64,000 nucleotides of DNA. Source: an uncultured Burkholderiales bacterium (GTDB taxonomy: Bacteria; Actinomycetota; Acidimicrobiia; IMCC26256; JACPCJ01). Below the pieces are notes generated by a model, which worked only from the letters and a program-made list of their open reading frames with translations, was not told the origin of the DNA and did no database searches. The stretch is taken from assembly GCA_964438505.1 (NCBI GenBank), contig CAYTKN010000013.1, positions 7,626 through 71,625 of the forward strand, in the 5' to 3' direction. A program made the translations under genes and the position numbers. This document shows, piece after piece, positions 1-64,000 of the stretch. Every line of letters starts with the position of its first letter. Position 1 is the stretch's first letter.

Positions 1-599
1 GTCTGGCGGGCGAGCTCGGCTCCGGGGAGCACGGCGACGGCGAGACCGGGGAGGATCAGGTGACGGAACCAATCGCCGAGCCCGTCGCCGAGCGCCGCGT
101 ATCCGGTGGCGGGGAACCACCGCAGGTTGATGGCGAGCACGGTGACGAGCAGGAGACCGACGACGAACGACGGCACCGACATGGCCACCGACGATGCCGC
201 GGTGAGGAAGCGGTCGAAGAAGCCGTTGCGTCGGAGGGCGGCGAGGATGCCCGCCGGGATGGCGAAGAGGACGGCGAAGAGCGCACCGACGGTGGCGAGC
301 GAGGCGGTCACGGGCGCCCGCTGCTGGATCGCGTCGACGACCGGCTGGCTGCTGAACTGCGAAGTGCCGAGGTCGCCTCGCACCGCCGAGGAGACGAACC
401 TCCCGTAGCGGACGAAGAACGGGTCGTCGAGGCCCTCGCGGGCGCGCACCTCTTCGATCTCCTCGAGCGAGGCGTTCGGCCCGGCGAGGATGTGGGCCGC
501 GTCGCCGGGGGTGAGGTCGAGGAGGAGGAAGCTGATGAGCGAGACGAGGAAGAGGACCGGCACGAGGGCCAGGAGGCGGCGGACGAGCAGGCTCAGCAT
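1..599 (-). CDS. ABC peptide/nickel transporter permease (DppB/OppB-like); only the 5' part is in the window
   Basis: Absent from the ORF track because it runs off the window edge. My translation from ATG 599 reads MLSLLVRRLLALVPVLFLVSLISFLLLDLTPGDAAHILAGPNASLEEIEEVRAREGLDDPFFVRYGRF..., a typical N-terminus for binding-protein-dependent permeases. It lies directly downstream of the SBP gene. Confidence 0.8.
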   Translation of the reverse strand, partial: MLSLLVRRLLALVPVLFLVSLISFLLLDLTPGDAAHILAGPNASLEEIEEVRAREGLDDPFFVRYGRFVSSAVRGDLGTSQFSSQPVVDAIQQRAPVTASLATVGALFAVLFAIPAGILAALRRNGFFDRFLTAASSVAMSVPSFVVGLLLVTVLAINLRWFPATGYAALGDGLGDWFRHLILPGLAVAVLPGAELARQ

Positions 600-680
600 C
601 GTCGGTCCCGCGTCACCCGGAGACGCCTGCCGGCGCCGGGAGCTGCGTGACCGCTCGTCACCCTCGCCGGTGCACGGCGA

Positions 681-2303
681 TCATTCCGCGGTCACCCCGA
701 GGTACCGCACGTCGAAGACGCCGAACTGCGCGTAGGGGATGTCGTCGAGGCCGACGACGTTCGAGCTGGCCACGACGTCCAGCTCCGGCCGGCACAGCAG
801 CACCTCGACGGCGTCCTCCACGATGGCCTGGTTGGTGGCGGCGAAGATCTCTTCCTGCTCGTCGGCGTCGAGCGACTGGTCGAAGAGGCTGTCCTGCGCG
901 GCGGCGGCGACGGCTTCGGTCGGTCCGCCGGGGTTGATCTCGGGGTCGAGGTAGAGGTCGAGCACGAGTCCCGGGTCGGGAGGCGCGGTCCGGTTGGAGA
1001 CGAAGGCGTCGAAGTCGCCGCGCCGCCATGCGCCGGCTGCCTCCTGGAAGCCCAACGCCTCGATGTTCATGGTGACGCCGACTTCCTCGAGCTGCGCCTG
1101 GAGCACCTCGGCGATGGACTGCTGCGGCTCGACGCCGGCGTAGGTGACCGCGGTGAGCTCGAGGGGTTCGTGGTCCTCGAGGATCTCGCGGGCTGCGTCG
1201 GGGTCGTACTCGAAGGTGTCCTCGAGGTCGGGGTCGTAGCCGGGCTCGCCCTCACGCAGCGGTTGCTGGGTGGGGACGCACGTCCCGTCGAGGAACTGCT
1301 CGGTGATCGCCTCGCGGTCGATCGCCATGTTGAGCGCCTCCCGCACCTCGAGGGAGTCGAGGCCGGGGGTGTCGAGGTTGAACTGGAACATGATGGCGCT
1401 GAGGCGCTCGTAGGTGTGCATGTGGAACTCGTCGCTGTCGGCGAGGTCCTCGGCCTGCGAGCGGGTCTGCGACTTGGAGTTGATGACATCGATCTCGCCT
1501 CGCTCCAGGCCGTTGAAGCGGGCGGAGTCGTCGGGGACGCCCTGGAGGGTGAACTCGGCGACCTTCTGGGCCTCGGGGCCGCCCCAGTAGTCGCCGGGGG
1601 CACGGACGTAGGTGGCGGTCTCGCCGGTCTGGAACCGGTCCTGGTCGAGGACGTAGGGGCCGGTGCCGACGGGGTTGAGGTCGAGCTCGGGGTCGTCGAG
1701 GGCGGCCGGACTCACCATCATGCCGACGGGGCCCGCGAGGTCCAGCGGCAGGGAGCGGGCGCTGTCGTTGACGTGGAACCTCACGGTGTGGTCGTCGACG
1801 ATCTCGACCTCTTCGATGACGGAGAGCTGCCCTTCGGCGGTGGAGCCCTCGACGGTCTGGCCGCGCTCGATGTTGGCTCTCACGGCTTCGGCGTCGAAGG
1901 GTGTCCCGTCGTGGAACTCGACGCCTTCGCGCAGCTCCATCTCGAAGACGGAGCCGTCGTCGGTGAAGCCCCACTCGGTGGCGAGCATGGGCGCGAGGGT
2001 CAGGTCGCTCTGGAGGAGGGTGAGGCGGTCGTAGATGGGGTTCATGAAGGGCAGCTCACCGGTCTGGGTGGGCGCGGTGTGCGGGTCGAACACTGTCGGC
2101 CCGACCGTCCACGCGAGGGTGAAGGAGCCGTCGCGGTCGAGCTCCTCCGAATCATCCGACGCTTCGGTGGTCGTGGTGGCGGAGTCGCCGTCGCCGGCCG
2201 CGCTGTCGTCCGCGTCGTCGTCGCCGTCGCAGGCGGCGAGCAGGCCGCCGAGCAGTACGGCTGCCAGAGCGAACACGAGCGCACTCCGCCTGAATCGCCC
2301 CAT
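681..2303 (-). CDS. ABC transporter substrate-binding lipoprotein, family 5 (peptide/nickel type)
   Basis: The track ORF is 681..2336 with a TTG start. An in-frame ATG at 2303 is preceded by GAGGTGG. The protein has a lipoprotein-like signal (LAAVLLGGLLAAC) followed by a family-5 SBP-sized body of about 500 aa. Confidence 0.85.
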   Translation of the reverse strand: MGRFRRSALVFALAAVLLGGLLAACDGDDDADDSAAGDGDSATTTTEASDDSEELDRDGSFTLAWTVGPTVFDPHTAPTQTGELPFMNPIYDRLTLLQSDLTLAPMLATEWGFTDDGSVFEMELREGVEFHDGTPFDAEAVRANIERGQTVEGSTAEGQLSVIEEVEIVDDHTVRFHVNDSARSLPLDLAGPVGMMVSPAALDDPELDLNPVGTGPYVLDQDRFQTGETATYVRAPGDYWGGPEAQKVAEFTLQGVPDDSARFNGLERGEIDVINSKSQTRSQAEDLADSDEFHMHTYERLSAIMFQFNLDTPGLDSLEVREALNMAIDREAITEQFLDGTCVPTQQPLREGEPGYDPDLEDTFEYDPDAAREILEDHEPLELTAVTYAGVEPQQSIAEVLQAQLEEVGVTMNIEALGFQEAAGAWRRGDFDAFVSNRTAPPDPGLVLDLYLDPEINPGGPTEAVAAAAQDSLFDQSLDADEQEEIFAATNQAIVEDAVEVLLCRPELDVVASSNVVGLDDIPYAQFGVFDVRYLGVTAE

Positions 2304-2462
2304 GAGACCCCACCTCTTCGAATTCAGTAGCAGCAAATGTGAACGAGGTCACGCTACCCGACCGCCAAATTGAGTACAAGGGATTTGGCGGAGGGGCGGA
2401 ACGCCGCGGCCGGGCCGCCGCGATCGGGCCGCCGCGATCGGATCAGCGGTCCCCGGAAGGTC

Positions 2463-2507
2463 CTGTGTGTGCATTTGGTGGCGCTATGCGCCACAATGCA
2501 CACACAG
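2463..2507 (-). terminator. Imperfect hairpin downstream of the 2593..3042 gene
   Basis: CTGTGTGTGCATT-TG-GTGGCGC-TAT-GCGCCAC-AATGCACACACAG gives 13 + 7 bp of stem with a 2-nt bulge and a 3-nt loop. It lies 86 nt past the minus-strand stop. No T/U tract follows. Confidence 0.4.
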
Positions 2508-2512
2508 GGGAG

Positions 2513-2566
2513 CGCTGGACGACCCAGGAGGGCTGGACGACTCAGGAGGGCTGGACGGGTCAGGGC
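2513..2566. repeat. 18-bp tandem repeat x3 (GGCTGGACGACTCAGGAG-like)
   Basis: The units are 2513-2530, 2531-2548 and 2549-2566, with 2-4 mismatches each. The array is intergenic, between the stop at 2593 and the hairpin. Confidence 0.7.
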
Positions 2567-2592
2567 CGGGGGTCGGTGCGGCGAGCCGCGGC

Positions 2593-3042
2593 TCAGGAGT
2601 TCTGGCCGCGGTGCTCGCCGGTGTGGCCGGGTGCGTCGCCGCTGCGGCCGGGCCGGCGGAGCTCGTCGTCACCCCCGTCGTCTCCCCCGTCGCCGTCACC
2701 GTGTCCGGGCAGGCAGCCGGTGCAGTCGGTGCTCCCGGCGATGATGAAGCTGCCGGCGTCGAGGGCGCGCGCGGTGATGAGGTCGGCGCTGCCGGGGAGT
2801 CCCCCGTCGCTGATGATCTCGCCGGGTTCGGTGGTGCCGCTGATGCGGGTGACCTCGTCGCCCTCGACGATCACGACCTCGAAGGAGCCCGAGGCGGTGT
2901 AGGCCCCGTCCTCGGTGGGCTCGTACGAGCAGGGCTGGAGCGGGTGGAACGAGGGACACACCTCGGGTCGCGCCTCGGCGCTCGGTAGGGCCACGCCGAG
3001 CAGCGCCGCCGTCGCCGCCACCAGGATCAACGCTCTGGACAT
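2593..3042 (-). CDS. Small secreted Cys-containing protein of unknown function, with an acidic Gly/Asp tail
   Basis: Track ORF. GGAGGA lies about 5 nt upstream of ATG 3042. The signal peptide is MSRALILVAATAALLGVALPSAEA. A CTGC motif is present, and the C-terminal tail reads GDGDGGDDGGDD...SGDAPGHTGEHRGQNS. Confidence 0.6.
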   Translation of the reverse strand: MSRALILVAATAALLGVALPSAEARPEVCPSFHPLQPCSYEPTEDGAYTASGSFEVVIVEGDEVTRISGTTEPGEIISDGGLPGSADLITARALDAGSFIIAGSTDCTGCLPGHGDGDGGDDGGDDELRRPGRSGDAPGHTGEHRGQNS

Positions 3043-3180
3043 GCCGCTCCTCCTCGGGTCGAGAGCTGCTGGGTCATCTCGCGTGCCTTCGCAGTGCCTT
3101 TGCTGCCTTCGTGATGTCTCGATGCCTCCGGTGGGCGGCGCGACGCCTCGCGGCGTTCCCGTCGTCCTCGCCGGGACGCC

Positions 3181-3807
3181 TCAGCTCTGGTGGCCGGGGG
3201 CGTCCTCGCTCTTGCCGAGCTCCTTGTCGGGGTTGCCGCGCTCGCGGTCCTCCTGGCCTGGGGCGTCGCCGCTGTTGCCGGGCGACTCGTCGCCGCCGTC
3301 GCCACCCTCGCCGACCACCTGGATCTCGCCGGTCATGCCGAGGGTCTGGTGGTGGCGGCACACGTACGGGTAGGTGCCGGGCTCGTCGAAGGTGACGGTG
3401 AAGCTGTCGCCGCCGTCGGGCCGGACGAGCTCGGGTTCGAAGCCGAAGTCGCCGCCCCAGGTGGTGAAGCTGTCGGGGCCGCCGGTGCTGGTGACGCTGT
3501 GGCAGTGGTCGCCGACCCACTGCCAGGTGACGGTGTCCCCGACCTCGACGACGGTGGTCGACGAGACGGTCTCGGTGTCGAGGAAGAGGTTGCCGCTGAC
3601 GATCACGGTGGCGTCGCTCTCGGGAGGTGGCTCCTCGAGCTCCTGGCCGCAGTCGCCGAGCGGGTCGCCGGGGAACAGCGGGAAGAAGTGGACGGCGAGG
3701 GCGCCGCCGGGGAGGAGCAGCGCCCAAGCCGCCACGCTCGCGAGCGAGACCGTGAGCTTCCTGCGCGGAGTGCCCGTCCGCTCGCCATGCCGCCGGAGTC
3801 GCCCCAT
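3181..3807 (-). CDS. Cupredoxin (plastocyanin/amicyanin-like type-1 copper protein), probably exported
   Basis: YPYVCRHHQTLGMTGEI matches the type-1 copper pattern C-x2-H-x4-M, with an upstream His in GDHCHSV. The signal contains RR (TPRRKLTVSLASVAAWALLL). ATG 3807 has GGGAGG upstream; the track ORF extends to 3924. Confidence 0.8.
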   Translation of the reverse strand: MGRLRRHGERTGTPRRKLTVSLASVAAWALLLPGGALAVHFFPLFPGDPLGDCGQELEEPPPESDATVIVSGNLFLDTETVSSTTVVEVGDTVTWQWVGDHCHSVTSTGGPDSFTTWGGDFGFEPELVRPDGGDSFTVTFDEPGTYPYVCRHHQTLGMTGEIQVVGEGGDGGDESPGNSGDAPGQEDRERGNPDKELGKSEDAPGHQS

Positions 3808-3942
3808 GACACCCAACCTCCCCATGATGGAAAAGTATCCTCTATTCGGAGCATGAGAGCACGGCGGCACGAAGCTGTCAACCCTCGTGCATCGGGAACG
3901 CAGCGAGCGCGGCCGGTCGACCACGCGTATCGGCCGGCGCGG

Positions 3943-5436
3943 TCAGTCGAAGGGCACTGGCGGCAGGCGCGCCGGGTCGGCGAAGCGGTTCTCGACACAC
4001 TCCGGCCCGTCCTCGGAACCCGTTCCGGGCACCAGGTCGTAGGTGCGCCGCTCGATCTCGAGGTCGCCGCCGATGCCGCGCACCTTGACGTAGTCGACCG
4101 TCCAGAGGCACCCCCGTGCGAACCGCAGGAGCTGCGCCTCGTACGGCTGGTCCTGCTCGATGGTGAAGTCTTCGAGCCCGCTGGCTCCGCTGGTCCCCAC
4201 CGCGAGGCGCAGCGTCCCGTCCCGCTCCTCGCTGCTGCGCTCGTGCCAGTGGCCGTTGAGGATCAGCGGGACCTCGCCGAAGGACTCGGCGGCGAGGGCC
4301 GGGTTGTGCACGGCGAGCACGTCGGGGTCCTGGGCCCGCACCAGGGAGGCCACCTCGTCGGCGTGGTCCTCGACGATGGCGGCGGCGCGCTGCGGCGCAA
4401 GCTCGTTCGAGGCGGTGAAGGTCGGGTCGCGCACCCCCAGGACGTCGACGCCACCCACGGTGACGGTCCGGCCGTCGACGAGCTCCACGTTGTCGGCCCG
4501 GGCGACGGCGCGGGCGTTGAACACGGAGTCGTGGTTGCCGGGCACGAACAGGTAGCGGGTGTCGATCTCGGCGACCTGGTCGGCGATGCGCGCCTCGACG
4601 GGGAGGCCGAACGAGGTGAGGTCGCCGGTGTCGAGGACGGCGTGGACGTCGAAGCTCTCGGCGAGGCGCCCGACGACCTCCACCCCGAGGGGATTGGAGT
4701 GGATGTCGCTCACGTGGAGGATGCGCGTCTCGAACGCTCCGGGCCGCGGGCCGCGGCTGTCGGCGAACGCGGTGGCGTAGAGCTCGGTCACCTGCCGCCC
4801 GAGCGTCTGGATGCGCTCGCGCACCGCACCGAAGCCCTCGACGTGGCGGCGGACGGCTTCGATGACCGCCGGCGCGCGCTCGACCGCCCCGGTGTAGGTG
4901 GGCTGGGCGAAGGCCTGGGTGTCGAAGGTCCGCCAGGTGAGCCCGAGGAGGCCGCCGACGGCCACGAGCCCCCCGACGGCGGCCACGCCGACCTGCTTCC
5001 AGCGCAGGCGCGACACGAGGGCGCCGGCGAGGGCGCCGCCGGCGAGGCCCGCGAGGACCGAGCGGACGGCGAAGCTGCGAACGAGGTCTCCCACGTCCGA
5101 CTCGGCCTGCTCGAACAACTGCCGCGTGGGGCGCTCGGCGGTGAGGAGGTGTTGCAGCTCGTTGATGTCGACCGACTCCACCCTGGCGTCGACGAGGAGC
5201 GGCGTGGCGTGGGTCGAGGCGCCGACCGAGCCGAGCGGTGGCACGCCGACCTCGGTGCGTCCGTCGAGAGCGCCCTCGGCGCGCAGGGCGATCGTGCCGG
5301 GGCCGACGTCGCCTCGGGTCGGGGGGCTGAGTCCCAGCGCGAGGATCCCGCCGACGGCGCCGACCAGCGCCGTCGCGGCCACGAGGAGGAGCGCCCGCCG
5401 CCGTCCGCCGGCGGGCGCCCACCCGGGTGTCCTCAT
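3943..5436 (-). CDS. Membrane-anchored calcineurin-like metallophosphoesterase
   Basis: Phosphoesterase motifs are present: HVSDIHSN, DTGDLT, VPGNHD and NGHWH. The N-terminal half has hydrophobic segments. ATG 5436 overlaps the dprE2 stop (ATGA); the track ORF extends to 5499. Confidence 0.8.
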   Translation of the reverse strand: MRTPGWAPAGGRRRALLLVAATALVGAVGGILALGLSPPTRGDVGPGTIALRAEGALDGRTEVGVPPLGSVGASTHATPLLVDARVESVDINELQHLLTAERPTRQLFEQAESDVGDLVRSFAVRSVLAGLAGGALAGALVSRLRWKQVGVAAVGGLVAVGGLLGLTWRTFDTQAFAQPTYTGAVERAPAVIEAVRRHVEGFGAVRERIQTLGRQVTELYATAFADSRGPRPGAFETRILHVSDIHSNPLGVEVVGRLAESFDVHAVLDTGDLTSFGLPVEARIADQVAEIDTRYLFVPGNHDSVFNARAVARADNVELVDGRTVTVGGVDVLGVRDPTFTASNELAPQRAAAIVEDHADEVASLVRAQDPDVLAVHNPALAAESFGEVPLILNGHWHERSSEERDGTLRLAVGTSGASGLEDFTIEQDQPYEAQLLRFARGCLWTVDYVKVRGIGGDLEIERRTYDLVPGTGSEDGPECVENRFADPARLPPVPFD

Positions 5437-6200
5437 GCCCGTTCGGAGAGGCGCCGCCACAGCGGGCGCGGCAGCACCCGCAGGAGGGGCGCGACCCACC
5501 GCAGCGCCGGTGGGGCGTGGACGACCGACGAACCGCGGTCGAGGCCGCGGAGCACCTGGGCGGCGACGACCTCCTTGGTGGTGGCGAAGGGCGCGGGTGG
5601 CCTGCCGGCGGTCATCCGGGTGTGAACGAAGCCGGGGCGCACGGTGAGGACGTGGACGGCGCTTCGGGCGAGACGGTCGCCGAGGCCCTGCGAGAGGGCG
5701 TCGAGGCCGGCCTTGGCGGACGCGTAGACGTAGTTGTTCCGTCGGGGACGCACCGCGGCGACCGAGGAGAGCACGACGAGGTGGCCGTGCCCCTGCTCCT
5801 CGAGGTGCCGGGCGAGCGGCGTGCAGATCGAGACGGCCCCGAGGTAGTCGACGGCGGCGATCTCCAGGGCGTGGTCGAGGTTCGCCTCGGCCTCCTCCTG
5901 GTCGCCGAGGATCCCGAAGGCGAGGATCGTCACGTCGCGGTCGCCGTGCTCCTTCCAGATCCGTGCGATCAGGTCCTCGTGGGAGTCGGTGTCGGCGGCG
6001 TCGAGGTCGACGGTGTGGACCTCCGCCCCGGCGGCTTCGAGCTGCGCGGCGGCCGCGGGGCGCCGGGGGGTGTCGCGGGCGGCGAGGACCACGTCGCGGG
6101 CGCCGCGCTCGGTGACCAGCTCGGAGGCGACGGCGAGGCCGATCTCGGAGGTGCCGCCGAGCAGCAGGACGCTGCCGACGCGGCCGAGCCCGTCCCTCAC
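5433..6200 (-). CDS. dprE2: Decaprenylphospho-2'-keto-ribose reductase (DprE2-like SDR)
   Basis: This is the last 255 aa of track ORF 5433..7556. It has GGTSEIG and YVYASAKAG (YxxxK). GTG 6200 overlaps the dprE1 stop (GTGA). The longer upstream ORF part is Arg/Pro-rich off-frame noise. Confidence 0.8.
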   Translation of the reverse strand: MRDGLGRVGSVLLLGGTSEIGLAVASELVTERGARDVVLAARDTPRRPAAAAQLEAAGAEVHTVDLDAADTDSHEDLIARIWKEHGDRDVTILAFGILGDQEEAEANLDHALEIAAVDYLGAVSICTPLARHLEEQGHGHLVVLSSVAAVRPRRNNYVYASAKAGLDALSQGLGDRLARSAVHVLTVRPGFVHTRMTAGRPPAPFATTKEVVAAQVLRGLDRGSSVVHAPPALRWVAPLLRVLPRPLWRRLSERA

Positions 6201-7591
6201 GGTGCCGCCCCTCCGCCTCGGTCGCGCGCGACGCCGTCGGCGACGAGGTCGAGGCGGCGGGCGAGGTCGGTGCGGAGCCTCCGGCGCGGGTCGAGGCGGT
6301 CGCGCGTCCGGCGCCACGTCTCGACTCGGGGGTACATGGAGCGGAAGGCGTCGGGGCGGAGGCACGCGTCCTTGGCGAGGTAGACGCGGCCTCCCGCGGC
6401 GGCGACCTGCTCGTCGAAGCCGGCGAGCAGCGGACGCAGGCGGGGGTGGCCGGCGGGGAGATCGAGGGCGAGGGTCCATCCCTCGATGGGGAACGAGAGG
6501 GGTGCGGCGTCGCCGGCGCCGAAGCGCTTGAGGACGGCGAGCCCGCAGGGGACCCGCTCGCGCTCGAGCGCTTCGAGGACGGCGGCGAGCAGGCCGGTGC
6601 AGGTGGGCGGCACCGCGAGCTGGTACTGGACGAACCCGCGGGGCCCGTAGAGGGCGGGCCAGTCGGCGACGCGGTCGAGGGGGTAGAAGAACGTGTCGAG
6701 GGCGGTGAGGCGCGTGGTCGGACGCCGGGGCGCGGCGCGCCAACGCATCTCGTTGAGCATGCGGACCGATGCGCGGTTGACGAGGCCGACCGGGGAGGGC
6801 GGGACGGCTCGGCGGGTGCGGGACGCGAGGTCGAGGGGGTGGTGACGGAGCGCCTCGGGGAGCTCGTCGAGGGTGGCGTGCTCGGCGGTGGAGACGACGC
6901 CGCGGCCCAGCCGGCTGCCGGTCGCCGTGGTGTCGAGCCAGGCGACGGCGTAGCGGTCGGGGGTGGAGGCGAGCGCGTCGAGGGCGGCGTCGAGGTCGGG
7001 CGCGCGTTGCTCGGTGACCCGCATCGTGGCGGTCTCGACGGGTCGCAACGCCAGGGTGGCGCGGGTGACGACGCCGGTGAGGCCCATCCCGCCGACGGTC
7101 ACCCGGAACGTGTCGGGGTCGTGGCGCTCGTCGACGTCCCGCACGCCCTCGGGGGTGACGAGGCGGAAGCTGTCGACGTGGCGGCCGAAGCTGCCGTCGG
7201 CTGGGTGGTTCTTGCCGTGCACGTCGGCGGCGATCGCCCCGCCGACGGTGACGTGCGCGGTGCCGGGGGTGACGGGCACGAACCAGCCTTCGGGGACGAC
7301 CGCTCGGGCGAGCTCGCTGATCGACGTGCCGGCGCCGACGGCGACCCGTCCGGTGGCGGGATCGAGGGCGAGCGGACCCTTCAGGCCGGTGGTGTCGAGC
7401 ACGTGGCCGCCGGCGTTCAGCGCGGCGTCGCCGTAGCTGCGGCCGAGGCCTCGGGGGGCGACCCCCCGCGCGGCGCCGTCGTCGAGCGCGGCGGCGACGT
7501 CGCCGGTGCAGGCGACGGGGACGACGTCGCTCGCCGATCGGAGAGTCCGGCCCCATCCGCTGAGGACGCGGCGCTCGGCGGGCTCGGGCAT
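6197..7591 (-). CDS. dprE1: FAD-dependent decaprenylphosphoryl-beta-D-ribose 2'-oxidase (DprE1-like)
   Basis: 464 aa counted from ATG 7591. GWGRT, RGLGRSYGD, VTVGGAIAADVHGKNH and SFPIEGW are collinear with mycobacterial DprE1 as I recall it. Confidence 0.85.
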   Translation of the reverse strand: MPEPAERRVLSGWGRTLRSASDVVPVACTGDVAAALDDGAARGVAPRGLGRSYGDAALNAGGHVLDTTGLKGPLALDPATGRVAVGAGTSISELARAVVPEGWFVPVTPGTAHVTVGGAIAADVHGKNHPADGSFGRHVDSFRLVTPEGVRDVDERHDPDTFRVTVGGMGLTGVVTRATLALRPVETATMRVTEQRAPDLDAALDALASTPDRYAVAWLDTTATGSRLGRGVVSTAEHATLDELPEALRHHPLDLASRTRRAVPPSPVGLVNRASVRMLNEMRWRAAPRRPTTRLTALDTFFYPLDRVADWPALYGPRGFVQYQLAVPPTCTGLLAAVLEALERERVPCGLAVLKRFGAGDAAPLSFPIEGWTLALDLPAGHPRLRPLLAGFDEQVAAAGGRVYLAKDACLRPDAFRSMYPRVETWRRTRDRLDPRRRLRTDLARRLDLVADGVARDRGGGAAP

Positions 7592-7593
7592 GG

Positions 7594-8739
7594 TCAGCCG
7601 ACGCCGACGGCGGCGAGGAACACGGCCGCCCACGCGCCGCAGACGACCTGGAGGACGCGGTCGCGGAAGACGATCTCCTCGGGTTCCTCGCCGAGCCCTC
7701 GGTCGACGTCCATGGCGTAGCGGTACATGGCGACGACGAACGGGAGCACCGAGAGCTGGAACAGGACGCCGCCGTCGACGGCGTCGGCGCGTCCGAAGGC
7801 CCACAGGGCGTAGGCGACCATCGTCACCGCCGCGGAGGTGAAGCGCATCTCGCGCAGCAGCTCCAGCGAGTAGCTGCCGAGCGCCGGGCGGGAGCGGTCA
7901 GTGCCGGCGGCGACCAACTCGGCGTGACGCTTGCTGACGACGACGTAGAACGCGCCGAACGACACGACGATGAGGAACCACTCGGAGACGGCGATGCCGG
8001 TCGCCGCGGCTCCGGCGCCGGCGCGCAGCACGAACCCGGAGGCGACGGTGAGGACGTCGAGGAGCGGCTCGCGCTTGGCCCACAGGGTGTACACGGCGGT
8101 GGTGGCGACGTACGCGGCGGCGACCAGCGCGAGCGCGGTGGTGCCGACGGTCCCGGCGAGGGAGATCGCGGCGATCAGCGAGAGCACGCCCGCGCCGGTG
8201 GCGAGGCGGACGGGGACGGCGCCGGAGGCGATCGGGCGGTGCCGCTTGTGGGGGTGGAGGGCGTCCGCGTCGCGGTCGGCGACGTCGTTGAGGAGGTAGG
8301 TGCCGGCGGCGGCGAAGGTGAAGACGACGAAGGCGAGGAACGCCTCGTTGAAGATGCCGGGCCGGGCGAGGCTGCCGGCCGCGACGGGAACGGCGAAGAC
8401 GAGGAGGTTCTTGAGCCACTGGCGGGGCCGGGCGGCGACGAGGAGGCCCTTGGCCACCGATCGGAGGCTCGGTGCGGGCGCCTGCTCGGCGCCACCGGGG
8501 GTCGGGCGCGGCGGGGCGAGGACTCCGGCGACACCGGACCTGCCTGCCGTGCCTCTGGTGTCTGCCATCCCTGTGGTGTCTACCATGCCTGCGGTGTCTG
8601 CCGTGCCTGCGGTGTCTGCCGTGCCAGTGGTGCCGGCGTCCCCGGCGTTGCCTGGGTCGCGCCGGGGACGGTGGAGGCCCTGGGGAGCCGCGCGGAGACG
8701 CTCCACCGCACCGGGCCGGTGGTCCCTCGCACGCTCCAT
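7594..8739 (-). CDS. ubiA: Decaprenyl-phosphate phosphoribosyltransferase (UbiA family, Rv3806c-like); start uncertain
   Basis: YLLNDVADRDADALHPHKRHRPIASG (NDxxDxxxD) plus multiple TM helices. Candidate starts are ATG 8739, 8586 and 8568; the last gives about 325 aa, close to the usual size. The track ORF upstream of 8739 looks like noise. Confidence 0.75.
   Translation of the reverse strand: MERARDHRPGAVERLRAAPQGLHRPRRDPGNAGDAGTTGTADTAGTADTAGMVDTTGMADTRGTAGRSGVAGVLAPPRPTPGGAEQAPAPSLRSVAKGLLVAARPRQWLKNLLVFAVPVAAGSLARPGIFNEAFLAFVVFTFAAAGTYLLNDVADRDADALHPHKRHRPIASGAVPVRLATGAGVLSLIAAISLAGTVGTTALALVAAAYVATTAVYTLWAKREPLLDVLTVASGFVLRAGAGAAATGIAVSEWFLIVVSFGAFYVVVSKRHAELVAAGTDRSRPALGSYSLELLREMRFTSAAVTMVAYALWAFGRADAVDGGVLFQLSVLPFVVAMYRYAMDVDRGLGEEPEEIVFRDRVLQVVCGAWAAVFLAAVGVG
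8548..8640. repeat. 18-bp tandem repeat x5 encoding (T/M)(A/V)DT(A/T/R)G hexapeptides
   Basis: The units follow CGTGCCTGCGGTGTCTGC, and two adjacent units are identical. The array lies in the N-terminal extension or 5' region of the ubiA-like gene and contains two of its candidate ATGs. Confidence 0.8.
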
Positions 8740-8782
8740 CAGCGGGTATGAACCTCGTGTCCGATGGGGTATCGCGTACCCC

Positions 8783-10618
8783 GTGCTCGGTGGGCCCAAT
8801 CGCGCGATCGCACCTTCCCTCCCCCGGTCGCGGCGCTCGGTCGCCGACCGTGACCGCTCCGCGGTCGGCTCGACGGCGGCGTGCCTGGGTGGACGCCTGG
8901 GAGCGCGCCTCGGTGGACTCCTGGGCGGGCCCGCCGGCGACCGGACGGTCGCCTGGCTGCTGTTCGCCGCGTTCGTGGTGGTGCGCCTGCCGTTCCGGGC
9001 GGAGATCCTGGTCAACTGGGACGCGGTCAACTACGCCTTCGGGGTGGAGGGCTTCGATCTCCGCCACCACGAGCCGCACCCGCCCGGCTACCTGGGGTAC
9101 GTGCTGGCGGGTCGGATGTTGGCGCCGTTGGTCGGCGGGCCGAACGCGGCGTTGACGCTGCTGAGCGTGCTGGCGGGCGCGGCGGTCCCGGCGGTGCTCT
9201 ACGTGCTCGCCCGGCGGTTCGTCGCGCGCCGCGAGGCACTGGTCGTGGCGGTGCTGCTCGGCACCGCTCCGCTGCTCTGGTACTACAGCGTCGTCGCGTT
9301 GAGCTACCAGGTCGGGGCGGCGCTGGCGTTGGGGGTGGCGTGGGCGTGCCACGTGGCCCGTGTCGAGGTGTCGGAGCGCCACCTGTTGGCCGCCGCGGCG
9401 CTGCTGGCGGCGTTGGGGGCGGTCCGCCAGACGGACCTGGTGTTCCTGCTGCCGCTGTTCGGGTACGCGGCGCTGGCGCACGGGGCGGCGGCCCGTGTCC
9501 GGGCGGCGGCGGCGTTGGGCGGCCTGTGCGTCGTCTGGCTGGTGCCGTTGCTGTGGTTGTCGGGTGGCCCGGCCGCGTATGTGGACCTCTCGTCGGATCT
9601 GGCCGCGCTTGCGGGCAACCGGACGTGGCTGCTCTCGCTCGACTTGGTGGGCACGGCGCAGAACTTCCTGCTGGTCGGTGCGGGGGTGCTGCTCGGCCTC
9701 TTCGCGGCCGTCCCGCTGCTGGTGTGGACGTGGCGGCGAGGCGTGGGGCGCCGGCTGGTCGGCGCGCAGCGGCGGTTCCTGTGGCTGTGGGCGGGCCCGG
9801 CGCTGGCCGCGTTCCTGCTGGTCCACACGGGCCAGCTCGGCTACGTGCTGCTGGTGCTGCCGCCGCTGTACTTGGTGCTCGCCGTGAGGCTGGCGGCCAC
9901 CCGCGAGGGTCTGCCCGCGGGCGAGGCCCGGCCCGCGGGAGGATCCGGGCGCGAGCAGGCTCGTGGCGGTAGACGACGGCGCCTCGCCGGCGCCGCGGCG
10001 AGCCCGGCGCTGGTCGTGTCGGCGGTGGCGCTCCCGGCGGTGAACGTGGCGGGGTTCGTGGCGCTCCCGGAGGCGTCGAGCGCGTACGCGGAGGCGACGG
10101 AGCGACCGCGGGATCCCTCGCGGGCGGCGATCCTGCGGCGGATCCGCGAGTACGACGTCGGGTTGAACGACGCCTACTGGTCGGCGGTGCGTCGGGGGGT
10201 CGAGCGCTTCGACCCGGACACGACGGTGCTGCTGGCCCGACCGAGCAGCGAGGGGAGCTTCCGGCACCTGGCGTTCTACCTGCGCGACTACCGGGTCGAG
10301 GGCGTGGGCCACGACCGCGAGGGCGACCTCGGGGCGCTGTTCAACGCCCGGGACGGGTCGACCGACTACGAGGTCGACGGGCTCTCCGAGGCGGATCCGG
10401 TGTTGCGTCTGCCGGCGGGGGTGCGCCACGTCCTGACGGTGGAGGGGTTGGTGCAGCGCGACTTCGACACCGACGGGCTGGCGTCGGTGAGCTGGGGGCT
10501 GCCCGGCGGCGGTCGGATGTTGCACGTCGTGGTGCCCGAGGGCGCGACCCTGCGCTTCGACGGGGACCGCTCCGACGGATGGATCACCGTCGAGCCTTCC
10601 CGCTGGCGAGAGGCCTGA
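8783..10618 (+). CDS. Polytopic GT-C-type glycosyltransferase (ArnT/PMT-like); candidate arabinosyltransferase
   Basis: This is the real part of track ORF 8300..10618. It has many TM helices, a first-loop motif NWDAVNYAFGVEGFDLRHHEPHPPGY, and a soluble C-terminal domain of about 190 aa. It is divergent from the DPA operon. The GTG 8783 start is a guess. Confidence 0.7.
   Translation: MLGGPNRAIAPSLPRSRRSVADRDRSAVGSTAACLGGRLGARLGGLLGGPAGDRTVAWLLFAAFVVVRLPFRAEILVNWDAVNYAFGVEGFDLRHHEPHPPGYLGYVLAGRMLAPLVGGPNAALTLLSVLAGAAVPAVLYVLARRFVARREALVVAVLLGTAPLLWYYSVVALSYQVGAALALGVAWACHVARVEVSERHLLAAAALLAALGAVRQTDLVFLLPLFGYAALAHGAAARVRAAAALGGLCVVWLVPLLWLSGGPAAYVDLSSDLAALAGNRTWLLSLDLVGTAQNFLLVGAGVLLGLFAAVPLLVWTWRRGVGRRLVGAQRRFLWLWAGPALAAFLLVHTGQLGYVLLVLPPLYLVLAVRLAATREGLPAGEARPAGGSGREQARGGRRRRLAGAAASPALVVSAVALPAVNVAGFVALPEASSAYAEATERPRDPSRAAILRRIREYDVGLNDAYWSAVRRGVERFDPDTTVLLARPSSEGSFRHLAFYLRDYRVEGVGHDREGDLGALFNARDGSTDYEVDGLSEADPVLRLPAGVRHVLTVEGLVQRDFDTDGLASVSWGLPGGGRMLHVVVPEGATLRFDGDRSDGWITVEPSRWREA
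10132..10213 (+). repeat. 82-bp direct repeat, left copy (inside the GT-C gene)
   Basis: CCTGCGGCGGATCCGCGAGTACGACGTCGGGTTGAACGACGCCTACTGGTCGGCGGTGCGTCGGGGGGTCGAGCGCTTCGAC is identical to 11969-12050. Coordinates were anchored on ORF frames. Confidence 0.9.
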
Positions 10619-10644
10619 CCAACGGCGCTGAGCGTCCGTCCTCG

Positions 10645-10757
10645 TGGTCAACGATGGGCAACGCCTGTCGAGTGGCATGCGCCAATGTTTGTGGGCATGT
10701 GCTTGCAATAGTTGGCATTCACCAATTATCATTGGCACTTGGCCATGATATTGGTCA
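10645..10757 (+). repeat. Iteron-like array of eight TGG(N)CA motifs in a locally AT-rich gap
   Basis: Motifs start at 10645, 10655, 10673, 10692, 10713, 10733, 10740 and 10752, mostly 10 or about 20 bp apart. Line 10681-10740 is 43% GC by hand count. The array lies upstream of the NTase gene. Confidence 0.6.
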
Positions 10758-10847
10758 ATCGCCAGTATCTTGAGCCATCACCAACAACGAGGTCATGGCG
10801 CTCGCCGGGCGATCGGCGCGCCCTCACCGTGAGAGGAGCACCGGAGC

Positions 10848-11483
10848 GTGCTGTTGCAACAACCCCTGGCGACGGTGACCCCGACGGTCGACGGTGACGT
10901 GCTCGCTGCGCTCGCTCATGCGGAGCGGGCCTTCAGTTCCCGAGCGCTGCACCGCGTCATCGGTCGATACTCTCCAGAAGGGGTTCGCCGCTCGCTCAAC
11001 CGACTCGTCGCCCAGGGGATCGTCACGGTGGAGGACGCCCCTCCCGCGAAGCTCTACCGCTTGAACCGCTCGCACCTCGCTGCACCCCACGTGATCGGGC
11101 TCGCGTCGATGCGCGACGAGCTCCTGAGGCGGCTCCGTAATCGGCTCGCCACGTGGGCTCCTGCACCCGTCTACGCTGCGTTGTTCGGTTCAGCAGCGCG
11201 TGGGGACATGAGTGAGGACAGCGACATCGATCTCTTCGTGGTGCGACCTCGAGACGTGGTGTTGGACGACCCGGGCTGGACGGAACAGGTGAACGCGCTC
11301 GCCTCCGATGCTTTCGACTGGACGGGCAACGATCTCCGCACGTTCGAGCTCGGCGACGGTGAGGTCGTCGCCGAGATCGATGCCGGGAGCGGCACGGTTC
11401 GGGCGATCCATGCAGAGGGGATCCCCCTCGCCGGAGATCACCGGTATCTCGACCGTCGGATGAGGCTCGCAGATCATGCCTGA
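10848..11483 (+). CDS. wHTH-nucleotidyltransferase fusion (MntA-like putative antitoxin)
   Basis: FGSAARGDMSEDSDIDLFVV matches the Pol-beta NTase motif GS-x9-DxD. The N-terminus looks like a winged helix (VRRSLNRLVAQGIVTVEDAPPAKLYRLN). The GTG start has GAGAGGAG about 10 nt upstream. Confidence 0.75.
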   Translation: MLLQQPLATVTPTVDGDVLAALAHAERAFSSRALHRVIGRYSPEGVRRSLNRLVAQGIVTVEDAPPAKLYRLNRSHLAAPHVIGLASMRDELLRRLRNRLATWAPAPVYAALFGSAARGDMSEDSDIDLFVVRPRDVVLDDPGWTEQVNALASDAFDWTGNDLRTFELGDGEVVAEIDAGSGTVRAIHAEGIPLAGDHRYLDRRMRLADHA

Positions 11484-11871
11484 GCGCACGTGCGACGCAG
11501 CCACTCGACGCGGACGCGCGAGGAAGGCCGACGAGTTTCGGCTCGCAGCAGAGGTGATCGAGGAGTACGCCGGCTCAGACGACGATTTGAACGATGCGTA
11601 CGTCACCCTTTGCGTCCACGCAGGGATCGCGGCAGCCGACGACGTCTGTTGTGCACGTCTCGGGGTGCATCACGAAGGTCAACGGCATCACGACGCGATC
11701 GCCCTCCTCGCCCGCGCGTCGACGTCGCTGACCCGCGACTTGGAGATGCTGCTCAAGTTGAAGACCCGCAGTGGATACAGCGCTGTTCGCGCTTCATCGA
11801 CCGACCGCAAGCAGGCTCGGCGAGCGATGAATCGGCTGGTGGACGCTGCACGAGAGAGCGCCGCCGGCTGA
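11476..11871 (+). CDS. HEPN-like protein (HepT-like putative toxin)
   Basis: It overlaps the NTase gene by 8 nt (ATGCCTGA). It is an all-helical-looking 131 aa protein with ARLGVHHEG (Rx4H). Gene order and size fit MNT-HEPN pairs, but the motif match is only partial. Confidence 0.55.
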   Translation: MPERTCDAATRRGRARKADEFRLAAEVIEEYAGSDDDLNDAYVTLCVHAGIAAADDVCCARLGVHHEGQRHHDAIALLARASTSLTRDLEMLLKLKTRSGYSAVRASSTDRKQARRAMNRLVDAARESAAG

Positions 11872-11968
11872 CCGGTGTACGAATCCGGCAGCCGGCAGCG
11901 CTTCCCGAGTCGACGAAACCTGCCGGGCCGGCACGGGCGGGCCAGGCGGGAACGGTGGGCGGTGCCGC

Positions 11969-12050
11969 CCTGCGGCGGATCCGCGAGTACGACGTCGGGT
12001 TGAACGACGCCTACTGGTCGGCGGTGCGTCGGGGGGTCGAGCGCTTCGAC
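11969..12050 (+). repeat. 82-bp direct repeat, right copy
   Basis: Identical to 10132-10213. Confidence 0.9.
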
Positions 12051-12098
12051 GGGGACCGCTCCGAGGGCCAGATCCGGGTCGACCCACCCGGGCGGTAG
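11969..12098 (+). pseudogene. Remnant 3' end of the GT-C gene (or of a paralogue), with an internal deletion
   Basis: It encodes LRRIREYDVGLNDAYWSAVRRGVERFD|GDRSEGQIRVDPPGR*. It joins the equivalents of 10132-10213 and 10562-10618 at the shared 10-mer GCGCTTCGAC. After 12064 the tail is only about 65% identical to the intact gene. Confidence 0.7.
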
Positions 12099-12145
12099 GC
12101 CCGCGCTGCGAGCCGGCCAGCCCGCCTCCCGGCGTTCGGACACGG

Positions 12146-13999
12146 ATGCGTTTCCCCTCGTGTGTGTCGGGGCATCAGGGGGAGATGAGCCGAGATCAGG
12201 GGTTCCGACGGTTGCTGCCACGGGCTCCCCTCCCCTCGCGGGGGCCGCCCGAGGCAGGCCGCGCACGTCCGGTGACGATCGGGGCGGTGGCCGCGGCGCT
12301 GACGGCCGCGGCGTTGGGCACGGCGGCGACGACCGGGGTGATCGGCGGCACCGACGACGACGGCGGCGGCGGGGACTCCGCGGACTCGGCGATGTCGGAG
12401 GGCTCCGAGCTCGTGGAGTCGGTCGAGGTCACCCGCGACCCCGACCACCCACTCCGAGGGTCGCTGCGGGTGCGCACGACGGCGCCGGCGGCGGTGACGG
12501 TGGAGGTGCGGACACCGGACGGGCACGGCTTCTCGGTGTCGCCGCCCCGGGCGGCCTCCCGCGACCGGACCGTGCCGCTCCTCGGGCTGCGAGCCGACGA
12601 GGAGTACGCGGTGAGCGTGGAGCTGCTGGCCGAGGGCAGCGACGAGGCCGAGACGGTGGAGGCGGGCACGGTGCGCACCGGTTCGCTCCCCGGGGAGCTC
12701 CCGCCGCTGGAGGTGGCGGCGGCCGGGGGCTCCGAGGCGACCCTCACGCTCTTCGACGTCGCCTACCGGGCGCCCGACGGCGAGGAGGAGGCCCGTGACC
12801 ACGGCTACCTGGTGGTCGTCGACGAGGAGGGCGAGGTGGTCTGGTTCCACGGCGAGGAGCAGTCGATCCAGGACGCCCGCCGAACGGCGGACGGCACGTT
12901 CCTGTTCACCACCAACGAGACGGGCGCCCGCGAGGTGTCGCCGACCGGTGAGCTGGTCGACGAGTGGGTGGGCAGGAGCGGCGCGGAGGTCGCGCCCGAG
13001 GACGACTTCGGCCGCCCGGTGGCGGGAGGAGACGCGGTGCGGGTCGCGACCGACCAGATGCACCACGAGATCGGCGAGCTGCCGAATGGCAACCTCGTCA
13101 CCCTCAGCCGGGAGGTCCGCAGCGTCGAGTACCCGGAGTCGCTCTGCGACGACGAGGAGTTCGACGGCAGCGAGGACGTCGGCGGGGACGTGGTGGTGGA
13201 GTTCGATCCCGACACGGGCGAGGTGGTCCGGGAGATCTCGCTGTTCGACGTGATCGATCCGCTGGACAACCTGGAGCGCACCCGGGCCTCGGAGTTCTGT
13301 AGCACGTACCTCGAGGACGTGTACCCGGAGAGCTGGCCGGTGCGCGACTGGACGCACGCCAACGCGGTGGTGCTCGACGAGGGCCGAAACGCGCTGATCG
13401 TCTCGGCGCGCCACACCGATTCGCTGCTGGCGATCCGCGACGCCGACGACGAGGACGGCCCGGCGGGCGAGCTGCTGTGGGAGCTCGGCGAGGGCGGCGA
13501 CTTCGAGCTCGAGGGCGAGGGCGAGTGGTTCCTCCACCAGCACGCCCCGCAGGTGCTGGCGGACGGCTCGATCCTGCTCTACGACAACGGCAACGAGCGC
13601 CCGGGGACCTCGCTGGAGGGCGGCGGCGAGGCTCCGTACACGCGCGCGGTGCGGTACCGCCTCGACGAGGAGGCGAGCACCGCCGAGCAGGTCTGGGAGC
13701 ACCGGGCGCCGCCGGGCGAGGAGCCGGTCTATGCCCCCTACGTGGGCGACGCCGATCTGACGCCGCAGGGGACGGTGCTGCTCGCCCACGGTGGACTGCT
13801 GGAGCCGCCGGCCCACTCCCCCGCGAAGCCGGACGTGGTGCAGTGGGCGAGGATCCTGGAGGTCGACGAGACGACCGGCGAGCCGATCCTCGACGTGCGC
13901 GTCGGCGACCCCGAGGGGGATGCCGGCTGGCGGGCGTACCGGGCCGAGCGGATCCCGACCCTGTACCCGGCGGGCTACGTGGTCGAGCCGCTCGCCTGA
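12146..13999 (+). CDS. Arylsulfotransferase (ASST) family protein, membrane-anchored or secreted
   Basis: Track ORF. It has an N-terminal hydrophobic anchor, then a beta-propeller-like body with HHEIGELPNGN, WTHANAV and FLHQHAPQVL...YDNGN, which resembles PAPS-independent ASST proteins. An alternative start is ATG 12185. Confidence 0.7.
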   Translation: MRFPSCVSGHQGEMSRDQGFRRLLPRAPLPSRGPPEAGRARPVTIGAVAAALTAAALGTAATTGVIGGTDDDGGGGDSADSAMSEGSELVESVEVTRDPDHPLRGSLRVRTTAPAAVTVEVRTPDGHGFSVSPPRAASRDRTVPLLGLRADEEYAVSVELLAEGSDEAETVEAGTVRTGSLPGELPPLEVAAAGGSEATLTLFDVAYRAPDGEEEARDHGYLVVVDEEGEVVWFHGEEQSIQDARRTADGTFLFTTNETGAREVSPTGELVDEWVGRSGAEVAPEDDFGRPVAGGDAVRVATDQMHHEIGELPNGNLVTLSREVRSVEYPESLCDDEEFDGSEDVGGDVVVEFDPDTGEVVREISLFDVIDPLDNLERTRASEFCSTYLEDVYPESWPVRDWTHANAVVLDEGRNALIVSARHTDSLLAIRDADDEDGPAGELLWELGEGGDFELEGEGEWFLHQHAPQVLADGSILLYDNGNERPGTSLEGGGEAPYTRAVRYRLDEEASTAEQVWEHRAPPGEEPVYAPYVGDADLTPQGTVLLAHGGLLEPPAHSPAKPDVVQWARILEVDETTGEPILDVRVGDPEGDAGWRAYRAERIPTLYPAGYVVEPLA

Positions 14000-14020
14000 C
14001 AGACGGTCCCGAGCGGCGCC

Positions 14021-14046
14021 GTGATCGGCACGGTCGTGCCGATCAC
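14021..14046 (+). terminator. Perfect GC-rich hairpin after the ASST gene
   Basis: GTGATCGGCAC-GGTC-GTGCCGATCAC forms an 11-bp stem with a 4-nt loop, 22 nt after the stop. No T tract follows. It could equally be a hipB operator. Confidence 0.45.
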
Positions 14047-14133
14047 ACACGCGTTCCGGACACGCGGTGACATCCGAACGAGAGATCAGAACGATCGTGC
14101 CGCGGACCTCCTCGATGCGGTAGGATCGTACCG

Positions 14134-14403
14134 ATGACGACACCTCGGCAGCACGATCGTTCCGATCTCGGTGTGCTCGGAGATGCGATCCGCCGGCGTC
14201 GGCGCCGGCTCGGGTTGAGCCAGCAGGAGGTCGCGGACCTGGCGGGCTGCTCCGAGCGGACGGTCCGTGCCGTCGAGCACGGCAAGGCGACAGTGCGCCT
14301 CGACGTGTTGCAGCAGGTCATGGCGACGGTCGGTCTCGCGTTCACCCTGGGCCAGGGCAACGGCGAGATCGTGGTGCCCGATGAGCATCGTGGTGTCCGA
14401 TGA
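14134..14403 (+). CDS. hipB: HipB-like XRE-family HTH antitoxin
   Basis: LGDAIRRRRRRLGLSQQEVADLAGCSERTVRAVEHG reads as an XRE-type HTH. The gene overlaps hipA by ATGA. Confidence 0.8.
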   Translation: MTTPRQHDRSDLGVLGDAIRRRRRRLGLSQQEVADLAGCSERTVRAVEHGKATVRLDVLQQVMATVGLAFTLGQGNGEIVVPDEHRGVR

Positions 14404-15647
14404 GCGCTGAGCGTCCACTCCCCCATGGCGGGGCGAACGTCACGGCGGCCGACGTCTACAAGGGCGAGCGCCTCGCCGGACGCCTGACCCGGGCGGGTGG
14501 CAGCGTCGAGTTCTCGTACCTCGACGGCTACCGCCGCGAGGGAGGCCCGCCGGTGGGGTTCCGCCTGCCCGTCACGAGCGAGCCGGTCGTCGCCACCGGC
14601 GGCAGCGTCCCGCCCTTCTTCGCGAACCTGCTCCCCGAGGGAGCTCGGTTGCACGCCCTGGTGGGGCGGGCCAAGACGTCGGCCGACGACATGTTCACCC
14701 TGCTGCTCGCGGTCGGCGCCGACTGCGTCGGCGACGTGCGAGTCGTGCCGACCGGCGCGGAACCCCCACGCCTCGAGCCCTCGCAGGCGGTCACCTCGTG
14801 GTCGGAGGTGGCCTTCGACGACCTGCTCGAGCGGAGCATCTCACCGGCGGTCGACGACCACGACCCGGCCGCGCTACCGGGCGCCCAGGAGAAGGTGTCC
14901 GACAGCATGATCACGTTCCCGGTGGACGGAGGGATCGGGCCGGCGATCCTGAAGCTCAACCCTCCGAGGTTCCCGAGGATCGTGGAGAACGAGCACTTCT
15001 TCCTCCGGATGGCTCGGGCCTGCGGAATCGAGTCGGCCGCGGCCCATCTGGTCCACGACCGCGACGGTCGCTCGGGGCTGCTCGTCGAGCGCTTCGACCG
15101 CTCGGTGCGCCCGGACGGCACCGTCGAGCGCCTGGCACTTGAGGACGGGTGCCAACTCTGCGACGTCTACCCGGCCGACAAGTACCGCCTGCGTACCCTC
15201 GAGCTCGCCCGGGCGATCGCCGAGCTCGCGACCCCGGCCGTGGTCGCCGTCGCGGGCCTCGTCGAGCTCGTGGCGTTCAGCTTCCTGATCGGCAACGAGG
15301 ACCTCCACGCCAAGAACGTCAGCCTGCTGGTGGAGCGCGACGGGCTGGTCAGGTTCTCCCCCGGCTACGACATCCTCACCACGTTGCCGTATCCGGTCGA
15401 CCATCACATGGCGCTGGAGTTCGAGGGCCGGCAGAACAAGCTGGCGCGGGACGACTTCCTGTCGTTCGCGGAGCGCATGGGGGTGGGGCGGCGGGCCGTC
15501 GAACGCTCCCTCGACCGGATCTGCGACGTCGCTCCGGCGTGGCTGGATCGCCTCCACGAGATCGGCTTCGAGGACGCCACGACCGAGCGCCTCGCCGTGG
15601 AGATGCGCGCCCGCCGCGACCGCCTCGGCGTCTCGGGAGGCCCGTGA
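14400..15647 (+). CDS. hipA: HipA-family serine/threonine kinase toxin
   Basis: LPGAQEKVS and the catalytic-loop motif IGNEDLHAKNVSL are present. Its 415 aa length, with HipA N- and C-terminal regions, fits the family. Confidence 0.9.
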   Translation: MSAERPLPHGGANVTAADVYKGERLAGRLTRAGGSVEFSYLDGYRREGGPPVGFRLPVTSEPVVATGGSVPPFFANLLPEGARLHALVGRAKTSADDMFTLLLAVGADCVGDVRVVPTGAEPPRLEPSQAVTSWSEVAFDDLLERSISPAVDDHDPAALPGAQEKVSDSMITFPVDGGIGPAILKLNPPRFPRIVENEHFFLRMARACGIESAAAHLVHDRDGRSGLLVERFDRSVRPDGTVERLALEDGCQLCDVYPADKYRLRTLELARAIAELATPAVVAVAGLVELVAFSFLIGNEDLHAKNVSLLVERDGLVRFSPGYDILTTLPYPVDHHMALEFEGRQNKLARDDFLSFAERMGVGRRAVERSLDRICDVAPAWLDRLHEIGFEDATTERLAVEMRARRDRLGVSGGP

Positions 15648-15698
15648 CCCTCGAGGCAGGGGAACGTCTCCCGCCGCACCGACGACCCGCCGGACTCC

Positions 15699-15747
15699 AA
15701 TGTGTGAGTGTGGTGCAGTCATATTGACTGCACCACACTCACACATT
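15699..15747. repeat. 49-nt perfect palindrome, copy 1
   Basis: AATGTGTGAGTGTGGTGCAGTCA-TAT-TGACTGCACCACACTCACACATT has 23-bp arms. It starts 52 nt after the hipA stop and ends 55 nt before the MFS start. Confidence 0.95.
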
Positions 15748-15801
15748 CGGAAGCTCGGGTGGCGTGCTGCGGGGGCGCCGGGAGCTCCGCCGTAGCCTGA
15801 C

Positions 15802-17133
15802 GTGATGGCCTCGTCACGACCGGCGTCGCGCGCCGCCGGACGCTTCCTGGGTTGGCGGGTCCTCGCCCTGGCCTCGATCACCTCGGCGTTGAGCGGGCCC
15901 GGTCAGACGATCGGGGTGTCGGTGTTCATCGACCACGTGGTCGCCGACCTCGACCTGAGCCGCTCGGTGGTCTCCAGCGGGTACCTGGTCGGCACCCTCG
16001 TCGGCGCGACGGCGTTGCCGGTGGTGGGCCGCCAGATCGACCGTTTCGGTGTCCGCCGGGCGATGGCGGTCATCGCCGCCGCGTTCTCGCTGGCGCTGGT
16101 GGCGATGGCGGGTGTGCAGGGGATCGTGACGTTGACGGCGGGGTTCGTCGGCATCCGGATGCTGGGGCAGGGGTCGCTGTTCCTCACCAGCACCGTCGCG
16201 GTGCAGCTCTGGTTCGAGCGCCGCCGGGGGTTCGCGATCGGAGTCCTCGCCACGGTCTCGAGCGCGCTGATGGCGCTGGTGCCCGTGGGCCTCGACATGG
16301 TGATCGATGCCGCGGGTTGGCGGGTGGCGTGGCTGGTCGCAGCGGCGGTGGTGGCGGGGGTGGTGGTGCCCATCGCGGTCTTCGGGATCGTCGACCGGCC
16401 CGCGGACGTCGGTCAGCTCCCCGACGGCGACGACCCCACCGACGCCGACGAGCCCGCCGACGGCGACGACCCCACCGAGGGCGTCGAGCCCACGAACGGC
16501 AGCGGCGCGGAAGGCGACGGGCGTGCGCGTGCGGGGCCGTCCGTGCCGTCGCTCACCCGGGCGGAGGCGGTGCGGACGGTCCCGTTCTGGGTGCTGGCGA
16601 TCGTGGCTGCGCTGTCCGCGATGTTCGTCACGGCGCTGAACTTCCACCAGATCTCGTTGCTGGGCCAGGCGGGGCTCTCGAGCACGGCGGCCGCCGCCTT
16701 GTTCCTCCCCCAGATGATCGGCTCGACGGTGGTGGCGGTCGGCCTCGGTGCGCTCAGCGACCGGTTCGGCCGGCGCGGGTTGCCGGCGACGGCGATGGTG
16801 CTGCTGGCGTCGACGTTGCTGGTCGGCGCGAACGTGTCGCCGGGGCCAGTGGTGGTGGCCTACGCGATGCTCATCGGCGCGACGACGGGGGCGATGCGGA
16901 CCACCAGCGGCACGTTGATGCCCGCGTGGTTCGGGGTGGCGCACCTGGGTTCGATCCAGGGCTCGTTGACGCTGGTGCTGGTGGTGGGCTCGTCGGTCGG
17001 CCCGGTCGCGCTCGCGCTCGGCGAGCGCTGGTTGGGTGGCTACGACGCCGCGCTGCTCGCCGCCGTGGTGGTGCCGGTGGTGGCCGCGTGGTTCGCCTGG
17101 AGTGGCGCGGCCCGGGCCCCGCGGGGTCGCTGA
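15802..17133 (+). CDS. MFS transporter
   Basis: Track ORF of 443 aa with about 12 TM segments and an acidic central loop containing the repeat DGDDPTDADEPADGDDPTEG. The start is GTG 15802 or ATG 15805. Confidence 0.85.
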   Translation: MMASSRPASRAAGRFLGWRVLALASITSALSGPGQTIGVSVFIDHVVADLDLSRSVVSSGYLVGTLVGATALPVVGRQIDRFGVRRAMAVIAAAFSLALVAMAGVQGIVTLTAGFVGIRMLGQGSLFLTSTVAVQLWFERRRGFAIGVLATVSSALMALVPVGLDMVIDAAGWRVAWLVAAAVVAGVVVPIAVFGIVDRPADVGQLPDGDDPTDADEPADGDDPTEGVEPTNGSGAEGDGRARAGPSVPSLTRAEAVRTVPFWVLAIVAALSAMFVTALNFHQISLLGQAGLSSTAAAALFLPQMIGSTVVAVGLGALSDRFGRRGLPATAMVLLASTLLVGANVSPGPVVVAYAMLIGATTGAMRTTSGTLMPAWFGVAHLGSIQGSLTLVLVVGSSVGPVALALGERWLGGYDAALLAAVVVPVVAAWFAWSGAARAPRGR

Positions 17134-17168
17134 CGCCGGGCGGTTTCCACCTGCGCCGGGCGCACTCC

Positions 17169-17217
17169 AATGTGTGAGTGTGGTGCAGTCAATACGACTG
17201 CACCACACTCACACATT
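17169..17217. repeat. 49-nt perfect palindrome, copy 2
   Basis: AATGTGTGAGTGTGGTGCAGTC-AATAC-GACTGCACCACACTCACACATT starts 36 nt after the MFS stop. Confidence 0.95.
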
Positions 17218-17286
17218 CGGGAGATGGGTCGCCTCGGGTGGGAGCGGGCTCTCGAAGCTGGAGCAGGATCTCTAAGCTGGCGCCCC

Positions 17287-18036
<750 letters not shown>

Positions 18037-18058
18037 GCCCGCGGGCCGGAGGCGAGCG

Positions 18059-20599
18059 GTGCTGAAGATCGCGGTCCGCGGGATCCGGAACCACAAGGCC
18101 CGCTTCGCGGCGACGACGTTCGCGGTGGTCCTGGGCGTCTCGTTCGTGGTGGCGAGCTTCGTCCTGGCCGACACGATCCGCAGCGCGTTCGACGATCTGT
18201 TCTCCGAGATCACCGAGGGTGTGGAGCTGTCGGTGCGCTCGAGCGACGCGATCGGGTCGTCGGGTCCGGAGGGCTCGCAGCGACGTCCGGTCCGTGAGGA
18301 GCTCCTCGAGGTGGTCCACGGCACCGAGGGTGTGGCGGTCGCCTCCGGCCAGGTGGAGGGGTTCGCTCGGGTGGTCACGCCGGATGGTGAGCCTGTGACC
18401 GCGACGGGCGCGCCGCTGATCGGGGTGGGGTGGGGCCCGCACGAGGAGTTGTCACCGATCACCCTCGAGCGGGGGGCGAAGCCGGACGGGCCCGGGGAGG
18501 TCGCCGTCGACCGGGGGACGGCGGAGGACTTCGACCTCGAGGTGGGCGACCGGGTGACCGTCGAGGTGGCGACGGGTGTGGTGCCGGCGGAGCTCGTCGG
18601 GATCTTCACCTTCGGCGAGACCAACAGCCTGCTCGGCGCGCGGCTCACCGCGTTCGAGCCGGAGGCAGCGCAGGCGGCGTTCGACTCGGAGGGGTTCTTC
18701 CAGTCGATCGCCGTCGCGCTCGAGCCGGACGCGGACGTCGGCGCGGTCGCGCAGCGCCTGGAGGGGGTGCTGCCCGACGGGCTCGAGGTGGTGACCGGCC
18801 AGACGGTCGCCGACGAGAACGCCTCCGAGGTCAACGAGTTCGTCGACGTGTTCGGCAACGTGCTGTTGGGGTTCGCGGCGGTGGCGCTGTTCGTGTCGGC
18901 GTTCTACATCCACAACACGTTCACGATCATCCTCGGGCAGCGGACCCGCGAGTTGGGGTTGCTGCGCGCGGTGGGGGCGTCCCCCGGCCAGGTGACGCGC
19001 TCGGTGCTCGCCGAGGCGGTGGTGATCGGGGTGGTCGCATCGGTGGTCGGGGTGGGCTTCGGTCTCCTCACCGCCCTCGGTCTGGAGGCGCTGCTGGGGA
19101 TGGCGGGCCTCGACTTCCCGGCGACGGGTTTGGAGCTGCGGGCGCGGAGCTGGGTGCTGGCGGTCGTGGTGGGGGTGGGTGTCACGCTGCTGTCGTCGCT
19201 GGCGCCGGCGAGGCGGGCGGGACGGGTGTCCCCGGTCGTGGCCATGGGCGGCGCGGCGGCGGCTGTCGGCGCCGGGTCGCGGCGGTCGGTCGTCGGGGTG
19301 GTCCTGGTGGGTGTGGGCGCGGTGCTGATCGCGCTGGGGTTGGCGGTGGCGCAGGGCGCGCCGGCGGTGCTGGGGTCGCTCGGGGTGGGTGCGGTCGCCG
19401 TGTTCGTGGGGATCGCGCGGTTGGGTCCGCTCTTCGCCGGGCCGGTGGCGGCGGTGTTGGGTGCTCCGCTGCGGCGGGTGTTCGGGATGCCGGGCCGGTT
19501 GGCGACGGAGAACGCGTCGCGGAACCCGGAGCGCACGGCGTCGGCTGCGTCCGCGCTGATGATCGGTCTGGCGTTGGTGACGATGGCGGCGGTCGCGGGC
19601 CGCTCGATGACGGCGACGTTCGCGGACGCCGTGGAGGAGAGCGTCGCCGCCGATCTGGTCGTCTCGGCGAGCGGGTTCGGGTCGTTCAGTCCGGCGTTCG
19701 CGGAGGAGATCGCCGAGCTGGAGGAGGTGGGTGCGGTCACGCCGGTGCGGTTCGGATCGTTCCGCTTCGGCGGCGAGGAACGTTCGGCGGTGGGGGTGGA
19801 TCCCCGCGGCGCGCAGGCGCTCTTCGAGCTGGACGCGCTGGCGGGGTCGCTCGGTGACCTGGACGCGTCGTCGCTCGCCGTCCACGAGGACCCGGCGGAG
19901 GATCTGGGTCTGGGCGTCGGCGACGAGGTGGACGTCGAGTTCACCCGCTCGGGGGAGACGACGCTGCGGGTCGCGGCCGTCTACTCGGACGCGACGCTGG
20001 TGGGCAACTACCTGGTGAGCACCGAGGGGTGGGGTGAGCGCTTCAACGTGGCGACCGACTCGCTGGTGCTGGTGGGGGCGGCCGAGGGTGTGGACGTCGA
20101 GGAGCTCGAGGAGGCGACCACTCGGGTGGCGGAGGCGTATCCGGCGCTCGCCGTCGAGAACCGGGCCGAGTTCCGGGAGAGTCAGCAGGACCAGTTCTCG
20201 CAGATCCTCGTGGCGGTGAACGGCATGTTGGGCCTGGCGGTGCTGATCGCCGGGTTGGGGATCGCGAACACGATGGCGTTGTCGGTGTTCGAGCGGACCC
20301 GCGAGCTGGGCCTGCTGCGCGCGGTCGGGATGACGTCGCGCCAGGCGCGGCGGATGATCCGGTGGGAGTCGGTCGTGGTGGCGGTCTTCGGGGGTGTCCT
20401 CGGCGTGGCGGTGGGGCTCCTCTTCGGGGTGGTCGTGGTGGCGGCGTTGCCGTCTTCGGTGGCGGCGCGGTTGGTGGTGCCGACGACGACGGTGGTGCTC
20501 ACGCTGGTCGCTGCGGGCGTGGTCGGCTTGCTGGCGGCGATCTTCCCGGCGCGGCGCGCGGGTCGGCTGCGGGTGCTGAGCGCCATCGCCCACGAGTAG
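18059..20599 (+). CDS. ABC transporter permease with two FtsX domains (MacB-type)
   Basis: Track ORF of 846 aa. The N-terminus is MLKIAVRGIRNHKARFAATTFAVVLGVSFV. The motif ERTRELGLLRAVG occurs twice. GGAGG lies 8 nt upstream of the GTG start. Confidence 0.85.
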   Translation: MLKIAVRGIRNHKARFAATTFAVVLGVSFVVASFVLADTIRSAFDDLFSEITEGVELSVRSSDAIGSSGPEGSQRRPVREELLEVVHGTEGVAVASGQVEGFARVVTPDGEPVTATGAPLIGVGWGPHEELSPITLERGAKPDGPGEVAVDRGTAEDFDLEVGDRVTVEVATGVVPAELVGIFTFGETNSLLGARLTAFEPEAAQAAFDSEGFFQSIAVALEPDADVGAVAQRLEGVLPDGLEVVTGQTVADENASEVNEFVDVFGNVLLGFAAVALFVSAFYIHNTFTIILGQRTRELGLLRAVGASPGQVTRSVLAEAVVIGVVASVVGVGFGLLTALGLEALLGMAGLDFPATGLELRARSWVLAVVVGVGVTLLSSLAPARRAGRVSPVVAMGGAAAAVGAGSRRSVVGVVLVGVGAVLIALGLAVAQGAPAVLGSLGVGAVAVFVGIARLGPLFAGPVAAVLGAPLRRVFGMPGRLATENASRNPERTASAASALMIGLALVTMAAVAGRSMTATFADAVEESVAADLVVSASGFGSFSPAFAEEIAELEEVGAVTPVRFGSFRFGGEERSAVGVDPRGAQALFELDALAGSLGDLDASSLAVHEDPAEDLGLGVGDEVDVEFTRSGETTLRVAAVYSDATLVGNYLVSTEGWGERFNVATDSLVLVGAAEGVDVEELEEATTRVAEAYPALAVENRAEFRESQQDQFSQILVAVNGMLGLAVLIAGLGIANTMALSVFERTRELGLLRAVGMTSRQARRMIRWESVVVAVFGGVLGVAVGLLFGVVVVAALPSSVAARLVVPTTTVVLTLVAAGVVGLLAAIFPARRAGRLRVLSAIAHE

Positions 20600-20640
20600 C
20601 GCCTCGCCGGACCGGTGACGTTCGGGGCCGGACGAGCTCC

Positions 20641-20689
20641 AATGTGTGAGTGTGGTGCAGTCAATACGACTGCACCACACTCACACATT
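20641..20689. repeat. 49-nt perfect palindrome, copy 3
   Basis: Identical to copy 2. It starts 42 nt after the permease stop and ends 17 nt before the stop codon of the minus-strand vapC remnant. Confidence 0.95.
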
Positions 20690-20706
20690 GGGAAGGGGTT
20701 CGGCCG

Positions 20707-20772
20707 CTACCAGATGGTCCGGAGATCGGGGATGCCGGCGAGGCGGCGGTCGCGGGTCACGAGGACGTTCAC
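20707..20772 (-). pseudogene. C-terminal remnant of a PIN-domain (VapC) toxin
   Basis: My translation is VNVLVTRDRRLAGIPDLRTIW*. LVTRDRRLA is the typical VapC C-terminal motif. It begins 11 nt after the phd stop, where a full toxin gene of about 130 aa would be expected. Confidence 0.45.
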
Positions 20773-20783
20773 CCGAAGGCTTC

Positions 20784-21020
20784 TCACTCGGTAGCGACGG
20801 GCTCGAGCAGCTCGTCGTCGTCGACGAGGTAGGTGATGCTGCCTCGGAGGTCGTCTCGTACCGGGGCGCGCAGCTCCTCCGGCGATTCGACGGGCACCAC
20901 CTTGGCCACGGGCCGGCCACGCTTGGTGACGATCAGCTCGTCGCCGCTCCGAGCGATGTCGTCGAGGAGCTTGAGGCAGGTGGCCCTGAACCGGCTGGCA
21001 GAGATCTCGCGGGTGTCCAT
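20784..21020 (-). CDS. Phd/YefM-family antitoxin
   Basis: This is the last 78 aa of track ORF 20784..22202: MDTREISASRFRATCLKLLDDIARSGDELIVTKRGRPVAKVVPVE..., a typical Phd/YefM N-terminal fold sequence. Confidence 0.75.
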   Translation of the reverse strand: MDTREISASRFRATCLKLLDDIARSGDELIVTKRGRPVAKVVPVESPEELRAPVRDDLRGSITYLVDDDELLEPVATE

Positions 21021-21068
21021 GCCGCCACGGTAGTCATCTGACCAGCAGCACCGATGCGGCCTGTGGGT

Positions 21069-21089
21069 GTCCCCCGCGTCGCGGGGGAC
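21069..21089 (-). terminator. GC hairpin after the alpha/beta hydrolase gene
   Basis: GTCCCCCGCG-T-CGCGGGGGAC is a 21-nt palindrome, giving an effective stem of about 8 bp. It lies 18 nt downstream of the minus-strand stop at 21107. Confidence 0.35.
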
Positions 21090-21106
21090 GCCCACCGGGG
21101 GCGCGA

Positions 21107-22003
21107 TCAGGTCGGGTCCATCGCGGCGCGCAGGGCGTCGAGGAACGCGGCGGGCTGGTCGCGCGGCGGGTCGTCGGCGGAGTCGTCGATGACGTGCAGC
21201 GGCCATCCGTGGCGGCTGCTGGCCCTCTCCGCGATCTTGAGGCGCAGCGCCTTGTCGTGGCGGCCCCAGACGAGGGTGGTGGGCGCCTCGATGCGGTCGA
21301 GGTCCCCGGCGGGGATGCGTGGCACGCCGGCGGCGCGGAAGAGGCGTCCGGCGGCTTTCGCCTTCGGCGATCGGGCGAGCGCGAGGTTGTAGGCCTCGAA
21401 GGCGTCCCAGTCGTCGCCCATGTCGTCGCGCAGCGTGTCGAGATCGAAGGCGCACTGCCGCATGAAGCGCTCGTAGGTCGCCTCGTTGGGCCGGGCCTGG
21501 AAGCCGAGGAAGCGCAGCGCGAAGGCCGGTGAGGGGCGGAAGCGCCCCAGGCCGAGCGAGTCGACGAGCACGAGCCGGCGCAGCCGGTCGCTGTGGTCGA
21601 CGGCGTAGCGCGCGGCGATCGCGCCGCCGAGGACGTGACCGACGAGGGTGGGTGGCGTCTCGCAGGTCCGCTCGAGGAGCTCGCCGAGCCAGGCGACGAC
21701 GCCTGCGGGGTCGAGGGGGGTGTCGCCGGTGTCGGAGGAGCCGTGCGCGGGGAGGTCGGGGGCGACGACGCGGTGGTCCTCGACGAGGTCGGGGATCACC
21801 CACCGCCAGTTCACCGCGGATTCGCCGGGGCCGTGGAGGAGGACGATCGGGTGTCCGGATCCGCCGGTCAGCACGGCGGTGGGGACGCCGGCGAGGGTGT
21901 GGTGCTCCTCGGTGACGGGGACGCCGTCGAGCAGCCGTCGCCGCTCTCGCTGCCCCACGGGGGCGTCTTCGGCGGCGGTGTGGGTGTCGTCTCGGGTGGA
22001 CAT
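21107..22003 (-). CDS. Alpha/beta-fold hydrolase
   Basis: 298 aa counted from ATG 22003, with AGGAGG upstream. Motifs are HPIVLLHGPG, the nucleophile-elbow-like VGHVLGG, and a late His in SRHGWPLHVID. Confidence 0.8.
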   Translation of the reverse strand: MSTRDDTHTAAEDAPVGQRERRRLLDGVPVTEEHHTLAGVPTAVLTGGSGHPIVLLHGPGESAVNWRWVIPDLVEDHRVVAPDLPAHGSSDTGDTPLDPAGVVAWLGELLERTCETPPTLVGHVLGGAIAARYAVDHSDRLRRLVLVDSLGLGRFRPSPAFALRFLGFQARPNEATYERFMRQCAFDLDTLRDDMGDDWDAFEAYNLALARSPKAKAAGRLFRAAGVPRIPAGDLDRIEAPTTLVWGRHDKALRLKIAERASSRHGWPLHVIDDSADDPPRDQPAAFLDALRAAMDPT

Positions 22004-22205
22004 CGGCGACCTCCTGGGGTGCGTCCGTACTGGCGTCGTGTGTCCACCGCAGTGTGCGGGAGGTGCGTCGAGGCGGCATCGCCCGAATCCGCCAATCTTC
22101 GGATCGGGGCGCGTGGTGCGAATGGCCCACGCGTCCCCGGCTGCCCACCCGTGCTCCCACGACACCCGTGGCCGGGTTGACCGGAACCCTTGGTCGGTCC
22201 ACCGG

Positions 22206-22343
22206 CTATGAGGATTCGGGGTGGCGCGCCTCCAACATCGCCGTGAGCAGCTCCCTGAGGGCCGCGAACGCCTCGAGCTCAAAGTGTCTCACCCGTCCGC
22301 GAAGCTCGAACGCGCATGTCGCGAGTGCTGGGGCGAGACGAGG
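22206..22343 (-). pseudogene. C-terminal fragment of a paralogue of the 23498..24049 HTH protein
   Basis: APALATCAFELRGRVRHFELEAFAALRELLTAM aligns with ARVIGAVNAALELRGAREALDPDAFAAVRELLTAT. The DNA core GTGAGCAGCTCCCTGA.GGCCGCGAA is shared between 22244-22283 and 23532-23571. Confidence 0.4.
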
Positions 22344-22392
22344 CCGTGACCACGTCTCTCTGCTGTCGATAGTCAACGGAGACCGATGCGAT

Positions 22393-23211
22393 GTGAAGAG
22401 TGCTCTGAACTTCATCGCTCGTCACGCAGGAAGCGTGTTGCTCGCCTTGACGGGCGTCACCCTTGTCGTGTTCTCGATCGTGACGTATTCAATCGACCGC
22501 GACGGTGCGATTCTCGGCTTCACGTTCCTCGGAGTCGCCGCCGTCGCCCTCGGCGCGTTGCTGCCACGTCTCGTCGAAGGGGAGCTTGCGCCACAGCGCG
22601 TGAGTTTCAAACTCGCCCACGAGCGACGGACATCGGTACGACTCGCGCAGACGCCACGTGTGCGACCGGACCAACTCGACGAGCCAAGCGAGCTGGTGGT
22701 GGGAAGTCGCCATGCGCTCGCGAGTGAAGCTTTGGCCCACATCCTGCAGACCGCGGACCAGGAATCAGTCCTCGCGGGCTGCCACCTGCGCTTGTACCTG
22801 TACGACGAGGATCGCGGACGGCTCGTGCCGGTGCTGCTCCCAGACGAAAGCCGAGATGATGTAGCCGACATCGAGGAATGGGAGGTGGGGACAGGTGCCA
22901 CGGGTACCGCCTACCAGCGAGGGGAGTTCGTCCTCGCTGAGGGCTCGGCGGTCTGGGATACCACCCACGGACTCACGGAAGAGCAGAGCACGAGGTTCCG
23001 GCATCTCACAGCCGTCGCATCGATGCCAGTGACGAACGCCGCTTCGGAGGTACTCGCTGTGATGACGGCTGCTACGTCGGAGCCCGATGGGGGGCACCTC
23101 GGCACCGACGAGGCCTACGACGTCTTGATCGCTCGCTCCCTACTCGTGGCTCGCATCCTGGTGGACCTTCTCGGATGGTTTCCCGACCGCTATGGTGAGA
23201 GCGATGAGTAG
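22393..23211 (+). CDS. Two-TM protein with a C-terminal GAF-like domain, unknown function
   Basis: This is the real part of track ORF 22054..23211, with a GTG start at 22393. Two hydrophobic helices (SVLLALTGVTLVVFSIV and ILGFTFLGVAAVALGALL) are followed by a GAF-like pattern (CHLRLYLYDEDRGRLVPV...GTGATGTAYQRGEFV...AVASMPV...VLAVMTAATSE). GC3 is lower than in neighbouring genes. Confidence 0.6.
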   Translation: MKSALNFIARHAGSVLLALTGVTLVVFSIVTYSIDRDGAILGFTFLGVAAVALGALLPRLVEGELAPQRVSFKLAHERRTSVRLAQTPRVRPDQLDEPSELVVGSRHALASEALAHILQTADQESVLAGCHLRLYLYDEDRGRLVPVLLPDESRDDVADIEEWEVGTGATGTAYQRGEFVLAEGSAVWDTTHGLTEEQSTRFRHLTAVASMPVTNAASEVLAVMTAATSEPDGGHLGTDEAYDVLIARSLLVARILVDLLGWFPDRYGESDE

Positions 23212-23497
23212 CGGCAATGGCTACACGGTTCGCAAGGTGTCGGACGCAGAGCGTTCTCGCGCGCTCACAGGCGCTTTCGCTGGCGGAAGACGGATCCTGA
23301 TCTCCCCAGGTCAGGGAAAGGCGATCCTCCGGGGGGTACACCCTCGTGCTCGGCCTCGACAGCGTCGAGGGAGCACACGAGCGGGCCGAGCGCGCGGTGG
23401 CCGGTCGCGAGCGCGGGCTGGATCGCCTCCGGTGAGTCGTCTCCCCTCGTGAGCTCATCCGACGCCTGAGCTCGTCACGCGCGCCCCATCCGAGCTG

Positions 23498-24049
23498 TCA
23501 GGTTCTCGACGGCCGACCTTCCGGGGTTGCGGTGAGCAGCTCCCTGACGGCCGCGAAGGCGTCGGGGTCGAGGGCTTCTCGGGCGCCGCGCAACTCCAAG
23601 GCGGCATTGACCGCCCCGATCACGCGTGCGTCGGCTGCGGCGTCTTCGTCACCGAGCCAGGCGGCGACGTCGGCCCACCGCCACAGCTTCGATCGCGCCT
23701 CCGCCCGCAACGCCGGTGGCGGGAACCCCTCGCGGATGATCCCCTCGGACCACTGACGGACGGTCTCGCGGGTGCGGCCCGTGCGTTCGGCGATCTCGGC
23801 CAGGGTCACGAGCTGGTCGTCCTCGACCCGGGTCACACGGAGACCGTTGACCGACTCGACCTGCCGGATGGCGGTCAGCACCGCGTCGAGGATGTCGGGG
23901 GCCTCGCGGTCGACGGTGGCCACGGCGACGCCGTGCACCCATCCGACGAGAGCGTCGTCGAGCCCTGCCTCGTAGAGCTGGTCGACGGTGTCGAGGTCGT
24001 CGCGGTCGAGCCCCGCGATGACCAGCTCGAAGGTGTGCTCCGTCGACAT
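23498..24049 (-). CDS. HTH DNA-binding protein (excisionase/MerR-like HTH) with an unknown N-terminal domain
   Basis: Track ORF of 183 aa. LVTLAEIAERTGRTRETVRQW...RLWRWADVAAWL resembles an HTH_17-type motif. Confidence 0.65.
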   Translation of the reverse strand: MSTEHTFELVIAGLDRDDLDTVDQLYEAGLDDALVGWVHGVAVATVDREAPDILDAVLTAIRQVESVNGLRVTRVEDDQLVTLAEIAERTGRTRETVRQWSEGIIREGFPPPALRAEARSKLWRWADVAAWLGDEDAAADARVIGAVNAALELRGAREALDPDAFAAVRELLTATPEGRPSRT

Positions 24050-24095
24050 CGTTTCTCTACCGCCCCACCGCTACCCGGCTTCCCCAGCACTTGAC

Positions 24096-24124
24096 ATTCT
24101 GCAAGTACCCTTGGTCTTTGTCAA
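24096..24124 (-). promoter_or_regulatory. Sigma70-like promoter TTGACA-N17-CAGAAT overlapping an inverted repeat
   Basis: The minus strand reads gcTTGACAaagaccaagggtacttgCAGAATgtcaagtgc. The inverted repeat CTTGACA (24090-24096) / TGTCAAG (24119-24125) brackets it. It lies about 45-75 nt upstream of ATG 24049. Confidence 0.4.
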
Positions 24125-24344
24125 GCACAGGGCTCGGAGCTGGTCGGAGATCTGGCCGCCGTGCAGGATCGCGGTCTTGCTCGAGGATTCGGTCACCCGC
24201 AGATCCTGGCGGGCACATGTGACAGGAATCCCTTCATCGTCGACCGCATCGGCCCTCCCCCATGATCAGCTGCGCCCCACCACGGGCGCGACGAGCAACG
24301 CTGATCCGTCGACGCTGGTGCCCGTGTCGACGGCCCTGGGCTGT

Positions 24345-24755
24345 TCAGGGCGCGGGCGGGGTCAGCTCCACGGCTGTGTGGGCCCGTACTGCCCGTGCGA
24401 GGCGCTCGTCGGCGGTGAGGAGTGTTCCGCCGGTGAGCTCCGCGAGCGCGACATAGCTGGCGTCATAGGGCGAGAAGTTGGAGCGGAGCTCGAACAGCCG
24501 AGCGAGCAACGACTGGTGGCCGTGTCTGGTCACCGGAAGATCCAGGTAGTCCTGGAGCGCTTCGGTCGCGCGACGACTGGACATGAGGTCGCGGCGTAGC
24601 CCACGTCGCAGGCCGGCGGCGATCTCGACGTCGCAGAGCGCCGGGACGTGGACGTCGACATCCGGGTTCCGGAGCACCTCGCGGGCCGGCGGGGCTGCTT
24701 CGGTGCCGAGGAGGTACTCGAGGACCGCCGACGCGTCGGCAACGACGAGCTTCAG
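24345..24755 (-). CDS. vapC: PIN-domain toxin VapC, apparently with a non-canonical CTG start
   Basis: The frame is open upstream of the track start at GTG 24677. It encodes LKLVVADASAVLEYLLG..., which carries the conserved first Asp. CTG 24755 overlaps the antitoxin stop as CTGA. The C-terminus is LLTADERLARA. Confidence 0.75.
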   Translation of the reverse strand: MKLVVADASAVLEYLLGTEAAPPAREVLRNPDVDVHVPALCDVEIAAGLRRGLRRDLMSSRRATEALQDYLDLPVTRHGHQSLLARLFELRSNFSPYDASYVALAELTGGTLLTADERLARAVRAHTAVELTPPAP

Positions 24756-24991
24756 GACGCGTCCCTTTCTCTGCGCTCCTCGGCGATGAGGTCGGCGGCT
24801 CCGCCTCCGAGCGACACGGGGTCTCTGCCCTCGATGCGGTCGAGCACCTCGGACGCTGGAGGTCGGGCAAGCTCTCGTTCGAGCAGACTCTGGATGTAGT
24901 CGGTGAGGGACTGGCCGCGCGCGTTCGCACGCCTCGTGAGCTCGCGGTGCACCTGGTCCGGGACGTTGCGCACCTGGATCATCTTGGACAT
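24752..24991 (-). CDS. vapB: Ribbon-helix-helix antitoxin (VapB/FitA-like)
   Basis: 79 aa counted from ATG 24991: MSKMIQVRNVPDQVHRELTRRANARGQSLTDYIQSLLEREL, a typical RHH antitoxin sequence. Confidence 0.8.
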   Translation of the reverse strand: MSKMIQVRNVPDQVHRELTRRANARGQSLTDYIQSLLERELARPPASEVLDRIEGRDPVSLGGGAADLIAEERRERDAS

Positions 24992-25003
24992 GCGATCAGC
25001 GTG

Positions 25004-25022
25004 CCACATGTGGATCACATGT
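25004..25022 (-). promoter_or_regulatory. Candidate RHH operator
   Basis: The 10-bp perfect palindrome CCACATGTGG (25004-25013) is followed by a second CACATGT (25016-25022). The site lies 13-31 nt upstream of the antitoxin ATG. Confidence 0.3.
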
Positions 25023-25115
25023 TCAACGAGGGTTCGCTGTGTGCCGCTCCCCCATGGCGACTCCGGGGCATCGGACTGGAGTTCCGGTCCAGTGCGGTCC
25101 CGCGCGGTCCGGCGC

Positions 25116-25517
25116 TCAGGCCGGCGGTGGTTCGACGCGCTCGACGGTGTCGACCCGGTCGAGGGATCGGTCGAAGGAGGCGACGGTGCCGACGCCGGTG
25201 CTCTCAGCGCACGCCACGAGGTAGGAGTCGGCGAAGTCGATCCGGTCGGTCTCGTACACCTCGACGGCGCGGAGCAACAGCGCGGGGTCGACGCAGGTGA
25301 TCGGCTCGAAGGCAACGATCGAGCGGAGGGCTTCGGCGACGTCTTCGCGGGCCGCTTCGTAGAACGACTCGAGGACGGACACGGTCTCGGCGGCGACGAG
25401 GTCGGTGAGCAACAGGTCGGGTCCGGCGGCGAGGTACGCGGTCGCGCGTGCGGCGGTCTCCGGCGGGTCGCCGGTGAGGTGCCGGACCAGGATGTTCGTG
25501 TCGACGAACGCGCTCAT
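25116..25517 (-). CDS. vapC: PIN-domain toxin VapC
   Basis: MSAFVDTNILVRHLTGD...DFADSYLVACAE...VASFDRSL over 133 aa. ATG 25517 overlaps the antitoxin stop (ATGA). Confidence 0.85.
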   Translation of the reverse strand: MSAFVDTNILVRHLTGDPPETAARATAYLAAGPDLLLTDLVAAETVSVLESFYEAAREDVAEALRSIVAFEPITCVDPALLLRAVEVYETDRIDFADSYLVACAESTGVGTVASFDRSLDRVDTVERVEPPPA

Positions 25518-25762
25518 CGACGCCGCGCGCCCCGCTCGGCTCGACTGCGCCGGAGGACCTCGTCCCACGCGGCGTTGCGCTTCGCTGCCGGCACGCGGAT
25601 CGTTCCGGCGAGGTCGAGGAGGTCGGGGGTGCGCGCGAGCACGGCCCGGTCGCCTTCGACGCGGAAGACGACGGCGTCGCCCTCTTCGATGCCGAGCGCG
25701 TCGCGAACGGCCTTGGGGACGGTCACCTGCCCCTTCGAGGTCATCTTCGCGGCAGCATCCAT
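25514..25762 (-). CDS. AbrB/MazE/SpoVT-family antitoxin
   Basis: MDAAAKMTSKGQVTVPKAVRDALGIEEGDAVVFRVEGDRAVL is a looped-hinge-helix type sequence. AAGGAG lies 7 nt upstream of the start. The inverted repeat TCCTTAC/GTAAGGA (25770-25795) overlaps the RBS. Confidence 0.8.
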   Translation of the reverse strand: MDAAAKMTSKGQVTVPKAVRDALGIEEGDAVVFRVEGDRAVLARTPDLLDLAGTIRVPAAKRNAAWDEVLRRSRAERGARRR

Positions 25763-26155
25763 CACAATCTCCTTACGAATAATGTCAAGTAAGGATACCC
25801 GGCCTCGACCGCGCTCGCAGCCCCTCACAGCACACATGGTGGCCCCGGGGTCCGACAGGAACCCCTCATCACGAACGAGGGGTGGGAGACCCCACCAATC
25901 GACGGGCCACCTGGTTCCACCACACCACAGGACGCCGACTCCACCACCTCACGGGACGCCGACGTGGCGCCGCTACGACGCGGACGTGGTCGACGCGTGC
26001 CTCCGGGTGGTGCCCGAGATGACCGTCTGAGATGCCTCGGGGTCGGACGGCGCCGATGACCCACGAGCCGTCCGGCGGGACAGACGCAGCGAGGGGCCGG
26101 CGTGCCCGATGTGCACGTCGCCGACCACGACGACGGCCGGGCAGACCAACACGTC

Positions 26156-27655
26156 TCAGCGTTCGCGACCCTGCGCGGGCGGGAACCAGATCCTCGTGGG
26201 ACCTCGGGCTCGCTGTGGGATCAGCACCGGCTCGGTGTTCCAGTCCTCGAGGCACGAGTAGCGGATCGGAGTATCACGCCGGTCGGACTGGGCGGGGGCG
26301 GTGACGAAGATGAGCTGCGGGTCGTCCGTGCAGATCCGCTCATTGAGCTGTTCGGACTTCAGGTCGAGCACCTTGCGGTCCAGGTAGTACCGGAGCTCGT
26401 AGGGGAACGGGTCGTCGGTGATGACCTCGGTGTCGGCGTCTCGCGCTTCGATCGCCGCGGCCGTCTCCTTGAAGGCTTCGCGCGGTTCTCGGACGTGCGC
26501 GAGGACGTGGTCCACGAAGCTGGTCGAGACGCTGACGAGCAGCGCGGCGAGCGCGGCGGCGCCGAGCGCCCGCGTCCAACGCGGGCGTGCCAGCGCGACC
26601 CCGACGCGCGCGAGGCCGATGCCGAAGAGGGTGAGGGTGGGCACGAGGACGGGGCTCGTGTACCGGGCGTACACCGGGATCTCCCGCACGGCGAGGACGG
26701 CGAAGAAGCCGACGATCGGCACCGCCAGGAGTGCCAGCAGCCACCGGTCGTTCCTCGCGAGCCACACGGCTCCGTACACGACCACCGCGCCTCCGACGAC
26801 GACGCCGAGCGCGCCCGCGAGGCTCGGGTGCACGAACTGGAGGACGGGGGTGACGAAGCGTTCGAGCGGTCCCGTGACGACGCCGTGTGGCGGGACGACG
26901 GCGCCGCCGCGGCGTTCGGTGACCGAGCCGCTGACGTCGACAAGCTCTCCGAGGAGTGGCCAGTAGAGGCCGATGGAGGCGACGCCTGCTGCGGCCGTGG
27001 CGACCACTGCTCCAAGGCGCGCCCGGTGGTTCAGCAGGAGCACGCCGGTGTGGAGGAGGAAGGGGACGGCCATGACCGGCAGCGCCCAGATCCCGACCGC
27101 GCCGCTCGCTGCGAGCACCGCGACCCACCGCTTCGGTCCCCCGTCGGACAGCCGGGTGGAGGCCACGATCCACAGCGCTGCCGCGAGGAACGCCAGGCCG
27201 TAGCCGCGGGCGAGTCGCGACTGCACGAAGTGCATGGGGGACACGAGGAACACCGCGGCGATGACGACGGCGGTCCACGGCGTCAGGCGCCTCCAGAGCC
27301 ACGTGCCCAGCACCGCGACGGCCGCGATCGCCGGCAGGGTGCTGCCGAGGCGGTACAGCACCTCGGAGCCACCGACGAGTGATCCGGCGGCCCATGTGAG
27401 CACGCTGTATGCCACGTGGTTGTTGATCTTGTAGATGCTCGGGTCGTAGATGCTGCCGAGGCCGGGGTCGACGTAGTTGACGACCGTCCAGAGCTCGTCT
27501 TCCCAGAAGCTCTGGCCGAGGCCGGGAAGGCGGCTGGCGAGGAACGCGATCGCGAGGGCGATCCCGGCGGCGAGGGCGATCCACCACGACGTGGTGCGCG
27601 ACGGCGCCACGAGGCGGGACCGGCCCGAGCTCAGCAGCTTGGCGACGGTCGCCAT
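26156..27655 (-). CDS. GT-C-type membrane glycosyltransferase (ArnT/PMT_2-like)
   Basis: 499 aa counted from ATG 27655. The first loop reads GQSFWEDELWTVVNY (acidic DE motif). About 11 TM helices precede a soluble C-terminal domain. Confidence 0.75.
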   Translation of the reverse strand: MATVAKLLSSGRSRLVAPSRTTSWWIALAAGIALAIAFLASRLPGLGQSFWEDELWTVVNYVDPGLGSIYDPSIYKINNHVAYSVLTWAAGSLVGGSEVLYRLGSTLPAIAAVAVLGTWLWRRLTPWTAVVIAAVFLVSPMHFVQSRLARGYGLAFLAAALWIVASTRLSDGGPKRWVAVLAASGAVGIWALPVMAVPFLLHTGVLLLNHRARLGAVVATAAAGVASIGLYWPLLGELVDVSGSVTERRGGAVVPPHGVVTGPLERFVTPVLQFVHPSLAGALGVVVGGAVVVYGAVWLARNDRWLLALLAVPIVGFFAVLAVREIPVYARYTSPVLVPTLTLFGIGLARVGVALARPRWTRALGAAALAALLVSVSTSFVDHVLAHVREPREAFKETAAAIEARDADTEVITDDPFPYELRYYLDRKVLDLKSEQLNERICTDDPQLIFVTAPAQSDRRDTPIRYSCLEDWNTEPVLIPQRARGPTRIWFPPAQGRER

Positions 27656-27662
27656 GCGGTTC

Positions 27663-28628
27663 TCAGTACCCGTACCGCCGCCGCAGCGGGGCGGTGAGCA
27701 TCGAGAGGGCGAGGTCGCTGCCGCGGGGTCGCGTCCGGCCGTCTCCCTCGGTGTCGGGCGTGTCGGGCGTCTCGGTGTGGTCGGCACCGATGGTGATGCG
27801 ACCCGATCCGGTTCGGCCGGGGTTGCCTCCGACCATGTGGGTGGCGGCCACCTCCACGGTTCGGTCGTCGACGAAGGGTGTCACCGCGTCGCGCTCCGCG
27901 ACCATCTCGAGGACTCGCGCCACCGATCCCCTGGGTCGTACCGAGAGGTCCTCGTAGCGGAGCAGCATCGATCGTTCGTTGGTGAGGCGCCGCCGGGCGA
28001 TCTCGGCGACGGCGTTGCGAGCCGTCCACGACAGGGCAGTGTGCAGGGAGCCGTAGCGCGGCATCGTGTCCTGGTCCTCGCGGTCGGTCCACGCCTTGGG
28101 CCGCGCCCACGAGCGGGCGACGGCGCGGGGGTCGCGCACGAGTTGGACGGCGTAGGGCGCGACTTCGGGGACGAGGCCGAGCGCGGCGGGGTGGAGGGCG
28201 AGCTTGGACGAGTCGACGACGACGTTCGCTCCCGCCTCCAGAGCGATCGCCCGGTAGAGGCGCCCGGCGATGTCGGTCCACTCGTCGAGGGCGCGCCATC
28301 GTCGTGGTGGCGTCGGTGGCTGGCGGAGCAGCCGGGGTGCGAGGTGCCACCGGATCACTCGCTGCTGGAGCGCGTGGAGTCGCCGGCCTTCGGCGGCGGT
28401 CGGTTCGATCCCGGCGTCGGCGAGGACGTTCCGCCAGAACGGGCACGTGGGGACGGGTTCGCCGCAGGCGCAGCGGTACCCGCGGGCGAGGCCCCAGTCC
28501 CACAGGTAGACGAGCTCGCCGACGCTGGCGAACCCGTCGGTGGCACCGAGGACGTTGTCGAGGAGGGTGCTGCCGCTGCGCCCCTTGCCGACGATGAACA
28601 GGGTCTTGACGGGGTGCTCCACGCTCAT
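27663..28628 (-). CDS. Sulfotransferase-family protein (PAPS-type P-loop)
   Basis: 321 aa counted from ATG 28628. FIVGKGRSGSTLL is a 5'-PSB-like loop. RDPRAVARSW and a CxCGExVxxCPFW motif are present. Confidence 0.8.
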   Translation of the reverse strand: MSVEHPVKTLFIVGKGRSGSTLLDNVLGATDGFASVGELVYLWDWGLARGYRCACGEPVPTCPFWRNVLADAGIEPTAAEGRRLHALQQRVIRWHLAPRLLRQPPTPPRRWRALDEWTDIAGRLYRAIALEAGANVVVDSSKLALHPAALGLVPEVAPYAVQLVRDPRAVARSWARPKAWTDREDQDTMPRYGSLHTALSWTARNAVAEIARRRLTNERSMLLRYEDLSVRPRGSVARVLEMVAERDAVTPFVDDRTVEVAATHMVGGNPGRTGSGRITIGADHTETPDTPDTEGDGRTRPRGSDLALSMLTAPLRRRYGY

Positions 28629-29596
28629 GTGCTCGGGGGATACCTCTCGGTGGTCGTTCGCAGCGGGTAGCCGTAGCGTGCGAGGAGCGGCGCTGCGAGG
28701 GCGGTGGAGACGAGCGCGTCGCGGCGTGGGAGCGAGGCGCGCCATTCGGTGTCCTCGCGGATGGTCACCGAGCGGCGGCCGACGCGGTCGGGGTTGCCGC
28801 CGACGGTGTGGTTCTCGGCGATCTCGAAGTCGGGGCCGGTGGGTGCGAGGTCGGGGTCGAGGTCGACGAGCTCGAGGATCCGGCGCATGGCGCCGGTCGG
28901 GTCGGCGGCGAAGTCCTCGTAGCGCAGCAGCAGGGAGGGGGCGGTGCTGGTCCTGCGGAGGAGCTCGACGACGAGGTTGCGGACCGTCCAGCTCATCGTG
29001 CTGTACGCGGCGCCGTAGGTGGGCATCATGGCCCCGGAGTCCCGGTCGGTGAAGGCCTTCTCCCGCTTCCAGGAGTGGACGACGGCGCGGGGGTCGCGCA
29101 CGAGCTGGAGGAGGCGGGGTCGGATCCCGGGCACGTAGCCGAGCATGGCGGGTTCGAGGGGGATCTTCGAGGCGTCGACGATCACGTCGCTGCCGGTGAC
29201 GTCGCGCACGGCCCGGTAGAGCTGGGCCTTCAGCTCCGACCACTCGCGCAGCGCGCGCCATCGCCGTCGGGTGAGGTCGCGGCTGGCGAGGTGGAGGCGG
29301 GGGGCGTGGTGCCAGCGGATGACGCGGCGTTGGAGCGCGAGGACCTCCTCGTGGCCCCGCGCCGGGGCGCCGGGGAGCCGGGCGAGCACCTCCGACCAGA
29401 TCGGGCAGCGGGCGACGTGCTCGCCGCAGCCACATCGGACGCCCTGCTCGAACCCCCAGTCCCAGAGGTGGACGAGCTCGCCGGCGGTGAACACCCCGTC
29501 GATCTGGCCGAGCAGGTTGTCGAGGATGGTGCTGCCGCTTCGTCCCTTGCCGAGGATGAACAGCACCGTGACGTCGCTGGTGGTGGTGTCGCTCAC
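28625..29596 (-). CDS. Sulfotransferase-family protein, paralogue of 27663..28628
   Basis: 323 aa counted from GTG 29596. FILGKGRSGSTIL, RDPRAVVHSW and CGCGEHVARCPIW are present. Both ends overlap neighbours by 4 nt: its GTG start with the upstream stop (GTGA) and its stop with the downstream ATG (ATGA). Confidence 0.8.
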   Translation of the reverse strand: MSDTTTSDVTVLFILGKGRSGSTILDNLLGQIDGVFTAGELVHLWDWGFEQGVRCGCGEHVARCPIWSEVLARLPGAPARGHEEVLALQRRVIRWHHAPRLHLASRDLTRRRWRALREWSELKAQLYRAVRDVTGSDVIVDASKIPLEPAMLGYVPGIRPRLLQLVRDPRAVVHSWKREKAFTDRDSGAMMPTYGAAYSTMSWTVRNLVVELLRRTSTAPSLLLRYEDFAADPTGAMRRILELVDLDPDLAPTGPDFEIAENHTVGGNPDRVGRRSVTIREDTEWRASLPRRDALVSTALAAPLLARYGYPLRTTTERYPPST

Positions 29597-30591
29597 GGGT
29601 CGGTGGGACCTCCGTCGGTCGTGGAGACGCTGAGGTCGTCCCGGTCGATGTCGGGGGCCGCTTCGTCGGCGACGGCTCCGACACTCCGGGAGGGGCCGCG
29701 CACGGCGAGGCCGAGCGCGACGCTGCCGAGCACGGCGAAGGAGGCGAGGCGGTGGACGACGGTGGCCATGAGTCCGACGGCGACGGGGAGGCCGACGAGG
29801 GGGCTGATGCCCGCGGCGATGGCTTCTCGGAGGCCGAGGCCTCCGGGGAAGATGCCGACGGCGGCCGCCGCGGCGCCGGCGACGGTGAGGGCGACGGCCT
29901 GGGTGGCGTCGACGTCGAAGCCGAGGCCTTCGATGATGAGGAAGAGCCGGAGCCCGTTGACGACCACGAAGGCCACCTCGATGAGGGCGACGCGCACCGC
30001 GAGCGCCGGCGCCCGTTCGGCGCCGACCCGTCGGCTCATCCACGCGTAGGCGATCACGAGGCCCACGAGCGCGACCGCGGTCCAGGCGGCGCCGAGCGCG
30101 GGCGATCCGAGCGCGAGTTGGGCGACGCCGGCGATGAGCACGGTGATGGCCACCCACCCGGCTCCGATGAGGGCGGTGGCGGAGACGGCTTCGCGGTAGC
30201 CGGGGCCGAGCTGGCGGAGGGCCTGGACGCGCACGAGCGCGGCGCCGGGGAGGGGCAGGAGGTTGGCGGCGTTGGCGATGACGGTGACCCGCAGCGCGCG
30301 CGAGGCGGGGACGCGGTGGCCGACCATCAGCGCGGAGGTGTGGAACTCCATGCCGTTGAGGAAGACGGTGGGTGGGACCCCGCCGACGGAGCCGAGCAGC
30401 AGCGGCCACCACTCGAGGCCGCCTTCCACGTCGGGGAAGCGTTGGAAGGCGAAGTATCCGGCGCCGAGGAACACGAGAGCCGAGAGCACGAGCAGCGCGC
30501 GCTCGACTCGCGGCGAGCGTTGCTCGGCGCGGCGGCGGAGCAGGCCGCCGACGGCTGCGCTCCATCGGGCGAGCTGGGGCCGTGAGGCCAC
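29593..30591 (-). CDS. Polytopic membrane protein, flippase-like (LPG-synthase-TM / UPF0104-like)
   Basis: Track ORF of 332 aa with about 8 TM helices. The motif GIFPGGLGLREA is typical of that family as I recall it. Confidence 0.55.
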   Translation of the reverse strand: MASRPQLARWSAAVGGLLRRRAEQRSPRVERALLVLSALVFLGAGYFAFQRFPDVEGGLEWWPLLLGSVGGVPPTVFLNGMEFHTSALMVGHRVPASRALRVTVIANAANLLPLPGAALVRVQALRQLGPGYREAVSATALIGAGWVAITVLIAGVAQLALGSPALGAAWTAVALVGLVIAYAWMSRRVGAERAPALAVRVALIEVAFVVVNGLRLFLIIEGLGFDVDATQAVALTVAGAAAAAVGIFPGGLGLREAIAAGISPLVGLPVAVGLMATVVHRLASFAVLGSVALGLAVRGPSRSVGAVADEAAPDIDRDDLSVSTTDGGPTDP

Positions 30592-30595
30592 GCCG

Positions 30596-31705
30596 TCACT
30601 CCCCTTCGACGAGTCCGAGCACGGCGACGAGCTCGTCGCTGTAGCGCTCGGGTGACGAGCGTGCGGCCGTCTCGGCTTGGAAGCGGGCGGCGATCTCGAG
30701 GCGGTGGTCGCTGTCCGCGCGCAGCTCGAGGATGCGGTCCACGAACTGGTCGGCGGCTTCGGGGTCGCAGAGGTAGCCGGTGGCGCCGTCGGTCATGGCG
30801 TCCTCGATGCCTTCGAGGCGGGAGGCGACGACGGCGGTGCCGGCGACGGCGGCTTCGATGGCGGCGAGGCCGAACCCTTCCATGTCGTCGCGCACGGCGA
30901 TGTTGGGCATGACGAAGCAGTCGGCACCGAGGAGCACGGTGTCGCGGAGGTGGTCGTCGACGTTGCCGAGCAGGTGGACCCGGTGGTCGAGGCCGCCGCT
31001 GTCGACGGCGGCGACGATGGCGTCGGCGTCGTCGCCGGTGCCGGCGACGACGAGGTGCACGTCGTCGGGGAGCTTCGGGAGCACGTCGGTGACGAACCAG
31101 CGCACGCCCTTGCGTCGCACGAGCCGGCCGACGCTGGCGACGACGAAGGTGTCGTCGTCGAGGTCGAGGAGCCGGCGCAGCTCGCGGGCGCGTGCAGCGC
31201 GCTCACCGGTGGGTGGGGGTGCGAGGTCGGTGGCGGGGTTGACGACGTCGGTGCACCCCGCGGGGATCCCCGACGTGTGGGCGACCTGCGCGGTGGCGCT
31301 GCTGTTGGCCACGACGCGGTCAACGCGGCGCAGCACGCGGCTCACGGCGGCGCGGTAGCCGGGGAACGGGAAGGTGAGGTCGAGGCCGTGCACCATCACG
31401 ACGACGCGCACGCCGGGGAGGAGCCGCAGCGGCGACATGACGGCCCCGGTGATGGCGTCGCCGCAGAGGACGATCCGGGAGCGGCGGGTGAGCACGAGCG
31501 CGGCGACGCGCACGAGGGCGACGGGCAGGAACCACACGAGGTGGCGTTGCGAGCGGCCGAGGGCGACGAGCCGTGAGGGCCCGTGGCGGCGGAGCGCTTC
31601 GTGGACCTGCCGGGCGAGGGTCTGCATGCCGCCGACGGTGGGCGGGAACTTGCGGGTGACGAACACGACCTGCTCGGTGGTCGCTGCGTGAGGCGAGGGA
31701 GTCAT
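30596..31705 (-). CDS. GT4-family glycosyltransferase
   Basis: VVFVTRKFPPTVGGMQT is followed by a GT-B C-terminal half with EGFGLAAIEAAVAGTAVV (E-x7-E region). The alternative start GTG 31738 is the track start. Confidence 0.8.
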   Translation of the reverse strand: MTPSPHAATTEQVVFVTRKFPPTVGGMQTLARQVHEALRRHGPSRLVALGRSQRHLVWFLPVALVRVAALVLTRRSRIVLCGDAITGAVMSPLRLLPGVRVVVMVHGLDLTFPFPGYRAAVSRVLRRVDRVVANSSATAQVAHTSGIPAGCTDVVNPATDLAPPPTGERAARARELRRLLDLDDDTFVVASVGRLVRRKGVRWFVTDVLPKLPDDVHLVVAGTGDDADAIVAAVDSGGLDHRVHLLGNVDDHLRDTVLLGADCFVMPNIAVRDDMEGFGLAAIEAAVAGTAVVASRLEGIEDAMTDGATGYLCDPEAADQFVDRILELRADSDHRLEIAARFQAETAARSSPERYSDELVAVLGLVEGE

Positions 31706-31747
31706 GGGGTCGGAGGGGATCGGAGCGCGGGACGGCACGTCCCGAGG

Positions 31748-32641
31748 TCACATCGACGCGGGGTCGACCTGGTCGGACGGTCGGGTGACGCGCACGACCA
31801 GGTCGGCGAGCAGGCCGATCGCGAAGACCTGGAAGGCGGCGAAGAGGATGAGCAGGGTGTTGGTGGCGACGCGGAACTCCTTGTCGAAGGCGTCGAATCC
31901 GAGCTTGCCGAGGCCGATGGCGGTGAGGAGGAAGCCGATGGGCAGGAAGACGCGCAACGGGTTGTAGGAGAGGATCATCCGGATGACCTGGGTGACGTAC
32001 TTCTTGGTGTCGGTCCAGGGGTGGAACTTCGACTCGCCGGCTCGGGCCTTGTAGTCGATCGGCGTGTACTTGATGGAGTAGCCGCCGGAGAGGAACGCCA
32101 TCGTCATGGTGGTGACGCACGAGAACCCGGGCGGCAGGTGGTGGAGGTACTGGGCGGCGACGGCGCGGCGGAAGGCCCGGAACCCGGAGTTGAGGTCGGG
32201 GATCTCGGTCTGGGTGAGGTACTGGGCGAGCTTGCGGATCGTCCACTTGGCGGGCACCCGGAAGAACTTCTTGGTGCCCTGCTCGGAGCTGCGCGCCCCG
32301 ACGACCTGGTCGTGGCCTTCGAGCTCCTTGACGAGCCGGGGGATCTCGTCGTTCGGGTAGGTCATGTCGACGTCGGTCCAGACGACCACCTCGCCGCGCG
32401 CCGCGTGGGTGCCGACGCGGCGCGCGGAGCCCGATCCGCGGTTCCGGCTGAACCGGAAGAGGCGGATGCCGTCGATCTCGCGCAGCTCGTCGGCGGAGCC
32501 GTCGGTGCTGCCGTCGTCGACGACGACGATCTCGAAGCTGTAGGGGGAGGCGTCGAGCGCCGCGCGGATGCGGTCGATCTCCTCGCGGAGGTGTCCGGCC
32601 TCGTTGTAGACGGGTAGGACGACGGAGACGTCGACTCTCAT
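31748..32641 (-). CDS. GT2 polyprenol-phosphate glycosyltransferase (DPM1/GtrB-like) with C-terminal TM helices
   Basis: VSVVLPVYNEAGHL, VVVDDGSTDGS and VWTDVDMTY (DxD) are present, followed by two C-terminal TM helices. Confidence 0.85.
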   Translation of the reverse strand: MRVDVSVVLPVYNEAGHLREEIDRIRAALDASPYSFEIVVVDDGSTDGSADELREIDGIRLFRFSRNRGSGSARRVGTHAARGEVVVWTDVDMTYPNDEIPRLVKELEGHDQVVGARSSEQGTKKFFRVPAKWTIRKLAQYLTQTEIPDLNSGFRAFRRAVAAQYLHHLPPGFSCVTTMTMAFLSGGYSIKYTPIDYKARAGESKFHPWTDTKKYVTQVIRMILSYNPLRVFLPIGFLLTAIGLGKLGFDAFDKEFRVATNTLLILFAAFQVFAIGLLADLVVRVTRPSDQVDPASM

Positions 32642-32726
32642 CGGGAGCTCCTCGTGGACGACACCGTGGGGGCCACCTCCGTGGCTCGGTCACCGAGCCG
32701 CGCGGCGCCACCGCACATCTCCAAGC

Positions 32727-34283
32727 CTACGCACGCTCCGGCGTGGTGAGTCGCTTCAAGGTCTCGCCACGGACGAGGCCGTAGTGGCCCTCGCGGGCGA
32801 CGAGGTGGTCGGTGATCTCCGGATCCACGAAGCCGGGTAGGCGGTCGAGGCGGACGAGGACGAGGTGCTCGTCCCCCACGTCCGGGACTCGTTCCGGATC
32901 CGCCGTCCTCGCCGGGCGGTCCCAGTACCAGGACAGCCACCGCGGTGTCGAGATCCCCCCGGTGAACCAGGCCACGCCTTGCGAGGCCGGTGGGTCGTGT
33001 GCCTCGACGAGCGAGCCGGCGTCGGCCGGGTCGGTGTAGTAGCGGGCCTGTGTGTCGCTCGTCGTGATGCCGACGAATCCGACGCCGGCGATCGCGCCGA
33101 CACCGGCGATGGCCGCGACGGCCGGCAGGCGGGGGGCGTGGGTTCGGAGCAGGTCGAGGAGCGCGGCCGTGCCGACGGCGGCGGGCGCGAGGAGCCAGAA
33201 GTTCCAGTAGTCGTGGATGAAGGCGCCGTTGGGGAGTCCCACGCCCCAGCCCACGGTCACGGCGGTGAGGACGAGCACGGCGATCCGGGTCCGCCGGTGC
33301 CACAGCCCGGCGAGGATCGCGGGGCCGAGCAGCACGAGGTACCAGGACGGGAGGAGGTCGCGCGCGAAGCGGAGTTGGCGCCGCACGAACTCCTCGGTCG
33401 TGAAGCCGCCTCCGGTGGTGCGGAACTCCGCTTGGTTGACCATCGATCCGAGCCCGGAGATGCCGACCACCCACGCGACGCTCAGGAGGAAGCCGAGCAG
33501 CATCCCGGCGCCGACGAGGAGCGTCGGTCGGTCGAAGCGCCTGGCGGCGAAGAGCCAGAGCCCGAGACCGGCCGCGGCGAAGGCGCCCTGCCAGGACCAC
33601 GCGGCGGTGAGCGCGCCGGTCAGCGCCGTGCCCCACACGAGCCAGCGCGGCGGGTCGGGGTGTTCGCGGAGGTAGGCGATCGCGGCGACGAGGAGCAGCA
33701 CCGGTGTGAAGCCCCGCAGGACTCGGGCGTACACCCAGAAGAGGTCGGTGGCGATCATCAGCGCGAGCGCCACCAGGATCGGGGCCCACCGGAGCTTCAG
33801 GCTCCGCATGGCCATCGCGGCGAAGGGGATGGTCGCGAGGCCCGAGAGGTACGGGAAGAGCCGCATCTGCTCCTCGCCTTGGCCGACGACTCCGGTGACC
33901 GCGACGTACGCGAAGTTCGGCAGTGGCGGGTGGTGGGCGTAGTTGCCCATGTAGGGGCCGGTGTCGGCCACCCACGACGACCCGAGGAGGCCGAGCTCCC
34001 AGAAGTTGCGGACCCTGAGCGCCTGGGCGCCGAGCAGGGTGCCGTCGCGGCTGTCACCGAAGGGCAACCAGAACGTCGGCCACCACGTCGCGGCGACCAC
34101 CGCGACCATGAGCGCGACCACGATCCAGGGAAGCCAGGTGCCGGCGGTGCCGCCCCACGGGCGGTCGAGCGGCCACCGGCGCTGCGGGCCCGCCGAGTCG
34201 GCGTGCCGCCGCTCGTCCGAGCCGGTGGAGCCGGTGGGGTCGGGGTCTGCTGGGTGCTCGTGCGTTGCCGAGGGCATCGTCAC
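32727..34283 (-). CDS. GT-C-type membrane glycosyltransferase
   Basis: Track ORF of 518 aa. The first-loop region reads WLPFGDSRDGTLLG...YAHHPPLPNFAY. It has more than 10 TM helices and a soluble tail. An alternative start is ATG 34277. Confidence 0.7.
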   Translation of the reverse strand: MTMPSATHEHPADPDPTGSTGSDERRHADSAGPQRRWPLDRPWGGTAGTWLPWIVVALMVAVVAATWWPTFWLPFGDSRDGTLLGAQALRVRNFWELGLLGSSWVADTGPYMGNYAHHPPLPNFAYVAVTGVVGQGEEQMRLFPYLSGLATIPFAAMAMRSLKLRWAPILVALALMIATDLFWVYARVLRGFTPVLLLVAAIAYLREHPDPPRWLVWGTALTGALTAAWSWQGAFAAAGLGLWLFAARRFDRPTLLVGAGMLLGFLLSVAWVVGISGLGSMVNQAEFRTTGGGFTTEEFVRRQLRFARDLLPSWYLVLLGPAILAGLWHRRTRIAVLVLTAVTVGWGVGLPNGAFIHDYWNFWLLAPAAVGTAALLDLLRTHAPRLPAVAAIAGVGAIAGVGFVGITTSDTQARYYTDPADAGSLVEAHDPPASQGVAWFTGGISTPRWLSWYWDRPARTADPERVPDVGDEHLVLVRLDRLPGFVDPEITDHLVAREGHYGLVRGETLKRLTTPERA

Positions 34284-35213
34284 CTACGACCCGCGACGCA
34301 GGAGGCGCAGGCATCGGCGGGCCACGGCCCGCGGGAGCTTGACCGCCGCGTCGGCGACGCTTCGGCGTGGTGCCGACACGTCGGCCAGCTCGGCTTCGAG
34401 GCGCTCGATGCGCTTCCTCGCGTCGTGGAGCGCTCGTTCGTCCTGGCCGATCCGCTGGGCGCTCCCGGGTGGGAGGTGGAGTCCTCGGCGGTCCAGGTCT
34501 CGCAGGACCGTCTGTCGCGCCAGCGCCCAGCTCTCGGGGTCGACGGCGTCGACGGCGGCCTCTCCGGAGCGCCACCGGTGGTAGACGCCGACCACCTCGC
34601 CGGTGTCGTGGACACCCGCCCGTGTGGCTGCGGCGAGGAGGAACGCCCAGTCCTCGAGGACGGGGACGTCCTCACGGAACCGCAGTCCTTCATCGACGAG
34701 CGATCGCGGGACGGCGTAGGTGAAGAGCGGTGACTGGTTGAGGCCGAGGTGCTCGACGAGGTCGAACCGGGGCGAGTAGGGATGCTCGCGCGCTCCGATG
34801 CGCCGGTGGCCGCCGTCGGGCGTGCGCTCCACCCATTCGACGGCGGCGAGGCCGCGCACGACGGCGCCCGGCGCTGCTCGGGCGCCGTCGGCGAAGGTCG
34901 AGAGCCAGTGCGGGAACGCGACGTCGTCGTCGTCGAGGAAGCACACGTAGTCGGCGTCGAGGCGTTGGAGGGCGGCGTTGAGGGGACGAGCGCGCGAGCC
35001 GGGCTCGACGGTGAACACGTCGAGGCGCGACCGGGTCGGGTCGTCGAGCTCGCGGACGAGTCGGCACACACCTTCGACGGCGGTCTCGTCGTCGGTGTGG
35101 ACGGCGAGCCGTACGGCAGCGGGCGCGTGGGCCTGGGAAGCCACGCTGTCGAGCGCCTCACGGAGGTTCGGGGGCCTGAGGCCCTGGGTCCGCATGACGA
35201 CTTCGAGTTCCAC
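34284..35213 (-). CDS. GT2-like glycosyltransferase
   Basis: VVMRTQGLRPPNLREALDSVASQ and YVCFLDDDDVAFPHW (DxD region) are present. The C-terminus looks coiled-coil-like. Confidence 0.6.
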   Translation of the reverse strand: MELEVVMRTQGLRPPNLREALDSVASQAHAPAAVRLAVHTDDETAVEGVCRLVRELDDPTRSRLDVFTVEPGSRARPLNAALQRLDADYVCFLDDDDVAFPHWLSTFADGARAAPGAVVRGLAAVEWVERTPDGGHRRIGAREHPYSPRFDLVEHLGLNQSPLFTYAVPRSLVDEGLRFREDVPVLEDWAFLLAAATRAGVHDTGEVVGVYHRWRSGEAAVDAVDPESWALARQTVLRDLDRRGLHLPPGSAQRIGQDERALHDARKRIERLEAELADVSAPRRSVADAAVKLPRAVARRCLRLLRRGS

Positions 35214-35260
35214 GCCCTGCTCTCCTCCGCCTCGGCGAGAAGGTAGCAGCCGCGTAACGT

Positions 35261-37279
35261 GTGGCTCGCGCGATGTCGGGACGGGACGGACGGATGGATG
35301 ACGGGGGCGCGCGTGAGCCGGCGTTGTGCCCTGGAGACGACGGCTGGCTCGAGGCGCTGGCGTCCGCTGATGCGTCCCGGCCGGCCGCGCTCGTCCTCCG
35401 GGGCCCGGCCCGTGCCACCTTCGACGAGGTCCGCGGCGCCGTCGGGGACCTGCTCGTTCGGGGCTTCACGGTCGCCGGGGCCGAGCCGGGAGGCGTCACG
35501 TTCCGGCCGGGCCGCCACGAGTTGCTCTACCTCGGACCGTGGGTCAAGCGGGGAGGCTCCGACCGGGGAACGCTCGACTGGCTGCGCACGATCGACCGGG
35601 AGCGGTTCGGCCGCGCGCTGGTGACGACCCAGCCGAGCGACAACCCGTGGTTCGGGGAGGCGGAGCGGCTGGCGGATGCCGCCTGGCACCTCCCCGACCG
35701 GGTGCGGGGCCGTGAGATGCCCGGGTTCGTCGCGAGGGTGGTGCGCGACCGGGGCGTCGCGGCCGTGCACGTCATGAACTCGAAGCTGGGTTTCGACCTG
35801 CTGCCCGATCTCGAGCGCGCCTTCCCGCACGTCGGGGTGGTGGTGCAGTTGCACAACCTCGAGGTCGACGGGCGGGGCCGACCGTGGGGCTACGTCCCCT
35901 ATGTGATCTCGCGCTTCGACCGTCACGTCGACGCCTACTCGGTGATCAGCCGTGACGTCCTCGAGGCGATGGTGGAACGGGGTGTCCCGCGCGAGAAGCT
36001 CCACCTCGTCCCGTTGGGGGTGGACGTCGACGACGAGTTCCGCCCTCGGGCGCCTGGCGCGGGCGGGCGCCGTGAGGGTACCGGCGAGACGTTCCGGGTC
36101 CTGTTCCCGGCGCGCCTCACCGAGCAGAAGGATCCGTTGTTGCTCGTGGAGATCGCCGCGGGCCTGGCGGCACGCGGGTCGGGAGCCGTGGTCGACGTGG
36201 TGGGGGAGGGAGCGTTGGGAGCGGAGTTGGAGCGAGCCGTCTCGCGCCGTGGCCTGGGTGATCGCTTCGTGTTCCACGGAGCCCACGACGACATGGCGGC
36301 CTGGTACGAGCGCTCGGACGTCACCGTGCTGACGAGCCGCTACGAGGGGCTCCCGATGACGGTCCAGGAGAGCCTGGCCTGCGAGGTCCCGGTGGTGGCG
36401 GCGGCGGTCGGCGCGATCCCGGAGCTGGTCGATGCGTCCTGCGGGGTGCTGGTGGAGCCCCGCGACGACGTGGATGCCTACGTGGAGGCGTTGGTGGCGC
36501 TCGAGCGGGATCCCGAGCGTCGGCGCCGCTTGGGGATCGCCGGTCGCGAGCGGTTGCTGCGCGCGGGTTTCACGACCGGGGCGATGGCCCGCGCGCACGA
36601 GGACCTGTACGTGGAGGTCGTCGCCGCGCGTGTGGCTCGGCTGCTCGGCGGCGAGCCGGAGGGACGGCGTGACGGCGAGAGCCGGGCGGTCGGGTTCGAG
36701 GGGTGGACGCCCCCGGGCACGGTCCCGTGCGGGGTGCGCACGTCGAGCGGCGCTGCCGACCTGGTGGTCTCCGAGGAGGTCGTCAAGCCGCTCGCACGGC
36801 TCTACCGGGAGCCGTTCGAGGACACCGCTCCGCTGGTGCGTGTCGACGCCGGCCGCTTCCGTGTGGGTGGTGGGGATCGGCTCGGGCACCCGGACGCGCC
36901 GGGGCGCCCGGACGGGGAGGTCGTCGGTCACGTGCTCCGGCACCACCTGCCGGGTCTCGTCGACCTCTCCCGCGCGGTGAGCGATGCGCTGCGGGAGGCC
37001 GGCTGCGACGCCGACGCGATCGTGGTGGAGGGTCTCGAGGGTTCGGTGGAGGGTCTCGAGGGTTCGGTGGAGGCGGGTGGCACCGACGCCGGTGCCGACA
37101 CGCGGGTGTGGGTGGAGCCGGTCGAGCCTCCCTCCGGCCGGCCGGGAAGCTCTCGTCCGGGCGCGCCGCGCGCGGGGTCCGCCGGGAGCCGGGCGCTGGC
37201 GCGGCTCCGTCCGCGTCGGCTCCGCCGTCTCGTCACCCGCCTGATCGGCCGAGGAGGGAGCCGGGCTCGGGGAGCGTGA
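35261..37279 (+). CDS. GT4-family glycosyltransferase with N- and C-terminal extensions
   Basis: Track ORF of 672 aa. LTSRYEGLPMTVQESLACEVPVV is the GT4 E-x7-E region. About 230 aa of extra C-terminal sequence follow. Confidence 0.75.
   Translation: MARAMSGRDGRMDDGGAREPALCPGDDGWLEALASADASRPAALVLRGPARATFDEVRGAVGDLLVRGFTVAGAEPGGVTFRPGRHELLYLGPWVKRGGSDRGTLDWLRTIDRERFGRALVTTQPSDNPWFGEAERLADAAWHLPDRVRGREMPGFVARVVRDRGVAAVHVMNSKLGFDLLPDLERAFPHVGVVVQLHNLEVDGRGRPWGYVPYVISRFDRHVDAYSVISRDVLEAMVERGVPREKLHLVPLGVDVDDEFRPRAPGAGGRREGTGETFRVLFPARLTEQKDPLLLVEIAAGLAARGSGAVVDVVGEGALGAELERAVSRRGLGDRFVFHGAHDDMAAWYERSDVTVLTSRYEGLPMTVQESLACEVPVVAAAVGAIPELVDASCGVLVEPRDDVDAYVEALVALERDPERRRRLGIAGRERLLRAGFTTGAMARAHEDLYVEVVAARVARLLGGEPEGRRDGESRAVGFEGWTPPGTVPCGVRTSSGAADLVVSEEVVKPLARLYREPFEDTAPLVRVDAGRFRVGGGDRLGHPDAPGRPDGEVVGHVLRHHLPGLVDLSRAVSDALREAGCDADAIVVEGLEGSVEGLEGSVEAGGTDAGADTRVWVEPVEPPSGRPGSSRPGAPRAGSAGSRALARLRPRRLRRLVTRLIGRGGSRARGA
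37025..37066 (+). repeat. 21-bp perfect tandem duplication (VEGLEGS x2) inside the GT4 gene
   Basis: GTGGAGGGTCTCGAGGGTTCG occurs twice; coordinates are anchored on the ORF frame. Confidence 0.85.
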
Positions 37280-39641
37280 GCGGTTCGGGCAGCAACGGTG
37301 CGACGAGGTCGCGGAACCGTGCGGCGCGGACGTCGAACGAGTGGTGCCGGCGCACCAGGTCGGCCGCGTTCGCGGATCGCTCGCGTCGCTCGTCGGGGTG
37401 TTCGAGGTACCGCTCGAGGATGGTCGCGAGCTCGTCCGGGCTCTCGTAGGTGGCCACCGCGTCGCCGAAGAGCTCGGGGATCTCGGGCAGGTGGTCGGAG
37501 ACGACGAGGCTGCCGCAGGCGAGCGCGTCGAAGATCCTGTTGGCGACGAATCCGTGGGTGCGCATGTCGTCCCAGTGGTCGTTGAGCACGATGTCCGCCG
37601 AGCGGTACAGGCGGGGAAGCTCGTGGTTGGGGACGTGGCCTCCCCGGAGCACGGGGGGGTCCACGAAGAGCGTCCAGCCCTCGCCCCACAGGTCGACGTG
37701 CACGCCGGCGTCGAGCGCCCAACGGACGGCGCGGCGGAAGCGGCCGCGGGAGTTGCCGACGAAGAGCACGGCGCTCCTGCCGGTCGGGTCGGGGTCGCCG
37801 GGGGCGAAGAGGCGGGTGTCGGCGGCTTGGAGGAGCACCTCGACGGGCGCGTCGTCCCGGTCGCGGAGCTCGCCGGCGAAGCGCTCGGACGCGACGAGCA
37901 CGAGGTCGTGCTGGTCGCACTCGTCGGGGGTCACGTCGTCGGGGTGGCTCACGATCCAGAGCACGTTGAGGGCACCGGGGACGGGCTCGCTCCGTTCGAG
38001 CCCTCGGAGGTGCACGGCCACGTCGGCGTCGTGGAGGTCGGGGGCGTCCCACCGCTCACCGAGGGCGACCGCCGGCGCGAACCCGTGCCGGTCGAGTGCC
38101 CGGGCGAAGGCGAGGGCGAAGTGTGTGTCTCCCCAGCGCTCGGCCACCGTCGGGGAGGGCGCAGCGATCCTGATGGCGACCCGGGGGCGTCCGAGCCGCT
38201 CCCGGGCGATGTCGAGGAGCTGGTCGAGCGCGGGGTTCGCCGCGTCGGGCGGCTGCTCGTCGAGGCGAGCGATCTCGGAGCGGGGGTCGACGTCGCCGAT
38301 CTCGACGGGGGCGCGGGCCCACACGCGCGCGTCCACGGCCGTCGCGCTGACGAGCGCGTCGTGCTCGCCGAGCCACCCGCCGGTCCACGTGTCGGCGTCG
38401 CGGATCACGCCGACGGTGGGGGCGGGCCGCGGCGGCGGCGCCGGTTCGAGGGCCACGCGGAGGTCGACCGCTCCCCCGGGTCCGTTGCCCCCTTGTCGGT
38501 GGCGAGCTCGGGATCCGCGCTCGGCTGCTTCGTCGGCGGCGGGGGGCGTGTCGGAGGGGTGCATCTCGATGCGGACCGGCGAGGGATGCGACCACGCCGG
38601 GTCGGCGCGGAGGCGTGCGAGTCGGAGCGAGCGAACGAGCCGTGCCCGCGAGCCGGGCACCTCGAGTGGTCGCGCGCGTCCGGGGGTCTCGTGTGCGTCG
38701 GCTGCTCCCACGACGGCGTCTCCGACGGCGACGGTCTCGAGGCCCGCCTCGCGCAGCCACAGCGACAGGCCGGTGCCGAGCGAGGAGCCGTCGACCTGCG
38801 CGAGCTCTTCGAGGGTGGCGGGCTCTGCTCGACGGATCGCGTCGAGCGCTGGGCGGCTCAGGAGCACGCACCGGCTGTCCGCTGCGGCGACCGGGTTCGG
38901 TGCCCGCTCGACGGCCTCGGGGTCGGTCCCGGCGCAGAGGGGCACGGCGACGAGGTGCTCGCCGTGGAGCGCGAGCCCCCAGCCGGCGGCTCCGGTCGTC
39001 GCGTGGTCGAGGTCGAGCACGTGCGGGGTCGCGGCACCGACCGCGGGGTGTGCGGCGACGGCGCGGGCGAGCGCGACGACGAGTCCGGGCGCGCCGAGCT
39101 CGACGACGGGGTCCACCAGGAGGAGGTGGTCGCCGGGAGGGTCGTCGCGGCGGCCGTCGGTGGCGTCGCGGCCGGCGAGAACGGCCGCGAGCCGCTCGGG
39201 GGCGACGGTCTCGGCACGGTCGACGCCGGGCTCGGCTTCCAACGCGCGGGCGAGGCGCTCGGCGCGCTCGCCGGTGCCGACGACCCACGCCGAGGTGGAG
39301 GTGCGCGAGGCGGTCGAGGTGTCGTGGCGCTCGCCGGTGATGCGCGCGAGGCGGGATCGTGCTCGGCGTCGCCGAAGGAGCGCGAGGGCGCGCCCGCCAC
39401 CGCGTGTGACGTTGCTGCCGATCCTGCGGGGGTCGAGGCGGCGCAGGCGCGCCAGTCGCGCTTCGGCCAGGCGTTGGCGGGCGCGGGCGTCCTCGAGCTG
39501 TTCGGTCAGGTCCGCGATGCGGGTTCTGGCTTCGCGGAGCCGCTGCTCCGCGTGGTCGCGCTCGAGGCGTGCGGCTCGGCTGTCGCTGCTCGGGTCTCCG
39601 CCGTCTGCTCCGAGCTCGCCGCGCCCTTCGTCGGCCGCCAT
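37233..39641 (-). CDS. Multidomain protein: N-terminal coiled coil, GT-A-like middle, CgeB/GT1-like C-terminus
   Basis: Track ORF of 802 aa. The N-terminus is LERDHAEQRLREARTRIADLTEQLEDARARQRLAEARLARL. The C-terminal 250 aa (VLFVGNSRGRFRR...NHELPRLYRSADIVLNDHW...NRIFDALACGSLVVSD) resemble DUF3880/Glyco_trans_1_2. Confidence 0.6.
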   Translation of the reverse strand: MAADEGRGELGADGGDPSSDSRAARLERDHAEQRLREARTRIADLTEQLEDARARQRLAEARLARLRRLDPRRIGSNVTRGGGRALALLRRRRARSRLARITGERHDTSTASRTSTSAWVVGTGERAERLARALEAEPGVDRAETVAPERLAAVLAGRDATDGRRDDPPGDHLLLVDPVVELGAPGLVVALARAVAAHPAVGAATPHVLDLDHATTGAAGWGLALHGEHLVAVPLCAGTDPEAVERAPNPVAAADSRCVLLSRPALDAIRRAEPATLEELAQVDGSSLGTGLSLWLREAGLETVAVGDAVVGAADAHETPGRARPLEVPGSRARLVRSLRLARLRADPAWSHPSPVRIEMHPSDTPPAADEAAERGSRARHRQGGNGPGGAVDLRVALEPAPPPRPAPTVGVIRDADTWTGGWLGEHDALVSATAVDARVWARAPVEIGDVDPRSEIARLDEQPPDAANPALDQLLDIARERLGRPRVAIRIAAPSPTVAERWGDTHFALAFARALDRHGFAPAVALGERWDAPDLHDADVAVHLRGLERSEPVPGALNVLWIVSHPDDVTPDECDQHDLVLVASERFAGELRDRDDAPVEVLLQAADTRLFAPGDPDPTGRSAVLFVGNSRGRFRRAVRWALDAGVHVDLWGEGWTLFVDPPVLRGGHVPNHELPRLYRSADIVLNDHWDDMRTHGFVANRIFDALACGSLVVSDHLPEIPELFGDAVATYESPDELATILERYLEHPDERRERSANAADLVRRHHSFDVRAARFRDLVAPLLPEPLTLPEPGSLLGRSGG

Positions 39642-39650
39642 GGCACGCGG

Positions 39651-40469
39651 CTACCCGGTGGCCCGCTCGGCCCGGCCGGCCTCGTCGTCCTGGTCGTGCT
39701 CGCGGGGCCGGTCCTGCTCGTCTGCCTGCTCGGCCTGGTCGTGGACGGCGTCGCGGTATTGGTCGACGACCTCGGCGGAGGGGCCGATCGCGCGCACGCG
39801 TCCGTGGTCGAGCCACAACGCTCGGTCGCAGAAGTCGACGACCTGCTCGAGCGAGTGGGTGACGAACACGATGGTGCCGGAGCGCTCGAGCAGCCGGGTC
39901 ATGGAGGCCATGCTCTTGTCGCGGAACTCCTCGTCGCCGACGGCGAGGACCTCGTCGACGAGGAGGATGTCGGGGTCGATGTGGATGCTGATCGAGAAGG
40001 CGAGGCGGGCGAACATCCCCGACGAGTACGTCTTGATGGGTCGGTGGATGGCGTCCTCGAGGCCCGCGTACTCGACGATGGCGTCGACGCGCTCGTCGAT
40101 CTGGCGTTTGGTGAGGCCGGCGGCGAGGCCTCCGAGGTAGGTGTTCCGGTGCCCAGAGAGCTCGGGGTTGAAGCCGACGCCGAGTTGGAGGAGCGTCGAG
40201 ACGTGGCCACGGATCTCGATGACGCCGGCGTCGGGTTGGAGCGTCCCGGCGATCACCCGGAGGAGCGTGCTCTTGCCGGCGCCGTTCGGCCCGATGACGC
40301 CGAACGCCTCCCCGCGGTGGATCTCGAAGTCGACGTGGTCGAGCGCGACGACCTGTTCGCGTTCCCGGTGGCGGAGCCGCGAGAGGGAGCGGCGGAGGGT
40401 GGGGCTCCGGTCGAGGTACGGACGGAACCACACCCCGAGGTCGCGGGCGGCGATCGACGGCTCGGTCAC
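39651..40469 (-). CDS. Polysaccharide/teichoic-acid-type ABC exporter ATP-binding protein (Wzt/TagH-like)
   Basis: 272 aa counted from GTG 40469. GPNGAGKSTLL, YSSGMFARLAFS and ILLVDEVLAVGD are present. The C-terminus is a short acidic tail with no carbohydrate-binding domain. Confidence 0.85.
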   Translation of the reverse strand: MTEPSIAARDLGVWFRPYLDRSPTLRRSLSRLRHREREQVVALDHVDFEIHRGEAFGVIGPNGAGKSTLLRVIAGTLQPDAGVIEIRGHVSTLLQLGVGFNPELSGHRNTYLGGLAAGLTKRQIDERVDAIVEYAGLEDAIHRPIKTYSSGMFARLAFSISIHIDPDILLVDEVLAVGDEEFRDKSMASMTRLLERSGTIVFVTHSLEQVVDFCDRALWLDHGRVRAIGPSAEVVDQYRDAVHDQAEQADEQDRPREHDQDDEAGRAERATG

Positions 40470-41293
40470 AGGTACCGCACCATCCTGCCTTCGGAGCGCA
40501 CGAACGACACGATCCCGAGGGCTCCGATGCCGAACGCCCAGGCGACGGCCTGGAGCACCGAGCCGGTGGCGAGGGGGGTGTCGAGGAGCGCGGCCCGGTA
40601 GAGCTCGAGGAAGGGCACGAGCGGGTTGATGCGGAGGAAGTCGCGGAGGTGTTCGGGGACCTGCTGGACGGTGTAGACGACCGGCGAGAGGTACAGCCAC
40701 AGCCGCGTGAGGTAGGGGAAGAGGTTGTTGACGTCGCGGAAGGGGATGGCCATGCGCGCCGCGACGGTCGAGAGGCCGAGGTTGAAGAGCGTGTGGAGGA
40801 TGACGGCGGGGAGGAGCCAGAGGATGGCGAGCTGCGGGTACACGCCGTCGATGGTCGCTGCGAGGATGAAGAACGGCACGAGCGAGGCGACGAAGCCGAC
40901 GGCGGCTTCGATCATGCCGGCGATGGGGAGGATCATCCGGGGGAAGCTGAGGTTGGCGAGCAGCTTGGAGTTCCCGAGGATGATGTTGGCTCCCTCGAGC
41001 AGGGACCGCTGCGTGTAGTAGAAGGCGAAGATCCCCGCGAGCAGGTACGACATGTAGTGCTCGACGCTGGCTCGGCTGGCGAAGATCACCCCGAAGACGA
41101 GGAAGTACACCATCGCCAGCAGCAGGGGGTTGAGCACGAACCAGAACAGCCCCATGGTGGTGGAGGCGTTCTGGGATTTGATCTTGCCCGTGGCGAGGTA
41201 GAGCGCGAACTCGCGTCGGTCCCACAGGTCGCGCAGGTACGAGGGGCGGTCGTGCTCGATGCGGGCGGGCGCGGCGCGGGCGGGTGCAGCCAT
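40466..41293 (-). CDS. ABC-2 type polysaccharide exporter permease (Wzm/TagG-like)
   Basis: 275 aa counted from ATG 41293, with 6 TM segments. Sequence runs LWDRREFALYLATGKIKSQNASTTMGLFWFVLNPLL. Its stop overlaps the downstream ATPase GTG start (GTGA). Confidence 0.85.
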   Translation of the reverse strand: MAAPARAAPARIEHDRPSYLRDLWDRREFALYLATGKIKSQNASTTMGLFWFVLNPLLLAMVYFLVFGVIFASRASVEHYMSYLLAGIFAFYYTQRSLLEGANIILGNSKLLANLSFPRMILPIAGMIEAAVGFVASLVPFFILAATIDGVYPQLAILWLLPAVILHTLFNLGLSTVAARMAIPFRDVNNLFPYLTRLWLYLSPVVYTVQQVPEHLRDFLRINPLVPFLELYRAALLDTPLATGSVLQAVAWAFGIGALGIVSFVRSEGRMVRYL

Positions 41294-41306
41294 CGGCGCG
41301 CCGAGC

Positions 41307-44300
41307 CTACTGTCGATCCTCGTCGGGGCCGCGATGGTCGGTGTCGTGTCCGGCCACGCCGGCGAAGGCGAGGTCGAGGCCGTGTCGCCGGGTCTCCGCC
41401 TGGTCGAGGAAGTAGCGGGGCCCCGGCTCCCAGGTGTGGCCGTGGCCGTGGCGGTGGAGGACGTAGCCGAAGCCGTGGGTCCGGTAGGTGGTGCCGCCTG
41501 CGGCGAGGACGTCCTCGATGAGCGCCTGGTCGAGGCGGCGTCGGACGTGCCGCCAGCCACCGAGCGAGCGCAGCGTCTCGCGGCGGAGGGCCAGCGTGCC
41601 TCCGGCGAACGTGCGGCTGCCGAACGACTCGCCGCCTCCGACGAAGCGGCGGAGCGTGACGCCCTCGTCGGCGAGGTAGACGAGCTCGGCGGCTTTGCCG
41701 ACGAGCTCGGCGCCGCTGTACTGGAGCGCGAGGACGACGTCCCAGAGGTGCTCGGCGTCGTACCAGTCGTCGTCGTCGAACTTCGTGACCACGTCACCCG
41801 AGGCGACCTGCGAGCCGAGGTCGGCGGCTTCGCCGAAGGGGCGGTCGGGGGCGACCCGCACCACGGTGGCCGGGCAGCCGGCTTGCCGTTTGATCCGCCG
41901 TCGGGCGCCGTCGTCGAAGGCGTCGCCGTGGAGGACGGCCACGAGCTCTGTGCGGGGGTACGCCTGGTTGGCGATTTGGCGGAGCGCGTGGTCGAGCTGT
42001 TCGGGTCGGTTGGTGGTGAGGAGGATCGAGACGCACGGTGGTGGGGGGAGCGCGAGCGTGACGACGTCGGCGACGCGCCGCCACCACGCCGCGGTGGAGT
42101 GGCCCCGCAGGGCTTCGCGGCGCAGGCGCACGCTGAGGAGCTCGCGAGCGTCGACCTCGTGGGGGACGTCGTCGACGCGTTGCGGCACGAGCGCGTCGAG
42201 ACGTGGCGAGAGGATCGATCGGAGCGGGTCGCCGGTGTCGAGGACGGGGACCGCGCCGGCGGCGGTGAGGCTGGTGAGCCACGCGCCCCGCGCGGTGGCG
42301 TCGGGGTAGTGCTCGGGGGGGAGGGTGACGGCGCGGTGGCTCCGTGCCTGCTCGAGGGCGGGGCGGCACCGCCGGTCGGGCAGCGCGCCGGGCAGGTGGA
42401 GGCCGGAGGTCGCGGGGTTCGTGACGGTGGCCTCGATCGCTCGTGGGTCGACGACGGCGGGGGCGCCGATGGGGTTGGCGGTCGCGGGGTCTGCGGGGAT
42501 CGGGGATCGCACGTCGACCTCGCGCGTGCTCGCGGCGGCGCCCGTCGGTGCGGGTTCGAAGGCGACGCGGGCGTCGGGGGTGATCCCGTCGGTCGGGTCG
42601 GTGGAGCCGACGACCACGATGCGTGCGCCGCGCTGCGCCGCGCGCTGGACGGTGCGCGCCTGCGACGAGCCGCCTGCGACGAGGACGTCGAGGTGCTCGA
42701 GCTGGTCGGCGCTGCTGTCGTCGGCGGCGTCGTCGTCGACGACCCGGACGGCCTGGCCGACCCATTCGGCGGCGGGTGTGGCGGTGAACGCCACCCAGAG
42801 GTTGAGTCGCTCCGCGGGGCTCGGGCGGTGCTGGGCCGGCGGTGGGGGCCGTCGGGTGGGCGATCCACCTCGACGGGTCGACAGCGCGGCCCGTCGGCCG
42901 AGGCGTTGGCGAGTCGAGCGGGTGAGCCATCGGAGCGCACGCAGGGCGTCGCGGGGGCTGCGGACGCTGCGGAGCCGTCGCCACAGCGTCGCCATCGGGG
43001 ACGTGGAGGTGAGGCCGACCCGTGCGCGGGCGACGGCGGTGTCGTGGACGGCGGTCATGCCGAGGAGCCGGTGGTGGAGGGTGTGCTCGCCGAAGAGGCG
43101 TGGCGCTTCGAGCTCGACGTCGTCGGGTCGGGTGGCTGTTCGCTGCGCTCGACGCCGTGCTCTCGTGGTGACGGCCCGCAGGGTGGCTCTGCCTGCTCGC
43201 CTGGGCCCCCGGCAGGTGAGCGTGCCGGCGCCCCGGTCGAGTCGGTCGACGACGCGAGCGAGGGCCTTGGGACCGAGGCGGAGCGTGGGTGGGAGCTCGA
43301 CGGTGGCGGCGGCGAAGCGGAGTCGGTCGGGTGTGTCGGCCCGGTCGCTTGCGACGACGACGCGGGGGTCGTCGCCGAGCTGACGGGAGATCCACGTGGC
43401 TTCGGGGTGCGTGGGGGGCACGCGCAGGACCACGACGAGGTCGTCGAAGCGGCCGGCGAGGACCGCCTCGACGCTCTCGAGCACCCCGGCACCGGAGGCT
43501 GCTTCGCTGTCGACTCGCACGACGAGCGAGGGCACGTGGTAGGAGCGGCCGGGCAGGCGGCGCCGGAAGCTACGTTCGGCGACGAGGTGCGAGATCTTGG
43601 CTCGCTGCTCTTCGAGGGAGCGTTGCTCGTCGGGGTCGGGCACGTTGCCGAGCCCCTGGTGCCAGCAGGCGGCCCGGCGCTCGGGGACGAGGAGGGCACC
43701 GTCGGTGAAGAGCCGGTATCCGAGCTCGATGTCCTCGGCACCCCATTGGATGAACGTCTCGTCGTAGCGGCCGGCGCGTTCGAAGGTGTCGGCTCGCAGC
43801 GCCAGGTTGCCGCCGGTGACGACCCGGAAGAGGTCGGGGTCGTTCGAGGTGAGCGCGGCGGTCCGTTCCATGTGCCACTCGATCCACTCGGGCCGTTCCT
43901 GCCGGCGGTTCGAGAAGAGCGGTGCGAGCGAGCCGCGCGCGGCGGCGGTGGCGATGTCGTCGGGGTCGATGCCGTCGAAGTCGACGTGGCGGCGGAACCC
44001 GAGGGTGACGGCGTCGTCCACGAGGTGGTGCCAGCGGGCGTGGGCTTCGAGCCACTCGGGTTCGGGCACCATGTCGCAGTCGAGGAAGGCGAGGATCTCG
44101 CCCTCGGCGGCGGCGGCTCCGGTGTTGCGTGCCCGGGCGAGGCCGAAGCCCCGCCGTTCCTGGGTGACGACGCGGACGTACATCGGGAGCTGGTCGGGCA
44201 CGTCGGGGGGTCGGGTGGAGCCGTCGTCGGCGACGACGACCTCGAAGAGCTCGGCCGGGTAGGTCTGGTGGGCGAGCGCGGCGAGGGTGGTGGCGAGAGA

Positions 44301-44456
44301 GCGTTCGGCCTCGTAGTGGGGGATCACGACGCTCACGGAGCGGTTCGGGCTCCACGAGCCCGGTTCGGGCGCTTCGAGGTCGGTCCAGCGATTGCCGGGA
44401 ACCCGCGCGGGTGGTGGAGGCGGGAGCGGTTCGTGCGGTGCCACGGAGCTTCTCAC
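41307..44456 (-). CDS. Large dual GT2 glycosyltransferase (two GT-A domains; candidate polymerising enzyme)
   Basis: 1049 aa counted from GTG 44456. Domain 1 has VSVVIPHYEAERSL, VVVADDGSTRP and AFLDCDMVP. Domain 2 has VSILLTTNRPEQL and KFDDDDWYD. Confidence 0.75.
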   Translation of the reverse strand: MRSSVAPHEPLPPPPPARVPGNRWTDLEAPEPGSWSPNRSVSVVIPHYEAERSLATTLAALAHQTYPAELFEVVVADDGSTRPPDVPDQLPMYVRVVTQERRGFGLARARNTGAAAAEGEILAFLDCDMVPEPEWLEAHARWHHLVDDAVTLGFRRHVDFDGIDPDDIATAAARGSLAPLFSNRRQERPEWIEWHMERTAALTSNDPDLFRVVTGGNLALRADTFERAGRYDETFIQWGAEDIELGYRLFTDGALLVPERRAACWHQGLGNVPDPDEQRSLEEQRAKISHLVAERSFRRRLPGRSYHVPSLVVRVDSEAASGAGVLESVEAVLAGRFDDLVVVLRVPPTHPEATWISRQLGDDPRVVVASDRADTPDRLRFAAATVELPPTLRLGPKALARVVDRLDRGAGTLTCRGPRRAGRATLRAVTTRARRRAQRTATRPDDVELEAPRLFGEHTLHHRLLGMTAVHDTAVARARVGLTSTSPMATLWRRLRSVRSPRDALRALRWLTRSTRQRLGRRAALSTRRGGSPTRRPPPPAQHRPSPAERLNLWVAFTATPAAEWVGQAVRVVDDDAADDSSADQLEHLDVLVAGGSSQARTVQRAAQRGARIVVVGSTDPTDGITPDARVAFEPAPTGAAASTREVDVRSPIPADPATANPIGAPAVVDPRAIEATVTNPATSGLHLPGALPDRRCRPALEQARSHRAVTLPPEHYPDATARGAWLTSLTAAGAVPVLDTGDPLRSILSPRLDALVPQRVDDVPHEVDARELLSVRLRREALRGHSTAAWWRRVADVVTLALPPPPCVSILLTTNRPEQLDHALRQIANQAYPRTELVAVLHGDAFDDGARRRIKRQAGCPATVVRVAPDRPFGEAADLGSQVASGDVVTKFDDDDWYDAEHLWDVVLALQYSGAELVGKAAELVYLADEGVTLRRFVGGGESFGSRTFAGGTLALRRETLRSLGGWRHVRRRLDQALIEDVLAAGGTTYRTHGFGYVLHRHGHGHTWEPGPRYFLDQAETRRHGLDLAFAGVAGHDTDHRGPDEDRQ

Positions 44457-45589
44457 CCTACGGCGGTCAGTTTCTGGACGCCTGCTTCGAGGCTGAGGAC
44501 GTAGATCTCGCCGTCGGGCGCTTCGGCGAACGCGGAGAGAGCGTCGGTCTGGACGCCGAGTGGGGCGACCTCGACGCCGTCGTCGGTCTGGCGGAGCGCC
44601 GCGAGCTCGCCGGTGCAGAAGTCGCCGAAGAGGTAGCTGCCGTGGAGCGAGGTGATGGAGGACGATCGGTCGACGTACCCGCCGATGACGGCGCAGCGGC
44701 CGTCTTCGTGCGCGTACTCGTGGACGGGTGGGAGGTGGCCGGGTGGGGGCTCCCCTTCCCATTCGTGCGTGCCTTCGACGAGGTTCCAGCCGAGGTTCGC
44801 GCCGCCCTGCCCGGCCGGGACGCGGTTGATCTCCTCCCACTGGTTCTCTCCGACGTCGGCGACCCACAGGTCGCCGGTCTCGGCGTCGAACGAGAAGCGC
44901 CACGGGTGGCGGAGCCCGTAGAGCCAGATCTCGGGGCGGGCCCCGCCGTCGCCGACGAAGGGGTTGTCGTCGGGGACGGTGTAGGGGAGGTCGCCGTCGG
45001 GGGCGGGGTCGATCCTCAGGATCGATCCGAGCAGGTCGCCGCGGTCTTGTGCGCGGTCGTCGGGGTCTCCTCCGCCTCCGCCGTCGCCGACGCCGACGTA
45101 GAGGTGGCCGTCGGGGCCGAAGAGGAGGTGCCCGCCGTTGTGGTGGACGAAGGGCTGTTCGAGGGTGAGCAGCTCGCGCCCGTCGCTCGGGTCGATCGGG
45201 TCGCCGTCGAAGGGGTACTCGACGACGTGGGTGTCGCCGTCGGGGTCGGTGTAGTCGACGTAGAGGCGGTCGCCGTCCGGGTGGAAGGTGAGGCCGAGGA
45301 GTCCCTGTTCGACGTCGTTCGACACGGCGACTTCGAGCACGGGCGGCCCGTCGATCTCCCCGTCGACGACGGCGTGGATCTCCCCACGCGCCCGGTCGGC
45401 GACGTAGAGCGCGGGATCGCCGTCCCGGTGGGCGAGCGCCACCGCACGTGGGACGTCGGCGACGGGTTCGAGCTCGAGCTGCGGAGGCCACTGGGTCGTG
45501 GGCGTGGAGGCGTCGTCGTCCGACCCCGACTCGGCGCTGCACGCCGTCGCGACGAGGAGGACGGTGAGGAGGGTCAGGAGCGAACGCAT
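44453..45589 (-). CDS. PQQ-dependent sugar dehydrogenase-like (sGDH family) lipoprotein
   Basis: 378 aa counted from ATG 45589. The lipobox is LLVATAC. QGLLGLTFHPD, HNGGHLLFGPDGHLYVGVGDGG and RHPWRFSFD are beta-propeller motifs of that family. Confidence 0.75.
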   Translation of the reverse strand: MRSLLTLLTVLLVATACSAESGSDDDASTPTTQWPPQLELEPVADVPRAVALAHRDGDPALYVADRARGEIHAVVDGEIDGPPVLEVAVSNDVEQGLLGLTFHPDGDRLYVDYTDPDGDTHVVEYPFDGDPIDPSDGRELLTLEQPFVHHNGGHLLFGPDGHLYVGVGDGGGGGDPDDRAQDRGDLLGSILRIDPAPDGDLPYTVPDDNPFVGDGGARPEIWLYGLRHPWRFSFDAETGDLWVADVGENQWEEINRVPAGQGGANLGWNLVEGTHEWEGEPPPGHLPPVHEYAHEDGRCAVIGGYVDRSSSITSLHGSYLFGDFCTGELAALRQTDDGVEVAPLGVQTDALSAFAEAPDGEIYVLSLEAGVQKLTAVG

Positions 45590-45616
45590 CGTGACAGGGT
45601 AGGAAGCCACGTCGGT

Positions 45617-45648
45617 GTCCCGCAGGACAGGACGGGTCCCGCAGGACA
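45617..45648. promoter_or_regulatory. Two 13-bp direct repeats in the divergent promoter region
   Basis: GTCCCGCAGGACA occurs at 45617-45629 and 45636-45648, 19 bp apart, between the divergent starts at 45589 (minus) and 45713 (plus). Confidence 0.3.
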
Positions 45649-45712
45649 TCCAGGATGGGGTCGCCGGCGTGGATCGGTCCGCGCGAGCGCGAATACGCGA
45701 GGATGATGGGCC

Positions 45713-46708
45713 ATGACGCTCGGACTCGACCTCGGAGATCTCGACCTCGACGGTTCCACCATCCTGCTGACGGGTGGCACGGGCTCGTTCGGGAACGCGT
45801 TCGTCTCGTTCGTCTCGAAGCAGTGGCCGGACGCGGTGGTCCGCGTGTTGTCGCGCGACGAGTGGAAGCAGTCGGAGATGAGCGCTCGTCTCGACTTGCC
45901 GCAGGTCCGTTACATGATCGGCGACGTGCGGGACCGTGACCGGCTGGTCCGGGCCGCGCAGGGCGCGGACTTCATCATCCACGCGGCGGCGATGAAGCAG
46001 GTGCCGGCGTGCGAGTACAACCCGTCGGAGGCGATCCGCACGAACGTGAACGGTGCGATGAACGTGGTCGACGCGGCGATCGACACGGGGGTGGAGAAGG
46101 TGGTGGCGCTCTCCACGGACAAGGCGGTGAACCCGGTCAACCTGTACGGGGCCACGAAGCTCTGCGCGGAGAAGACGATCGTCCAGGGGAACGCGTACGC
46201 CGCGGCCCGTGAGACGCGTCTCGCCTGCGTTCGTTACGGCAACGTGGTGGGTTCCCGGGGTTCGGTGGTCCCGCTCTTTCGTGAGCAGGCGAAGCAGGGC
46301 AAGCTCACGATCACCGACGAGCGCATGACCCGGTTCTGGATCACGCTCGATCAGGGCGTCGAGCTCGTGCTGTTCGCGCTGGCGCACCTCGCGGGCGGTG
46401 AGATCTTCGTGCCGCGGATCCCGTCGATGCAGGTGACCGATCTGGCGGACGTCATGGCTCCCGAGGCGGAGCGGGAGGTGATCGGCATCCGACCGGGCGA
46501 GAAGCTCCACGAGCTGCTCGTCACCAGCGACGAGGCGCGCCACACGGTGGTGTTCGACGACGTGTTCGTGATCCAGCCCGATCACCCGTGGTGGAAGCCA
46601 CATCCGCGCTGGATCGAGGGCAAGCCCATCGAGGACGGGTTCGCGTTCACGAGCGACACGAACGATTGGTGGCTGACGCGGGAAGAGTTGGCCGAGATGT
46701 TGCGGTGA
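45713..46708 (+). CDS. pseB: UDP-GlcNAc 4,6-dehydratase (inverting), PseB
   Basis: LLTGGTGSFGNAF and YGATKLCAEK are present in a 331 aa protein. The gene sits alongside pseC, I, G, H and F. Confidence 0.85.
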   Translation: MTLGLDLGDLDLDGSTILLTGGTGSFGNAFVSFVSKQWPDAVVRVLSRDEWKQSEMSARLDLPQVRYMIGDVRDRDRLVRAAQGADFIIHAAAMKQVPACEYNPSEAIRTNVNGAMNVVDAAIDTGVEKVVALSTDKAVNPVNLYGATKLCAEKTIVQGNAYAAARETRLACVRYGNVVGSRGSVVPLFREQAKQGKLTITDERMTRFWITLDQGVELVLFALAHLAGGEIFVPRIPSMQVTDLADVMAPEAEREVIGIRPGEKLHELLVTSDEARHTVVFDDVFVIQPDHPWWKPHPRWIEGKPIEDGFAFTSDTNDWWLTREELAEMLR

Positions 46709-47775
46709 TCCCGTACGGCCGCCAGTCGATCGACGACGACGACATCGCCGCGGTCGTCGAGGTCTTGAAGGGCGACTGGCTGACCCAGGGACCGCACGTC
46801 GAGGAGTTCGAGGCGGCGCTCGCCGCGAGGGTCGAGGCTCGCCACGCGGTGGCGTTCACGAACGGGACCGCGGCGCTGCACGCTGCGGTCGCGGCCGCTG
46901 GTGTCGGCCCCGGTGACGTCGGAGCGACCTCGGATCTCACGTTCGCGGCGAGCGCGAACTGCCTGCTCTACGTCGGCGCGGAGCTGCGCGCGGTCGACGT
47001 CGACCCGACCACGTTGAACCTCGATCCTGCCCGGGTGCCGGACGACGTCGACGTGCTCGTGGCCGTCCACTACGCGGGTCTGCCCTTGGACCTCCGCCGA
47101 CTCCGCACGCGTCCTCGGGTCGTCATCGAGGACGCCGCGCACGCGCTGGGAGCCACGACACCGGACGGCCCGGTCGGCAACTGCGCCCGATCGGATCTGT
47201 GCACCTTCTCGTTCCACCCGGTCAAGCACGTCACGACGGCGGAGGGCGGCGCGGTGACGACGAACTCGGACGAGCTGGCGGAGGCGCTGCGCCGGTTCCG
47301 CAACCACGGGATGGTGCGGATACCCGAAGAGGGAGGCTGGTACTACGAGATCGCGTCGGAGGGCTTCAACTACCGCATCACCGACATCCAGTCGGCGTTG
47401 GGGACGAGCCAGCTCGCGAAGCTCGACGGCTTCGTGGCCCGCCGGCGAGAGCTCGCGGCCCGCTACCGGAGGCTGCTCGCAGACACCGACGTGGTGCTCC
47501 CCCCTGAGGAGCAACCGGGTTTCACCCACGCCTACCACCTCTTCCCCGTGCGGGTGCCGGGCCGTCGCGCCGTGTTCGACCGGATGCGAGCGAAGGGCAT
47601 CGGGGTGCAGGTGCACTACGTCCCTCTCCACCGCCACCCGCGCTTCCGCTTGCCGGGCGACGCCTTTCCGGCGACCGGGGCCGCCTACGAAGAGCTCCTG
47701 TCGATCCCGCTGTTTCCCGACCTGACCGAAGCGGCCCAGGATCAGGTCGTGGAGACCCTCGTCTCGACGGCGTAG
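46705..47775 (+). CDS. pseC: DegT/DnrJ/EryC1-family aminotransferase, PseC
   Basis: GTG 46705 overlaps the pseB stop (GTGA). IPYGRQSIDDDDIAAVVEVLKGDWLTQGP and FSFHPVKHVTTAEGG (PLP lysine) are present. Confidence 0.85.
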   Translation: MIPYGRQSIDDDDIAAVVEVLKGDWLTQGPHVEEFEAALAARVEARHAVAFTNGTAALHAAVAAAGVGPGDVGATSDLTFAASANCLLYVGAELRAVDVDPTTLNLDPARVPDDVDVLVAVHYAGLPLDLRRLRTRPRVVIEDAAHALGATTPDGPVGNCARSDLCTFSFHPVKHVTTAEGGAVTTNSDELAEALRRFRNHGMVRIPEEGGWYYEIASEGFNYRITDIQSALGTSQLAKLDGFVARRRELAARYRRLLADTDVVLPPEEQPGFTHAYHLFPVRVPGRRAVFDRMRAKGIGVQVHYVPLHRHPRFRLPGDAFPATGAAYEELLSIPLFPDLTEAAQDQVVETLVSTA

Positions 47776-47784
47776 GCGAGTGGC

Positions 47785-48846
47785 TCAGCCCCCGACGAGC
47801 TCCCAGCTCAGAGGGGTACCAGCCGGGATCGTGTGCGTGGCTGTTCTGCCGAGAACGTGATCGAGGTAGCGAGGGCCAAGGCCGTCCGCTGGCCGCAAGG
47901 CTCGCACGTTCTCGGTGGTGAACTGCTCGCCCGCCGCCATGTCCTGCACGATCCAGAGGGACCGGCGGAATCGGAGGCTGGGTTGTTCCGCTTGGGAGGG
48001 GCCGAAGCGTACCTCTCCGCGTGAGGCGTGCGCGTCGCGCACGGAGCGGACGAGACCCTCGAACTCGTCGGGTTCGACGGAGAACGTGGAGTCGGGACCG
48101 GCGTGGTCGCGGGAGAGCGTGATGTGCTTCTCGAGGATGGACGCACCGAGGGTCACCGCGACCGTCGCCGCGGTGTGACCCAGCGTGTGATCGGAGAATC
48201 CGACGGGCGCGTGCCAGTTCTCGGCCATCACCGGGATCGCATTGAGGTCGAGCTCTGCGAACGGCGCGGGGTACGCGCTGTTGCAGCGCAGCAGGGCGAC
48301 CCCTCCGGCGCCGTGCTCTCGCGCCACCCGCACCGCATCGTCGATCTCGACGAGTGAGCCCATCCCCGTGGAGATGATGACGGGCTTGCCGGTCTCGGCG
48401 ACCCTGCGGATGAGTGGTAGGTCGACGAGCTCGAACGACGCGATCTTGTACACGGGCGGATCGAGCTTCTCGAGGAACTCCACGGCCGTCTCGTCGAAGG
48501 GCGTCGACAGCCAGTGGATGCCGGACGCGTCCGCGGTCTCCGCGAGCTCTTCGTGCCACTCCCAGGGCGTGAACGCCTCCTGGTACAGGTCGTAGAGCCT
48601 CCGTCCCTCCCACACGGTGCCGGTGGCGACTTGGAAGGGCTCGGCGTCGCTGTCGAGGGTCATGGTGTCGGGGGTGTAGGTCTGGAGCTTGATCGCGTCC
48701 GCCCCCGCGTCGGCTGCGGCCTCGACGATCGCTTTGGCCCGGCCGAGGTCGTGCCCGTGGTTGGCGGACATCTCGGCGACGACGTAGACGGGCTCCTCAC
48801 GAGCGACGCGTCGGTCCGCGATCTCCAACTCCGGATCCGGAGCCAT
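47785..48846 (-). CDS. pseI: Pseudaminic acid synthase (NeuB family), PseI
   Basis: VVAEMSANHGHDL, KLQTY, KIASFEL, FSDHTLG and a C-terminal SAF-like domain are present. The protein is 353 aa counted from ATG 48846; an alternative start is ATG 48864. Confidence 0.85.
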   Translation of the reverse strand: MAPDPELEIADRRVAREEPVYVVAEMSANHGHDLGRAKAIVEAAADAGADAIKLQTYTPDTMTLDSDAEPFQVATGTVWEGRRLYDLYQEAFTPWEWHEELAETADASGIHWLSTPFDETAVEFLEKLDPPVYKIASFELVDLPLIRRVAETGKPVIISTGMGSLVEIDDAVRVAREHGAGGVALLRCNSAYPAPFAELDLNAIPVMAENWHAPVGFSDHTLGHTAATVAVTLGASILEKHITLSRDHAGPDSTFSVEPDEFEGLVRSVRDAHASRGEVRFGPSQAEQPSLRFRRSLWIVQDMAAGEQFTTENVRALRPADGLGPRYLDHVLGRTATHTIPAGTPLSWELVGG

Positions 48847-48851
48847 CCTTC

Positions 48852-50276
48852 TCACATCCTCCATCGAAATCGGAGCGCGTCCACACCGGCCCTCTCCTCG
48901 GGGCCGAGCTCCTCGAGCCCTGCCGTGCGGAAGCTTCGCAACGACGCCTCGTTCGAAACCTTGACGACGGCGTCCACGTGCTCCACAGCGAGCTCTTCGA
49001 TCACCCGAGACGAACCTGCCCGAACGATCGCCACACCGTACCCGTGACCGCGCCACTCGCCGGCCACCGAGATGCTGAGCTCCACTGCGCCCGGATCGTC
49101 GGTCGGTTCGAACCGGATCTGCCCGACGGGGTTCCCGAGATCGTCCTCCGCGATGTAGATGCGACAGTTCGGGTCGGAGAGGCGCCGACGAAACCACTCG
49201 ACGTGCGATTCCCAGGGAATCGGCTCCGGCGTGAAGGAGGCCGCGCGGGTCTCCGGGTCGTTGGCCCACCGCCACACGAGCTCCATGTCCTCCGGTGTGG
49301 CGCCACGGAGACGGATCCGCGAAGCCTGGAGCGCGCGGACGACGCGCGCTGCGCCTCGCCCGTCAACCAACGCCCGCGCGGCGTGGCTCATCTTCGAGCG
49401 CGCTGCGTCGTCGCCAAGCAGTCGACTCACCGCGTCGGCAACTGAGGTGGGATCCAGGTCCTCGTACCATCCGAGGTCGACCGCGGCGCCGGCATCCTGC
49501 ACCTGACGAGCCACTGGCTGCTGGTTGTCGGCGATCGACATCAGGACCGTCGGAACACCCAGGGCGCACAGCTCCCACACCGTGGTCCCGGCAGCGGACA
49601 GGACGACGTCGGCATCACGCATGCGCCTGACCACGTCGTGATCGGAGCCTGTGAGGGCATCGACGTGAACTCCCCGCCGCTCGAGCAGCTCGACGACGGC
49701 ATCACGGAGGTCCCGGGCCTCTGCGGGCGGGGCACCACCGAGCGTCACCAGCACCCGGGATGCGGGGCCCACGACCCCTGGTGAGCTGCGGTCACGGAAC
49801 TCGCTGCGCAGGAGGGCGTAGCGCGGCCCGAGCATCAGCCCGGCCCCGGGAGCGTCTTCCCGATATCGCTGCGCCCGCGCTTCTGCCCCGACGTTCTGGT
49901 CGATGATCCACGCAGCTTCGCACCGACCGACCCGGTTGTGGTCGTCGACCACCACGAGCCGCTCAGCGGGGAGTCTCTGCTGATGCTTGAGGGTGAAGCG
50001 ATAGTCGTCGACCACCACCCACTCGGCGTCCTCGACGACCGGCATCGACGCGAAGCGATCGTCATCCGTGTCGCGAGCAGGAAGTCTCCGGACCTCGACA
50101 CCCCGCTGCTTCGCCTCCCGCTCCAACCAGTCCGGCAGCGAGGCGACAACGAGCACACAATCGCCCCCGGTGGCGCACCATGTCTCACCCAGAGCGATGA
50201 CGCGCATCGCGTGACCCGCCCCGATCTCCGGACTGGCGTCAGCGCGCACCACGAGGAGGCCTTCCATTCGACTCAA
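48852..50276 (-). CDS. pseG: Fused PseG (UDP-sugar hydrolase) and PseH (GNAT N-acetyltransferase)
   Basis: The N-terminus LLVVRADASPEIGAGHAMRVIAL is PseG-like. The C-terminal 170 aa (LVWRWANDPETR...GHGYG) are GNAT-like. Confidence 0.8.
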   Translation of the reverse strand: MSRMEGLLVVRADASPEIGAGHAMRVIALGETWCATGGDCVLVVASLPDWLEREAKQRGVEVRRLPARDTDDDRFASMPVVEDAEWVVVDDYRFTLKHQQRLPAERLVVVDDHNRVGRCEAAWIIDQNVGAEARAQRYREDAPGAGLMLGPRYALLRSEFRDRSSPGVVGPASRVLVTLGGAPPAEARDLRDAVVELLERRGVHVDALTGSDHDVVRRMRDADVVLSAAGTTVWELCALGVPTVLMSIADNQQPVARQVQDAGAAVDLGWYEDLDPTSVADAVSRLLGDDAARSKMSHAARALVDGRGAARVVRALQASRIRLRGATPEDMELVWRWANDPETRAASFTPEPIPWESHVEWFRRRLSDPNCRIYIAEDDLGNPVGQIRFEPTDDPGAVELSISVAGEWRGHGYGVAIVRAGSSRVIEELAVEHVDAVVKVSNEASLRSFRTAGLEELGPEERAGVDALRFRWRM

Positions 50277-51016
50277 CCCTCCTCGAACGTTCTCTGACGC
50301 ACGTCAGCGTTGAGGGCGACCAGGTCTGGACGCGATCGGAGCAGTGCTACGACCTCTCGCCACGACGGTGGCCGATCGCCCAGCTCTGCGACGAGCGCGT
50401 CGAGCAGGGCGGCGTCCTCTTCCGTATCCATCGTGACTCTGAGGTCGTCGGCCGGAGGTTGGTACACCAACGATCCGAGACGAAACTCCGAAGGGAGACG
50501 GTAGAGCGTCGCTGTCACGTGCTCCCGCTCTCGCGACGACGCCAGAGCTGATGCGCGCCGCAAGGCGTCCGCCGAGACGACCTCGACACCAACTCCAGTG
50601 GGGAGGGAGGACGGATGAGTGGAGCTGAGGAGATCGAAGTCGCCGGAGCCGAACGCGCGGGCCGTTGCCACGAGGACCGCGGGGTCGACCAACGGGTTGT
50701 CGGCCGTCAACCGGACCACACCGTCTGCGGGATGTTGCGTCAGCACGCGAAGGAAGCGATCAAGGACATCGTCCTGGGAACCACGCACGCAGGAAACGCC
50801 CTCCGCGACACAAAACCCCTCGATCTGGTCGTCGGCCTCGTCCTCCGTCGTCGCCACGACCACGTCGGAGAGCGCAGCGCTCTCGCGTGCGGCGCGCACC
50901 ACCCATTCCACGACTGGCCGCTCGCCGAGCGAGCGAAGGACCTTGCCGGGGAAGCGACTGGACCCCATGCGGGCCTGGACGACCCCGAGGAGAGATGGGC
51001 CTTCGATCGGGCTCAT
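50273..51016 (-). CDS. pseF: Cytidylyltransferase, CMP-pseudaminic acid synthetase-like (PseF)
   Basis: GVVQARMGSSRFPGKVL and RLTADNPLVD are present in a 247 aa protein. Its stop overlaps the downstream pseG/H ATG start (ATGA). Confidence 0.8.
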   Translation of the reverse strand: MSPIEGPSLLGVVQARMGSSRFPGKVLRSLGERPVVEWVVRAARESAALSDVVVATTEDEADDQIEGFCVAEGVSCVRGSQDDVLDRFLRVLTQHPADGVVRLTADNPLVDPAVLVATARAFGSGDFDLLSSTHPSSLPTGVGVEVVSADALRRASALASSREREHVTATLYRLPSEFRLGSLVYQPPADDLRVTMDTEEDAALLDALVAELGDRPPSWREVVALLRSRPDLVALNADVRQRTFEEG

Positions 51017-51025
51017 CCACTCGGC

Positions 51026-51931
51026 TCAAGTCGGCCAGCGCCAGGGATCGAGAACCTCGTCCTCGAGCGTGGGCAGAGATTCGAGTAGGCCATCGACTGC
51101 GTCTTCGTCCAGCGTCGTCGCGTGCCCCCATCCCTCCAGGAGACGGCGAACCTGGTCGCGTGACTCACATCCGACGACCACGTTCACGGGCAGCGACTGG
51201 CGAGCAACCGCCAAACAGGCATCGTATCGATCGATCCCCCGGTCGGCACTCCAGCGATCGACTCGGTCGAGGACGGCACCGAGCGGCGCGAGGTGTGGCG
51301 GCAGACGCGTGGCGGGCAGGAGCAACGCTCCCTGGAGGAAGACACTCCGCAGGAAGACCTCCTTGCCCGCCTCCGCTGCAACGGTGAAGAAACCGCGGTC
51401 GGCGAGCCTACGGTCGGCAAGGCTACCCGGAACCTGCAGAACGTCGATCGTTGGATCGTCGAGGAACCGTTCGGCGTTCACGACGTCTCGCACCGAGACA
51501 CCGATCCTCCCGACGCGGCCACTGTCCTTCTCGGCTCGCAACTGGTTCCAGACCTCGCCTCCCGCCACCTCGCGATGCTCCTCGCGATGGAGCAACACCG
51601 CATCGAGGAAGTCCCGGCGCAGGGCGGATCGGCTCTCCGCCAAGCTCTTCCGAGCGCTCGCACCTGTGTGCGAACCCGCTGCTCGGCCAAGATCCGGCGA
51701 CAACTTCGTCACCACCCGCCAGCGATCGTCGTCGCCCAGGATCGATCCGATCCTCGCTTCACTCCCCGCGTAGCCGCGCGCGGTGTCGATCGTCGAGATT
51801 CCAACGGCGAACGCGTCGTCGAGGATGCCCAGCAGCTCTTCGTCGTCGGGGGGCCCAGTCGTGTTCGCGACTCCATAGCGGGCCGACCATTGCGCGCTCC
51901 CGAGCGCCAGCCGATGAGCCTCCGCTACCAA
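51026..51931 (-). CDS. Aldo/keto reductase family oxidoreductase
   Basis: LGSAQWSARYG...GISTIDTARGYAGSE is the AKR N-terminal signature. The protein is 301 aa. Confidence 0.75.
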   Translation of the reverse strand: MVAEAHRLALGSAQWSARYGVANTTGPPDDEELLGILDDAFAVGISTIDTARGYAGSEARIGSILGDDDRWRVVTKLSPDLGRAAGSHTGASARKSLAESRSALRRDFLDAVLLHREEHREVAGGEVWNQLRAEKDSGRVGRIGVSVRDVVNAERFLDDPTIDVLQVPGSLADRRLADRGFFTVAAEAGKEVFLRSVFLQGALLLPATRLPPHLAPLGAVLDRVDRWSADRGIDRYDACLAVARQSLPVNVVVGCESRDQVRRLLEGWGHATTLDEDAVDGLLESLPTLEDEVLDPWRWPT

Positions 51932-52707
51932 GCCGTCCAGCCGCCGTCGACGACGAGGTTGTGGCCGGTCACGTAACTGGCCGCGTCGCTGGCGAGGAAC
52001 ACGACCGCCCCTGCGACCTCTTCGGCCTCGCCGACCCGACCCAACGGAACACGGGCTGCCAACCGGTCTACGAACTCCCGCTCGCCTCTCACCTTGTCAC
52101 CGGGAAAGGGCCCCGGAGAGACGGCGTTGACCCGAATCCCATGAGGGGCGAGCGTGCAGGCCGCGATCCGAGTGAAATGGATGACCCCTCCCTTGGCGGC
52201 ACCGTAGGCAGGGTGGCTCTGGAACTGCTCGAACCCCTCGTAGACGGAGGGCACCGGTGACACCATGCCGTACATGGACGCGATGTTGACGATCGCGCCC
52301 CTCTCCCGTTCCGTCATCCGTCGCGCTGCGGCCTGCGTCGAAACCACCACATCGGCAAGACCAGCCTGCACGACGGCAGCAACGTCGTCGGCACTCGTTT
52401 CCATCAGCTCACCAGTCGGGCCGGAGTACGCGTTGTTCACGACGACATCGACCGGGCCCTCCGTTTCCTCGACCTCATCGAGGATCTGCTCGATGTCACT
52501 GCCGACGTCTCCCTCGATCACCGATACGCGCGCTTCAACGCCGGAAGTCTTCGCTCGGCGCTCGAGCGATCGCAGCGGCTCTTCGGATCGTCCGCAGCCC
52601 ACCACCTGTGCGCCTGCCTGGGCCAGGGCGATCACCATCGACTGGCCGAGATGCCCGCCACCCCCCGTCACCACAGCGGTCTGACCGTGCAGATCGAACA
52701 TCTTCAC
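51925..52707 (-). CDS. Short-chain dehydrogenase/reductase (FabG-like)
   Basis: TAVVTGGGGHLGQ, NNAY and YGAAKGG are present in a 260 aa protein. Confidence 0.85.
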   Translation of the reverse strand: MKMFDLHGQTAVVTGGGGHLGQSMVIALAQAGAQVVGCGRSEEPLRSLERRAKTSGVEARVSVIEGDVGSDIEQILDEVEETEGPVDVVVNNAYSGPTGELMETSADDVAAVVQAGLADVVVSTQAAARRMTERERGAIVNIASMYGMVSPVPSVYEGFEQFQSHPAYGAAKGGVIHFTRIAACTLAPHGIRVNAVSPGPFPGDKVRGEREFVDRLAARVPLGRVGEAEEVAGAVVFLASDAASYVTGHNLVVDGGWTAW

Positions 52708-54254
52708 CTCTCCGGATCCGAATCCGACTGGAGCGCATCCGACACCGCCGTCGCGATCCAGTCAACTGCCTCTGGGTGCGCGAGCAAGTCGTCGTATCTC
52801 GAGAACATCTCCTCGTTCGAGGGGTTCACGCACCCTGGAATGCCACATTCGCGCACGAGATCCACCAGAAAGTCACGCACCTGCTTCGCACCATGGTCCG
52901 CAGGTTTGAGGCTCTCCAAGATCGAATCCGCGCCCGAATACGAAGTGACTCCTGGGCATCCTTCGAACCACGGATGCCCGAAGATGACCGCACGCTGACC
53001 GAGGACGGCAGCTTCGAGCGCGATCGTTCCACCGACCGTCGCGACCAGGCTGCTGCCACGTACCAGCGTGATGGGATCGATCTCGTGCGACACCAGCCGC
53101 GTGTTCGGAAGGCCGTCGATGAACTCGTAGAACCCTGGGCTTCGCCCACGATGGCCTTTCATCGATTTCGAGAACTGCGACGGATGCTCACGGACCCAGA
53201 GCTCCATCGAATCCGGAAGCGCCGACCGCAACTCCAGCGCGACATCGTATTGGTTCCAGAAGCGCCCGCCCTCAGGATTCGTCGTCCGCTCCGGCTCATA
53301 GTGCAACGGAAACAACACGTACTCTCCAGATGCATGGGCACTTTCGACGCACCGTCTGTAGGCCGTTTCGAGTGCTCGCGCCGTCCTACGGCGATATGCC
53401 TGCTGTGACAACCAGCTCGCTACCAATGCTCCACTCGACCGCGCACGTTCCGTCATCGCCCACCGTTTCGGACCTTCCGGGGACTGTCCACCCCTGATCG
53501 CCCCAGGCTCACGCCATCCTCGACGCGCCAAGCCCGCACCCATCCTGATCTCCCGTTTGACACGGGACCCCACACCGCCCCCAACGTCAGCGACCGCCTG
53601 GCGCGTCATGTATCGGGGTTTCGCCGCCGCGTAATCACCTTGCTCGAATCCCTCAACGAGCTCGTCGATGTCCGATTCGAAGCGAGCATCTTCGAGCGCC
53701 GGATGGACAGCACCCCGGCACACCGCTCTCCCGTCGATCTCTCGTTTCGGGAAGAGCACCGGCAGGAAATTCGCACTCACGAAGTGGATCCTCGGCAATC
53801 CTGCAGATCTCATGAGCTCATAGATGATGAGCTGTGGCGGCGAGTGCGGCGCCTCCGCAGCTACGAGCACCTCCGGCATTCTTGCACCCAGAACTCCACT
53901 GAAGTACGAGTAGAGTTGGTAGAAGGTCGCCTCTCGCTCGAGGAGTCGCAGGTCACCCTGCAAATCCCGGCGGTCCATCATCTTCAACGCACGCAGCTTC
54001 AGACCCGCCAGGTCTGCTTCCCCGAGCTGGAACGGGCTTCGCGCCGGAGCGGCTGACGATCCGTCAGAGACGCTCACGCCCTCGTTCGAGGCGGCGAAGC
54101 CATACACCGCGCAGTCCGAAAAGCGTTCGCGCGCCCAATCCTGATGTCGGTCATCGCCAAGCCAGATCGTCGGCACCCAGCCGAACCGGTGCTCGAGCAC
54201 AGCCGGCAGCTCTCGCCACAGCTCTCGACCCGTCGGAAAATAGACGTATCTCAT
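52704..54254 (-). CDS. Capsule-biosynthesis (KpsS/KpsC/LpsZ-like) family protein; candidate nonulosonic-acid transferase
   Basis: YVLFPLHYEPERTTNPEGG, LWVREHPSQ and ATVGGTIALEAAVLGQRAVIFGHPWF follow the Capsule_synth-like pattern. This is the first gene of the low-GC block. Confidence 0.55.
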   Translation of the reverse strand: MRYVYFPTGRELWRELPAVLEHRFGWVPTIWLGDDRHQDWARERFSDCAVYGFAASNEGVSVSDGSSAAPARSPFQLGEADLAGLKLRALKMMDRRDLQGDLRLLEREATFYQLYSYFSGVLGARMPEVLVAAEAPHSPPQLIIYELMRSAGLPRIHFVSANFLPVLFPKREIDGRAVCRGAVHPALEDARFESDIDELVEGFEQGDYAAAKPRYMTRQAVADVGGGVGSRVKREIRMGAGLARRGWREPGAIRGGQSPEGPKRWAMTERARSSGALVASWLSQQAYRRRTARALETAYRRCVESAHASGEYVLFPLHYEPERTTNPEGGRFWNQYDVALELRSALPDSMELWVREHPSQFSKSMKGHRGRSPGFYEFIDGLPNTRLVSHEIDPITLVRGSSLVATVGGTIALEAAVLGQRAVIFGHPWFEGCPGVTSYSGADSILESLKPADHGAKQVRDFLVDLVRECGIPGCVNPSNEEMFSRYDDLLAHPEAVDWIATAVSDALQSDSDPER

Positions 54255-54257
54255 CGT

Positions 54258-56123
54258 CTATCCATTTTGCGAAAGCGCTCGAAACCCCGCGCTCTCAGCT
54301 CTCAACTGCTCGAACGTCCCGACTCCCTGGACGCGGCCTCCTTCGAGATAGACGATCTTGTCGCAATCTCTCACCGTCGACAATCGGTGAGCCACCAACA
54401 GTATCGTGTGCTCCCCACGCAGCCTTTCGATCGAACCGATCAGGATCGACTCCGTTACCGAGTCAAGTGCCGAGGTCCCCTCGTCAAAGATCAACACCTC
54501 CGGATGACGGTACAACGCTCGAGCGATCGCAACTCGCTGCCGCTGTCCACCAGACACCCGAACGCCCCGCTCCCCCACCTGCGTCTCCAAGCCGGCTGGC
54601 AACGAAGCGACGAACTCATCAAGTTGCGCGAGGCGCACCGCCTCCCGCACCGCCAGCTCATCGATCGCGTCGTCTGGAACACCAAGCGCGATGTTCCGAC
54701 GGAGTGTGTCATCGATGAGGAAAACCATCTGCGGCACGACTCCAAGTTTCTCGTACCAACGAGGAAGCCTCGTGTGAATGTCGACGCCGTCTACCGTCAC
54801 CTCGCCGTCGGTCGGGGGCAGAATCCCCGTGATGAGGTCCGTGAGAGTCGTCTTGCCGCCCCCAGTGGGGCCGCAAATTCCAACAACTTCTCCCCGTCGG
54901 ATCTCGAGATCGACGTCGGCCACCGCAGGATGGTCCGTTTCGTCATATACGTAGCCAACCCCTGCCAATCGTATTGCCTGCTGAAAACCGAGCGGCTCGA
55001 TATCTCGCTCCAAGCCCTCGACTCGCTCCACCAGCAGCAGATCTTCGTAGACCTGCTCGACAGCCGGCGCTGAGAAACGGATGTTGTTCAGACCTGTCAC
55101 GACCTTCTGAAGCGATGGCATCACGCGAAGACCGACATACGCGAAGAGACCGAGCTTCGAGAGCAGTTCGTCATTACCCACTTCTGTGATCACGCTGAAG
55201 CCGAACAGAAGTAGGATGAACCCCACCAACGCCGTCTCGATCACCAACCGCGGCATCTCAGAGACGACGCCTCGGAAGTAGAGCGATCGAGCAAGTCGAC
55301 GCCGATCCGCATGATACCGGTCACCGAAGTACTTCTCGACGCCCAGTACTTTGACGTCGCGTATTCCATGCAGCGATTGTTGCAAGGTGCCAAGCGTTTG
55401 CTTGCGCATCTCTTGCGCTTCTGCTCCCAACCGTCGTAACCGCGGCTGAACGACCTTGAGGAGCAAGAGTGCGGCGCCACCGACCACTACGATGGCCAGT
55501 GCCGTACCTACCGGAGCGATTCCCAACATGAGTGCCAAGAGACCCAGGACGATGAGTGCCTCTGCCAGAACGTGAATTGTGGGAAGGAAGCTCTGCCCGG
55601 CGAGCATCTCGAGGGTCTGGTGAGCATTCCGTACCAGCTCGGCTGAGCTGCGTCTCAGATGGAATGCATACGGAAGTCTGAGATAGCCCTCCGCGAGGCG
55701 CGAGGATATTCGAGCGGCGGCGTTGTGAGCCATCCGGTGCTTGATATACGCCAGTCCGATTTGCACGATGACTCGAGCGAGGAAGAATGCCCCGAGCACC
55801 GCAGCGACCGTCAAGAGAAACGTCGTCTCATCGACGCCGGTGAAGCGCTCCCGAAGATTCCCGAGAAGCGGTACGTCCAACTCACTTTCACGGTCGGTAA
55901 TGAGCGCCAGCAACAGGAAGACCAGGAGCGCGCCAAGCATCTCGAATCCCGTCGCGACGGCAGCACCGAGAATCACAGCCACCCATCGGCCAGGCTTGTC
56001 ACGACCCACGAGATGGAAGATCTTCCGAAAAGTCTCGACCACAGTTCCCCCGCTGGCTGCGCGCAGCGACTCGTTCGTCAGGAGACGACCACCATACCGG
56101 TGGGTCGGCGACCCGGTTGACAC
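54258..56123 (-). CDS. Type-I ABC exporter, fused TMD-NBD (MsbA/PglK-like)
   Basis: Six N-terminal TM segments precede GPTGGGKTTL, LSGGQRQRVAIARAL and ILIFDEGTSALD. Confidence 0.85.
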   Translation of the reverse strand: MSTGSPTHRYGGRLLTNESLRAASGGTVVETFRKIFHLVGRDKPGRWVAVILGAAVATGFEMLGALLVFLLLALITDRESELDVPLLGNLRERFTGVDETTFLLTVAAVLGAFFLARVIVQIGLAYIKHRMAHNAAARISSRLAEGYLRLPYAFHLRRSSAELVRNAHQTLEMLAGQSFLPTIHVLAEALIVLGLLALMLGIAPVGTALAIVVVGGAALLLLKVVQPRLRRLGAEAQEMRKQTLGTLQQSLHGIRDVKVLGVEKYFGDRYHADRRRLARSLYFRGVVSEMPRLVIETALVGFILLLFGFSVITEVGNDELLSKLGLFAYVGLRVMPSLQKVVTGLNNIRFSAPAVEQVYEDLLLVERVEGLERDIEPLGFQQAIRLAGVGYVYDETDHPAVADVDLEIRRGEVVGICGPTGGGKTTLTDLITGILPPTDGEVTVDGVDIHTRLPRWYEKLGVVPQMVFLIDDTLRRNIALGVPDDAIDELAVREAVRLAQLDEFVASLPAGLETQVGERGVRVSGGQRQRVAIARALYRHPEVLIFDEGTSALDSVTESILIGSIERLRGEHTILLVAHRLSTVRDCDKIVYLEGGRVQGVGTFEQLRAESAGFRALSQNG

Positions 56124-56142
56124 GGGGCGACTCCGCCATATG

Positions 56143-57678
56143 TCATCTCGACCGTTGTCCGTCCCTACGAGCGTCCACCAGTGCCAGCAGGATCTCGAGC
56201 ACTCCCTCCGAGCTGACGCTCCTCGCGGGCTTCCTCGCGCGGCCTTCGTTCATCAGTTCACCGAGCGCTTCGCGAGCCTGCTCCGAATCACGCGCAGCCC
56301 GAACCCAGCCCGAGCGCGTGTACTCCTGGTAACGTCTCGCTGCATTGGTTCCGTACACCACCGACGGTACACCGAACTCGGCTGCCTCCATCACCACGGT
56401 CGAGCTCAGCGTCACGTGCACGTCAACGTGTGGCAAGATCCCATACAAGGGAAGGTCCGCCACCCCACCGATCTCCGCGTTCGCAAGCTTCCCAAACCCT
56501 TCTCGCACGCGATCGATCTCCACCCGTTCCATCATCGGGTGGTTCCGCACGAGCCACCGCCAGTCACCGGTCGCGGCGATCAGATGCCGGAACTGCCGAA
56601 TGACCTCGCTGTCACACATTCCGCGCTGGAGTGTGAGCAAAACTATTTTTCCATCCCAACCTCGGAGACCTTCCCGAACCGCTTCCTCGTACTGTCCGGC
56701 CAACGAGGGTGAGCGCCGCCACTTCTCGAGCCACTGGTTTCCAGCCACCCACGCTTCATGCCTGCCTCCGACACGACCCGCCCAGCGCCGGATCGTCGCG
56801 GCCTCCTGTTCACTCCACACCAGGTAGTCCGATGGCAAGAGCGCATACCCCGAATCGGGAACCTCGCTCCAACGCGCGTACACAGGGTGGAGATCTCCCT
56901 GTACGCCATGTTGGATATCCGCCGAGCGCATGCCGAGTTCGGCGCACGCCAGATTGAAGGCGAGCTCCGCGATTCCGTAACCCACGACCAAGCCAAGGCT
57001 GGCCTCCGCCTGATCGCACTCCCTTTTGAAGAACTCAGCAACCGAGCGCACCAACCTCGCTTGCCGCTGGATCTGTTTGTAGTCCAAGATCCGGAGTGGA
57101 ATTCCGGTTTTTGCGACTTCACGCACCACCTGCTCGTGGCTCGGAAGCGACGGCTCGATGCTGCGGCTCCACGGAGCGCGACTGCGCAGGCGAGCACGAT
57201 CGAGAACAGGTTGAATTCGAATCGACGGTCGGCTTCTCGGCTCCGGACACGCGTCACCCGATTCCAACTGCTTCCACGAGCTACCCACAGATTCAAGCGT
57301 CTCAAGAAATGGCTCGATCACGCGGTCATACCACACGCCTTCTAGCTCGACCCGATATTTGCTGTTGCTCAAGGCGACCACGTCTGCGGGTCGGCCTCGC
57401 GTGCGCCCCCCGCCGCTCCGAGCCAAAGATCGAGAGATTGCTCGGATGCGCGCGGGCAACTGGGCACGAGAAGCTGACCCTACCCTCCCTTGATTCTTCT
57501 TCGCTTCCATCCAGAGGCGAGACCTGATCAAGGGCCAGATCAGAAAGCCGCCGGCCTGCCACTCTTGAACTCTGTATCTGGACTCGAGATCGTTGACGAA
57601 CTCGAGGAATCTTTCGGCATCGAATGATGCCCCAGCGCCAAACACTGACGTGCCCTCCGACAGGCTTGAGTCATCCAT
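56143..57678 (-). CDS. Hypothetical GT-B-like protein (distant KpsS/CDP-glycerol-transferase-like C-terminal half)
   Basis: 511 aa counted from ATG 57678. The C-terminus (KIVLLTLQ...VRNHP...VHVTLSSTVVMEAAEFGVPSVVYG) follows a GT-B pattern. The family assignment is uncertain. Confidence 0.45.
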   Translation of the reverse strand: MDDSSLSEGTSVFGAGASFDAERFLEFVNDLESRYRVQEWQAGGFLIWPLIRSRLWMEAKKNQGRVGSASRAQLPARIRAISRSLARSGGGRTRGRPADVVALSNSKYRVELEGVWYDRVIEPFLETLESVGSSWKQLESGDACPEPRSRPSIRIQPVLDRARLRSRAPWSRSIEPSLPSHEQVVREVAKTGIPLRILDYKQIQRQARLVRSVAEFFKRECDQAEASLGLVVGYGIAELAFNLACAELGMRSADIQHGVQGDLHPVYARWSEVPDSGYALLPSDYLVWSEQEAATIRRWAGRVGGRHEAWVAGNQWLEKWRRSPSLAGQYEEAVREGLRGWDGKIVLLTLQRGMCDSEVIRQFRHLIAATGDWRWLVRNHPMMERVEIDRVREGFGKLANAEIGGVADLPLYGILPHVDVHVTLSSTVVMEAAEFGVPSVVYGTNAARRYQEYTRSGWVRAARDSEQAREALGELMNEGRARKPARSVSSEGVLEILLALVDARRDGQRSR

Positions 57679-58771
57679 CGGACGACGCCAGCGTTTTGTA
57701 CTCCTCCAGCAGACGCCGTCCCCACACATCCGTCGAGAACTGGTGCTCGATTGTCGAACGCGCCGCCCGCGAGAGCTGTTGCCACGCACTCTCGTCGAAG
57801 TTCACGGCGCGCTTCACGCCGTCGAGCCATCCTTCGCGATCGAGGCTGGTGAGGACGCCGTTGACGCCGTCCTGCACGATCTGATCGGATGCGCCATCAA
57901 AGGTGACGATCGGCACCACGCCATAAGACATCGCCTCGAGCAGACCGAAGTTTGCGAAGACCACCTCTGAAGGCAGAAGGAAAAAGCGGGCCCGCTCATA
58001 GTAGGGGCGTGGGTCTGTGTAGTCGCGGCAGTGAACACCTGGAATTCGTGACAGTTTCACGCGCACTCGATCTTCGAGACGAGGATCAGTCCCCGTCGAG
58101 ACGCCGCCTACGGAAAACCCCAGGATCTCGCACCGCAGCGAGCGCTCCTTCGAGAGATCTCGGAGGAGGTCAACCAACCACTCTGGATGGTACTCGGGGA
58201 TGAGTCTGTTGGCCCAAAGTAGGTCGATATCGCGACCCTGGAGAGGGCCCGGCTCCTGATCGGGCACGGGTACAGCGTTAGGGAGAAGAAAGGTCTTCTG
58301 CCCGAGCCCCCACTCATCGAACGCGGACTGCATGTACGGCGCTCGACACCAGATGCGGTCGGCAAGCTGATAACACAGACGCATCGAGAACCTTGTCGAC
58401 CAGTCGTAGGTTCGCTTCTGATATTGCAGCAAGGCGCCGCGCTCGACGACGAGGATCGGGATCTTGAACCAGCGCGACATGAGCGCGTAGACCGCAGCGA
58501 ACCGTCCGGCTGGATAGATCTCGACATGGTTGAGCGTCCTTCGGTTCAAACGCAGGAAGCGCCAAACCTGCCGAACCCTTGCCCAAGGTGAAGATTCCAA
58601 CTGGTGAATCGCAGCACTCGGGTCGGAGACAACCGAGTAGGACTGCCGATGGTTTGTCAGGACGTACACGCTGAACCCGCGTTCGGCCAGCCACCGCGTC
58701 TGCGTCAACGTCTTGTGGCGGACGCTCTCGATTCCGAGGATTGCGATGGAGCGACGGTCCAGCACTGTCAT
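57671..58771 (-). CDS. GT4-family glycosyltransferase
   Basis: Track ORF of 366 aa. FLLPSEVVFANFGLLEAMSYGVVPIV is the E-x7-E-like region. Confidence 0.7.
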   Translation of the reverse strand: MTVLDRRSIAILGIESVRHKTLTQTRWLAERGFSVYVLTNHRQSYSVVSDPSAAIHQLESSPWARVRQVWRFLRLNRRTLNHVEIYPAGRFAAVYALMSRWFKIPILVVERGALLQYQKRTYDWSTRFSMRLCYQLADRIWCRAPYMQSAFDEWGLGQKTFLLPNAVPVPDQEPGPLQGRDIDLLWANRLIPEYHPEWLVDLLRDLSKERSLRCEILGFSVGGVSTGTDPRLEDRVRVKLSRIPGVHCRDYTDPRPYYERARFFLLPSEVVFANFGLLEAMSYGVVPIVTFDGASDQIVQDGVNGVLTSLDREGWLDGVKRAVNFDESAWQQLSRAARSTIEHQFSTDVWGRRLLEEYKTLASSDG

Positions 58772-58934
58772 CCTCTACGGCGCGGGATCACCGTGCATCA
58801 GAAACACCAAGGCTTGATGGTCTTGGTCTACTCGGCGCACCAGCGATCTCGACCCAACGTCTATGCGTGAACAGGTTGGACTCTCGGATAGAATCGTGAC
58901 GGTCCATGGCCTTGCTCCTTGAGGGAAGCTACGA

Positions 58935-60119
58935 GTGCAACCCGGCCGACCGCTGAAGATCACCCACGTCATCACCGACCTCAAGGCCGGAGGGGCGGAA
59001 CTGATGCTCGCGCGGTTGCTCGAGCACTGGGATCGTCAACGGTTCACAGGTACGGTCATCTCGCTCGGCAGTGCCGGCCACGTCGGTGAGCGCATCGCCG
59101 GGTCGGGCATCCGGACCATCGGGCTCGGGTTGTCGAGAGCCTTTCCCAACCCGGTTGGGCTTGCTCGACTCGTGCGCCTGTTGCGACAGGAACAACCAGA
59201 CGTGGTCCAGACCTGGATGTACCATGCCGACGTCGTCGGAGGGATCGCCGCGCGCCTCGCAGGCGTCCCCGCCGTGGCATGGAACATCCGACACAGCGAC
59301 CTCGATCCACACGCGATTCGGCGACGCACCATCTGGATCGCGCGTGCCGCCGCCCGTCTCTCCACACGAATCCCCGACATCATCGTCTGCTGCTCGCGTC
59401 GAGCGATGACGACGCACGCTGGCCTCGGCTACGACGCAGCACGCATGCGCTACATCCCGAACGGGTTCGACACACGAGCTTTTCAGCCTGATCCGGGCGC
59501 GCGGGAGGAGGTGCGAAAAGAGCTGAACATCCACCCGAGCGCCCCCATCGTCGGCCTTGTTGGCCGCTTCGCACCGATGAAGGATCACGCGACCTTCTTC
59601 GCTGCAGCGGGGTCGCTCCAAAGGGAGCTCCCGGACACCCACTTCGTCCTCTGCGGAGGCGAGATCACAGCCGACAACGCCCGTCTCGTGGAGCTCGCAC
59701 GCGGTTCTGGGGTCATCGATCAGTGCCGCTTCCTGGGGGTGCGAGAGGACATGTCGCGTGTCACCAACGCCTTTGACGTCGCGGTCTCGGCCTCGTCGTC
59801 AGGCGAGGGGTTCTCGAACGTGCTCGGTGAGGCAATGGCCTCAGGGGTCCCTTGTGTGACAACTGACGTAGGGGACTCGGCCTCGATCGTTGCCAACACC
59901 GGGATCGTCGTACCTCCTGGCGATCCCACTGCCCTGGCCACGGGCATGGCTGACATCTTGAGTGCTGAGCCACCGCGCCGACACTCGCTCGGCCAAGCCG
60001 CTCGAGCACGGATCATCGACCAATTCGGCCTCGAGGCGACGACCGGTCGCTACGAAGCATTGTACGCGGCGCTCGGTACCCGGGCATCCGACCACTCCGC
60101 CGACGCTGAGCCCTCCTGA
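58935..60119 (+). CDS. GT4-family glycosyltransferase
   Basis: KITHVITDLKAGGAELML and SSSGEGFSNVLGEAMASGVPCV are present in a 394 aa protein with a GTG start. Confidence 0.85.
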   Translation: MQPGRPLKITHVITDLKAGGAELMLARLLEHWDRQRFTGTVISLGSAGHVGERIAGSGIRTIGLGLSRAFPNPVGLARLVRLLRQEQPDVVQTWMYHADVVGGIAARLAGVPAVAWNIRHSDLDPHAIRRRTIWIARAAARLSTRIPDIIVCCSRRAMTTHAGLGYDAARMRYIPNGFDTRAFQPDPGAREEVRKELNIHPSAPIVGLVGRFAPMKDHATFFAAAGSLQRELPDTHFVLCGGEITADNARLVELARGSGVIDQCRFLGVREDMSRVTNAFDVAVSASSSGEGFSNVLGEAMASGVPCVTTDVGDSASIVANTGIVVPPGDPTALATGMADILSAEPPRRHSLGQAARARIIDQFGLEATTGRYEALYAALGTRASDHSADAEPS

Positions 60120-61540
60120 GCGTCCTCACGGGCCGACCCGGGAATCGATCTCGACCGCCTGGCCTGATACCAACGCCACACCGTCCTCGCGCCGAGCGCA
60201 GCCAGCAACGCGACCACGTAGACGAACTCACCTCGGTGCCGGAACGCGGTTCCGAAGTTGCCCTCAGCCAGCGCGAACCCGAGGAGCAGACCTGCACCAG
60301 CGATCACCGGGAACGCCAAGACCGCGATACGACGACGCAACGCCTCGAAGAGACCCACTCCGGCAAGCGCGAGCACCGGATACCAGATGATGGTCTCCAG
60401 CTGGGCGACACCGACATATCTCCCCTCGAACTCCGTCCACGGCAATGGCTCGAGCAACATGACGCGCAATCCGGTGGGGATGTACCCCAAGTCCGAAAGC
60501 GAGAGCAACGGAGTGTCGTCGGTCGGATCCCCTTCGAGATCAGAACCGCTTCTCGATGCGGAGGCCCCTGCCGAGACGGAGTTATCTGCCGAGACGGAGT
60601 CACCTGCTGTGGCATCGGCGGCGCCGCCCCCCTCACCATCCTCGAGCTCGGCTGACTCGTAGATCGCGGTCGCTCCACGAGCTTCAGCGGCCCGAGACTC
60701 GGAAGGAATCTCACGCGGAGGAACATCGCGTCCGAAGAATCCGGCGCCTGTCAGCATCGGAATCAGAGCTGCGATCGCGATCGCCCCAGCGATCCGGAAC
60801 CAGTAACCGGGACGTCGGGCCACGAACATGGCGATTACCAGTGCCCACATCACCACGACCATGGAGGGATCCCGCAGGTTCCCGAGATACACACCCGTCA
60901 GCGCAACCCCCAACCCCAGCGTCAGCAGCCGGAGGCCACGGGCACCGAACGACAACGCCACGAGGAGAGCCATGACGGAGGTACCAGCCCACACCGGAGC
61001 ATCCCTGAGCGCTACCGACGACCAGAGGATCTGTGAGGGCAGGAGCGCCACCAACGTGCCGGCGAGCACCGCCCAGCCCCGCTCCAGGAACCGCAGACCG
61101 ATGGCACACACCGCGGTCGCCGCGACGGCACCAGCCAACGCAGCGAAGAGCTGTCCGAAGACCGCATGAGTCCCGAACACCCTGAACAGCCACGTGAGTG
61201 GCACGACGAACGCTGCGAAGCGGGAATAGCGGGAGTGTTCTCGCACCTCCCACTCCCCGGTGTCGCCCGTCGCTTTCTCGGCAGCGAGACGAATGTACGT
61301 TGCCGCATCCGGCGCGACCTCGTGCATCAAACCGGCGAGCGCGATCAACGCGGCGATCGCGACCCGAACGAAGAGCGCAACCAGGAACACCGACAAGAGC
61401 GGGTGGTGGTTCACCAATCCACCGAGTCGACCAGTCTTCGAGAACCAGCCCCCTGGGAGCCGTGTTCTCCGACTGGCCTTGCTCACACGACCTCCCGTCT
61501 GCGATGAGGCGGGCCGCGCATCGGCATCGAACAACGTCAT
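60050..61540 (-). CDS. Polytopic membrane protein (GT-C-like / polymerase- or ligase-like)
   Basis: Track ORF of 496 aa with more than 10 TM segments. It has a first-loop motif APDAATYIRLA and a large Ser/Asp/Gly-rich loop. Confidence 0.55.
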   Translation of the reverse strand: MTLFDADARPASSQTGGRVSKASRRTRLPGGWFSKTGRLGGLVNHHPLLSVFLVALFVRVAIAALIALAGLMHEVAPDAATYIRLAAEKATGDTGEWEVREHSRYSRFAAFVVPLTWLFRVFGTHAVFGQLFAALAGAVAATAVCAIGLRFLERGWAVLAGTLVALLPSQILWSSVALRDAPVWAGTSVMALLVALSFGARGLRLLTLGLGVALTGVYLGNLRDPSMVVVMWALVIAMFVARRPGYWFRIAGAIAIAALIPMLTGAGFFGRDVPPREIPSESRAAEARGATAIYESAELEDGEGGGAADATAGDSVSADNSVSAGASASRSGSDLEGDPTDDTPLLSLSDLGYIPTGLRVMLLEPLPWTEFEGRYVGVAQLETIIWYPVLALAGVGLFEALRRRIAVLAFPVIAGAGLLLGFALAEGNFGTAFRHRGEFVYVVALLAALGARTVWRWYQARRSRSIPGSAREDAQEGSASAEWSDARVPSAAYNAS

Positions 61541-62655
61541 CGGTCGACTCTCTGGGCAAAGAGCGCTCCGACCTCTGCCTGTCGGTTCCGCTCAGGCACC
61601 TCGGGCCGCGAGGTCTCGGCGGCAACGCCCTCGACCCGGTAGACGGGCACCCGAGCGAGCAACACGGCGAGGAACAACGCCGCTCCCACCACGAGACCGG
61701 CCAGCATGTAGGCCGACGCCTGGTCGATCCGGCTGACGACGAGACCGAGGACGCCGAGGCCCACCGCGGCGCCGTAGAGCAGCGAGACCGCCGCGCGTAC
61801 GGGGATGCCGATGAACACGAGTCGGTGGCTCGGGTGATCGAGGCCACCCTTGAAGGGGCTTCGCCCCACCAACAGCCGGCAGACCGTGACGAGGGTCGTG
61901 TCGAAGATGGCGACGCCGAGGACGAGGATCGGCACGAGGAACGTCACCTCGGTGGGGCCGTCGAAGCGCAGTTTGACGCCGAGGTAGGCGAGCACGAAAC
62001 CCAGGAAGAGACTGCCGGAGTCGCCCATGTAGATCCGCGCCGGATGGAAGTTGTGGCGGAGGAACCCCACGGCGCATCCCGCGAGCGCCACGGCCAGAGC
62101 AGCGACGAGGAACTGCCCGTTCACCCCGGCGATCACGAAGAACCAACCGGCGGCGATCGCCGCCACCCCTGCCGAGAGGCCGTCCATGTTGTCGAGGAGG
62201 TTGAAGGCGTTCGTGATGCCCACCACCCAGAGGACGGTGACGATCGCGTTCGGGAGATCTGCCGAGAACATGTGCACACCGACGCCGAGCTGCCAGACCG
62301 CGACGCCCGCGCCGACCTCGACGGCGAGCCGCACGAGCGGTCGCAGGCTCTTCAGGTCGTCGAACAAGCCCACGATGCTGAGCCCGACCGCGACGAGCAT
62401 CACGAGCTGGATCTCCCGAAGGCCCGAGTTCGGAGGTCGCAGCGTCGCCGCGAGGACCACCACGGCGGAGAACGCGAGGACGATCGCGAGCCCACCGAGG
62501 TAGGGGACGGGTGAGCCGTGGGACTTGTCCTCGCCCGGCTGGTCGAGAATCTGCACGCGCACGGCGAGGCGCAGGGCGAGCGGCGTCAGGACGAGCGACA
62601 GGAAGGCCGTCCCAGCGAAGATCGCACCGTAGTGCCAGCCGCTGAGGTCACTCAT
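61537..62655 (-). CDS. wecA: Polyprenyl-phosphate HexNAc-1-phosphate transferase (WecA/MraY family)
   Basis: GLFDDLKSL, NAFNLLDNMDGLS and MGDSGSLFLGF are present. ATG 62655 is the likely start; the track start is 62694. Confidence 0.8.
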   Translation of the reverse strand: MSDLSGWHYGAIFAGTAFLSLVLTPLALRLAVRVQILDQPGEDKSHGSPVPYLGGLAIVLAFSAVVVLAATLRPPNSGLREIQLVMLVAVGLSIVGLFDDLKSLRPLVRLAVEVGAGVAVWQLGVGVHMFSADLPNAIVTVLWVVGITNAFNLLDNMDGLSAGVAAIAAGWFFVIAGVNGQFLVAALAVALAGCAVGFLRHNFHPARIYMGDSGSLFLGFVLAYLGVKLRFDGPTEVTFLVPILVLGVAIFDTTLVTVCRLLVGRSPFKGGLDHPSHRLVFIGIPVRAAVSLLYGAAVGLGVLGLVVSRIDQASAYMLAGLVVGAALFLAVLLARVPVYRVEGVAAETSRPEVPERNRQAEVGALFAQRVDR

Positions 62656-62922
62656 CGCTCGACCGATCCCGGGCGACGATACCCGCCCGCGCACCCCATG
62701 CTCGTCAGGTGCGCGCGACGAGCTGGCCCGTGACCGGGTTCGCGTTGGAGCGTCGACGTCAAGCGGATGCGGAAGGAGAACATGTGCGGATCCTGTCTCT
62801 CTGTCGAGGATTTCGACCCGCCCGACCCCCGAAGAGTCGAATCGCCCCGATCACTGCAAGGGTAACCAACCGGGGTCGCACGGGGGAGAACCCCCACGCT
62901 CAGAAGACGCCGAGCCCCGGCA

Positions 62923-64000
62923 TCACAGGCGCTCCCGCTGGGAGGCCGGCAGACCCGCCAGCGCGTCGACCGGATCGAACACGGGCACTCCGGCCGCAGC
63001 GATCTCGTCGACCGGCCAGTCCGGGTGCTTGACGAGAGCCACGACGAGGTCGAACGAGCCCCACTCCACGGCGTCGAGGGGGAGCACCTTGCGCTCCCCC
63101 GAGGTGAGGGTGATCTGCGACACGTGGGTGTCGACGAAGTCGACGACCGCGCCCGCGCTCTCGAGCAGCTCCATCACGTGGACGGCACGGGAGTTGCGGG
63201 TGTCGCTCACACCGGCCTTGAACGAAGCGCCGAGGCAGAGCACCCGGGAGCCCTTGAGCACCTGTCCCCGGTCGTTCATGAACGCCAGGATGCGGCTCAC
63301 CACATACGGCGCCATGCGGAGGTTCGTGTCGGCTGCCAGCTCGATGAACTTGGTCTGGAAGTCGAACTCGCGGGCCTTCCACGAGAGGTAGTAGGGATCG
63401 ACGGGGATGCAGTGCCCACCCGGCCCGATGCCCGGATAGAAGGCTTCGAAACCGAACGGCTTGGTGGCCGCGGCGTCGATGACCTCCCAGATGTCGATGC
63501 CCATCTCGTGGGCGAGGATCGCCAGCTCGTTCACCAGAGCGATGTTGACCGCCCGGTAGGTGTTCTCGAGCAGCTTGCACATCTCGGCCGCCTCGGGGGT
63601 GGAGACGACCTCGACGAGCCCCGGCCCGGCCATCACCGCCTCGAGGATCGCCTCGGCGTGCGCGGCGCCCTCGTCGCTCAGGCCACCCACCACCTTCGGG
63701 GTGTTGTGCACCGTCCAGGTGGTGTTGCCGGGGTCGACGCGCTCCGGTGAGAAGGCGAGGTGGAAGTCCTCGCCCGCACGCAGGCCGCTCTCCTCGAGGA
63801 TCGGCTGCACCACCTCCACCGTGGTGCCCGGATAGGTGGTCGACTGGAGGATGACCAGCATGCCCGGGCGCAGCACTCCGGCGACCGTACGGCACGCCTC
63901 GTGCACGAACGAGAGGTCGGGCACCTTCGCCGGGTCGAACGGCGTGGGCACGCAGATGAACACCACGTCGGTGGCACCGATCTCCTCGGCGTCTGCGGTC
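62923..64000 (-). CDS. Nucleotide-sugar dehydrogenase (UDP-glucose/GDP-mannose dehydrogenase family); N-terminus lies outside the window
   Basis: VFICVPTP, NTYRAVNIALVNE and the catalytic-Cys motif GPGGHCIPVDP are present. The frame stays open to position 64000. Confidence 0.85.
   Translation of the reverse strand, partial: TADAEEIGATDVVFICVPTPFDPAKVPDLSFVHEACRTVAGVLRPGMLVILQSTTYPGTTVEVVQPILEESGLRAGEDFHLAFSPERVDPGNTTWTVHNTPKVVGGLSDEGAAHAEAILEAVMAGPGLVEVVSTPEAAEMCKLLENTYRAVNIALVNELAILAHEMGIDIWEVIDAAATKPFGFEAFYPGIGPGGHCIPVDPYYLSWKAREFDFQTKFIELAADTNLRMAPYVVSRILAFMNDRGQVLKGSRVLCLGASFKAGVSDTRNSRAVHVMELLESAGAVVDFVDTHVSQITLTSGERKVLPLDAVEWGSFDLVVALVKHPDWPVDEIAAAGVPVFDPVDALAGLPASQRERL

Follow-up and report, generated by a model that had tools for sequence, protein, structure and literature searches.

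The window, the whole 64,000-nucleotide stretch analyzed here, carries pseudaminic acid (Pse) genes next to a segment of low GC. This raises the question of whether that segment encodes a self-contained, horizontally acquired glycan pathway and which of its products may attach Pse. Our analyses suggest that the region at 45.7-64 kb is reasonably likely to be a locus for a lipid-linked, Pse-containing glycan, of composite and partly imported origin.

Gene content and operon structure

The genes are listed in Table 1. The scores of PseB and PseI were above the NCBIfam equivalog cut-offs, those of PseC and PseG narrowly below. The true start of pseC is probably near 46.70 kb. Nine minus-strand genes form one operon, opened by GT4a and closed by pseI, with junctions spanning -8 to +19 bp. 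GT4a overlaps the gene of the 511-aa protein by 8 bp, and pseF overlaps the pseG-pseH fusion by 4 bp. GT4b is transcribed away from GT4a and towards the GT-C-like gene, which in turn is overlapped by the WecA-like gene by 4 bp.

Table 1. Genes of the putative Pse glycan locus, with supporting matches and third-codon-position GC (GC3).
Gene or product	Coordinates	Strand	Evidence	GC3
pseB, UDP-GlcNAc 4,6-dehydratase (inverting)	45713..46708	+	TIGR03589 PseB, 469 bits (cut-off 408); Pfam Polysacc_synt_2, E 1e-96	0.91
pseC, aminotransferase	46588..47775 (ORF as listed)	+	TIGR03588 PseC, 415 bits (cut-off 423.5); DegT_DnrJ_EryC1, E 1e-95	0.86
pseI, pseudaminic acid synthase	47785..48852	-	TIGR03586 PseI, 447 bits (cut-off 340); NeuB and SAF domains	0.77
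pseG-pseH fusion, UDP-sugar hydrolase and GNAT N-acetyltransferase	48852..50276	-	TIGR03590 PseG, 142 bits (cut-off 153.6), residues 8-211; Pfam Glyco_tran_28_C and Acetyltransf_3 (residues 320-454)	
pseF-type CMP-nonulosonate synthetase	50273..51016	-	CTP_transf_3, E 2e-30	
Aldo/keto reductase (AKR)	51026..51931	-	Aldo_ket_red, E 4e-25	
Short-chain dehydrogenase/reductase (SDR), AKR partner	51925..52707	-	adh_short_C2, E 3e-49	
KpsS1-like soluble GT-B, 516 aa	52704..54254	-	PF05159, 28 bits (cut-off 20)	
Fused TMD-NBD ABC exporter	54258..56123	-	ABC_membrane and ABC_tran domains	
Second soluble GT-B-like protein, 511 aa	56143..57678	-	AF2 model, family alignments	
GT4a glycosyltransferase	57671..58771	-	Glyco_trans_1_4, E 5e-11; Glyco_trans_4_4, E 2e-9	0.73
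GT4b glycosyltransferase	58935..60119	+	Glycos_transf_1, E 3e-28	0.76
Polytopic membrane protein, GT-C-like, 496 aa	60050..61540	-	Hydrophobicity; PMT_2 matches in family	
WecA/TagO-like polyprenyl-phosphate HexNAc-1-phosphate transferase	61537..62655	-	Glycos_transf_4 (PF00953), E 5e-32; TIGR02380, 103 bits (under cut-off)	0.89
Nucleotide-sugar 6-dehydrogenase (WecC/TviB-like), N-terminus past window end	62923..64000	-	UDPG_MGDP_dh domains; TIGR03026, 315 bits (cut-off 190)	0.93

Homologs of the AKR accompany pse genes in other phyla (loci L013, L026, L060 and L073) and the one from Marinobacter (L013) is fused to PseF, while homologs of the SDR adjoin pse genes in L013, L026, L060 and L063. 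The AKR has a putative role in Pse modification. The best plasmid-collection matches of the WecA-like protein were TagO-like enzymes of Gram-positives.

A preliminary description of this DNA had listed a fused TMD-NBD exporter, followed downstream by a WecA-like initiator and a nucleotide-sugar dehydrogenase, and all of these were found. It had also counted three GT4 enzymes, of which only two exist. Its parts list for a route of initiation, elongation, flipping and transfer, apart from that of the upstream Wzm/Wzt genes (~39.65-41.3 kb), fits the gene content. Domain searches found no Wzx- or Wzy-type protein at 45-64 kb, and neither an LCP gene (ligase) nor a glycoprotein target was found in the window.

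Composition and borders of the atypical segment

The drop in GC first described from about 52.7 kb was borne out by a sliding-window plot, and the hand counts behind it (35/60, 36/60 and 47/60 GC) were each reproduced exactly. The mean GC was 0.61 at 52.7-59 kb versus 0.72 upstream. In 1-kb windows, GC was 0.59-0.64 at 52-59 kb, 0.65-0.69 at 59-64 kb and ~0.72 elsewhere. The 500-bp windows at 52.7-59 kb (mean 0.609, maximum 0.634) differed clearly from those at 1-45 kb (mean 0.722, sd 0.031, minimum 0.644; Mann-Whitney U = 0, p = 2e-8).

GC3, computed per gene, gave other borders. The background GC3 was 0.919+-0.022 (14 genes), while all genes from pseI through the GT-C-like gene displayed values of 0.68-0.80, lowest at 52.7-58.8 kb (0.68-0.73). 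GC1 was likewise reduced in this segment. The values of PseB, PseC, WecA and the dehydrogenase were of host type. By GC3, the atypical segment spans 47.8-61.5 kb and is wider than the block first proposed: it includes pseI, pseG-pseH, pseF, AKR and SDR, and leaves out pseB, pseC and also the WecA and dehydrogenase genes. Thus, the low GC of that block was confirmed and its limits were not.

Origin of the segment

In one and the same database, a native permease matched Actinomycetota only, whereas the 516-aa protein, the 511-aa protein, the ABC exporter and GT4b matched Proteobacteria best. The best plasmid-collection matches of GT4b were from Caballeronia and Pseudomonas (40-43%). Collinear cassettes were present in Proteobacteria, namely in Marinobacter and on a Mariluticola plasmid, and the contigs of the nearest relatives had a GC of 58-67%, similar to the block. 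The GC3, the collinear proteobacterial cassettes, one of them on a plasmid, and the taxonomic contrast within one database therefore suggest a foreign origin, in support of the horizontal acquisition proposed earlier.

Alternatively, the low GC could mark an old resident typical of the variable centres of glycan loci, with few homologs owing to a sparsely sampled host lineage. O-antigen and capsule loci often have centres of low GC. The tested window proteins, including PseB with its host GC, were all singletons at 90% identity, a scan of GTDB representatives did not contain the genome, and distant best matches are therefore expected for any gene. The GT-C-like family is actinobacterial, and no integrase or other mobility gene, tRNA or flanking repeat was found marking the block. 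However, GC3 is 0.12-0.24 under a tight host distribution and GC1 is lower too, and relaxed selection would probably not lower GC3 in a genome driven so high. The proteobacterial best matches beside an Actinomycetota-only permease, the collinear cassettes and the GC of the relatives' contigs also argue against an old resident, which we consider unlikely.

Import of the segment does not make the block self-contained, as had been claimed, since WecA, the dehydrogenase, PseB and PseC are host-like and the GT-C-like family is actinobacterial. The best reading is a composite, partly imported locus. The host probably is an actinobacterium with a genome of 72% GC.

Candidate Pse transferases

The 516-aa protein showed no hydrophobic segment, and its AF2 model (pLDDT 87) displayed a GT-B fold. 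Its PDB sequence matches were solely KpsC and WbbB. The KpsS1-type protein of the Acinetobacter baumannii KL2-type locus was matched by hhalign (probability 99.3%, E 4e-20, 295 columns) and BLASTP (E 7e-17), with 29% identity across 136 residues and ~19% across the whole alignment. The two differed in PF05159 score (28 bits versus 53.5 bits for the KpsS1-type protein), and their alignment agrees at the proposed catalytic Glu only to within one residue. A nonulosonic-acid (NulO) synthase was encoded at most 10 kb away in 45 of the 57 loci with 516-family genes, and tandem 516-family paralogs were present in a Coriobacteriia MAG. According to Walklett 2024, as cited in PMC12887879 (also PMC4487303), KpsS1 was shown experimentally to be a retaining Pse transferase of family GT118. 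A link of this transferase family to NulO gene modules was noted earlier (PMC4487303). The 516-aa protein is the best candidate for a CMP-Pse-dependent Pse transferase, in agreement with the earlier proposal of a KpsS-like Pse transferase for this gene.

The second GT-B-like protein had been called KpsS/Capsule_synth-like as well. The GT-B likeness of both proteins was upheld, and the KpsS likeness holds for the 516-aa protein only. The 511-aa protein had no Pfam or NCBIfam match above threshold, PF05159 included, and reached a probability of 1.6% in hhalign with the KpsS1-type protein, so a KpsS-like assignment was rejected. It belongs to a large unnamed, NulO-linked GT-B family (2,505 cluster representatives at E<=1e-30) that on sequence grounds appears distantly GtfS-like. 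In this family, Q256-H257-G258 is invariant in both alignments (A2 and A4), and R378-x-H380-P381 and E431 are conserved strictly in A2 and to at least 90% in A4. The model built on GtfS of Tannerella forsythia (BFO_1060) was weakly matched by 21 of 34 members, with 16.7 bits for the window protein (cut-off 200), and DUF6716, a putative GT, by 11 of 34. A NeuB-type synthase was nearby in 19 of 36 loci and additionally in L077 and L079; Leg/Neu-like synthases were commoner neighbours than PseI-like ones. The 511-aa protein is a candidate second nonulosonate transferase.

If the 511-aa protein instead acted on sugar nucleotides like an epimerase or hydrolase, or was a TagB/TagF-like CDP-alcohol transferase, the locus would have a single Pse transferase. 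The nearest folds to its AF2 model (pLDDT 85) were UDP-GlcNAc 2-epimerases (TM 0.66, Foldseek E 6e-11), Epimerase_2 was weakly matched by six of 34 family members and NeuC by one, and the related T. forsythia GtfS was first noted as resembling TagB (PMC5420450). However, the Pse pathway of the window is complete already, and a Leg cluster (L079) has a separate Epimerase_2 gene. The matches to the GtfS NulO-transferase model and DUF6716 speak for a transferase, as do a conserved HP motif and Ser/Glu residues that agree with the bacterial sialyltransferase pattern (PMC5420450) and the adjacency of 511-family genes to flippase genes, either ABC or Wzx. A non-transferase or TagB/TagF-like role thus seems unlikely, and we retain the nonulosonate transferase as the candidate function.

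Overall, the observations in the preliminary description were correct for the composition and most of the inventory, and incorrect for the borders, the number of GT4 enzymes and the second Capsule_synth-like protein; its interpretation was partly supported.

ABC exporter and GT-C-like protein

The Walker A, signature, Walker B and H-loop motifs of the exporter are all intact. It matched HepA (299 bits), MsbA (273 bits) and PglK (257 bits), each under the equivalog cut-off and, for MsbA and PglK, far short of it (PglK cut-off 1000). Its homologs adjoin 516- or 511-family genes in Marinobacter (L013, L084), Azoarcus (L016), Hydrogenophaga (L042) and Halopseudomonas (L060), on the Mariluticola plasmid and on an unassigned contig (L077, 45% identical; the loci in all being L013, L016, L042, L060, L077, L084 and L166). 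In L084 the exporter gene follows wzi-wza-wzb-wzc, and in A. baumannii (L165) the same place is taken by wzx and then a kpsS1-type gene. Of the 57 loci with 516-family genes, only 13 also had the exporter. Its position and co-inheritance make this protein of MsbA/PglK/HepA architecture a candidate flippase for a lipid-linked Pse glycan.

The polytopic protein has a basic N-terminus, about 10-12 hydrophobic segments and a conserved D78...Y82 directly after TM1. PMT_2 was matched by 7 of 56 family members (best E 2e-9), and hhalign with the PMT_2-like protein of the window gave a probability of 79%. It is a candidate divergent GT-C-like glycosyltransferase for an extracytoplasmic transfer or polymerisation step. 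It had been described as GT-C/ligase-like; the GT-C-like, polytopic part stands, and a Wzy_C ligase or STT3 oligosaccharyltransferase was rejected because the motif search found neither a Wzy_C match nor WWDxG. The named homologs are all from Actinomycetota, and the family also occurs in clusters without NulO genes; the protein may serve another glycan.

Proposed pathway

PseB, PseC, PseH, PseG, PseI and PseF, identified by their families, would produce CMP-Pse. The host-type WecA/TagO-like enzyme would place HexNAc-1-phosphate on polyprenyl phosphate, and GT4a and GT4b would lengthen the chain, for which the dehydrogenase may provide a HexNAc-uronic acid. Homology and gene linkage suggest that the KpsS1-like enzyme adds Pse at the cytoplasmic face, and that the 511-aa protein probably does so too; both are soluble. 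The ABC exporter would then translocate the lipid-linked product, filling the role that Wzx has beside kpsS1 in Acinetobacter. Outside the membrane, the GT-C-like protein may polymerise, ligate or decorate the glycan. Most likely, the product is a glycopolymer of the cell wall or a glycan attached to protein. The donor, acceptor, linkage and product named here are all predictions from gene sequences.

The same genes could also serve a classical ABC-transporter-dependent wall polymer (teichoic/teichulosonic acid-like). In the manner of KpsS/KpsC, one of the two GT-Bs would prime and the other polymerise a long Pse-rich chain, built in the cytoplasm on a WecA/TagO-primed lipid; the ABC transporter would export the finished polymer, an LCP protein whose gene lies elsewhere would couple it to peptidoglycan, and the GT-C-like protein would only decorate it or serve another pathway. 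Pse- and Kdn-containing teichulosonic acids are known from actinomycete walls. In agreement with such a polymer, the WecA-like enzyme is akin to Gram-positive TagO, two NulO-type GT-B genes share an operon (compare the tandem paralogs in the Coriobacteriia MAG), the 516-aa protein is homologous to the polymerising KpsC/KpsS system, and the GT-C-like family lacks NulO linkage elsewhere. However, the exporters of that route are, to our knowledge, two-component ABC-2 systems (Wzm/Wzt, TagGH), and one such system, Wzm/Wzt, is already present upstream in the window. Exporters of the fused MsbA/PglK type are familiar from the transport of lipid-linked oligosaccharides. The cassette of the Gram-negative relatives lies in Wza-Wzb-Wzc loci, whose products act on repeat units that have been flipped, and no LCP gene was found in the window. 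We regard a wall polymer exported in finished form as possible but rather doubtful, and favor the flipped, lipid-linked Pse glycan.

The cassette core recurring across distant phyla consists of the ABC exporter, the adjoining KpsS1-like GT-B and pse genes with the AKR/SDR pair. The window cassette additionally holds a GT4 and a further NulO-linked GT-B from a separate family. Thus, a known kind of glycan system appears in a new gene combination, offering two testable candidates (the 516-aa and 511-aa proteins) for Pse attachment.

Comparison with known systems

The A. baumannii KL2-type capsule locus contains psaA-F, wzx, kpsS1 (GT118 retaining Pse5Ac7Ac transferase) and wzy. In both loci, pse genes adjoin a PF05159 GT-B, the transferase gene has a translocase gene as its immediate neighbour, and an initiating phosphotransferase starts the glycan on a polyprenyl carrier (here predicted from genes). 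They differ in that the window translocase is a fused ABC exporter instead of Wzx, that the window also encodes an extra GT-B from an unrelated family, and that the 516-aa protein is only 29% identical to the KpsS1-type over the catalytic region. The window has a GT-C-like protein instead of an EpsG/Wzy polymerase and Wza-Wzb-Wzc, which are absent because the host envelope is of Gram-positive type.

The Campylobacter jejuni Pgl system comprises the PglC initiator, the GT4 enzymes PglA/H/J, the ABC flippase PglK and the oligosaccharyltransferase PglB. The window genes predict the same order of Und-P initiation, GT4 elongation, flipping by a fused ABC protein and handover to a polytopic GT-C-fold protein. 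The exporter shares the architecture of PglK and is of similar length, but scores far from its cut-off (257 versus 1000 bits). The initiator is of WecA-type, not PglC-type, the GT-C-like protein without WWDxG is not STT3-like as PglB is, and the predicted glycan contains Pse.

The T. forsythia GtfS proteins (Tanf_01245 / TFUB4_00887 / BFO_1060) are Pse- or Leg-derivative transferases of protein O-glycans. Like the 511-aa protein, they are soluble and GT-B-type, have pse or leg genes as neighbours and carry an HP motif within a conserved CMP-binding domain at the C-terminus (PMC5420450). However, all 511-family matches to the GtfS model are far under the cut-off, the D/E-D/E-G motif is replaced by the invariant Q-H-G, and the 511-aa family is ~60 residues longer with its own conserved N-terminal region.

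KpsS/KpsC of Escherichia coli (GT107) and WbbB of Raoultella (GT99) are retaining beta-Kdo transferases. They share with the 516-aa protein PF05159, a GT-B-derived fold and a C-terminal Rossmann-domain motif with His, although its match to KpsC/WbbB covers the C-terminal domain only (E about 2e-5). The donor of the 516-aa protein is likely the nine-carbon Pse rather than Kdo, and a possible counterpart of the catalytic Asp of KpsC/WbbB is a Glu in LHYEPE, ~35 residues before the His motif.

Gene content and organization of the locus

The pseudaminic acid (Pse) pathway of the locus was complete by gene content in Pfam and NCBIfam scans. PseB and PseI passed their equivalog cut-offs, while PseC and PseG narrowly missed them. 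PseG was fused to the GNAT enzyme PseH, and PseF was a CTP_transf_3 enzyme. The nine genes from GT4a to pseI followed each other closely, the junctions measuring -8 to +19 bp, and the gene of the WecA-like initiator overlapped the gene of the polytopic protein by 4 bp. In the parts of the window that were scanned, Wzx, Wzy and LCP proteins were not detected. Maf-type flagellin glycosylation was also considered, and no such domain was detected in Pfam scans of 37-64 kb. The preliminary description had counted three GT4 genes in the block, of which only two are present; no third GT4 occurred among the ORFs of at least 100 aa at 52.6-62.7 kb.

Coordinates of the locus genes and of other features in the window
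Feature	Position	Strand	Remark
UbiA-family prenyltransferase ORF	7594-9030	-	
PMT_2-like GT-C ORF	8300-10618	+	772 aa
ASST (arylsulfotransferase)	11831-13999		upstream of the glycan region
HipA-type toxin kinase	14385-15647		upstream of the glycan region
Small sigma-70 region 4 / HTH-like ORF	23498-24070		
tRNA-Ser(GGA) called by ARAGORN	25040-25136		97 nt
Polytopic protein, upstream glycan cluster	26156-27880		at least 8 hydrophobic segments; no Pfam match
Polytopic protein, upstream glycan cluster	32727-34283		at least 7 hydrophobic segments; no Pfam match
Wzm and Wzt	~39.65-41.3 kb		
Long overlapping ORFs	41307-46603		typical of high-GC DNA, misleading
GSDH (glucose/sorbosone dehydrogenase)	~44453-45415	-	separate gene, directly before pseB
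Aldo/keto reductase (AKR) and SDR pair	51026-52707		
516-aa protein	52704-54254	-	Capsule_synth-like
ABC exporter	54258-56123	-	fused TMD-NBD
511-aa protein	56143-57678	-	soluble
GT4a	57671-58771	-	
GT4b	58935-60119	+	
Polytopic protein	60050-61540	-	496 aa
WecA/TagO-like phosphotransferase	61537-62655	-	
Nucleotide-sugar dehydrogenase			cut by the window end

The AKR/SDR pair accompanied pse genes in several phyla (homologous loci L013, L026, L060, L063 and L073). In L013, from Marinobacter nitratireducens, a cytidylyltransferase and an AKR were fused in one protein of 541 aa (13673-15298; CTP_transf_3 and Aldo_ket_red). Since the pair travels with pse genes and such a fusion exists, the AKR/SDR proteins are suggested to catalyze an uncharacterised step in making or modifying CMP-Pse.

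The 516-aa protein

Over residues 278-445, the 516-aa protein matched the Capsule_synth family PF05159 with 28.0 bits (cut-off 20; E = 2e-6), and a KpsS1-type protein from Acinetobacter baumannii matched the same part of this model with 53.5 bits. The latter, a protein of 480 aa (L165:11152-12594) from a chromosome-sized A. baumannii record in a plasmid collection, was called KpsS1-type from its locus position and Pfam match and not from its accession. The gene order around it was wza, gna, psaA-F, wzx, the 480-aa PF05159 gene, wzy (EpsG), gtr, ugd, gpi, gne and pgm, which makes it a K locus of the KL2 type in which the PF05159 gene takes the kpsS1 position. The 516-aa and KpsS1-type proteins shared 29% identity over 136 aa (BLASTP, E = 7e-17). 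In hhalign, the KpsS1-type protein aligned with the alignment of the 516 family (A1) at a probability of 99.3% (E = 4e-20), over 295 columns across both domains. The preliminary description had proposed that this protein is KpsS-like, and the PF05159 match above cut-off together with the hhalign result bears this out.

PDB sequence searches with the single sequence and with a 62-member family profile returned KpsC (GT107) and WbbB (GT99) only, over the His-motif domain. The AlphaFold (AF2) model of the 516-aa protein (pLDDT 87, pTM 0.88) had a GT-B fold. Foldseek retrieved KpsC, WbbB and UDP-GlcNAc 2-epimerases with low TM-scores (0.2-0.44) and did not place KpsC and WbbB above the epimerases. 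A GT-B-type two-Rossmann fold and a C-terminal His motif were both present. Among 62 sequences of the family, E356-H357 was invariant and P358 was at least 90% conserved, and this motif aligned with VKVHPD of KpsC and VKDHKS of the KpsS1-type protein. About 35 residues before it, E320 and E322 (LHYEPE) were also invariant in the family and may be counterparts of the catalytic Asp of KpsC and WbbB.

The activity of KpsS1 as a retaining Pse5Ac7Ac transferase has been characterised by experiment, and family GT118 was founded on it (Walklett 2024 as cited in PMC12887879). Its proposed catalytic base is Glu132 of a YE motif (PMC12887879). In the hhalign alignment, Y131-E132 of the KpsS1-type protein fell on A132-A133 of the window protein, one residue before the near-invariant E134. 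With this one-residue offset at the proposed catalytic Glu as a caveat, the 516-aa protein is KpsS1-like as judged from its sequence.

The 516-aa gene was located in the same operon as pseF, pseG-H and pseI. A NeuB-type synthase was encoded within 10 kb in 45 of the 57 genome loci of the family that had flanks of 12 kb or more, which agrees with the observation that PF05159 genes of the KpsS1/Gtr59 type adjoin nonulosonic acid (NulO) modules in many bacteria (PMC4487303).

Two tandem paralogs of the 516 family, each ~27% identical to the window protein, were found in an uncultured Coriobacteriia MAG (L044, 9074-12264), where they adjoin pse genes and an ABC exporter; their pairing recalls that of KpsS and KpsC. 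Although classed as plasmids in PLSDB, the A. baumannii records NZ_CP077849.1 and NZ_CP104448.1 have the size of chromosomes (3.66 and 4.09 Mb) and include the capsule K locus.

The 511-aa protein

The preliminary description had also listed the 511-aa protein as KpsS/Capsule_synth-like or GT-B, and the KpsS-like assignment failed. PF05159 was absent, and the KpsS1-type protein aligned with A4, one of two alignments of the 511 family, at 1.6% in hhalign. Capsule_synth (PF05159) gave sub-threshold matches in 5 of 34 family members. Comparison of A1 with A2, the other 511-family alignment, gave a probability of 59% confined to the HP-motif domain. The 511-aa protein itself showed no above-threshold family match in Pfam or NCBIfam. 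The nearest solved folds to its structure model (pLDDT 85) were UDP-GlcNAc 2-epimerases (TM 0.66), whose fold is the two-Rossmann scaffold common to GT-B enzymes. An exhaustive profile search detected 8,238 representatives of the family at E<=1e-3 and 2,505 at E<=1e-30, the latter number indicating that the family is large. The apparent rarity of the family in a word-indexed search (22 matches) was dropped as an artefact of the word index.

The NCBIfam model BFO_1060 (NF046086) was matched by 21 of the 34 members, all below cut-off (best E 1e-8), and the window protein scored 16.7 bits against a cut-off of 200. Other weak matches of the family, none above threshold, were DUF6716 (11/34) and Epimerase_2 (6/34). 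BFO_1060 is the ortholog of GtfS of Tannerella forsythia, which is required to add a Pse or legionaminic acid (Leg) derivative, as demonstrated by knockout, complementation and glycan mass spectrometry (PMC5420450). The motifs of bacterial sialyltransferases are D/E-D/E-G and HP, and GtfS carries the HP motif (PMC5420450). In the 511 family, H380-P381 was invariant in A2 and at least 90% conserved in A4. The other conserved motif of the family read Q256-H257-G258 (invariant in A2 and A4) and not D/E-D/E-G, of which it may be a positional counterpart.

The gene of the closest homolog lay 29 nt from an ABC exporter gene whose product was 45% identical to that of the window, beside a cytidylyltransferase-GNAT fusion. 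Another homolog was encoded within a legionaminic-type cluster, adjoining Wzx. Among 36 metagenomic loci of the 511 family that had flanks of 8 kb or more, 19 encoded a NeuB-type synthase. This gene context with NulO genes makes it plausible that the 511-aa protein is a second NulO transferase, one that is not KpsS-like.

The ABC exporter

The exporter contained an N-terminal ABC_membrane and a C-terminal ABC_tran domain on one polypeptide, with hydropathy fitting about six helices, and thus has the architecture of MsbA, PglK and HepA. Its ATPase motifs were intact (Walker A GPTGGGKT, signature VSGGQ, Walker B VLIFDE and H-loop AHR). The equivalog level was not reached for HepA (299 vs 725 bits), MsbA (273 vs 602) or PglK (257 vs 1000).

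Full-length homologs of the exporter were encoded in 13 of the 57 loci of the 516 family and were directly adjacent in six. A marine Marinobacter-type contig displayed the order wzi-wza-wzb-wzc-ABC-KpsS1-like-pseBCFG-formyltransferase-pseI, in which the exporter occupies the position that wzx has before the kpsS1-type gene in the A. baumannii locus. On the 109-kb plasmid NZ_CP090961.1 of Mariluticola halotolerans (L166, 52974-69470), co-directional genes encoded a tviB-type dehydrogenase, an ABC exporter 38% identical to that of the window, PseB/C/F/G, a NeuB-family synthase, a PF05159 protein and a GT4. The PF05159 protein, annotated as hypothetical, was KpsS1-like and matched the 516 family at 99.8%. 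This plasmid carries a version of the cassette. Position and co-inheritance suggest that the exporter translocates a lipid-linked Pse glycan in place of Wzx.

The polytopic protein and the initiator

A total of 75 homologs of the polytopic protein were detectable, all from metagenomes or Actinomycetota MAGs, and the best was 56% identical. The window protein itself had no Pfam match. Among 56 members of the family, seven matched PMT_2 (best E 2e-9) and one matched STT3 weakly (0.009), and hhalign aligned the family with the PMT_2-like protein of the window at a probability of 79% (E = 2e-5). Hydropathy indicated a basic cytoplasmic N-terminus followed by TM1, about 10-12 helices in all and a long acidic loop. 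D78 and Y82 (Asp-x3-Tyr), which follow TM1 where the first outer loop begins, were at least 90% conserved, and GNxGTAFRHRGE was invariant near the end of the protein. The best assignment of the polytopic protein, still a tentative one, is as a GT-C enzyme.

A function as Wzy_C ligase or as STT3 oligosaccharyltransferase was unsupported by domain, WWDxG and PDB searches. PF04932 (Wzy_C) was absent from the best 25 of the 39 families matched by the 56 members at E<=1, the protein contained no WWD, WxDxG or WWDxG motif, and a PDB profile search with the family returned no match. Relatives of the polytopic protein belonged to actinobacterial GT4/GT2/Wzx clusters of an ordinary kind, which lacked NulO genes. 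The two polytopic proteins of the upstream glycan cluster (26156-27880 and 32727-34283) were considered as paralogs of the GT-C family and are not related to it.

The WecA-like protein matched PF00953 with 111.6 bits against a cut-off of 27 and had about 10 hydrophobic segments. It reached 103 bits against the WecA equivalog cut-off of 326, which leaves substrate specificity unassigned.

Composition and origin of the block

The window as a whole had a GC content of 72%. In 1-kb windows, GC was 0.59-0.64 over 52-59 kb and 0.65-0.69 from there up to the window end. In 500-bp windows, the region 52.7-59 kb had a mean GC of 0.609 and a maximum of 0.634, while the first 45 kb had a mean of 0.722 (sd 0.031) and a minimum of 0.644; the two distributions showed zero overlap (Mann-Whitney p = 2e-8). 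Third-codon-position GC (GC3) was 0.919±0.022 in 14 background genes of the host. Host-like values were obtained for PseB (0.91), PseC (0.86), WecA (0.89) and the dehydrogenase (0.93), whereas pseI (47785), the polytopic gene (61540) and all genes between them had values of 0.68-0.80, with the minimum at 52.7-58.8 kb. The non-overlapping GC distributions and the GC3 values indicate that the compositional anomaly is real.

The preliminary description, whose three hand counts of GC were reproduced exactly, had reported a drop in GC from about 52.7 to about 61.5 kb, with the initiator and the dehydrogenase following. The shift itself stands, but its left edge lies ~5 kb further left; the initiator and dehydrogenase are outside. 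On the whole, that description was essentially right in what it observed and partly right in how it interpreted it.

Two signs of horizontal acquisition were found, namely a composition departing from that of the host and relatives in distant taxa. In one and the same database, all 25 matching records of a native MacB-type permease were from Actinomycetota, while the 516-aa and 511-aa proteins matched Proteobacteria only. The top matches of the ABC exporter in this database were marine Alphaproteobacteria plasmids, and those of GT4b were Burkholderiales and Pseudomonas. The host itself probably belongs to the Actinomycetota, as suggested indirectly by the matches of the permease and of the polytopic protein. 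Collinear cassettes occurred in Proteobacteria, one plasmid-borne and one chromosomal, and the contigs of the nearest relatives had a block-like GC content of 58-67%. No integrase or transposase was detected among the Pfam-scanned genes, and repeats at the borders were only short and at chance level. Rfam and tRNA searches found no RNA family or tRNA at the block edges, and promoter and terminator scans of the edges gave nothing useful. A scan of GTDB representative genomes returned no identical locus (best match 36% identical), and the only other copy of the locus was in one Logan contig (SRR9010616).

The GT-C gene and GT4b had intermediate composition. The locus looks composite, its imported or exchanged center being framed by native genes, with pseB and pseC at one end and the dehydrogenase and WecA genes at the other. 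Low-GC variable centers are common in surface-glycan loci, and an import of the block is therefore unsurprising; horizontal transfer is ordinary for such loci.

Other features of the window

A second, milder low-GC patch (0.655-0.69) was observed at 22000-25000, together with the tRNA-Ser(GGA) call and, within it, the sigma-70 region 4 / HTH-like ORF. The tRNA call is probably false, since Rfam reported no tRNA at its gathering threshold. The UbiA-family ORF overlaps the start of the PMT_2-like GT-C ORF, so the start called for one of them must lie too far upstream; a pair of this kind is reminiscent of the polyprenyl-phospho-sugar donor/GT-C systems of actinobacterial walls. In a 1,411-aa ORF on the minus strand, the GT2 domain is present only from ~44.3 kb downward.

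Proposed mechanism and comparison with known systems

Gene identities and linkages can be read directly from the locus, and from them we infer activities, acceptor and final product. In the most likely mechanism, CMP-Pse would be made first, a polyprenyl phosphate would be primed by the WecA/TagO-like enzyme, and the chain would be extended by the two GT4 enzymes. Pse would then be added in the cytoplasm by the KpsS1-like enzyme, probably also by the 511-aa enzyme, after which the product would be translocated by the ABC exporter and processed outside the membrane by the GT-C-like protein. Its chief competitor is a route in the style of teichoic acids, by which the full polymer would be built inside and then exported. 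The conserved pairing of transferase and fused ABC exporter hints at a way for such glycans to cross the membrane where Wzx is absent.

The locus combines a distant relative of KpsS1 and an uncharacterised NulO-linked GT-B protein with a complete CMP-Pse pathway in one tight operon. Both candidate transferases are directly testable, because they share the operon with this pathway and the donor can be made enzymatically. The main value of the locus lies in these two candidate NulO transferases and in a candidate Wzx-independent flippase. Actinomycete wall polymers that contain Pse have been described at the chemical level but are not known to have been described at the genetic level; if that is so, the locus is a candidate genetic basis for them.

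To our knowledge, the NulO-transferase lineages with experimental support are few, namely Maf, GtfS and KpsS1/GT118. Knowledge of the enzymes that attach Pse, Leg and related acids has been called scarce (PMC5420450). As a tentative joint reading, which we consider rather unlikely to hold in all its parts, the 511 family (2,500 or more clusters at 50% identity, unnamed in Pfam and NCBIfam) might be a third NulO-transferase lineage beside KpsS1/GT118 and GtfS, and the recurring pair of a fused ABC exporter with a KpsS1-like or 511-type protein might represent Wzx-independent flipping of NulO glycans, spread across phyla with plasmids among the vehicles and here grafted onto an actinobacterial WecA/GT-C wall-glycan operon.
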